DNA from: Macrostomum lignano
Lineage: Eukaryota
Length of the DNA stretch: 64,000 nucleotides
Assembly: GCA_002269645.1 (NCBI GenBank)
Contig: NIVC01000867.1
Span: forward strand, 186,001-250,000
Direction of reading: 5' to 3'
In this document: piece by piece, positions 1 through 64,000 of the stretch
How positions within the stretch are numbered: position 1 is the first letter of the stretch
Layout: every line of letters starts with the position of its first letter
The notes under the pieces: model-generated
What the model was told of the DNA's origin: nothing
Database searches by the model: none
What the model saw: the letters and a program-made list of their open reading frames with translations, nothing else
Made by a program: the position numbers and the translations under genes

Positions 1-1060
1 CCTTGGCCTTGCGCACTTCAGATTTGAAATTGCGGGAGGCTTGCCGGAAAAGTTCCATGTCCTCCGGGTTTCCGGTCTTCATGGCACGGCGATGAAGGCT
101 TTTGGCCTTCCGCCTGAGTTTCCCCAGCTCCGGGTTCCACCACGGCGCCGAGGTCTTGCCTTTGTAGGCGCGAGCAGGACAAGCCGCTTCGTAGGCTTCA
201 ATAATGCAACCTGTCAGCGTCTCAGCCATATGATCCACATCCTCGCAGGTGTCAATCGGACGTAAGTCCGTGAGTTCCTGCAGGTGCAGATCAAGGGCAG
301 CCTTGTAGGCCGCCCAATCAGTGTTGCGGATATTGCGTCTCCAAGTGATCGGAGACTGGGTTTTAGTGTCCGCGATGTTAAAGGCGATAAAGCAGTGGTC
401 AGACAGGGAGGGCTCCTCAGACCAGACTCTCCACTCCTCAACTCTGTCAAAGAGTCTTGGGGTAACGAGTGTGGCGTCGAGGACCTCGGTCCATCTGCCA
501 TTATTAAAGGTAGGAGTGCTGCCGCGGTTGCAGAGCATGAGGTTTGTGTTAGAGATGAGGGCCAGAAGCTCCTCTCCTCTAGTGTTGGTATCTTTGCTGC
601 CCCAGTGCTTGTGATGCGCGTTGAGGTCGCCCCCTAAGCACAGCTCAGCGTTCTGGGACTCGCAGTACTGCGCAAGGCGCAGTAAACTCTCGGGTGCAGG
701 GTCTCTGTCGCCTGGGATATAAACCGAGGCAACAAGACACGTACGCGGAGAGAAATGATTAGATTGGATGACGCAAAGGTCTCCATCAGAGAGATCAGTC
801 CTCAGCCAAGCCTGGAGATGGCTAGCAGCGAGGATAGCCGCTCTAGGGCGGCTGTTCCCCGGGCCACACACATAAAAATCAGAGTAGCCAGAGGGAATGT
901 TGGACAACTTACCGTTGCGCATCCAGGGTTCCTGGATCAGGATGAGGCCTGGCCTGTACAGCTCAGCAATCTTCATCAGATTTACTGACGCAGATACGCA
1001 ATGCTGTAAATTAATTTGCAGACAGAATGTCGCTCCTTTGGCAGCGTGGAGCTTAGTCAT
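1..1060 (-). CDS. ORF2 N-terminus: apurinic/apyrimidinic-like endonuclease of a LINE (open at the window edge)
   Basis: Manual translation from ATG 1060: MTKLHAAKGATFCLQINLQHC...ILIQEPW...VASVYIP...LGGDLNAHHKHWGSKDTNTRGEELL...NRGSTPTF...EVLDATL...SDHCFIAF...APWW. The APE motifs are in order and I saw no stop down to position 1. Confidence 0.92.
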   Translation of the reverse strand, partial: MTKLHAAKGATFCLQINLQHCVSASVNLMKIAELYRPGLILIQEPWMRNGKLSNIPSGYSDFYVCGPGNSRPRAAILAASHLQAWLRTDLSDGDLCVIQSNHFSPRTCLVASVYIPGDRDPAPESLLRLAQYCESQNAELCLGGDLNAHHKHWGSKDTNTRGEELLALISNTNLMLCNRGSTPTFNNGRWTEVLDATLVTPRLFDRVEEWRVWSEEPSLSDHCFIAFNIADTKTQSPITWRRNIRNTDWAAYKAALDLHLQELTDLRPIDTCEDVDHMAETLTGCIIEAYEAACPARAYKGKTSAPWWNPELGKLRRKAKSLHRRAMKTGNPEDMELFRQASRNFKSEVRKAK

Positions 1061-1187
1061 ACTGTATTAAATGCAATTTCTGGCTAGAGCCCAGGGCCAT
1101 CAAGGAGACTTGGACAACAGATCGTCCTCGTCCCAGGCCGCTGGGGCTTGACTGGGAGATGGGAGTTGGTCGACGTCCATGGCCTCC

Positions 1188-2609
1188 TCACCCCCACCGG
1201 CCCCCCCCCCCAGCAGAGTCCTCAGGCTCCGATAACAGGATAGAGGAAGCTTCCTCACCTGCATCTTTACCTTCAGACCCCACCAGGGTGGCCGAGGAGA
1301 GCTCGGATTCCGAAGACCCGGCCTCGTCCTCAACTCCTTCTCCGACTGGCAGGTTTGGTTCCCGGGGCTTGGCCGGAGCCGTTACCGCGGTCGCCGAACT
1401 GCTGCTAGCAGAGGGGCGAGATGCAGCTTTGGCTTTGGGATCGGCTTGCGCCTTTCCTTGGGCCTTAGACTGCGCCCCGCTCTTGCCGGAGATGCCGGGG
1501 TTGGCAGTAGCCTTCCCTTTGGCAGACTTTCCTCGGCGCATCTTGAGCTTGAGGGCACCCAGCTGGAAAGAGGATCCATTAGGGTACCGACTCGCCCAAG
1601 TGCTGGAAAGGCCGAGGACAATTGAGTTGCCCGTCTCCCCCCTGCGGACTTTACGGTGATACACCAGTCCACTAGCAGGGAGGTCGGGGTTCAGACGCAG
1701 TAGGACCCGGCGAATAACGTCTGGTCCAGCTGCGGTGCTCTTAGCAGGGACGAAAACCACATAGGGTATCGTCTTTGGACGCTGGCCCTCGCGAAGAAAA
1801 AGAGCTCCGCCAAGGTCAGCATCCAAGGAGACCGTCGGTAGCCGCTGGAGCAGCTGCCGAGCGTCCTCCTCGCTGCTAGGAGCAATAAGAACGAATGTGC
1901 TTCGCAGCACCATCCGCTCAATGCCGATGGAGATTCCCTCCTCGACAGTCAGCTCAATCAGATAGGAGTCAACAGCACTCCACACTTTTTGAAGCTGATC
2001 AGTGGTCCAGTCCTGGTCGCGACCTTGGATGATCACTCCCGGGATTTTGGCCTTGGCCTTCGCCGCAAAGGTAGCTCCCGAAGGAACCTCCTTGTTGGCA
2101 GTGGCCATTTGTTGCGCCGTGGTTTCGGCCTCAGCAGCCGCGGCAGCAGCTCCAGGGAGCGCCGCCGCTGAACTACTGGAGCTTCCACCGGCCGGCCCGC
2201 CTGGTTGCCTTGGGACTCCAGTCGCTTCAGCATCCATGGTGGACGCCGCCGCTTTGGCCCCCGCAGCTCCCTTCTTGGCTTGCCTTTTGGCGCGTTGTTT
2301 AGCGCGTTTGCGCTCAAGCCGAGCCCGCTGAGCTTCATCGGATCTGCCAGATTTGGCCGGTCCTTTAGGCTCAGAGCTCGCGGCTCTTTTAGATCCACCA
2401 GCGGAGCTGGCAGGTCCTTGGGTATTTTGAGTTTGGTAGCTCTGGTCGGATCTGCCAGCAGAGCCAGCCGGTCCTTCCTTTGCCACAGTTGAATCAGTCG
2501 GTTGGGATCTGCCAGCAGGGCCAGCCGGTCCTTCGGACTGAGGTTGGGGTTTAGAAGGGTCCCTGTCCCTAGAGTTAGCTTGATTATCCATAGACGGCTC
2601 GAAGGCCAT
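1188..2609 (-). CDS. LINE ORF1 (gag-like nucleic-acid-binding protein)
   Basis: Track ORF 1188..2666; first ATG at 2609 (MAFEPSMDNQ). It has a basic RARLERKRAKQRAKRQAKK stretch and a LLRLNPDLP segment reminiscent of DUF4780-type LINE ORF1s. The true C-terminus is probably at 1100, via a frameshift in the C-run at 1201-1211. Confidence 0.75.
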   Translation of the reverse strand: MAFEPSMDNQANSRDRDPSKPQPQSEGPAGPAGRSQPTDSTVAKEGPAGSAGRSDQSYQTQNTQGPASSAGGSKRAASSEPKGPAKSGRSDEAQRARLERKRAKQRAKRQAKKGAAGAKAAASTMDAEATGVPRQPGGPAGGSSSSSAAALPGAAAAAAEAETTAQQMATANKEVPSGATFAAKAKAKIPGVIIQGRDQDWTTDQLQKVWSAVDSYLIELTVEEGISIGIERMVLRSTFVLIAPSSEEDARQLLQRLPTVSLDADLGGALFLREGQRPKTIPYVVFVPAKSTAAGPDVIRRVLLRLNPDLPASGLVYHRKVRRGETGNSIVLGLSSTWASRYPNGSSFQLGALKLKMRRGKSAKGKATANPGISGKSGAQSKAQGKAQADPKAKAASRPSASSSSATAVTAPAKPREPNLPVGEGVEDEAGSSESELSSATLVGSEGKDAGEEASSILLSEPEDSAGGGGRWG

Positions 2610-3069
2610 GATAAAAGGTTGGTGGGCTACCCTCAAAGGGGCGCGGTACCCACCCGGCCGCTCCACCTGACCGGGCAGTAGGCCAATAGCACCCTCAAGG
2701 CTGGCCCGACACCAGGAGGGGGACCGCTTGCGACCGGACTACTCCCCGGCCTTCCAGCCCATCGGCACGGTCAACACCTTAGGCATTAGAGAGTACGTTG
2801 AGCAGTACCACGGCCTGCAGGTTGGCGAGCCAGACCCGCATACCCAAATTCGGCCGAAGCCACTGGATAGGGTCGCCAGCGCCGAAGCCCAGTCTGTCCA
2901 GCAGCCCACAGATGTCAAAGCTTAAGGAAAATTTATGAGACGTCAAGTCTTGGCGGGGGAATTCCTGAAATTTCAAGTCTTGAGAGCAAATTGCTGAGAT
3001 GTCAAAGCTTAAGAGAGAATTACTGAGGTCTCAAGGCTTGGGGGGAATTGTTGAGATGACAAGTCTTGG

Positions 3070-5260
3070 GGGGGATTCTATGGATTGGGGATTCGTTCCA
3101 TGAGGGCTGCTTCTAATGGATATCTTTAGATAGGTGATTCATTGGGAAATTCCTTCGATGGGGATTCTTCTTTCGATGGAGGGCTCTTTGAATGTCGGAT
3201 TGATGGGGTAATATTTGGATGGGAGATTCTTTGGATTTTTTGGATGGAGATTATTTGGAGTCTGATTCTTTGGATTATTTGGACGGGGTTCTTTAGATGA
3301 GGGGACTCTTTGGCCAATGATTCTTTTGATGGAGGTTTATTTGGATGAGTGAATCTTTGCATTATTTTGATCGGGATTCTGTGGATGGGGATTATTTGGA
3401 TTGGGATTCTTTGGGGGGGGATTTTTTGGATATGGATGGAGGTCGGGGATTCTTTGGATATGGATGGATGGGGTGATTCTTTGTATAGGGATGGATAGGG
3501 GGATTCTTTGGATAGGGATGGATGGGGGGATTCTTTTGAATGGGATGGATGGGGGATTCTTTGGATAGGGATGGATGGGGGGATTCTTTGGATAGGGATG
3601 GATGGGGGGATTCTTTGGATAGGGGATTCTGTCGATGGGGGATTCATTGGAAGGGGAATTCTTCGGATCGGGGATTCTATCGATGGGGGTTCTTTGGATG
3701 GGGATTCTCTGCATGTAAGATTCTATGGATGGGCAATTCTTCAGATAGGAGGATTCATTGAAGGGGGAATTCTTCGGATCGGTGATTCTATCGATGGGAG
3801 GTTTTTGAATGGCGGGATTCTTTGCATGTGAGATTCTTTGTATCGTGGATTCTATGGGTGGTGGATTCTTTGGAAGGGGGGATTCTTTAAATTTGAGATT
3901 CAGTTGGGTGAAATTTTATTGCGTGGAAAAACTGTGGTTGGAGTTTGGAAGAATAGCCCCAACGGGGGTTGGAATTGGCTAGCTGAGGAAATTGTTTCAC
4001 TAATCTTGGTGGGAGTACTTTCTATCAGGGGATGCTTGCTATCGGAAGGACGCTTGCTCTTGGGGGGGATGCTTGCTCGGAAGAGAATTCTAAGATGTCA
4101 AGATTTACAGGAGGAATTATTGAAATACATGTATAAAATCTTACCTAGGGGAATTAATGAGATGTGAAGGCTTAAGAGGGACTTGCTGAGATGCAAGGCT
4201 TGTGGGGGGGGATCGCTGAGATGTCAAGGCTTAAGGGGAAATTTATAAGATTCAAGTCTTGGGGAGGGGAATAGCTGAGATTTCAAGGCTTAATGGGGAA
4301 CTGCTGAGATGTCAAGGCTTTGGACGGGGAGAAATTGCTAAGAGGTCTAGACTTACAAGGGGAGTTACTGAGATATAAAGGCTTACTCAGGGAATAACTG
4401 TGATATAGAGGCTTACTTGTAGGACTGCTGAGATGTCAAGGCTTCGGACGGGGAGAAATTGGTAGGATGTCAAGGCTTGGGGGAATTTTCTGAGGTGTCG
4501 AGGCTTGGGGGAATTGCTGAGATGTTAATTCTTGGGGGGAATTCTATGGATTGATGATTCTTTAGATGAGGGATGCTTTTAATAGATATCTTTGGATAGG
4601 TGATTCATAAGGGAATTCTTTTGATGGGGCATTGTTTCGATGGAGGGTTTTTCGAATGGTTGATTCTTTAGATGAAGGATTCGTTAGATGGGGGTTATTT
4701 GGACGGGGGTTCTTTAGATGAGGGGATTCTTTGACCAAGAATTCTATTAATAGGGGGATTATTTGGATGGGAGATTCTTTGGATACTTTGGATTGGGATT
4801 ATTCGGACGGGGTCCTTTAGATGAGGGAATTATTTGGCCAGTTATTTCTTTGATGGGGGATTATTTAGATGGGAGATCTATGGATTATTTAGATGGGGAT
4901 TATGATGTGAATTATTTGGATGGAGATTCATTGGGGGGATTCTTTGGGTATGGATGGATGGGGATTCTTTAGGTAGGAATGGATGGGGAAATTCTTTGGA
5001 TAGGGATGGATGGGGGGGATTCTTTGGATAGGAATGGATGGAGGATTCTTTATATTTGGATTCTGTGGATGAAGGATCCTTTAGATGGGGATTCTGTGGA
5101 TGAGGGATTCTTTGGATGGAGATTCTTTAGATAGGGGCTTCTGTAGATCGGGGATTTCTTGAGTAGGGGATTCATTGAATGGGGAATTCTTCGAATCGGT
5201 GATTCTATCGATGGGGGTTCTTTGGATGGGGGATTCTTTGCATCGGGGATTTTGTGGATG
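3070..5260 (+). repeat. Degenerate GGGGATTCTTTGGAT minisatellite, interleaved with GCTGAGATGTCAAGGCTT repeats at about 4090-4540
   Basis: Directly visible short tandem units; they explain the low-complexity ORFs (PIQRIP etc.). Confidence 0.9.
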
Positions 5261-6599
5261 GGGAAAGCTGTGGTTGGAGTTTCGACGGAAAGCCCCAACG
5301 GGGGTTGGAATTGGCTAGTCCAATATACTAAAAATCAAAACTATGTACCTACCTATCTATAGGAACCTTAGTTTAACTTGACTCTGCGTGGTCCGAATTT
5401 CGCGGGGTTTTCTGCATTCGATGCGTATTGATGGTGCGCTGGTACACAAAATTTTGCTAAGAAATTGCTTCATTTTTTAGGGATTAAATGTTCGAAAAAC
5501 TCGATTTTTGCCCCGTTTTTTAAAGTTCAAACAGTTTTTTTCTGATTGAGAAGCATTCTGACTGCCGATGGAATTGTATTGCATCATAACTCAGTGCCAA
5601 CTATAGCATTGGTTCTCTACACTGGCGTAGAGAGCTATAAGCGTTGAAAGGTTGCGCAACACCTTTTAGTTATTGAATTGAGGGGCGGGTATTGCCATTC
5701 AATGAGTCCCGGGCATTGGCTTGGTTGTGAATTTCAATGCATCAACTGCAGGCCTCTCACTGTAGCTGGCGCTGAATGTACACCTTATGAATTTGACTGC
5801 TTTAAAGCAGGAATGTCCAACCGTTGTTTGTGCTTCGAGTTTTTCACTTTCAGAAGAGAACCTTGTATTGCTGGAAAGAGCTAGAAACGCTGAGTTCGAG
5901 AATATAATCTGTTTGCTGAGATTTGAAAAATTAAGAGCACAGCATAAAAAAGAAATTTCTATACTTTTTACTCTATATTCTCATTGTACGCTCTCTCATA
6001 TCGCAAACCCCTATTTATCGCAACTCCAGAATTCAAGCCAGCGCCATTAGATTTAAATTTAGATTGCGTAACCATATTGTTGCCTTTAATTGTTGACTTT
6101 ATTAATTGAAACTGATATTGACTGCCTGAGAAATTGATTACGTCGTAACTGCTTCGAGTGATTTCTACTCTATGCTGGGAGTTTTCAAAGTGTTGAAATA
6201 TATAAGTGCTACAATTCATGTTATCAAAACGATGAGAGCTAGCCTAGAACTAAACAGACTGATCTGCTAATGCAGCGACGTGGGTTCGAATTTTTAGAGT
6301 GTTGAAGTTTTTTATTAAAAAAATTAATTTCAAGAAAGCTAAAGGAACCTTAAAAATGTCAAGTAAATCAGGTAAAAGAGAAGAAGCTACGAGCGTTCAT
6401 GTAGTATAATCAAAAATTTTATTCAACTTTAAATTTTGAAAAGTTTTAAAAAGGACTATTCCAATAGATAAGACATTAATTATTGTAATAGCTGACGAAA
6501 TTGTTTCACAATCTTGCTGGGGGTACTTTCTATCAGGGGATGCTTGCTATCGGAAGGACGCTTGCTTTTGGGAATGCTTGCTCGGGGAGATTGCTAACT

Positions 6600-7815
6600 G
6601 GGGGAATCACTGAGATGTCAAGGCTTGGTGGGGAAATTCCTGAGATGTCAAGTCTTAGAGGGGGGAGGGAATTGCTGAGATGTCAAGGCTTAGAGGGGGT
6701 AGGGAATTGCTGAGATGTCAAGGCTTAGAGGGGGGAGGGAATTGCTGAGATGTCAAGGCTTAGAGGGGGGAGGGAATTGCTGAGATGTCAAGGCTTAGAG
6801 GGAGGAGGGAATTGCTGAGATGTCAAGGCTTGGTGGGGAAATTCCTGAGATGTCAAGTCTTAGAGGGAGGAGGGAATTGCTGAGATGTCAAGGCTTAGAG
6901 GGGGGAGGGAATTGCTGAGATGGCAAGGCTTAGAGGGGGGAGGGAATTGCTGAGATGGCAAGGCTTAGAGGGGGGAGGGAATTGCTGAGATGGCAAGGCT
7001 TAGAGGGGGGAGGAAATTGCTGAGATGTCAAGGCTTAGAGGGAGGAGGGAATTGCTGAGATGTCAAGGCTTAGAGGGGGGAGGGAATTGCTGAGATGTCA
7101 AGGCTTAGAGGGGGGAGGGAATTGCTGAGATGTCAATGCTTAACAGGGACTTGCTGAGATATCAAGGCTTGGTGGGGAAATTCCTGAGATGTCAAGTCTT
7201 GGTGGGGAAATTCCTGAGATGTCAAGTCTTGGGGGGGGGGAGAATTGCTGAGATGCCAAGGCTTAAGAGGGACTTGCTGAGATGCCAAGGCTTAAGAGGG
7301 ACTTGCTGAGATGCCAAGGCTTAAGAGGGACTTGCTGAGATGCCAAGGCTTAAGAGGGACTTGCTGAGATGCCAAGGCTTAAGAGGGACTTGCTGAGATG
7401 CCAAGGCTTAAGAGGGACTTGCTGAGATGCCAAGGCTTGGTGGGGAAATTCCTGAGATGTCAAGTCTTAGGGGGGGGAATTGCTGAGATGTCAAATGCTT
7501 AGAGGCACTTGCCGAGATGTCAAGACGTAAGACGGAATTGCTGAGATTTCAAGGCTGGGGGGGGGAATTACTGAGATGCCAAGGCTTGAGGGCGAATTGC
7601 TGAGATGTGAAGGCTTGGGGGAATTTCCGAGATGTCAATGCTTGGTGGGGAAATTCCTGAGATGTCAAGTCTTAGAAGGGGAAATCTGTGAGATATCAAG
7701 TCTAAGGGGGGAATTGCTGAGATGTGAAGGCTTGGGGGAATTTCTGAGATGTCAAAATCTTAGGGAAGGGAATTGCAGAGATTTCAAGTCCTGAGGGCGA
7801 ATTGCTGAGATTTCA
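6600..7815 (+). repeat. About 24-32 bp GC-rich minisatellite (GAATTGCTGAGATGTCAAGGCTTAGAGGGGGGAGG)
   Basis: Dozens of near-identical tandem copies. Confidence 0.95.
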
Positions 7816-7819
7816 TGTC

Positions 7820-9760
7820 TTTGGGGGGAATTCTATGGATTGGGGATTCTTTGAATGAGGGAGGGTGCTTCTAATATATATCTTTGGATAGTGATTCATT
7901 GGGGAATTCCTTCGTTGGGGGATTACTATTTCGATGAAGGGTTCTTTGAATGGGGGATTCTTTAGATGAAGGCTTCTTTCTATAGAGTGATCCTTTGGAT
8001 ATGAGATTATTTGGGGGGGATTCTTTATGAGGGGATTCTTTGGATGGGGAGTATTTCGACGGTGGTTCTTTAGATGAGGGGATTCTTTGGCCAAGGATTC
8101 TTTTGATGGGGGGATTATTTGAATGGGAGATTCTTAAGAGGGGGATTCTTTGGATAGGGGTGGATGGGGATTCTTTGGATAGGGATGGATGGGGGGTTCT
8201 TTGGATAGGGATGGATCTGGGGTTCTTTGGATAGGGATGGATGGGGGGTTCTTTGGATGAGGGATTCTTTGAACGGAGATTCTGTGGAGGTCAAGGCTTA
8301 GGGGGGGGGAATTGCTGAGATGTCAACGCTTTTGACTGGGAGAAATTGCTAAGATGTCAAGATTTACTGGGGGGAATTACTGATATATAAAGACTTACTG
8401 GGTGAATTACTGAGATTTCATTGCTTAATGGGAAATTCCTTAGATGTCAAGTCTTACAGAGGGGAATTGCTGAGATGGCAAGACTTACTTCGGAAATTAC
8501 TGAGATATAAAGGCTTACTGGGGGAATTTCTGAGATGTCAAGGCGTGGGGGGAATTTCTGAGATGTCAAGACTTGAGACGGGGAGAAATTGCTAAGATGT
8601 CAAGTCTTAGGAGGGGGGGGGGAATTACTGAGATGTCAAGGCTTAAGGGTAATTTTTGAGATGTCGAGTCTTGGGGAGGGGAATTACTGAGATTTCAAGG
8701 CTTGGTAAGAATGATTCATTGGGAACTTCTTTCGATGGGGGATTCTTTCGATGAAGGGTTCTTCCGATAAAGGGATCTTTTGGATTGGATTGGATTGGAT
8801 TTGGATTGTTTGGGCGGAGATTATTTGCATGAGGGGATTCTTTAGATGGGGGTTATTTGGATGGGTGTTCTGTAGATGAGGGGATTCTTTGGCCAAGGAT
8901 TCTATTTGGATGGGAGATTCTTTGGATTCTTTGGATGGGGGGTTCTTTGGATTCTTTGGATGGGGTTTCTGTTAATGGGGATTATTTGGATGTGGATTCT
9001 TTAGAGGGGGTTTTCTGGAGGGGGATTCTTTGGATTCTTTGGATTGGGATTATTTGGACGGGGGTTCTTTAGATGAGGGGATTATTTTGTCAATGATTTT
9101 TTAGATAAGGGATAATTTGGATTTGAGAATCTTTGGATTATTTAGATGGGGATTTTGTGGATGGGGATTATTTGGATGTCGATTATTTAGATGGGGATTC
9201 TTTGGATATGGATGAATTGGGGGATTCTTTAGATAGGAATGGATGCCGGGTTTTTCTGGATAGGGATGGATAGGAGGATTCTTTAGATAGGGATGGATGG
9301 GGGATTCTTTAGATAGGGATGGATTTGGGATTCTTTGGATATGGATGGATGGGGGGATTCTTTGGATAGGGATGGATTTGAGATTCTTTGGATGGGGATT
9401 CTGTGTATGGCGGATTCCTTGGATAGGATATTCATTGGATGGGGATTCTTCGAATCAGGATTCTATCAATGGGGGGTTCTTTGAATAGAGGATTCTTTGG
9501 ATATAGGATTCTTTGCATGTGAGATTCTATGGATGGGCGATTCATTGGATGGGGAATTATTCAGATAGGAGGATTCCTTTAGTGGGGAATTGTGTGGATT
9601 GTGTGGAGTGGGGAATTGAGTGGATTCTATCGATGGAGGTTCTTTAGATGGCGGATTCTTTGGATAGGGAATTCTTTGCATGTGAGATTCTTTGCATCAG
9701 AGATTTTATAGATGGGGGATTTTTTGGATGAGGGATTCTTTGGATGTGGGATTCAGTGGG
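7820..9760 (+). repeat. Mixed GGGGATTCTTTGGAT / GCTGAGATGTCAAG degenerate tandem repeats
   Basis: Same units and the same block order as 3070-5260. Confidence 0.85.
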
Positions 9761-10419
9761 GTGAAATTTTATTGCGTGGGAAAACTGTGATTGGAGTTTG
9801 GACGGAAAGCCCCAACGGGGGTTGGAATTGGCTAGTGGGTATGTGATAGATTTCAGAAAAATTGGCTCAACCGATTTTCTTCAAACTTGCACCATTCGAT
9901 CAGAAATTTTCCTGGGACGGTACATGCATCTTGGCTAAGAAATTTCTCAATTTTAAAGGGATTAAATATTCGAAAAACATGCTTTTTTGCAAAGGTCAAG
10001 CAGCTCTTTCGACCTGGAATGCATTGTAAGAATGCTAGAGAAAAAACTGACTGGCTGAATTCCGATTGTGATAAAGATTGCATCACAACAATTTGAAAAC
10101 AGTGTCGAATAAATGCACACCCGACTTGATTAAAATTGCGTAACCATATTGCTAACTTAAATTGAGACTGATACTGGCTGACTGAGAAATTGATTATGTC
10201 ATAACTTTCTACTCCAATTGACTTGCTGTAAGAATTGAGTTATAAGGGCCACAATTCATGTTCTCCAATTGAAAAGAGATAGCCTAGATGCGAACAGACT
10301 GGGATGCTAATGTAGTGACCTGGGTTCGAATCTTAGTAGTGCAAAAAGATTTTTTTGCAAAAAGACATTAAAAACACAAAACTGCTAAACATAATAGAAG
10401 CACAATGTCAAAGATAGAA

Positions 10420-10925
10420 GAGCCACCATGTCGAACATTAAGAGCCACCATGTCGAACATTAAAGAGTCAACATGTCGAACATTAAAGAGCCACCATGTC
10501 AAGCATTAAAGAGCCACCATGTCAAGCATAAAAGAGCCACCATGTCAAACATTAAAGAGCCATCATGTCAAGCATAAAAGAGCCACCATGTCAAACATAA
10601 AAGAGCCATCATGTCAAACATTAAAGAGCCACCATGTCAAACATTAAAGAGCCACCATGTCAAACATAAAACGGCCACCATGTCAAACATAAAAGAGCCA
10701 CCATGTCAAACATATATGTGACTCCATGTCAAGCAGTAAAGAGCCACCATGTCAAGCATAAAAGAGCCACCATGTCGAACATAAAAGAACCACCATGTCA
10801 AACATAAAAGAGCCACTATGTCAAACAATAAACAGACACCATGTCAGACAATAAAAAACCCCGAATCAAACATAAAAGAGCCACCATGTAGAACATTAAA
10901 GAGCCACCATGTCAAACATAAAATT
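10420..10925 (+). repeat. 22-23 bp tandem repeat AAAGAGCCACCATGTCAAACAT
   Basis: About 22 tandem copies visible. Confidence 0.95.
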
Positions 10926-11034
10926 TACACAATTTCAAACGTAAAAGTAAGCGTCATGCTAATTTTAAAGGAGCCACTATAGAGCTAAGGAAATTGTAGC
11001 ACTAGCTACTTATTGTATGGTGGATGCTTACTAT

Positions 11035-11240
11035 TTTGGGATGCTTGCTATCTGGGGGATGCTTGCTATCCGGGAGGGGGATGCTTCCTATCTGGGGGAT
11101 GCTTGCTATCCGGGAGGGGGGATGCTTCCTATCTGGGGGATGCTTGCTATCTGGGGGATGCTTGCAATCTGGGGGATGCTTGCTATCTGGGGGATGCTTG
11201 CAATCTGGGGGATGCTTGCTATCTGGGGGATGCTTGCTGT
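11035..11240 (+). repeat. 18 bp tandem repeat CTGGGGGATGCTTGCTAT
   Basis: About 11 tandem copies. Confidence 0.95.
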
Positions 11241-12103
11241 CTTGGGATGATTTATTTTTGCATTACACTTTATTTGAGCAGTTTGTCTGTCGTCTTTGTG
11301 AAGGCTTTATTTGGCTGTCTTTTTGTTACGTGTAGAGAACAGAGATTCTATACAGATGTCCCCCAACGGGGGGCGAAGATTGCTAGTATATTTTAATGTT
11401 AAGAAGTTATCTAGTTCTTGTTTTACCTGCCTTTAGTCACTGAGGATTGAATGTGCTGCACATGAATTATTTTCTCACGGTTGCTTATTTAAGTGTATAA
11501 TTAATGATTAGTGTTTATGATTTATGAAGATCTTTGTTTCTGTGATAAAGCAAATTGCCAAGAAGATATGCTTTTACCCTAATAGTAGTATTCATAGTTC
11601 AAGCTTGAGAAATGTTAGCATTGGGACAGTCAAGGAGTTTTAAGGTTTCTGTTAAAGTACAGAGCAGTTTCAAACTTTCTTATTGTACCTTTTGGATTAT
11701 TGTACCTATTGTACCTTACAGAGTAGGATTAAAAAACAGCAAGAAACCACGTGACAGCAAGGTAAAATAAAGGATAAAAATAAAGCACAAAACATACAGT
11801 TGTAGAGGCCAAATGTAATTCACAAGTTTATAGCCGCATACTCGTGTCTAAGTTTTTTGATGCAAAAAGCAAAGTATACAAAGAATGTTTTGGTTGTACA
11901 CAGGCACAAAAAATTACAAAGGGCTAAAATTTCTAAAAGCAGAAGCTGATAGAAATTACTCAGAATCTCTGAGTTTACCCTATCTCTGTCTCCTTTTTGT
12001 TAACTCTCTCCAAAAAGTGCAAGTGCAATTTATTTTCATTTGGATGGTCTAATAGAATTTTTGGAGCCTTTCTCGAGATACAATAAAGAAAAAATATGAG
12101 TGC

Positions 12104-12312
12104 CAGGGGTGTCGCAACCAAGGGGGGGACAAAGAGGACATGTCCCCCAGTAGAGGTTATGGCCCACCACGTGACCCGTTATGGAAATTAATAACTTCGC
12201 TTCAGGGCGTCAAAATATGTAAAAAAACCGATTTCCAAATTAATTTAGTGATGTAAAATTCTTGGCTTTGTCCCCCCATGCCCCAACCATAGAATCCATT
12301 GTAAGGCCCCTA
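12104..12312. mobile_element. Short hAT-like MITE relic (CAGGGG...CCCCTA)
   Basis: Degenerate TIRs. It shares the TTGGCTTTGTCCCC..ACCATA.AATCCAT subterminus with the element at 61920-62538. The flanking 8-mers match at only 5 of 8 positions. Confidence 0.45.
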
Positions 12313-14101
12313 CTGGCTGCGCAGCAGCCCGAGGATTGTGCCGTCTCGGCCCTAGGAAGCATAGACATATTTCTATTGTGTCATACTTCGCGGGCCGCAT
12401 CACTTCAAGTATGCAGTTTTCGATATACTATCTTTACCATAGACTATAATCCCGGGCCGAATCGTTGTTTCTGCCCGCGGCGTGGCTAAGTGCAAAAACT
12501 GAGGTGGGGGGGGGGCTTCGCCCCCACATTTTAACCATAGATAAAATCAACCAGAGTCTGACTACAGTTAAGTAGTGGATATCAGAATTCTTTTCTCTGA
12601 ATTTAACTTCCTTTTTTGTCAACCTGCTGAGCTAGAGAAAAATGATAAATTTGTCAAGAATTTGCGACTGGAGATATCTCCGGATTTGACACTCTATGGA
12701 TGAAATCAAGGCTGTAACAGTTAGTGTGCTAAGTTATAGATTATAGCATCACTCTAAAGAAACCGATTTTTGTAGGTCGTCGCCGCGATGAATCCGTCAA
12801 TCGATACACACCAAGCGCATCTCTGAGAAGAGAAAGATCCAGGTTTCTCGCAGTCTCACGGAAGCATTGCATTCAGAGTCGAAGATGTCGAAGGTGGTTT
12901 CAATGGAGCACCGCCAGACGGAGTACAATGAGCCTGGCCCGTCGCGCAACCCAATAGCTACTCAGGAGAAGGATGGAGCTAAAATTAGCTTCTTCTTGTA
13001 AAAGAGGCAGGTGGTGAATGGAAGCAAGATGTGAACCTGTAACGGACAATGAATTTTGCTAGCAATGTATGTGACAGTTACATTTAATGGTTATTTGTTA
13101 CAACTTTTAAGTATACATTAATTACGAGTACATATGTTATACTCAATCGTTCTGGCAAAAGTTTGGCCATAGACTAGCCTCACATATCGTCATTTCGGCC
13201 CGCGATGTGGCCTGCGAAATCTAGACACAATGATATAGAGCGACTCAAAATTTTCTCAGGACAAAAAATATTGCCTTTAAAGTTACTAAGCTGCTCTAAA
13301 AGCGTTCAAGCTTTTCACTGACGATTTCGAACTTCTCTTCGTCCTGCTTCTCCATGTCGATTCGTTTTTCGTCCCTGCTAGTCTCCATCCGTCGCAGGCA
13401 GAACTCCAGATGTTCAGCACAGTCGCTGTAGTGAGCCAGAGGAAATGGTCCGTAGGAAACTCAGTAGTTTGAAGGTCATTTTGCCTGAATCCTATTTTAA
13501 CCTTACGATATTAACCTTACGATGATATAACCATCTGCGAATCTAGAGTAACAGTATTTTGAATGCGCTTCTGAGTGTCGGATCTGAGTGATAGACGGTG
13601 GGCTGTGCCGTGTGCAAATTGAATGCAAATTGTTAAGCCAAAGTTACAGCATGGGAACCCGAGGATTCGCTTTCATGGCAAAATTTTCACCTGCTATGGA
13701 AAGCTACCGTTTACAAGTTTTTTTAGCCTAAGTTAAACGCCTTGAAACTTCATTGTGACCAATATACATGTAGGTGAGCCCTAGCAAGCAGTATGGTAAT
13801 GTGCAGATGCCAGCAGATAGTGAAAGACGGCTTAGCACAAAAATTCATTCCAATTGTCTCCAAAAAAGGCGAGTGGCTGAAATACATGTACCTTTTGCGG
13901 TGATCTAGCTGTTGCGAAGTCTCGCATTTTTGGGAAAGCAACCATGAACTACTAGTGATGAGACCAAAGTAGTATAGAGAAAATTTTCTAAAATTAACTC
14001 TTGTGCGAATTCAGGTATTTTAGTTTTTAAAAACTCGGATAAGCCGTTTTTCATAGTTTAGAATAGCACAATAATCAGATTCATTATGCCCACTTTTATA
14101 A

Positions 14102-14354
14102 CTCAGTCAGTCAGTCAGTCAGTCAGTCAGTCAGTCAGTCAGTCAGTCAGTCAGTCAGTCAGTCAGTCAGTCAGTCAGTCAGTCAGTCAGTCAGTCAGTC
14201 AGTCAGTCAGTCAGTCAGTCAGCAGTCAGTCAGCAGTCCGTCAGCAGTCAGTCAGTCAGTCAGTCAGTCAGTCAGTCAGTCACTCACTCACTCAAATCAG
14301 TCAGTCAGTCAGTCAGTCAGTCACTCACTCACTCAAATCAGTCAGTCAGTCAGC

Positions 14355-14391
<37 letters not shown>

Positions 14392-14669
14392 AGTCAGTCA
14401 GTCAGTCAGTCAGTCAGTCAGTCAGTCAGTCAGTCAGTCAGTCAGTCAGTCAGTCAGTCAGTCAGTCAGTCAGTCAGTCAGTCAGTCAGTCAGTCAGTCA
14501 GCCAGTCAGTCAGTCAGTCACTCAGTCAGTCACTCAGTCAGTTAGTCAGTCAGTCAGTCAGTCAGTCACTCAGTCAGTCACTCAGTCAGTCAGTCAGTCA
14601 GTCAGTCAGTCAGTCAGTCAGTCAGTCAGTCAGTCAGTCAGTCAGTCAGTCAGTCAGTCAGTCAGTCAG
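14102..14669 (+). repeat. (CAGT)n microsatellite, about 570 bp
   Basis: Directly visible; it produces the SQSV ORF 14086..14748. Confidence 0.99.
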
Positions 14670-15122
14670 GCAGAACATCTCTTTGGTTGGAAGAAATATA
14701 TTCGGCCGAATGATTTTTGTGTTTTATTTGCTTCGCCGGAGGCAATGAGACAGAACATTTCAGCTGCTTAAAGCTTTTTCACCAATTTCTGTTTTTCATC
14801 TTCTCCCTTCCGGTATGGTCCTGGTCCTCCCTCCATTAACTACCATTTTACTCATCTATTTGCTCACAAAGATACAGTAAAGGATGCAGCTCAAAACTGA
14901 CGGGCAATGCAGCTGGATGCGATAAAGAAGCTGCAGCTTGGTGGATGTTGACTTAATGGAACATCCGCTGCTGTTTCGTAGCCCCCCCACCCCTGTTTGA
15001 TGTCAATAAAAAAATGCTTTTAAACTGACGACCGAATCAGGCGTGAGAAAGCTTAATTCTTGGTCCCAGACGGAACCAGACAGACACACCTGCAGGACCT
15101 GAGCCCCAACTGTTCTACTTTG

Positions 15123-17441
15123 ATGTTGGTCACAAAGTTTTCTCTGCTGATTTTGGTCAGCTTAGCTTCACTTGTTGCTCGCGGCGGTAAGTTCGGGTGA
15201 GCTGTCTAAATTTCTCATTAGCTTTGTTAGAAATTGAAACAAGCCATCATAGCTCAATATATATTTATCAAGCTAAAAAACTTCTAAAAAGGTAACGCAA
15301 ATCACCTTCAATGAATGCTCGCTTAATGCTTTCTTCATAAAGAAGACAGCTGTTAAAGAAAGACAGTTAAAACCGTTCATGCTTTGTTTAACTCTTCAAG
15401 CTTCACAATTTATGCGTTCAAAAATTTGCACGATTGCACCGACGTTCAGACGAAGTATGATGTCGTTATCCATCGATGTAATGTAAAAGTACGGATTTGT
15501 CAGTGTGGTTGGGGGGTTTACTACAATCACTACACCACCAGCCCTAGCAACCATTAACTTCGGCTACTTCTTTGATTAGGCTAGTAAAAAAGCTATAGGA
15601 AACCCCCAACAGAACGAGTCAGAAGGACATCAGAAATTAAGACGGATATCAGCGAATATTAGTCTGAAAGAAGCAGCACCGATTGAGTTCCTCGAGCGCG
15701 TACTACCCGAGCACTGTTATCGTAGCTTCTGGTAAGCAGCTTGCTTCAAGTCATTCTTTCCGGGAGGCGTGTTAGGCTAGTAGAAAGTGCAGTTCCTTCT
15801 TTGCCAGAGCGTCATAACGCCTGCTTGTACTACTTTATAGCACTTGGACTGCAGGGCACCCGAACCGACCCCACTTACTATGAACTATACATACTTGAAG
15901 TATTTTGTAGCTGGCTGTTGCATTTTATTATGAAATGTGACAAATTTATTAATCGAACCAGCATCAAAACACAGTAGTGTTCAAATCAGAGCACACATGA
16001 ACTGCTGCTCCACAGTCACAGCCGGCAAAGAATCTCAGCAGAAGGTCGGTCGCGTCATCGCCTCAACAGAAGTCATGCTGCTCAACTCAAGCATCAAAAG
16101 TGACGTCTTGAACGTGACTGAAGTTTCAAGCAGCATTGAGTGCGTGGCTCTGTGCCAAGCAAAGCGCTGCGTTCTGGCAGTGCTCAACAAGGTGATGCAA
16201 ATCTGTCGAATTGTCATCGTCTTCGACTCTCTGAAGTCTGCGGCACCTCCAGGAGCTCACGTGAATCGGCTTCTCGGAGCGGAGACTGGAGACAGAGTCT
16301 GGGTCGCTGAGGACTTTGCTGCTACAATTGCGAGAAACTCGAAGCGAACATTTTTGAGTGAGCACTTTTGAAACCTTCTGCTGAAAAGCTGTTCAAAATT
16401 TGCTGAAGATACTTTGTGAAGTTTCAAGTTTTCTACGACTATCCAAATCCCTATCGCTGGATACTTTCGAGTTTTCATAGTTTTAATTAAAGGCAGCTTT
16501 TATCCTATGAGCGAGCAAATATCGAACCTGAACTTCGCAGACAGCAGCTCAAGCAAGAATGGCTCAATCCAGCTCGCTCTGATTAACGTCACCGGCTGCT
16601 ACCGCATCGTGGTTGCCGGAGCCAAAGGCGGCGACAACCCGTTCACTGGGGGTCGTAGAGGTTTCGGCGCCGTCACAGCTGGCAGTTTCAACCTGACAGC
16701 CGGCACCCAGCTCTCTATCGTGGTCGGGCAGGCGGGCGGCTCTGCTAACTTGAACACATCGGGAGCTGGCGGCGGCGGAGGCAGCTTCGTGTACCGGACT
16801 GCGGATCAGCACCTGCTGATGGCGGCTGGTGGCGGCGGCGGCTGCTCCTGTTGCAAAAACGGTGGGTCTTTAATTGATAACAAAATTGAAAATAGCGTGC
16901 CTCTATTTTTACTTGTTCATGCAGACCACTTTTATTAAAAAAATTTACAGGTGTTTCCGGCAAAAGGGACCAAAATGGTGCGGATTCGAATGGTAATTAC
17001 ATCCTCAAAAGTGGACTGGGAGGAACCAATGGTGGGCCTGGTTTCAACGAACCAAACAAAACTAAAGAACTGCTGTGCCACGGCGGCTGCGGCGCCGGCT
17101 GGCTTGGCAGGGCCGTCAATCCAAGGCGATGCTCCTGCGACGGCGAGAGAGGCGGCGGTCTGGCGGACGGCTGGGCCGGCGGCAGCGCCGGAGAGAGCGG
17201 CACCGGCGACGGCGGCTTCGGTGGAGGCGGCGGCGGAGGCGGCAACGCTACCTCCCCGGGCGCTGCCGGAGCTGGCGGCGGCTTCAGCGGAGGCGGAGCC
17301 GGTGTGGGCCGCAATCAAGCCGGAGGCGGCGGCGGCTCGTTTTGCAACGGCAGCGACTGCATCGGCGTCACGGGAGGCAACTCGGCTGGCGAACACGGAT
17401 GGGTGACGCTGCGACTGCTGGCTGCTGGCACCTGCCAGTGA
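15123..17441 (+). CDS. Secreted PAN/Apple-like + ALK/LTK-type glycine-rich domain protein, paralogue 1 (405 aa, 4 exons)
   Basis: Exons 15123-15186 (signal peptide MLVTKFSLLILVSLASLVARG), 16016-16357 (ECVALCQAKRC...C), 16541-16861 (GCYRIVVAGAKGG...FNLTAGTQLSIVVGQAGG...GGGGGSFVY...LLMAAGGGGG) and 16951-17441 (GDGGFGGGGGG...GAGGGFSGG...GGGGGSFC...HGWVTL, TGA). All introns are GT-AG phase 1, and the total of 1218 nt is in frame. The exon 2 acceptor could alternatively be at 16022. Confidence 0.85.
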
Positions 17442-18061
17442 ATGCGAAGATTGTCGTGATCAGACGAGATTCGATTTGAAGAACTTTTGAATCAAGAAAT
17501 CAAAGCAAAACTTGATTAACTATAAGCTATAGTAATAACGATATAATCCTTATTTTTAGTTTTTATGAGGCAAAAATATAAAGTGTTCTGGCACAAGAGC
17601 AGTTAAAACCCGGGACCGTATCTGGTTTGCATTAACTGATGCTGAGTTTGCATTAAACTGTTAAGTTGGTGTCTGTCCGTTTCAACCTCTTTTTCTATTT
17701 TCTAGACAATATTCCATTTGGTAAGATTGTTTATTTGATAAATTAACCAAAACATATTTGCCCTAGAGCTTGGCTAAAATGCTTTTAGGCTTGGAAATTT
17801 GTCAAATTAAGATAAACTGGGGTTGGATAATTTGACTTCAATGCTAACTCATATAACTGAGCAAACAATGGCGCTAGTGAAATTTTGCAAATAACTCGGA
17901 AGTGATTCAGTCAGGTGCCTCGTTTCACTTTGGTCTACAGGTTTAATTTTAGCAGAAAACTGGCAATCCAGGGGCTGTCGCGACTAAAACGTTTGTTCCC
18001 TGCTAATACGAGCTTGTAATGGGAGAGTTTAGACTGATATTAGCTTTCGTTTGAAACAGCC

Positions 18062-19036
18062 ACACCTGATCTTGTTTTGTGTGTAGCATGACTGACCTTG
18101 AGCAGCCTGTCACCTGATCTTGTTTAGTCTGTAGCATGACTGACCTTGAGTAGCGTGTCACCTGATCTTGTTTAGTGTGTAGCATTACTGAACTTGAGCA
18201 GCGTGTCACCTGATCTTGTTTAGTCTGTAGCATGACTGACCTTGAGTAGCGTGTCACCTGATCTTGTTTAGTGTGTAGCATGACTGACCTTGAGCAGCCT
18301 GTCACCTGATCTTGTTTAGTCTGCAGCATGACTGACCTTGAGTAGCGTGTCACCTGATCTTGTTTAGTGTGTAGCATGACTGACCTTGAGCAGCCTGTCA
18401 CCTGATCTTGTTTAGTCTGTAGCATGACTGACCTTGAGTAGCGTGTCACCTGATCTTGTTTAGTGTGTAGCATGACTGACCTTGAGCAGCCTGTCACCTG
18501 ATCTTGTTTAGTCTGTAGCATGACTGACCTTGAGTAGCGTGTCACCTGATCTTGTTTAGTGTGTAGCATGACTGACCTTGAGCAGCCTGTCACCTGATCT
18601 TGTTTAGTCTGCAGCATGACTGACCTTGAGTAGCGTGTCACCTGATCTTTCTTAGTCTGCAGCATGACTGACCTTGAGTAGCGTGTCACCTGATCTTTCT
18701 TAGTCTGCAGCATGACTGACCTTGAGCAGCGTGTCACCTGATCTTTCTTAGTCTGCAGCATGACTGACCTTGAGCAGCGTGTCACCTGATCTTTCTTAGT
18801 CTGCAGCATGACTGACCTTGAGCAGCGTGTCACCCGATCTTTCTTAGTCTGCAGCATGACTGACCTTGAGCAGCGTGTCACCTGATCTTTCTTAGTCTGC
18901 AGCATGACTGACCTTGAGCAGCGTGTCACCTGATCTTTCTTAGTCTGCAGCATGACTGACCTTGAGCAGCGTGTCACCTGATCTTTCTTAGTCTGCAGCA
19001 TGACTGACCTTGAGCAGCGTGTCACCTGATCTTGTT
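18062..19036 (+). repeat. 48 bp minisatellite (GTCACCTGATCTTGTTTAGTCTGTAGCATGACTGACCTTGAGCAGCGT), about 20 copies
   Basis: Near-perfect tandem units; source of the 362-aa repeat ORF 18003..19091. Confidence 0.97.
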
Positions 19037-19074
19037 CATCAAGGTCAGGGGGAGTTAATAACAAATTTATCATT

Positions 19075-21610
19075 GAATAGGTGCGTGGCACCTTTCATTG
19101 CCCCAGCTCGGATAACGGGTGCAGCGGAGGCATGTTGAGGACGGGTCTACGACGTTTGCCTGCGGGACGTTTGCCAGCCGACGTTTGCCTGCGGGACGTT
19201 TGCCAGCCGACATTTGCCAGCCGACGTTTGCCAGCCGACGTTTGCCTGCGGGACGTTTGCCAGCCGAAGTTTGCCTGCCGGACGTTTGCCTGCGGGACGT
19301 TTGCCAGCCGACGTTTGCCAGCCGACGTTTGCCAGCCGACATTTGCCAGCCGACATTTGCCAGCCGACGTTTGCCTGCCGGACGTTTGCCAGCCGACGTT
19401 TGCCAGCCGACGTTTGCCTGCCGGAAGTTTGCCAGCCAAAATTTGCTAGCCAATATAAAGCCAGTCAGTGAAAAATTTGATACTGAAACATTCGCAGTTT
19501 AGCGGTTTGACAAAAACCGTTTTTACTCCAACTTTTTGACGGTTATTCGCATATATACAAGTTTGAAAGCAAAATCTATAAATTATGCAATTTATGCAAA
19601 ATCTATATAAATTATGCAATTTATATAGATTTACATCTAATATCCAGTTTAACAACGATTTTCTTTGAATGTGAAAATATTGTTTACTTTTGACAATTGT
19701 GTATCGTTTTTCCCAGTTTGAGATGTTTGATTTTTGATGTGCGAAAGAAGACGCGCAGATTACAACGGGAATCTCCAGCGATTAAGTTATGAGGCAAACA
19801 AAAAGAGCTGCTGAGCGGTAATTCTGGCTCATATATTTCTCAGTTCATTGGGAGATCTAAAAGTAAGCAAATTGATTCCAATGCTGTTGTATTACTACTC
19901 AAGTAAGCAAGGAAACCGCGATCTCAACGTACATGTGTAGACGAGTCGAATGCGGTGCGTTTTTATAGTAAGCTATATAGCAGAATAGCCAGACAAGCCG
20001 CCAGTAGCAAGCTAGTAGAATAGCAAGCGCTAGACACTACGTATGCAAAGCTTAGTCACGCCAAGGACTACTAAAGTAGAAGTACGCAGCACTCGAAATC
20101 TATGAAAAATGTTTTGAAGGCCATAGGGAGATAGGAAGTTTTCATCTTTTCAGCACAACAATTGTTATTGCTTTCATACGAGGCAAACCCAATGTTCATC
20201 TTTTGATATGTTGTGCCAAAATCGTTGTTAAACTAGATATTAGACGTTAGACTGATGAACTGCATAATTTATATATTTTGCTTTCAAACTTGTATACATG
20301 CGAATAACCGTCAAAAAGTTGGAGTAAAAACGGTTTTTGTCAAACCGCTAAACTGCGAATGTTTCAGTATCAAATTTTTCACTGACTGGCTTTATATTGG
20401 CTAGCAAATTTTGGCTGGCAAACTTCCGGCAGGCAAACGTCGGCTGGCAAACGTCCCACTGGCAAACGTCGGCTGGCAAACGTCGGCTGGCAAATGTCGG
20501 CTGGCAAACGTCCCGCAGGCAAACTTCGGCTGGCAAACGTCCCACTGGCAAACGTCGGCTGGCAAACGTCCCGCAGGCAAACGTCGGCTGGCAAACGTCC
20601 CGCAGGCAAACGTCGCTATCCCGTTGAGGACGGTGTTCAGGGTAGAGGGGTACGCCAGGGTGATGGCTCGGCAGATGCTGCCCTGCAGCTGGTACAGCCA
20701 GTCTCGCACCGTCTTCAGCTTCAGCGCACTGTACCAGATGAAGCACGCGCATAGTTGATGCTGGGTCGGATGATGCCTGTGTAGAGCCATCTGGCCGTCA
20801 TGGAAAGAGCCCCCAGGTAGGTCCGGTATCTCTGCTTTACTCGTTCAAAACATCGCTTAGTGCTCCAGATGACATTGCCAGCATGCACAGTCCAACGCAG
20901 ATCATGCGTGAGCGTTATCTTCCTATGGTGAAGATAATGGCCACCGTCCTGACGGTGCTGATACATGTAGTTCGGCCATTCCGGGTGGCCCAGTTTTGCA
21001 CCTTGTCAGCGAAGTGCTGCTGCATCAGATTCCGTAGCATCATGCTGACGTCATCGGCGAAGCCGGCTTTGACGATGCTGCTCGGGACGGCAGCCATCAG
21101 TCGTTCGCTCATCACGTGGTTTCAGAGAAGTGGGTTGAGTACCCCAGTACCCCGTCTTGGCCTCGGTCTTTTATCACTCTGTTAGTGCAGATTGCATCCA
21201 TGAGGGTGGAGGTCACCATTCTGTTCCCCGATCATTAATTCGATCCATCGCACAATGCTGGATCTGACCTTTTTCTGTAAAAATGGGTCTCTGAAGGAGC
21301 CAAATTGTAAGTTATCAAAGGCCTCTTGATGTCAAAGAAAAGTCAACAAGCGATCTCTTTATTGAGGATTGCTTTCTCAAAGTCTGATGTTATACGTAAA
21401 ATGATCCGTTATTTCCCTGGCTGAAAAGCGAACTGGTGCTTACTTATGGGTGCCGCCCACAGGTTGCAGTCGCACAGCCTCCTCAGGATGAGCCTCTCCA
21501 TCAGGTTAACGCAGAAGGAGTTTAGGCTAATGGGATGGAAGGATTCCACGTTAGTATCGTCGCTTTAACGGGCTTGGGGATGACGACCACCCAGGCAGTC
21601 CTACAAATAA
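19075..21610 (-). pseudogene. Decayed LINE reverse-transcriptase remnant (same group as the other two LINEs), interrupted by a TIR element
   Basis: Fragments AWVVVIPKP, GVLNPLL*N, KAGFADDVS...QNWATRNG...TVAIIFT, WLYTGIIRPSI.YACFIWYSAL and LNMPPL match the order of motifs in the 41.8-43.4 kb RT. Many frameshifts. Confidence 0.8.
19143..20622. mobile_element. Non-autonomous Mutator/foldback-like element, 1480 bp, with long TIRs
   Basis: 9-bp TSD GTTGAGGAC at 19134-19142 and 20623-20631. Ends are GGG...CCC. The inverted arms (about 19143-19660 and 20220-20622) contain an 11-12 bp CGACGTTTGCCAGC tandem repeat. Confidence 0.88.
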
Positions 21611-21730
21611 TGGGGATGTGACCAGGTGGTGAAGCGATCAATAATAAGCTATGATATGATGTTATGATGTTATGATGAGCTATGATGTTATGTCTTGAAT
21701 TTAAAATAAGCTTCACAAGTCGTCAAGTGG

Positions 21731-22745
21731 TGTTCCAAAATAATTGCGTACTTCTTACGCTCCAGACCACTTAAGGTTTCTTATATTTTAGCTTGCCACA
21801 CAGCGGGCTTTAAAACTGGTACTGTCTCTTGGCTTCATGCGAGCCCATAGATAAAAGCAAAACGGTCAAACTGACAACATAAATACTGGTACACAGTCAA
21901 GTCACATTATCCCTCTTTTCTTCAAGATACTTGGTACCTCTCTGGTGGTCTCCGGATCCGCACTGGGTATCTGTGCTCCGTGGGTTGATTTGCAATCGGC
22001 TCCTCATCGTCTCCAATAGATCTGTTAGTTGCCTCTGCTCTGTCTCTGACATGGTCCCTGTGCACCACCAGGTCTCGTCCTTGATGGTCCCGCACTCGTT
22101 TCAGCTGTTCGCCCATCGCTTCTTGAAATACTCCTTCTCCCTCCACTCCTTGTTAAAGGGATCTTGAACCCAAACAGGATTGTGGACTTGATCGGTTTTC
22201 TTGTCCTGAAACGACCGACGATGTAGCAGTGACAACCTCGTATTGAACTCGCGACGACCAAACATTTCTCGACACGGAGCGACACCATTGGCTCTTGGGC
22301 AGACTTGAATGGCGTAAAAAGCCTGTTGCATTCAAACTTCCGGGTCTGGGTCGTTAAGCTGTTTTAACTTGGTCTTCAACCTTTTTACTGCGACCTCGGC
22401 CACGCCATACGAAGCGGGATGATATCGGGGAGACTTCAGATGTAGCGCTTTCATCCGCTTCAACCAGGCCTCCGTTTCATTAGCAACGAACTGTCGTCCA
22501 TTGTCAGTGACGAGTACTTCCGGGATGTTGAAATTGTAAAATGTTTCTTGCAGCACTTTAATCACAGCCGCTGCGTCAATATCTCGAACCCATTCGGCAG
22601 CAATAAATCCCGTCTTGGCGTCCGAAACCACCAGAAAGTAGTCTCGGTCTAATTGACCAAGATCTGCATGTACTCGGCACCAGGCTTCCTTTGGCACTGG
22701 CCATGGTCTGAGCACAGCTTTCTGTGAAGGTCTCAGGCGTTGACA
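21731..22745 (-). mobile_element. Gypsy/Ty3 LTR retrotransposon 3' remnant: integrase fragment, polypurine tract and probable 3' LTR (21731-21906)
   Basis: Integrase core PWPVPKEAWCRVHAD...FLVVSDAKT...PEVLVTDNGRQF...SPRYHPASYGVAEVAVKRLK (22332-22715); C-terminal RIRRPPERY; purine tract AAGAAAAGAGGGA followed by TGT...ACA. Confidence 0.8.
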
Positions 22746-23862
22746 TGTGCGAACTGAAATCTAACAGCCGTTTTGAGTCGTGGTAATTTTGAGTCCTAAA
22801 TTACAGCAACGAAATGGTTTGTACTTTAGGTATGAGACGAGAGGACGTCTCATACACAAGAGTGAATCTTAAGATTCAAGAATAAACTATTATAAAAAAC
22901 AATGTAATCTGCTTTCTTCATTGTAAGTTTGCTCAACTGTAAAAGCAACCAAACCTCTGACTAATGAAAGACCGGCTTGCAAAGGTATACATTCCATATT
23001 GCCGAAATACTCTTAAAGGAGAGACAAATTATGCTCATGTGCGATTTACCAAAAAAAGATGTAAATGTAAGAGCTTAGTCTTGATGCTATTAGAAGTATA
23101 CATCAATCACAGGTATAGCGTTGACTGATGGGATAAATGTAGACACGTTCATAACTACGAAAGTCACCCAAGCTCATCAACGGCTTTAGCAAAAAGAAGC
23201 AATCTTATGAAGCAACAGTTGCTTGGAATGCCTGAATTTCGCTTTCAAACAATGGCTTCGTTTTCTTCAATGTTTTTTAAAAGTTTCCGCTGCCTCCGCC
23301 TTGGCTTCCGGTAAAGTGTTCCACTGACTTCTTCTTCAGTCAACCGTTGCAATGTACTCTTCCTTAAGCGACCGTACTACTGACTTTGGGGGAAGCCAAA
23401 GTTAGCCAGTAGGTTTGCAAGTCTGCTTCTCGTTATAGCTCACTACCACTAATGCAGTTGATCTCAGAATTTTTTTCGTCCCTAAAGCATTTTTTAAACA
23501 ATAGCTCATGCATCGATTCTTTTTCTTAAACTTTTCCTGGGCTTAGCTAATGCAGCTCTGAGCTTTACCAAAGCTGAGAAATATTTCTTACGATTAACTG
23601 TTTCGTGGGTTGGTTAAGCCTCTCGAGCAAGCACTAAGCAATTTACTCGTATTTGTAGAAGAGACACTACACAAGTAAAAATATGTAAAAGCTAGAAGAT
23701 TTACAGAATCTATAAATACACGCATTACATGAAGCGATATGAATAGATTGAACTTAAAAAAAAATTAAGACTGCTTGGATTTGAGTGTCGTATATTTTTA
23801 GAGTGTCTTAGGGTAAAATTACCTTCCTGTAGGGAACATGATTACCTACCTTTGTCGTTTTT

Positions 23863-24413
23863 TCTATACTGATGTGTTGTTGTCTCCATATGCCGCGATG
23901 CTGTTTTTTCTATACTGATGTGTTGTTGTCTCCATATGCCGCGATGCTGTTTTTTCTATACTGATGTGTTGTTGTCTCCATATGCCGCGATGCTGTTTTT
24001 CTATACTGATGTGTTGTTGTCTCCATATGCCGCGATGCTGTTTTTCTATACTGATGTGTTGTTGTCTCCATATGCCGCGATGCTGTTTTTCTATACTGAT
24101 GTGTTGTTGTCTCCATATGCCGCGATGCTGTTGTTTCTATACTGATGTGTTGTTGTCTCCATATGCCGCGATGCTGTTGTTTCTATACTGATGTGTTGTT
24201 GTCTCCATATGCCGCGATGCTGTTTTTCTATACTGATGTGTTGTTGTCTCTATATGCCGCGATGCTGTTGTTTCTATACTGATGTGTTGTTGTCTCCATA
24301 TGCCGCGATGCTGTTTTTTCTATACTGATGTGTTGTTGTCTCCATATGCCACGATGCTGTTTTTTCTATACTGATGTGTTGTTGTCTCTATATGCCGCGA
24401 TGCTGTTTTTTCT
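23863..24413 (+). repeat. About 46 bp tandem repeat CTATACTGATGTGTTGTTGTCTCCATATGCCGCGATGCTGTTTTT, about 12 copies
   Basis: Direct tandem units with no unique spacers. Confidence 0.97.
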
Positions 24414-25179
24414 ATTATTATTATTACTAATACTAATTTTACTAATATTACTACTATCAATATTACTATTCTACTTCTTATTAATATTGTTACTGTTATT
24501 ATTATTATTATTACTATTAAATAGACGCTGGCATAGGATGTCAGCAAAGCACCCGCTGGTGGAAAAGAGTAAGGGGTAAGGGGTAGAGTGAAAAGAGTGA
24601 GGGGTAGACTGAGGGGTAAGGCTGTATCTGTTTTCTATGCTTGTCACCGACGCTGTTCCCTATACTGCTATGTAGTTGTTTTCTACGCTGGTTTTTTTAG
24701 TGGTTTATACTCGTCCTGATATGAGTATATCTACGATTTTAAAGTCAAATGGAAGTAATGTGATTCCAAGATTAGCTCTTCGATCTTAGGGAGTCCGCTG
24801 GCCATAGACGCAGAAACTCTTGCAATCTCGGTGGGAAGTAGGGGAGTAGGGGTGAACTTGCGGCAGCAGAGCTGCTACTGGGAATCGAATTGTTAAACAA
24901 GAAAAAACTTTTGTTTAGAAAGTCTGAGTCAGAGAAACATCCTTCCGTGGGTAGACGTACAAAGCCAGTGTAACTGTACTGCAGACCAGGGGTGGGGGGC
25001 AGAGGGACTGAATCTGTTACTACCCGCGCCTTGACAACAGCACAGCAAACAAATCAACTGAATGGCCTTTCAGAAAAAATGTAAAAACGGTAAATATTTT
25101 GGAGCGGGAAAAAGCTCCTTATTCCCATTCCGACACACAATTTCAGTACTGAGAGACGGCAAACACACAACTTTGGGAG

Positions 25180-28100
25180 ATGTGTCAGCCACAGGTATTG
25201 CAATTATTTGCCATCGGTTTGTGCTGCGTCATGGTCTCCGAAGGTGTGTGATCAAGTTGATTTTTTGCTCCTAAATAGTTTATTAGCAAAATATATCCTG
25301 GTTTTACGTGGCAAAGAAGTACTTTGAACGGACGAGAACTACTCTGGCGAGCTTTTCGATACGGCTTGCTTTTTAATTTGTAGCAAGGCGAAATCTGAGA
25401 AGGCGATACTTTTAGACCAACTAACTTTCAAAGCTCAATTAACCTCCTCAAGGCATCTAATGACTAGAAATCATATAGGCCTCTTGAGTCCGATCTTGCA
25501 TCTCGCGGTTGCCTAAATTTATACCGATTGGCCAGGTGATACGCAGGACATGACTTTACCCACCCCCCTCCATAACTATTGCCATACAGGCGCTTGCAAC
25601 CGAACTCGCTATGTGCAGCACAACGGCGTCCTTGTTGTCAACTCGACCGTCAGTAGCCAAGTCCTGAATGCCACCGGAGTGACTTCAGTTGAAGCATGCG
25701 CCATGCTGTGCGGAATGAAATCCTGCTCTGCCGCCGTGTTCTGGAAGAGCAGCGATCTGTGCCAGCTGGTGACGGTGTCTCGGGAGACGGGATTTGCTGG
25801 AAACAACGAATGGAGACTACTGGGCTCGGAGACTGCCGATGTGGTGGTGATGAAGCTGGAAAACTTCGAAGAACTGATGAAGCCTCTTGAAGTGTTTACA
25901 AGTGAGAGTTCAGCCGCATGAATAATTGCATAGAGTATCGCACACTTGGTGCACTTCTTCCCTCTTCTTTAAGTCGACTCGAGCTGGCCAAAAGTCACTA
26001 CGATAGTTTTGGTTTTTCCAAATTTTCCTACGCTATCCCATATTCGTGAGTTTACTCGTACTATCGGCTGTTTTGGGGTTGGCCTGCGCTAGCGGGGGGG
26101 GGTTGGGCACGCTTTTATTTACAAGTGTCTTTATCGATTGAAATGTCGATTGAAATGAGACAAATATCAATATATAGACTAACTTTGGCCACTGAGCCCT
26201 CGTGTGGTTATTATTTTCTCGCAATTCTGGTCCTACATTGCTGACAGCGAAGCCTCATTCAAGTCAGCAGATCAGAATGGAAGAGCGAGATGAGAAGAGC
26301 AACAACCCGTGCACTTTTGGCGGAGCATCTTTGAAGACTTCGCTGAAGACAAGAATTGGGACGATGCAAAGCGTGCCTCCAAGGTGAAGCTCCTGCTGAG
26401 AGGGGAGGCCCAGGTCTGTGATTGGGACATGCCAGATGCCGTGAAAAAGAGTTATGAGAAAGTCAAGGCGATGCACTTCTTCTCCAGCAATACGGCGGCT
26501 CTGCCAGTCAGCACCGTGCCATGCAGGAGTTCCAAGGTCGACAACGCAAGAATGGCGAATCAATCAGGGACCTCTCGTTCGCTCTCAGGCTGCTGTACAT
26601 GAGAGCCCGCCCGCATGACCCATCAACGCTCCGCGATCGGGAGCTCAAGTTCAGAATTATCCAGCTATTAAGCGCAGGGATACGCGAAGCCCTGCTCAAG
26701 GAGAGCAACTCGGATACATGCACACTGGGAACGCTGGTCGAGAGAACCACCAGACTGGAGCAGGTGATGAGTAAGAACGCGACCGCAAGTTCGCCTATGA
26801 TCTTCGCGGTTGACGACCGGCTGGTCCGACTCGAGCAGCAACTGGAGACACTGACAGCCGCCGTGACAAGAGGTACCCCTCAAAGAGGCCTCAACCAGCG
26901 CACATTCGGTACGACAGCCGAGGCTTCCCGATTTTTATCGCCCTGAGTGAACAGTGAACCTTTTTTGAACTTTTCGCAATAGAGCTTTATTCCTCGTTCT
27001 TGGCGGGGGGGGAAGTAGTGTGAGTTTTGTGTGGCATGTTTTGGGGTTGGCCTGCGCGGGGGGGTTGGGCCCGCTTTTATTTATCTGTGTCAATATCGAT
27101 TGTAGTGTACGCGCGTACTTTGTGCGTGACAAATATGAAAAAATATATATCGACTAACTTTGGCCTATGAGCCCTCGTCTGGTTATTATTTTCTCGCAAT
27201 TCTGATCTTACATTCGTTTTATACTCAATCCATATGTGCATATTTGAGTCAGCGATAACTAATTCAAACATGCATGGATTTCAGACAATGGAACGGGTCG
27301 AATCGGCTCTGTCCAGCTGGTGACCATCGACATTGCCGGCTGCTACCGGATCGAACTCGCTGGTGCCAAGGGCGGCGACAACACGTATGTCAGTCCTGAC
27401 CAACTCGGCGGCAGGGGAGCTCTGGCTGCTGGCAACTTCAGTTTGTCAGTCGGAGTTCAGCTGTCGATTGTTGTCGGCCAGGCCGGAGGTCCGTCGCAGA
27501 GCAGCAGTTACTCTAGCGGCGGCGGCGGCGGAGGCAGCTTTGTGTACCGGACATCGGATAATGAGCTGCTGATGGCCGCTGGCGGTGGTGGCGGCGCGTC
27601 GTATGGGTATTCCGGTAAGCATGCGATGTTTATTGTATCGTAACTGAGAAGTTTAATAGTTGCTTTTGCCATATCGTCGTATGAATATGTAGTTATTCAA
27701 TAATGCACGTCTAAGTAGTTTCAAGCAACTGAAGTCAACACAAACAGTTTGAACTTGAAGGAGATGATAGACGTATGAAACATTCGCCGACACTTATTCA
27801 GACACTTCTACAGACACTTTAGTTTCTGTCGTACGAATCGTAGGAACAAGCATTAAATTTGTTTATTCCTAACAAACTACCAGTAAACTGCTTTATTTTA
27901 AGCTTCTTTGCTTTATTTTATTAAAATAAAATAAATTTTATTATTAAAAAATGAATTAGGAAGTGTCCTGGACAAATTTAACTTTCTTCTTCACGTGAAG
28001 AGAATCTATGCAGAATAACAAATTTCATGATTCATATTTAATAAAATAAAGCAAAAAAAGCTTAAAATAAAGCAGTTTACTGGTAGTTTGTTAGGAATAA

Positions 28101-29585
28101 ACAAATTTAATGCTTTTTCCTACGATTCGTACGACAGAAACTAAAGTGTCTGTAGAAGTGTCTGAATAAGTGTCGGCGAATGTTTAATACGTAGATGATA
28201 GTCGTATATCTTTTAGCTCGTCTTTAAATTTGAAAATTGCAAGTATTGAATGCACCAATGGGTTTTTAGAACTTAGGTGCGAAACTATGGCAAGAGCGAC
28301 TTAAGTATCTTCTTTCAAGTATCCTCAATAGTCCTTGAACCAGGAACAAAACTACACAAATTTAGCTTTTTGCAGTAAGTTTAGGAATTTTAGCCTTCAA
28401 ATAAAGAGTACATCAGAAGGAAGTCTATCGACACTTTTCTATGGTAAAATCGCACAAATGTTCGTGATTTATGGGCCAGAGTTGATTGAAGGTGTCTGCC
28501 AGCATAATGGCTCACTGATTTATGACCAGCTGGAGACTTTTTTCTGCTTTGAAAAACTTTATCCCAGACATTCTTCAATTGACGACGATCGCATGCTAAA
28601 ATTCTTCTTTTGAAAGCAAAAATTGGCATGTATACTAACTGCGAGCTTGAGTGAGCAGTAGGCACTTCTAAAAAATCGAAAAGCTAAAAGTTATTTTGTT
28701 GAAAAACTGAAATGCACTCAGCAACATGGTGTAAAGTTTCCAGCACGAAACCAGTTGTCAACTTTTCTCAGATCTCAGCCTTAGGTGACGCAAGGCTGGT
28801 GAGGAGGCAGTGGAGAGTTATTGGCTAGAGTTGGATTACAGCTGCCACTTGTTGACCTGTGGTTTCGTGAAAACTTTAACATGTTGCTGAATGTATCTGC
28901 TTAGCTATTGGAGATTTCAAAGCCTTACTTTCCACTCCAGTAGATTGGGTAAATGAGAAATCGCTGCAATTAATGAACTGACTGCATGCTGTAAATGAAT
29001 TTTAGGTCAACCCGGTGAGGCGGGCACGAGAGGCTCAAACTCGGTCGGGACTAATTCTGTAAGTCTTGGCCGTTCGACAGATAGTCGATCGGAATTAATT
29101 GTTTGCTGCAACTTAATACAGTTGACGTTTCCACAATGTCCGGCTTGCAGCCAGAGCGAACTGGCACCGGTGGCGCCAACGGACAGCCGGGCAGCAACGA
29201 CCAAAGCACTGCGGATACCAATAGTAACCCTGGAGGCTGCGGAGCCGGCTGGCTTGGCAAGCCTACCGCCGCCCGCACAAGCACCGAATACGGAGACAGA
29301 GGCGGCAGCCGCGCCGACGGCTGGGTCGGCGGCCGCGCCGGAGACACGAGTCCCGCCGACGGCGGCTTTGGCGGTGGCGGAGGCGGAGGTGCGGCCGCCA
29401 TAAAAGGAGCGGCAGGGGCCGGCGGAGGCTACAGCGGCGGCGGAGCCGGGGCTCGCAGCGACCACGCCGGAGGAGGAGGCGGCTCCTTCTGCGGCGGCAG
29501 CGGCTGCGTGGCCACAACGGGTGGCAACACGGGCAGCGAGCACGGCTTCGTGCTGCTGCAAATGATCGGCAGCGGCTGCGCTTAG
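25180..29585 (+). CDS. Secreted PAN/Apple-like + ALK/LTK-type glycine-rich domain protein, paralogue 2 (397 aa, 5 exons)
   Basis: Exons 25180-25243 (MCQPQVLQLFAIGLCCVMVSEG), 25590-25901 (EACAMLCGMKSC...LCQLV), 27285-27614 (GCYRIELAGAKGGDN...LSIVVGQAGG...GGGGGGSFVYR...LLMAAGGGGG), 29006-29058 and 29151-29585 (DGGFGGGGGG...GAGGGYSGG...GGGGGSFC...HGFVLL, TAG). Total of 1194 nt is in frame, and the first three intron positions and phases match paralogue 1. Confidence 0.85.
26047..27212 (+). mobile_element. Gag-only non-autonomous LTR retroelement, 1166 bp, in intron 2 of paralogue 2
   Basis: Direct repeats 26047-26237 and 27021-27212 (TG...CA); 4-bp TSD TTCG (26043-26046, 27213-27216); PBS-like TTGCTGACAGCG after the 5' LTR; G-rich PPT at about 27001-27018; frameshifted gag (FEDFAEDKNWDD...; QEFQGRQRKNGESIRDLSFALRLL). 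Confidence 0.85.
27771..28192. mobile_element. Palindromic MITE, 422 bp, Mutator-like
   Basis: About 155-bp near-perfect inverted arms (ACGTAT.AAACATTCGCCGACAC...); 9-bp TSD AGATGATAG at 27762-27770 and 28193-28201. Confidence 0.88.
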
Positions 29586-29949
29586 CCGCCGATTTTTAAG
29601 AATAGAACTACACAATTAGCGGAAACTGGTTCTATGAGTAGTATATGTTGCATAACATCAAAATAATAAACAAGTACATGGCCCCCTAAATTACATAATA
29701 TTGCATGCCGAAGTCATGTCAAATGCATATAGAAATGGGTCGAATACAAGAATTCGTAATTTCTGAGACTTAATTTCATCATCATATCTAGATTGACTTC
29801 GGCCGCGCATGTGTAAGGAAATATACAAGCGTACACTTTTCCTAAGCAAACATGGCAGACACTTTGATTATACCCTTTATGAACCTATTTTTTACCAAAT
29901 TTTATCCTTCCTCTCTCATCCCAAAAAAATATAATAATCGATTAAACCT

Positions 29950-30215
29950 GCCCTAATAACCGACAGCTCAGCCGTAGCTATTACGCGGCGCATCTAAAGG
30001 CTGCGTACGGCTGTTCAGTACAAGGACTGGGGGGTCGCCACACACCCTCAATTTACCCCCAGCTGATGCTGCTGGTGTTATATTTTACAGCTGGGTGAAC
30101 TGAAGCAATGCAGAATTAAGTGTCTTTCTCAAGGACACAAATTGTGTCAGTGGAATCGGGAATCGAACCCCTTTAACCTTCAAGTCGTGAGTCCGGACGC
30201 TAAAACAGCGACAGC
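29950..30215 (-). mobile_element. CORE-type (MIR-like) tRNA-derived SINE
   Basis: The plus strand TATTTTACAGCTGGGTGAACTGAAGCA...AAGTGTCTTTCTCAAGGACACA...GGGAATCGAACCC resembles the reverse strand of the MIR CORE domain plus the B-box (GGTTCGATTCC on the minus strand). Boundaries are approximate. Confidence 0.65.
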
Positions 30216-33200
30216 AGCTCCAGAAAATCTCAAGGACGACCAAAAGCGATGCGATTTAATTTTCGCAGTGTCGGAGAGTAGTGCTTACATGCAAGAAGTA
30301 TTTTTAAACCCTTGGAAAGTCAGCTAAGGGAGCACACATTTAATTAGTTACATTTTCTTTGCTTCTATGGGTAAAATCGTGAGTTCAGAGAATTCGAGTG
30401 TACATGTACATGATTTGCAGAGAGTACCAGTTCAAAAAGCAGTACGTAAAAATTTGATATGTTGCATGTTTACATACTGTAGGCTTTGCAGATCGGCTGA
30501 ACGAGCTGAAACTTAAAGGCTACAGTTCTATTTCCGCACCATTTCTCTGAAGTACGTTTAGGGAGGGGTACATAGCTTCCATTATATACTGTACATGTAC
30601 ATGTACTGTATATCATGTAGTTTGCATGGTGACATTTGATTTTCTTAGCAATAAAAGTAGGGGGTATGGTCAACATAGTAAAGTAGGGGCCACTTTCACA
30701 CTGGCTCCCCGTTCTTACGCATATGCCTGCACAATGGGTGATATTTTGTCCTAAGTAGACGGATCCATGATGATAAGGTTTCATTTTTAAGTCGAAGGGT
30801 CGTTCTCAAAGTTTAGTCGTAAGCAGTGAAACAAATATTTTTGAAAATCAGCCTGAAATATTGAATCTTTTCTTATTTTAGCTCTAAAAGGACTTAAAAA
30901 ATATATGCCTCTCATGGGTCTTAATCTTTTTTAACATTGAACTTTTGATGTTAATCTCATCAGAGTGCGCTATTTCATTTTTCGATATATATTTTTATTA
31001 TCGCACGAGCTATAATACCCACTTTAGAGAAGCTACATTCTGTTCACGTGGTCTTATTAAAGAAGAAAATTGATAAATTTTATTTATAACTTTGGTTAAC
31101 ACAACCTAGAACCCATTTAACTCTTTCGATTGCAAAGCAGATGTTGCTATTTCGATTTTTGCTAGAAACGTAACATTATGAATGATTAAAAAATGCACTT
31201 TTAATTAATTTGTTCTGTTGATAGAATAAGCTAATAGCTGCGTTTTCTGCTGTTTTTTTAAGAAAGATAGTCATATCTAACACTAAAGTATCAATTAAGG
31301 CAGTTTCATTCTATATTAAAAAAGAAAAGTTAAATAAATTCAATTTTAAGTTTTTTTCAATAGCACAAAATTAACCTAACAAAGAGAGATTTCGCTGACT
31401 ACAACAAAGCAAGTAGCACCAAAGTTATTTTAATTTAAAGTCCTCATCTGTGGGATGAGAAAAAGTACCACTTTTTTGTCTCTAGTTATGAAAAAAAAAT
31501 TTCTCAGCATATTGTTAGGTTTTTTGGATGTTTTTTATGTACGCTCGTATTTAGATGAATTTTTGCTATTAATCACCCAATATGTTAGTCAGAACAAACA
31601 GAATTTCATTTATGTAGATAAAATTGACTATTTTTCTCTTAAAAACAGTCGTTTTTTGTTGTTTTCACACAATTTTTTTAACTGATTTAAAATTTGTATT
31701 GTAAGTTACAAGTAAACATAATGAGTCAAAACAAGAGGTAGTAGAAACTGAAAAGAAAATAAGAGTAACGAATAATAAAAAAGTTGCATGATTTGATTAG
31801 TCAAGAAATAGTATAAAAACAATTTTGCATCTGATTTATTATCTATGAAATTAGCTGTCTGAAGCACAAAAAATTAATTTCTTTGAAACATTAAATTCAT
31901 TCTCATATGTTCTGCAATTCATTAAAGATATATATGTAGCAACTTAAACATTCAGTTGATACTTTCCACCTTTGGATGCATATAGCTACTAACAAGAAAA
32001 AAGACAAAAGAAAAAACTTAATTGCCATTGATGCTGGCAATGTAATATTAAATATGGTACAGAAAGATGGAATCTCTACAGAGTGCTGCCACACGAATTT
32101 GTGAAGTGTTTAACAGATTAGTCATGGCAGTACCATAACAGACATACTATATTTTATATTACTCTTCGATTGACAATTACGCTTTAGATATGTTTTAGAT
32201 GATGATTTTCCATTGGGACTGACTCTATATACCGAGGCCAGACACAGTTAAGTGCGGCTGACAGCACTGAAGCGGCGGTTAACAGAGAATGCGATGAGCT
32301 GTGGCCTGTGGAGACAGCCAGCTGATGTACGAGCATCAGTAAAAGGGAAAGACATCCAATAGTGTCTTGCTATTGGTTTGTTACATGTACAGCGAACATC
32401 TACTTTTATTCTAATGTGATCGATTTAATTCTACTGACCCAATTGGCTAAAGCACTGTAAACTGCACACCTCTCGGACGGATATGTAATGCCATTTGCTG
32501 CACTTTTACCTGTTTCTCTGCCAGAACACCAGCATCATTGTATGTGCCACAATGCTAAGATGTGCAGTGGTCCTTTGGATGTGGTTAGTTCTGCAGGCAT
32601 CGACGTAATTTATCAAATGAGACGAATTGTATACCGAGCATGACAGCTAGTGCAGGGCCAGAATCGATTACAGAGGTTCGCCAGAGCAATTGCAGTGATC
32701 CATGTGGCTGCCGAGTCAGACGTCTGTAATAGGCTAATTAACTTACCAAGACCAAAGTATTTAATTTAAATTTATAAGCTGTTCTTTTAGTAGTTATGCA
32801 GCATAAGAAAATAGTATAGTAAAATAGTAAAATAGTATTAAAGCTATGTTGCAGAATATAAATGCTTGCTGAATTATTTTTAAAAAAAACGCAAGTCTGT
32901 TCGAAAAAAGATACATGCATTTTAGGTTTTAAAAGAAATGGCTTCCTAGCTCGTTTACTATATATATTCTAATTCAAAAAAACTTTTAATGCTTTAAAAG
33001 ACATATTTTGCAAGCCTAATTTTTAGCTAAACCAGTTTTGTATATTTTAAGCATCATATTTCGGTGTTTAAGTACAATATTAAATTCTTGAGTGGTACAA
33101 TATCAATTATTTCGGGTGTTTCTTGTTACGCGATAATTTTAAATACAAGCAATTTATACGAAAAAAACAAAATGTTGATTTAAAAATAACATTTTCTATT

Positions 33201-33800
33201 GAAATAATACTTATTAAATAGTAAACATAGAATAAAAGATGTATCTAATTTATAAAAAAATAAAAGAAAACTTGCATTATTTCACAATTTTTGGTCGTTT
33301 TATTTTCCGTTGCGAAAAATAACAAATTGCTAGATTTCGTCTTAAATATTTGGTTTCTTGTGGTTTTAACGGCAGTTTTTTAATTAAATTGACGAAAGAA
33401 TCGTTTTTGCAAAATAATTACTTTATTCAAAAACTTTTTTTCTGTACCAAAACATCATGACCTTAATTTGAGAACTACCCCGAACTTGAATTACTATATA
33501 GTTTTAAATTTCTAGTGCGATCAGAAAAATTTACGTTAAAAAATAACTTTGTCTTTTATTTACGCAATTTTTCAAATAATAAGAGACAGTACGTTGAATT
33601 AAAAGCTACCTTTTGTTATAATATACTATCTTTGAATGAAAAATTCTTATTGACACTTGATACAACGCCAAAAATTTAAATTGTACATATTTTCACATTT
33701 TTGTCACCGCGAGCATTACAAGAGTTACAACCTACAAATAGCGATTCGCATATCCCGACAAATTATATTTTAAATCATCGTCTTATGTGTCCTGTATGAC

Positions 33801-52320
<18,520 letters not shown>

Positions 52321-53577
52321 TCTCTGGCTCAGTTAGAGTTGATTCTCTGTTTTATAATTTTTGTTCTTTATTTGTTTGTAAATGTTTCTTCTATATGCAA
52401 GATTGATCGAAGAATGCACAGCCTTCATTTAAATTTTAGTCGGCCAACAATAATAACAAATTATTTATTAGTTAAAAATATTAATAGCTTTTATTTGTTT
52501 AAACAGCGCAGAATGTACAGGAAAGAAAGATAATAAAAAGCTAAGATTGTTGACAAGAGATATAATTAAAGTTAAGTAATCAACTATTTGTTTCTTTCTC
52601 GTGTAAAACTACGAGTATTTATAATTTTAATATATAATTTTTTATTGTTTAAAATCATTTATTTCGCACGTAGCTGTGCTGCTTTTTATAATTTAAAAAA
52701 TTACTCTAATATATTTTTGTCTAGTTTTTGGAAAAAAAATTAACCGTAAATTGAAAATTGACGAAAAGTATCAAGGTTATTTTAATTATAATAATTTATG
52801 TTTAAATATATTCTAAAAAATATAAATTTGATTAATTCGATTAACATAAAGTAGTAAACGTTTTAACAAATCTAGTTTTTGGCAATGGATTCAAAGGAAA
52901 AGTTTTAAATAAAAGAAATAAAATGTGCATCTAGTTAAGTCTGAAAAAACAATTTTATTTGAATTTCTCCAGGTTCTGTTTGAAGACGTTCTTTTTTTCG
53001 ATTTTGTTCTTTTTTGGCACTTTTTTCCGTCCTTAACTATTATTTCTTCTATTCTGAGGGCATTAAAAAACGTAAATTATTTTGATAAGTTATTTTTCAA
53101 CAGTCACTTTTTGCACACTTATCTACTACTTGGAAGCTGTTGTCAGTAGTGCGTCTATTGCTGGCGATACTTCATGAGCGCTTTAAGTTACTTCATGATT
53201 CTTCTGTACTTTTAAACACTGCTTGTTTTGAATAATAATATATTAAACCTATAAAAACATTGTTTAAAAAATTTCTTGAACTAGTAAATGAACGTTAATA
53301 TGATTGCCTGTGAAACTTTGTTAATCTGAATAAAGTTTGAATTTTTTGCACGTTCTGCTTTCTCGCGGCTGTGACTTCTGAGTTCTTTGAGTAAAGGGCT
53401 GTTTTACTTAGATTTTAGCAGCAGTAAATTTATGATATCGCTTGTGGTTTCTAAAAGCAGACTATGTGAAACTGTTTTTGTTTTAATGTGCTTATTAAAA
53501 GTTAAAAGAAGTTTCAAACGTCTTTTTTAATTCCGTTTTTGAATAATATTACTCGTAGTATATCTTACTAAAAGTCG

Positions 53578-53835
53578 CTTCCAGATCCTCAGATGCTGGG
53601 CCAGCCTCCCAGATCCTCAGTTGCTGGGTCAGCCTCCCATATTCTCAGTTGCTGGCCCACCCTGCAGCCTCCCAGATCCTCAGTTGCTGGGCCACCCTTC
53701 CAGATCCTCCGTTGCTAGGCTAGCCTCCCAGATCCTCAGATGCTAAGCCACCAGCCGCCCAGATCCTCAGTTGCTGGGTCAGCCTCCCAGATCCTCAGCT
53801 GCTGGGCCAGCCTTCCAGATCCTTAGTTGCTGGGC
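53578..53835 (+). repeat. About 28 bp tandem repeat CAGATCCTCAGTTGCTGGGCCAGCCTCC
   Basis: About 9 degenerate copies. Confidence 0.9.
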
Positions 53836-54354
53836 AAATGTATAATACATGTATCACCATTTAAGTTAGGCGATTTCAAAGTATCGATTTTAATATCAGA
53901 CTACACGTATATTTACCCAATCATTTTAAAGAGCTGAAAGAACTTTCTAGACTTTAATTAAGGAAATTCACTACTGCACTTAAACAAAAGGTGAACAGCT
54001 CCAACAAGCACTCTTTGGCTGCCTAAATTGGTTAGGATGTACGTGGCATGCCAAAGAATGTGCATTGTATGTACAGTGTACACTGTTATTGGTCAGCATT
54101 TTGAAGCTAGAACCAATCGGAATCTAAGGAGCTGAAATCAATGAGACAAGGGTAAAAAGTGAAAGGGTAAAAACGTCAGATAGTCATGATATGTCATCGT
54201 GCACTTCTATAGCAAGCCTCATGGCTCCAGGAGCGTGATTGACAAACTGGCTTGATAGTTCCGGCAATAAAACAGCAGTCATATTACCACCGTAAGTTGT
54301 ATAAGATTATATTTAACAACTTCTATCTCTGACTTTTCCCATATACTAATTCTC

Positions 54355-54480
54355 TAAGATCATTTTTTATATACTGAAAATGAGTTGTCTGTGAGCATTT
54401 GCTATTGATTTTTAGCTAAAACGGCTCAACCGATTTTCTTCAAACTTGCACCATTCGATTGGAAATTTTCCCGTGACGTC
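54355..54480 (+). mobile_element. Helitron-like 5' fragment (TATATAC...AAAACGGCTCAACCGATTTT)
   Basis: Near-identical to 9855-9910 (GGCTCAACCGATTTTCTTCAAACTTGCACCATTCGAT) in the Helitron-like array. Confidence 0.4.
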
Positions 54481-54843
54481 TCAATACTGCAAAGATTTGC
54501 GCTTTTATGCTTTAATAGTTAACCAATTGCCTATTTAACAACTATAGACTCACCAGAATTACATGGATGTAGTAAAACTTACATATTACTCCCTATTTAT
54601 CTAAATGTACCTGAATTATGCCTAAGCTCGTATATATCTACGAGTATCTATATCTATCACTTATCAACAATATTTTATACATCTACTTACCTACCTATCC
54701 ATCTACCTACCTATCCATCTACCTATACCTATCCATCTACCTACCCATCCATATACCTACCTATACATCTACCTACCTATCCATCTACCTACCCATCCAT
54801 AAACCTACCTACCTACTACCTATGGTTCCTATTTCGCAGGAAA

Positions 54844-57800
54844 ATGTCCAATGTGAACAGTTGTGAAGAATCTGACGCGTCTAGTTACAGTGACGCAAGT
54901 GTAGATTCCGATTCAGAAGAACCCAAGCAAACAAGCAAACAGCAAAATATGAAAGAAGAGCTGGACGTAAGTTTGGACGCCGGACAACAGCGAAAACAGG
55001 TGAGAATTCAACTATTAAATACCTTTACACGTACGTAAAGTACTTATATTACTTTAAATTCTTAAGCAATTACGGTTATAGATTGGATTGCAAATTCTAT
55101 AATTTTACGTTGTCATTAATAAGACCAGTTTACATTAGACTTGATAAGATTATATTAGATTAGAATTGTTAGTATATGGGATTAAATTAGATAAGATAAG
55201 ATAAGATTAGATTAGTGTAGATTAGATTAGATTAGATTAGATTAGATTAGATTAGATTCGATTCGATTCGATTCGATTAATTATATTATATTATATTATA
55301 TTGAACTGGACTAAATTAGATTAAAATGGATAATATTAAAATAGATGAGATTTGAATGTATTAGACCGGATTGGATTATATGGATTATATAATCTATTGG
55401 ATTAGATTAGATAAAATAGATTAGCCTAGATTAGATAAAATAGATTAGACTAGATTAAATCAGTGTTCAACAGTCTGAGTTTAATTCAATGTTCGCAGAT
55501 TTTTCACGCTATTCGCACTGGGCAAGCAGAAAAGTTTTCTCAGCTGACCACAAAATACGGGTCAGTCTGTCTGGATTATCTCGACGAAGCAACGGGTTTG
55601 AGTTGTCTAAACTTGGCAGTGCAGTGCGGCAGAGCCCGAATAGTTTCGGCGATACTGAATTCCTATGGCTCCAAGGGTAGCGAACGCCGAAACAAGGCTG
55701 CCAATGCGACATGCAAAGGACTGACGCCGTTGCACTTAGCGGCGAATTTTTGCCACAGCCGGGCGCTGATCAGCCTGCTGGCTGGAGCTGAAATTGACTG
55801 GAACATTCGAGACGACAGAGGACAGACAGCGGTGCACATCGCTTGCAATCGAAATGACGATAATATCATTAAAGTGAGTCTATCGATTCTATGAGAGTCA
55901 CGATCCTGATCAATCATCGATTCTATGAGAGTCACGATCCTGATCAATCATCGATTCTATGAGAGTCACTCCTGATCAATCATCGATTCTATGAGAGTCA
56001 CTCCTGATCAATCATCGATTCTATGAGAGTCACGATCCTGATCAATCATCGATTCTATGAGAGTCACTCCTGATCAATCATCGATTCTATGAGAGTCACT
56101 CCTGATCAATCATTGATTCTATGAAAGTCACTCCTGATCAATCATCGATTCTATGAGAGTCACTCCTGATCAATCATTGATTCTATGAAAGTCACTCCTG
56201 ATCAATCATCGATTCTATGAGAGTCACTCCTGATCAATCATTGATTCTATGAAAGTCACTCCTGATCAATCATCGATTCTTTGAGAGTCACTCCTGATCA
56301 ATAATCGGTTCTATGAAAGTCACTCCTGATCGATCATTGATTCTATGAGAGTCACTCCTGATCAATCATCGTCTCAATGAGAGTCACTCCTGATCAATCA
56401 TCCATTCTATGAGAGTCACTCCTGATCAATCATCCATTCTATGAGAGTCACTCCTGATCAATCATCCATTCTATGAGAGTCACTCCTGATCAATCATCCA
56501 TTCTATGAGAGTCACTCCTGATCAATCATCCATTCTATGAGAGTCACTCCTGATCAATCATCCATTCTATGAGAGTCACTCCTGATCAATCATCCATTCT
56601 ATGAGAGTCACTCCTGATCAATCATCCATTCTATGAGAGTCACTCCTGATCAATCAACTTATACATTCTTATATACTTATTTCTCACCTCACCATACTTA
56701 TATATTGAAGTTGTGACATTCGATCTTAAGCGCCTGTTTAATGGGAATAAATCAGATGACTAATATATATACGTCTAATTTCTACCAAACACAGCTTTTA
56801 CTCGCCTACGATTGGAACAATAAAGCGACTAAGAAAGGCTGCAAATGTTGTAATCCGGTAAGGCAAAAAATCTATAAATTTTTAATTTACTAATTTAGTG
56901 TGCTAACGACCCTAGTTTTAAGCCCCCTTGGATGAAATGGCGCCTTTCAGATGAAATGGCGCCCCTCAGATGAAATGGCGCCCCTCAGATGAAATGGCGC
57001 CCCCTCAGATGAAATATGAAATGGCGCCCCCTAAGATGAAATGGCGCCTCCTTAGATGAAATGGCGCCCCTCAAATGAAATGGCGCCACCTTAGATGAAA
57101 TGGCGCCTCTCAGATAAAATGGCGCCCCCTAAGATGACATGGCGCCCCCTAAGATGAAATGGCGCCTCTCAGATGAAATGGCCTCCCCTAAGATGAAACG
57201 GCGCCCCTCAAATGAAATGGCGCCGCCTTAGATAAAATTGGTGCCCCCTCAGATGAAATGGCGCCCCCTAAGATGAAATGGCGCCCCTCAGATGAAACGG
57301 GGCCCCTCAGTTGAAAAAGCGCGTCTTTAAAAAGAATGGCGCCCTCTTAGATATAATATTGCCCCCTCAAATCCATGAGAGCCCCTCATCATCGAATCCA
57401 TTAGAGTCACTCCTGATCATCCACCACATGAGTCACTCCTGATCATCCACCACATGAGTCACTCTTGATCATCCACCACATGAGTCACTCCTGATCATCC
57501 ACTACGTGAGTCACTCTTGATCATCTACCACATGAGTCACTCTTGATCATCCACCACATAAGTCACTCTTGATCATCCACCACATGAGTCACTCTTGATC
57601 ATCCACCACATGAGTCACTCTTGATCATCCACCACATAAGTCACTCTTGATCATCCACCACATGAGTCACTCTTGATCATCCACCACACGAAAGTCATAC
57701 AAAGTTCAAATATACTTGCGACACTTACATACGCATGGATAACATGAATAAGTCAGATGACTAAAAGACGTCTAAATTCTAACCAATCAACCAATCACAG

Positions 57801-60800
57801 GTTTCAATCTGTGTGTCGGCGAAGGTGAACGAGAAACTGGAAAAACAGCCTTGGAAAAATATGCAGGTATGGAAAAGATCGTTGCATGTTTTATTTACTA
57901 ATTTAGTGTGCTAAATCCTCTGCCCGCCTCACCACAGTTGAAATGGCACCCTTAGGATGAAATGGCACCCCTTAAAATCCATGAGAGTCACTCCTAATCA
58001 TACACCACATGAGAGTCACTCCTGATCAACCACCACATGAGAGTCACTCCTGATCATCCACCACGTGAGAGTCACTCCTAATCATTCACCACATGAGAGT
58101 CACTCCTGATCATACACCACATGGGAGTCACTCCTGATCATCCACCACATGAGAGTCACTCCTAATCATACACCACATGAGAGTCACTCCTAATAATACA
58201 CCACATGAGAGTCACTCCTAATAATACACCACATGAGAGTCACTCCTAATCATCCACCACATGAGAGTCACTCCTAATCATACACCACATGAGAGTCACT
58301 CCTAATAATACACCACATGAGAGGCACTCCTAATCATCCACCACATGAGAGGCACTCCTAATCATCCACCACATGAGAGGCACTCCTAATCATCCACCAC
58401 ATGAGAGGCACTCCTAATCATCCAGCACATGAGAGGCACTCCTAATCATCCACCACATGAGATTCAGCCGTTGAAAACAATACCGTGACAAGAGTCGCTA
58501 AAAAGTCGTTGCAAACAACTCTCTAGTGACTCTAGCGCGTCTGGGGCGACTCTTGTGACTTTTTCCTCGTAACGACTCAAACGCATCAAACGCGTCCAAG
58601 AATCGTTGTGCTAGCGCTTAACTTTCTACTAGCTCAGTAAGCTAGTTAAAGCGCAATTAGGTTGTAATAGGCTAAAACTGAGTGCCCGATTAAAACGGTA
58701 CTTAAGCCAAGAAGCTTCCTGGAGTCACTAGCGTCGCCTCAGAGTCGTTTCAGACGCGTTGCGGATGACAGGTCAAATTGGAAAGAAGTGATTCGAAATA
58801 ACTCTAAAATGACAAGATGTCACGGTTAAACTATAAGGATGGACAGGCAAAGAGGCAAACAAAGCGATGTTTGACGAGCAAGAGACGGCAACAGCGCAAC
58901 GAAGCATTACGAGCGTAAAGGGGGAGCAGCAAACTGACGCCCCAAAAGTTACGGGCAATTCTCTATTTTTATTTCGTTCAAAAAATTGAGTGCAGAGTGG
59001 CGAGAGTGGCGAGAGCGCAAAGGCCACTCGGCGGTATAAATAGGCAGGCCTCCCCCAAATTGGCAAGCCACTGAACGTGGCGGAGTAATGGACGCATACA
59101 ATTCGCCTAAAAGTCGCAGAAGAAGCGCTTTAGCGTCATTGTAAAATCGTTACTGCATCGCATCTGAGTCGATGAGCATGCATTTATCTATTCGCCCAGA
59201 AATTACGATTCAACAGTCTGTTTAAGGCCAGTAGTAACGACTCTGTAACGCGTCCAAAGTGCCTCAGAAGTGACGCACTAACGATCTCCAGTGACGCTAA
59301 AGCTCTTCTTCTGCGACTTTTTTAACGACTGCAGAACGCCGCCGAAACGCCGGAAATGTGACTTTATTTCATCAAGCGACGCAAATGCGCTTCAAACACA
59401 ACTCAGTGACTCTAATGCCACTCTGGAACGCCTCAAATCAAATATACTTACGACACCTGACATTAGTTACATACGCATGTTTAACACGCATAAGTCAGAT
59501 GACTAAAATACGTCTAAATTTTAATCAATCGCAGATTTTACGCGAATCGGCAGCTCCGGTGAATGAGGGACAGAAAACTCTGTTTTGGAAGAATATTCCG
59601 GTAAAGCAAATATCATTGCATTTTCTATTTACTAATTTAGTGAGCTGTTGACCCTAGTTCTGCCCCTTCCTCAGACGAAATGACGCCCCTCAAATGAAAT
59701 GGGGCCCCTCAGATTCAATGGCGCCCCTTGAGATGAAATGGTGCCCCCTCTAATGGAATGGCGCCCCTCTAATGGAATGACACCGCCTCAAATGGAATGG
59801 CTCCCCTTTAGATAAAATGGCGCCCCTCGAATGAAATGGTTACGCCCAGACGTTATCGATTGATATAAAAATGTAATTAACTAATATACAAATTAATTGC
59901 AGCCCAGTCAAAACGCCAATAAACTGCTTACTAGCAAAGACAGCCACGATGTGACGCCGCTGATGCTTGCCGCTTCCGCGAAAGGAAGCTTGCTGAAACA
60001 TCTACGAGGTGAGAGACTGGATCATTAACAGTTTGAATATTTCTTATCTTTAAGCATAGCCCAAGTAGAACTGAAACATTGACACTTGCTATATGCTTGT
60101 AGAGAAACTCGAAGAAGAGGCTCTGAAGAAAGCGATCAAAATGAAAGATCACGACGGGAACACCATGCTTCACTACGCTGTAGTTAGCAACGAGGCGGAG
60201 GTATTAAGTGATTTTTACTATCTTCATTCAAATACATGGCCAATTTACTTCATCTATTCTCCTAAAATTTTTTTACAGAAAATAGAATTGCTAGTAGGTC
60301 GTGGAGCTGACATCAATGCAGAAAATGTAAGAGCTTTCTTGTACTCGTATTTTTTTAAAGCATCGATCGGTCGTCGAACTTCGGCCTGTGGGTCCTTTGA
60401 AATTTCATAATAGCAGTTTATCCGCTCAAGGTTTGTCTCTTCTTTCTTCCCTCTTTCCCCGTTAAAAACGTTACCGTGACAAGAATCGCAAAAAATCCTT
60501 GCAAGCAACTCTCTAGTGTCTCTATAGTTACTCTCGATGCGACGGAGAGGCGATTGTTGCTCGTCACGTGAGAGTTGCAGAATCGTAAGAGACGCGAAAG
60601 AGTAATCCAGTATGATGTTGGTACCGTTGTTGGTACTTGATAGTACAAATAAATCTCTTGTTGGTACCGTTTTCATCGGGTTCCGTCCCGGACGCATTAC
60701 GCTAGATTCTCTATGTCTTAAAGATATGAGCTGGAAGTGCATCTTCATAACTACTGACTGTGATAATCATATCAAACCCGTATTTCAGAGCGACAAATCC

Positions 60801-62885
60801 ACGCCTCTGCTGGTTGCGTCGACTCTCGGTCACACAAAATCGGTGATCAAACTGTTAGAGCTCGGTGCTTCAAAGTATACGAAGGACAAGCAGGGCAGAA
60901 CAGCCATGCATTGGTGAGTAGAGTGGCGCACTGCTTTGCACAGAGTCTTGCATTGTCAGTCTTGCATTTTGGCTCAATACACTCCTGTCACCAACCTGTG
61001 CAGACTTGCCAAGCCTCCAAAATTTATCAGCACGTCGACCACGTCGACCATGTGTCTGCATCAGTTCTGACTTCTTTTGGGTCACTGGCCTTCAACCAAA
61101 CGTCGCTTCTGGATCTTCAACGGGTGGCAAATTTCTCTGTTATCTCTGATCAAGGCTCGATAGTGGGCAGTCCTAAACTGCTATAGCTTCTCAAGCATTT
61201 AGTCGTTTATCCAGTCGTCGCCGCCTCCTTTTACGACCCATTTCACGAAAATTTAATGGTTTCATACATGACAGTGGATTAAATCAAATTTTCGTAGTTT
61301 CGTACTTTCGAGACTCTCTCTGCAAAAAAATTGGGTTTAACTTACAGTATAATTATCAAAACAGCTTGTCAGTTAAAATATTAATGCCCAATGAGTACTA
61401 GTAGTAATACTCGTATATATAAGAGGACTTATAACACCTTTATTTCCTTTATGATAATGAAATAGTAATTTATTGAATAGCTTAACTATAGTCATATTTC
61501 AGTATTAAATAACTTTTGAGAGCTTCAGAAATATAAAAGCGTATGATGACAAATCTCAATCTACTGTCCATAAGTATCTGGTGTCACCTGTTGAATGTCC
61601 AGAAGCTCCGTCTGGGCGAAGGCCGGTGACAAAAGAAGTAACGATGTATATTTTTTGTTAAATTTTATCTTTGTGTTATCAATTTATCCAGATTTAGAAG
61701 TAATTTAAAACAATGTTTTTAGGAGTCTTTTTGACATTGTTATATTTTCAGTTCTACTTCAAGTAACTCGTATTTTCATTTTCGCTTGTTGTTTATTTAA
61801 TTAAAGGTGCTTCAGGCAGCAAGACACGAATATTTACGACGCTCTGATGAAAGAGGTAACTTTTTTATTTGACATTAAAAGTTTGCTACACGATTTATTA
61901 ATAGGCTTTCAAATTGCTTCAGGGGCACGCCACCATGGGACAGGGGGGCATGTACATGTACCAGCTCTAGACGGATATGCCAATGCTTTGTGCCCCTTAG
62001 TGAACCTGCTATGAAAAAAAAATTGCTTTACAGCACCAAAATCAGTGCCTGCAGAGCCTAAATGAGTGTCTGCACAGTCAAAATGAGTGTCTGCACAGTC
62101 AAAATGAGGTCTGCACAGTCAAAATGAGTGTCTGCATAGCCTAAATGAGTGTCTGCACAGTCAAAATGAATGTCTGCACAGTCAAAATGAGGTCTGCACA
62201 GTCAAAATGAGGTCTGCACAGTCAAAATGAATGTCTGCACAGTCAAAATGAGTGTCTGCACAATCAAAATGAGTGTCTGCACAGTCAAAATGAGTGTCTG
62301 CACAGTCAAAATGAGTGTCTGCACAGTCAAAATGAGTGTCTGCACAGTCAAAATGAGTGTCTGCACAGTCAAAATGAGTGTCTGCACAGTCAAAATGAGT
62401 GTCTGCACAGTCAAAATGAGTGTCTGCACAGTCAAAATGAGAGCTAGCGACAACACAAATTCTCAATATAATGTACATGTACATGTAGCATTTTTTGGCT
62501 TTGTCCCCAGCACCATAAAATCCATGGGGACGACTCTGAATTGCTTCGAACGTTGACATTCAAAACGCCACTATTGAAGGCCAGCGAGGAAGAAAACGAC
62601 GCCGAGTTCATGACGCCATTTCACTGGGCCTGCCGACAAGCCAGACAAGAGGAGGCCATGCTGATGGTAAAGAAGAATTCGAAACTGCTCGGAAAAGTGG
62701 ACGCCCAATTGAGAACTGGGCTGCACTGGGCTGTGCTGGCGAACAGCACTGACCTGGTCAAGGCGCTGCTGCAGTTGAAAACTGAGCCCAACCAGCCAGC
62801 TACTGTTCTATCGAAGTGCTTGAACGCTGGAGACTTTCAGGGCAAAAGTCCGCTGCACTACGCCTCAGAAGCTGGTAACTTAAAT
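54844..62885 (+). CDS. Multi-exon ankyrin-repeat protein (5' part; continues beyond the exons I could resolve)
   Basis: Exons 54844-54999 (or -54966), 55499-55873 (GLSCLNLAVQCG, GLTPLHLAA, GQTAVHIAC), cassettes 56795-56857 / 57801-57866 / 59535-59600, 59903-60008 (TPLMLAA), 60103-60200 (GNTMLHYAV), 60279-60326 (ELLVGRGADINAEN), 60789-60913 (STPLLVASTLGH...GRTAMHW), 61807-61855 and 62580-62885 (TPFHWAC, LRTGLHWAV, GKSPLHYAS). Phases are consistent. The orthologue was not recognised. Confidence 0.85.
55885..56655 (+). repeat. About 32 bp tandem repeat GAGTCACTCCTGATCAATCATCGATTCTATGA
   Basis: About 24 copies. Confidence 0.97.
56925..57370 (+). repeat. About 19-20 bp GATGAAATGGCGCCCCTCA array (also at 57935-57975 and 59670-59835)
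   Basis: Tandem units following each cassette exon. Confidence 0.93.
57400..58460 (+). repeat. 26-28 bp CATGAG(AG)TCACTCCTGATCATCCACCA arrays (57400-57690 and 57980-58460)
   Basis: Tandem units related to the 32-bp repeat. Confidence 0.93.
58465..59330. mobile_element. Non-autonomous TIR element (CAGCCGTTGAAAA...TTTTAACGACTG)
   Basis: Imperfect TIRs with repeated subterminal AGTCG..AAAAAGTCG motifs; a related partial copy lies at about 60460-60610; no clear TSD. Confidence 0.5.
61920..62538. mobile_element. hAT-like non-autonomous element, 619 bp, with an internal 20-bp tandem array
   Basis: 8-bp TSD AATTGCTT at 61912-61919 and 62539-62546; imperfect TIRs CAGGGGCACGCCACCATGG / CCATGGGGACGACTCTG; GTCTGCACAGTCAAAATGAG repeated about 20 times at about 62050-62445. 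Confidence 0.85.
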
Positions 62886-63039
62886 GTGAGCAGGCAACTG
62901 TTTAAAATTTTTGTCATGTACATGCAGATTTGTTATTGCCATCCACCAACAGTCCTTGGTGGGCGCCCCTGTCTCATCGATGGGCCTCTAAATTTTGGTG
63001 GCGCTTCCCTGTCTCTTGTTAGGCGCACCGGTTTCTTTG

Positions 63040-63550
63040 TTGGCGCCCCCTGTCTCTTTGTGGGCGTCCCTGTCTCTTGGTGGCCCCCTGTCTCTTGGTG
63101 GGCACCCCTGTCTCTTGGTGGGCACCCCTGTCTCTTGGTGGGCACCCCTGTCTCTTGGTGGGCACCCCTGTCTCTTGATGGGCACCCCCTGTCTCTTGGT
63201 GGGCACCCCTGTCTCTTGGTGGGCACCCCTGTCTCTTGATGGGCACCCCCTGTCTCTTGGTGGGCACCCCTGTCTCTTGATGGGCACCCCCTGTCTCTTG
63301 ATGGACACCCCCTGTCTCTTGGTGGCCCCCTGTCTCTTGGTGGGCACCCCCTGTCTCTTGGTGGCCCCCTGTCTCTTGGTGGGCACCCCTGTCTCTTGGT
63401 GGCCCCCTGTCTCTTGATGGACAACCCCTGTCTCTTGGTGGCCCCCTGTCTCTTGGTGGCCCCCTGTCTCTTGGTGGCCCCCTGTCTCTTGGTGGCCCCC
63501 TGTCTCTTGGTGGCCCCCTGTCTCTTGGTGGGCGTCCCTGTCTCTTTATG
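63040..63550 (+). repeat. About 20 bp tandem repeat CCCTGTCTCTTGGTGGGCAC
   Basis: About 25 copies; source of several spurious ORFs. Confidence 0.95.
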
Positions 63551-64000
63551 GGCGTCCCTGTCTCTAAGGTGGGTGCCTCTCAGTCTCTGTGAGCGCTACT
63601 ACCCCTGTCTTAGGCGGGTGGATGCCACGACCAAGAGGAGGCAAACGTTGAACTTCACAAACTGCAAAAGCTTTCGTTCACTAATACATGTACCTACTTA
63701 ATGGGAGCTGAAGTTAGATCGATTGCAAAACTTTTAGTCCCAGCCTAATTTATTTGAAAACAGAGCGAAATGTTTTACAATTTGGACGAATTCGATTGCA
63801 ACTAGGCATATTTTCGTTTTCTTGCGGGCAAAAATCTCGAGCTGTCTTGTTTCTTAGGTCCAGATCAGGGGTCGCTAAGCTGTTTTACTTCCACAATTTG
63901 CCAACCCCTTAGTCTAGAAGTCTTTAGCGAGACACTCGAGTGTCAAGCAGTTCCCACATTGTTGTCAATATCCAATAGCAATGGTCGCTTTCAGAAGTTG

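Follow-up and report, generated by a model that had tools for sequence, protein, structure and literature searches.

The closest described counterparts of the proteins reported here are the ectodomains of ALK, LTK and C. elegans SCD-2, for which reference structures of the TG domain, composed of a TNF-like and a glycine-rich part, are available (PDB 7NX1, 7NX4, 7LRZ, 7LS0, 7N00, 7LIR). ALK has fourteen polyglycine-II helices and is among the very few natural PPII bundles (PMC12227593). Its ligands differ between animal groups: ALKAL, confined to vertebrates, is not related to Jeb or HEN-1 (PMC7851593). The corresponding Pfam entry, PF12810 (ALK_LTK_GRD), is mentioned in the literature that we searched only in a fungal genome paper, according to which nothing is known of the domain (PMC4859500). 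Our literature search found no paper on kinase-less proteins which combine a PAN with a GRD domain.

The window, i.e., the entire stretch of 64 kb from the flatworm Macrostomum lignano which was analysed, contains two copies, and only two, of precisely such a combination. P1 (15123-17441) and P2 (25180-29585) are located on a common strand, and from the window sequence both have four exons. Judged by sequence, P1 and P2 look like secreted glycoproteins which consist of a signal peptide followed by a PAN/Apple domain and, joined to it by a short linker, a complete TG domain. The features are as follows.

15123..15186, + strand: P1 exon 1, 64 nt, start codon and predicted signal peptide MLVTKFSLLILVSLASLVARG; phase-1 donor GCG/GTAAGT
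end at 15196, + strand: alternative 74-nt form of P1 exon 1, donor CGG/GTGAGC at 15197, phase-2 intron
16016..16357, + strand: P1 exon 2, PAN/Apple-like domain (C-x3-C-x4-C-x11-C core) and linker; donor TGA/GTGAGC
16541..16861, + strand: P1 exon 3, first half of the TG domain, GCYRIVVAGAKGG ... FNLTAGTQLSIVVGQAGG ... GGGGGSFVY ... LLMAAGGGGG
16951..17441, + strand: P1 exon 4, second half of the TG domain; TGA stop at 17439-17441
25180..25243, + strand: P2 exon 1, 64 nt, start codon and predicted signal peptide MCQPQVLQLFAIGLCCVMVSEG; donor AAG/GTGTGT
25590..25901, + strand: P2 exon 2, PAN/Apple domain and linker
26079..27214, + strand: retroelement remnant of about 1.1 kb inside P2 intron 2, outside the gene product
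27285..27614, + strand: P2 exon 3, first half of the TG domain; donor CCG/GTAAGC
29122..29585, + strand: P2 exon 4, second half of the TG domain; TAG stop at 29583-29585

The start-to-start distance of 10,057 bp agrees with the spacing of about 10 kb given in an earlier note on this DNA. The reading frames of P1 and P2 have neither a frameshift nor an internal stop and, given the 64-nt model of exon 1, all introns are GT..AG and in phase 1. The junction between exons 1 and 2 of P1 is ambiguous: acceptors at 15962, 16016 and 16022 are compatible with the 64-nt exon, and an acceptor at 15975, used by the public M. lignano model, is compatible with the 74-nt form. The signal-peptide exon of 64 nt claimed to be common to both genes is alike in length and phase; its sequence is not shared, and in P1 it may have 74 nt. 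The order of the Gly-rich motifs listed in the earlier note was recovered in both genes, with GGCGAGWLG ... GGFGGGGGGGG ... GGGFSGGGAG ... GGGGGSFC ... EHGWVTL in exon 4 of P1. As had been stated, the stop codon is close behind the last motif, 9-10 codons after the HG.V strand in either gene, and no EGF-like module follows the TG domain. As noted earlier, the mechanical list of open reading frames omits the Gly-rich frame of the last P1 exon; the reason is the lack of a start codon in that frame, as expected for a terminal exon. The retroelement remnant in P2 intron 2 comprises a gag-like ORF and flanking direct repeats of about 160 bp each; the surrounding region is dense in minisatellites and transposon fragments. 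The next gene downstream is IFT140.

The proteins have about 390-425 residues with 5 and 10 N-glycosylation sequons; glycine accounts for 29-31% of the TG part. The cysteine count of P1 is odd. Compared to the family consensus P2 is shorter by about 9 loop residues at the exon 3/4 junction. Both first exons encode hydrophobic N-termini, judged to be signal peptides from hydropathy, and the paralogue P0005 begins with a signal peptide of typical form. A Kyte-Doolittle scan with 19 residues detected no membrane-like segment past the signal peptide in either protein, the only other hydrophobic stretch in P1 being the charged PAN core. The C-terminal tails are too short for a GPI signal, and a six-frame scan of the entire window detected no kinase motif (HRD..N, DFG, SDVWS.G). 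Hydropathy and the six-frame scan bear out the earlier view that membrane anchor and kinase are absent; secretion is predicted.

P1 and P2 have in common the cysteine pattern C-x3-C-x4-C-x11-C, a core which their N-terminal domains share with the PAN/Apple domains of HGF/SF, plasminogen and the microneme lectins of apicomplexans. The Pfam profile identified the domain in one protein only: P2 scored 22.1 bits with PAN_1 (PF00024), just over the gathering cut-off of 21.4 bits, and P1 went undetected. In the structure model the N-terminus of P1 has a beta-beta-beta-alpha-beta-beta fold which is matched by Foldseek to the PAN domains of HGF and plasminogen with probabilities of 0.93-1.0, yet with weak E-values of 0.06-0.7.

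The assignment of the Gly-rich domain to the ALK/LTK type, as proposed earlier, is supported. Spliced P2 attains 29.4 bits with PF12810, above the gathering cut-off of 24.5 bits; P1 alone attains 13 bits, below it. P1 shares 44-58% of its residues with family members from M. lignano, several of which are above the PF12810 cut-off. Family membership of P1 rests on this homology and on its structure model. Among 52 aligned family members PF12810 matched 45 (E ≤ 0.01) and PAN_1 matched 10. A family profile run against the PDB retrieved only the ectodomains of ALK, LTK and SCD-2 (E 1.7e-11 to 7e-7), colinear over the whole domain. The profile is needed: a single-sequence phmmer search of P2 against PDB sequences gave no match, ALK included. 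AlphaFold (AF2) models of P1 (pLDDT 84.5) and of the paralogue P0004 (pLDDT 75.5) each yielded 21 structure matches at E ≤ 1e-3. All were ALK, LTK or SCD-2 with E ≤ 3.4e-6, those of P1 ranging from 5.8e-11 to 3.4e-6; the next-best matches had E 0.016 for P1 and 0.33 for P0004. Chance low complexity of the PE-PGRS or loricrin type was considered and is excluded by the non-glycine motifs, the order and the fold, which fit a TG domain.

The likeness to ALK, LTK and SCD-2 comprises the colinear order of TG motifs and the polyglycine-II helix fold. The differences are equally evident. Identity between the flatworm TG domain and these receptors is about 21-25% in the Foldseek alignments, and P1 and P2 possess neither the MAM/LDLa N-terminal region nor the membrane-proximal EGF-like module, the single transmembrane helix and the cytoplasmic tyrosine kinase of ALK; instead, a PAN domain is placed in front. 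Ligand binding is a function of ALK, and the flatworm proteins resemble it in sequence and predicted structure alone.

The family search returned 5078 representative clusters at E ≤ 1e-3; at least 20 clusters of the kinase-less TG family are from M. lignano. Kinase-less cnidarian proteins, among them Porites harrisoni ABFA07_017308, Stylophora pistillata AWC38_SpisGene21703 and Nematostella XP_048576998, show 38-50% identity to the flatworm proteins across the TG domain. Several of the cnidarian proteins combine PAN_1 with PF12810, and the PAN+GRD layout occurs in Porites, Stylophora and Pocillopora. In contrast to the flatworm proteins, many cnidarian ones have EGF-Ca arrays or a collagen-C-like module between the domains or replacing PAN. 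The coral TG domain is encoded by one exon, whereas that of the flatworm is interrupted by a phase-1 intron. At the Porites locus there is no adjacent family member within 10 kb. Like the flatworm proteins, the cnidarian ones are uncharacterised. The domain family extends to bacteria, where the profile matched extracellular, kinase-less proteins with E 1e-44 and 1e-31: a protein of 3708 aa from a Flavobacteriia MAG (MEI8192486) with nine TG stretches and T9SS sorting domains, and a Bacillus member, WP_390259294 of Bacillus mobilis. These differ in being prokaryotic, large and multi-copy, and in having other partner domains. The earlier notion of a lineage-expanded family is correct as far as expansion in M. 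lignano is concerned; the family is not lineage-restricted, as Cnidaria and bacteria carry the domain. Against a derivation of P1 and P2 from ALK speak the far greater closeness to kinase-less cnidarian proteins than to any ALK and the single-sequence search with P2, which misses ALK.

The architecture as such is present in public databases, where it is unstudied and often misnamed. The public annotation of the kinase-less TG family is unreliable. Labels that its members have received automatically include 'receptor protein-tyrosine kinase', 'PE-PGRS family protein', 'loricrin-like' and 'putative lysozyme-like'. Any tally of 'ALK-like kinases' in such genomes would come out too high. At the locus itself, the UniProt entry A0A1I8G307 (2348 aa, 'receptor protein-tyrosine kinase') merges P1, P2, transposon fragments and IFT140. 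It reproduces five internal junctions of our models, two in P1 and three in P2: the P1 residues SVQIR...GTCQ are present exactly, the junctions of P1 exon 3 and the acceptor and phase of P2 exon 2 are identical, and the translation of P2 exon 3 is an exact substring. It wrongly takes the retroelement remnant of P2 intron 2 as coding exons and absorbs LINE fragments too.

P1 and P2 are strongly diverged and intact, as noted earlier: protein identity is 48%, frames are open and splice sites are intact. DNA identity of 68-71% is confined to the Gly-rich exons. Over the two TG-domain exons dN/dS is about 0.24-0.49 with dS being saturated, and no region reaches a dN/dS of 1. A recent tandem duplication was rejected: in a distance tree (neighbour-joining, no bootstrap) P1 and P2 fall into separate M. 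lignano subclades, each with nearer paralogues elsewhere. From these data we consider P1 and P2 to be separate, intact M. lignano genes and old tandem duplicates, and members of an old secreted, kinase-less TG family with a predicted role in soluble extracellular binding or adhesion. To this joint reading, which draws on sequence and on structure models, we assign a probability of roughly 55%.

Could P1 and P2 be exons of one long gene, as the junction of both units and IFT140 in A0A1I8G307 implies, or of a receptor kinase extending outside the window? This is extremely unlikely. P1 and P2 each begin with an ATG and a signal-peptide exon of their own and close with an in-frame stop. A0A1I8G307 links the two by passing through a minisatellite (20.4-20.6 kb) and through the gag ORF of a retroelement, and it departs from the P2 frame within exon 4, thereby bypassing the stop. 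A kinase domain is absent from A0A1I8G307, just as kinase motifs are from the window, and family members from M. lignano and corals end at a matching C-terminal position. If P1, P2 or both were young pseudogenes, i.e., relics without expression, this would be in line with a region full of minisatellites and transposon fragments, with the intron-2 retroelement and shortened loop of P2, and with the odd number of cysteines in P1. We regard this as very unlikely, given that both frames stayed open despite saturated synonymous divergence, that dN/dS is below 1 throughout and that all splice sites are intact.

Other alternatives concern function. The earlier note had proposed, besides mucus or adhesive components and PAN-mediated glycan or protein binders, ligand traps or decoys; as soluble proteins P1 and P2 would bind a flatworm Jeb-like ALK ligand and dampen ALK signaling. 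The apparent secretion of both proteins is compatible with this. The wide kinase-less distribution and the many diverged paralogues argue against a dedicated ALK-ligand trap: identity to kinase-less cnidarian proteins is far higher than to any ALK, some 20 or more paralogue clusters with neighbours only 48% identical fit poorly with a single conserved ligand, and known ALK ligands vary by lineage. Such a decoy function is improbable. Alternatively, P1 and P2 may be bulk structural material of mucus, of rhabdite or adhesive secretions or of the eggshell, with the polyglycine-II lattice as a rigid building block and not a recognition surface. The glycine content, the many sequons, an expanded and fast-diverging family, and cnidarian relatives fused to EGF-Ca arrays and a collagen-C-like module, both typical of matrix, point in this direction. 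Yet, the proteins are small, globular and non-repetitive, and conservation reaches the non-glycine residues of the TNF-like sandwich. We consider a bulk structural function possible, albeit rather unlikely.

Returning to secreted binding or adhesion proteins, the domain content and the partner domains of relatives suggest that P1 and P2 act outside the cell as soluble or matrix- or mucus-associated binding proteins. The PAN module would provide carbohydrate or protein binding, and the rigid TG module would provide a second surface for protein binding or self-association. P1 and P2 would not signal. ALK and LTK probably gained their ligand-binding module from older secreted TG proteins, and P1 and P2 would not be truncated ALKs.

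So far, the TG domain has been studied only within a cancer-relevant receptor; here it is complete in small proteins of the secreted type. This provides an evolutionary context for the origin of the ligand-binding module of ALK. A far-reaching, speculative and on balance unlikely proposal is that the TG supradomain, which is regarded as the signature of ALK/LTK receptors, is primarily a module of ancient, widespread, secreted and kinase-less proteins of Cnidaria, Macrostomum and bacteria. PAN+TG and EGF+TG proteins of early-branching animals would then be unrecognised extracellular factors which bind ligands or trap cytokines, one of which was captured by ALK. If true, the M. lignano family would be a tractable model, amenable to RNAi and in situ hybridisation, of what the ligand-binding domain of ALK originally did. 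In any event, a laboratory flatworm is an accessible system for the function of the TG domain without a kinase.

Two neighbouring genes, here called P1 and P2, lie on the same strand and consist of four exons apiece, as six-frame translation together with direct reading of the sequence shows:

15123-15186, +, P1 exon 1 (ATG, hydrophobic segment and donor, 64 nt)
16016-16357, +, P1 exon 2
16541-16861, +, P1 exon 3
16951-17441, +, P1 exon 4 (stop TGA 17439-17441)
25180-25243, +, P2 exon 1 (ATG, hydrophobic segment and donor, 64 nt)
25590-25901, +, P2 exon 2
27285-27614, +, P2 exon 3
29122-29585, +, P2 exon 4 (stop TAG 29583-29585)

The two PAN plus glycine-rich genes proposed in the earlier note are confirmed by these exon structures. 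All introns have GT..AG borders, the frames are open after splicing and, given the 64-nt model of exon 1, every intron is in phase 1. The first exons share length and phase and are unlike in sequence. P1 intron 1 is the sole junction for which several solutions are possible: a 64-nt exon fits acceptors at 15962, 16016 and 16022, and a 74-nt exon 1 can be joined to an acceptor at 15975 via a phase-2 intron. The Gly-rich frame of the last P1 exon is indeed absent from the mechanical ORF list because it is without an in-frame start codon. The two proteins are 48% identical; DNA similarity (68-71%) is seen in the Gly-rich exons only. A third copy was sought in the window by tblastn and not found. 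Compared with P1, with P0001 (the closest paralogue of P2) and with the family consensus, P2 lacks about 9 residues where exons 3 and 4 meet (27614/29122), in the loop that separates GGGGGAS from GG.NGQPG. Since other in-frame splice sites are absent there, the deletion looks real.

The glycine-rich part was claimed to be a complete domain of the ALK/LTK type, i.e., a TNF-like plus glycine-rich (TG) domain (Pfam PF12810, ALK_LTK_GRD). In Pfam this is upheld for P2, with 29.4 bits for PF12810 (cut-off 24.5) and 22.1 bits for PAN_1 (cut-off 21.4), but not for P1 by itself, which reaches only 13 bits for PF12810. A single-sequence search with P2 found no match among PDB sequences. A profile of 52 family members matches nine distinct PDB sequences, each an ectodomain of ALK, LTK or C. 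elegans SCD-2 (E 1.7e-11 to 7e-7); it aligns with them colinearly, beginning at the first strand and continuing through the HG.V strand. An AlphaFold2 model of P1, spanning SVQIR... to the C-terminus, has a mean pLDDT of 84.5 (about 90-97 across most of the TG part). Foldseek matches it at E<=3.4e-6 to 21 PDB chains, which are without exception TG structures of ALK, LTK or SCD-2; the next match has E 0.016. Its N-terminal domain resembles the HGF/SF N-domain and plasminogen PAN structures (probability 0.93-1.0, E-values weak). The model of a paralogue, P0004, gives the same structural picture. Judged by profile and predicted structure, the TG domain of both genes is thus genuine and complete; glycine-rich low complexity is rejected as its explanation.

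Two cysteines, in G-C-Y of the first strand and in GG-C-GAGW (P1 16604-16612 and 17085-17105; same positions in P2), co-occur in nearly all M. lignano members. In cnidarian members both are replaced (G-V-Y, GG-V-GAGW), which suggests a flatworm-specific disulfide. One more conserved cysteine is located 2-3 residues before the C-terminus.

P1 and P2 are separate genes for secreted-type, kinase-less PAN+TG proteins. Hydropathy indicates no membrane-like segment beyond the predicted signal peptide, and the window (64 kb) has no tyrosine-kinase catalytic motif in any of its six reading frames; the absence of anchor and kinase asserted earlier is borne out. The C-terminal tails are too short to hold a GPI signal, and M. 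lignano and coral relatives end at the same position past the last strand. P1 has 10 and P2 has 5 N-glycosylation sequons.

An exhaustive profile search retrieved a public M. lignano protein model of the locus, UniProt A0A1I8G307 (P0141; 2348 aa), automatically named 'receptor protein-tyrosine kinase'. Despite its name it contains no kinase domain; in it, two PAN+GRD units precede IFT140 domains. It maps colinearly on the window with 86-100% identity, and the 397 C-terminal residues of P1 and the two TG exons of P2 are exact substrings of it, which assigns the window to M. lignano. A0A1I8G307 is a chimeric gene model which, besides P1, P2 and IFT140 exons, takes in further sequence:

12816-46900, full extent of the chimera
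12816-12998, upstream fragment
20413-20631, minisatellite sequence joining P1 to P2
26327-26871, retroelement gag ORF in P2 intron 2, treated as exons
41586-41819, LINE fragment

The P2 stop is skipped by a departure from the frame within the last P2 exon, and the model continues into IFT140 and LINE fragments. It shares five internal junctions with the present models, of which two belong to P1 and three to P2.

Downstream of P2 come about 5 kb of AT-rich DNA, IFT140 (introns packed with long arrays of minisatellites) and then a putative ankyrin-repeat gene. The neighbourhood comprises:

18063-19036, 48-bp x20 array
19150-19451 and 20413-20615, arrays of the 14-bp unit CGACGTTTGCCAGC between P1 and P2, one inverted relative to the other, with about 1 kb between them, near the 48-bp array and the integrase fragment
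22335-22760, -, integrase-core fragment
26079-27214, element of about 1.1 kb in P2 intron 2, with flanking direct repeats of about 160 bp
34500-50430, +, IFT140 (both beta-propellers and TPR region)
34854-35860, IFT140 intron array, 16 bp x63
38634-39402, IFT140 intron array
about 41.1-44.2 kb, -, non-LTR retrotransposon (LINE) in one IFT140 intron, RT 42439-43512
47811-48979, IFT140 intron array, 14 bp x84
55454-55891 and 62472-63236, +, ankyrin-repeat ORFs (Pfam match)

The repeats of the P2 intron element (26079-26239 and 27041-27214) are 78-91% identical and its gag-like ORF (26309-26946) has no Pfam match; the element probably represents a truncated LTR retroelement. The sequence of 55454-63236 (+) suggests an ankyrin-repeat gene that has 26-32-bp tandem arrays scattered among its exons. 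Minisatellite density in the 64 kb is extreme (53 TRF rows with score >=200, overlapping rows of differing period being the same array), and local GC skew swings strongly across the window.

The best matches of the search are all from Macrostomum lignano, and at least 20 clusters of this species carry the TG domain, in agreement with the lineage expansion proposed before. Among these models, too, several are chimeras or bear odd names (Calmodulin, WSC, Myosin motor, PE-PGRS). A neighbour-joining tree (no bootstrap) places P1 beside P0002 and P0006 and P2 beside P0001, P0003 and P0013, a separation which marks the tandem pair as an old duplication. For P1 against P2, the two TG-domain exons have a dN/dS of 0.24-0.49 at saturated dS.

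The closest non-flatworm relatives are kinase-less cnidarian proteins (38-50% identity; corals, Nematostella, Actinia, Aurelia, Rhopilema), some with PAN_1 and PF12810, others with EGF-Ca arrays or a collagen-C-like module. Among the named top matches sampled there are no bilaterians other than M. lignano. The PAN+GRD gene of the coral Porites harrisoni (locus L001, 10001-13388) has three exons with the entire TG domain in the last. Hundreds of 'metagenome' proteins of about 300 residues (ENA matches) start exactly at the coral TG exon (MPLINFTT...); the one-exon domain of Porites explains them as single exons of cnidarian DNA called as genes in the prokaryote style, and they are no stand-alone proteins of bacteria. 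The profile search returned 5078 representative clusters at E<=1e-3 (102 at E<=1e-30), among them bacterial proteins 2000-6000 residues long that combine as many as nine TG copies with T9SS sorting domains. Bacterial examples (P0182, P0222, P0227) are Flavobacteriia T9SS proteins (up to nine copies), a Brocadiia DUF2341 protein of 6308 residues and, at 428 residues, one from Bacillus mobilis.

P1 and P2 would be extracellular proteins with binding or adhesion-type work, because PAN modules bind carbohydrate or protein, ALK/LTK use the TG domain as a binding platform, and relatives couple it to matrix-type modules or carry it on bacterial surfaces; a bulk structural role is less probable. The earlier suggestion of ligand traps or decoys for ALK is disfavoured: kinase-less cnidarian proteins, not ALK, are by far the nearer relatives of P1 and P2, the family has many and strongly diverged members, and ALK ligands are lineage-specific (PMC7851593).

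Whether the architecture was already well characterised had been raised as well. It is present in sequence databases and Pfam, but literature searches found no paper describing or studying it; the sole text mention of PF12810 found states that function cannot be inferred (PMC4859500). The family is of a known kind, yet uncharacterised. It bears on how the ALK ligand-binding domain originated and on the correction of annotation.
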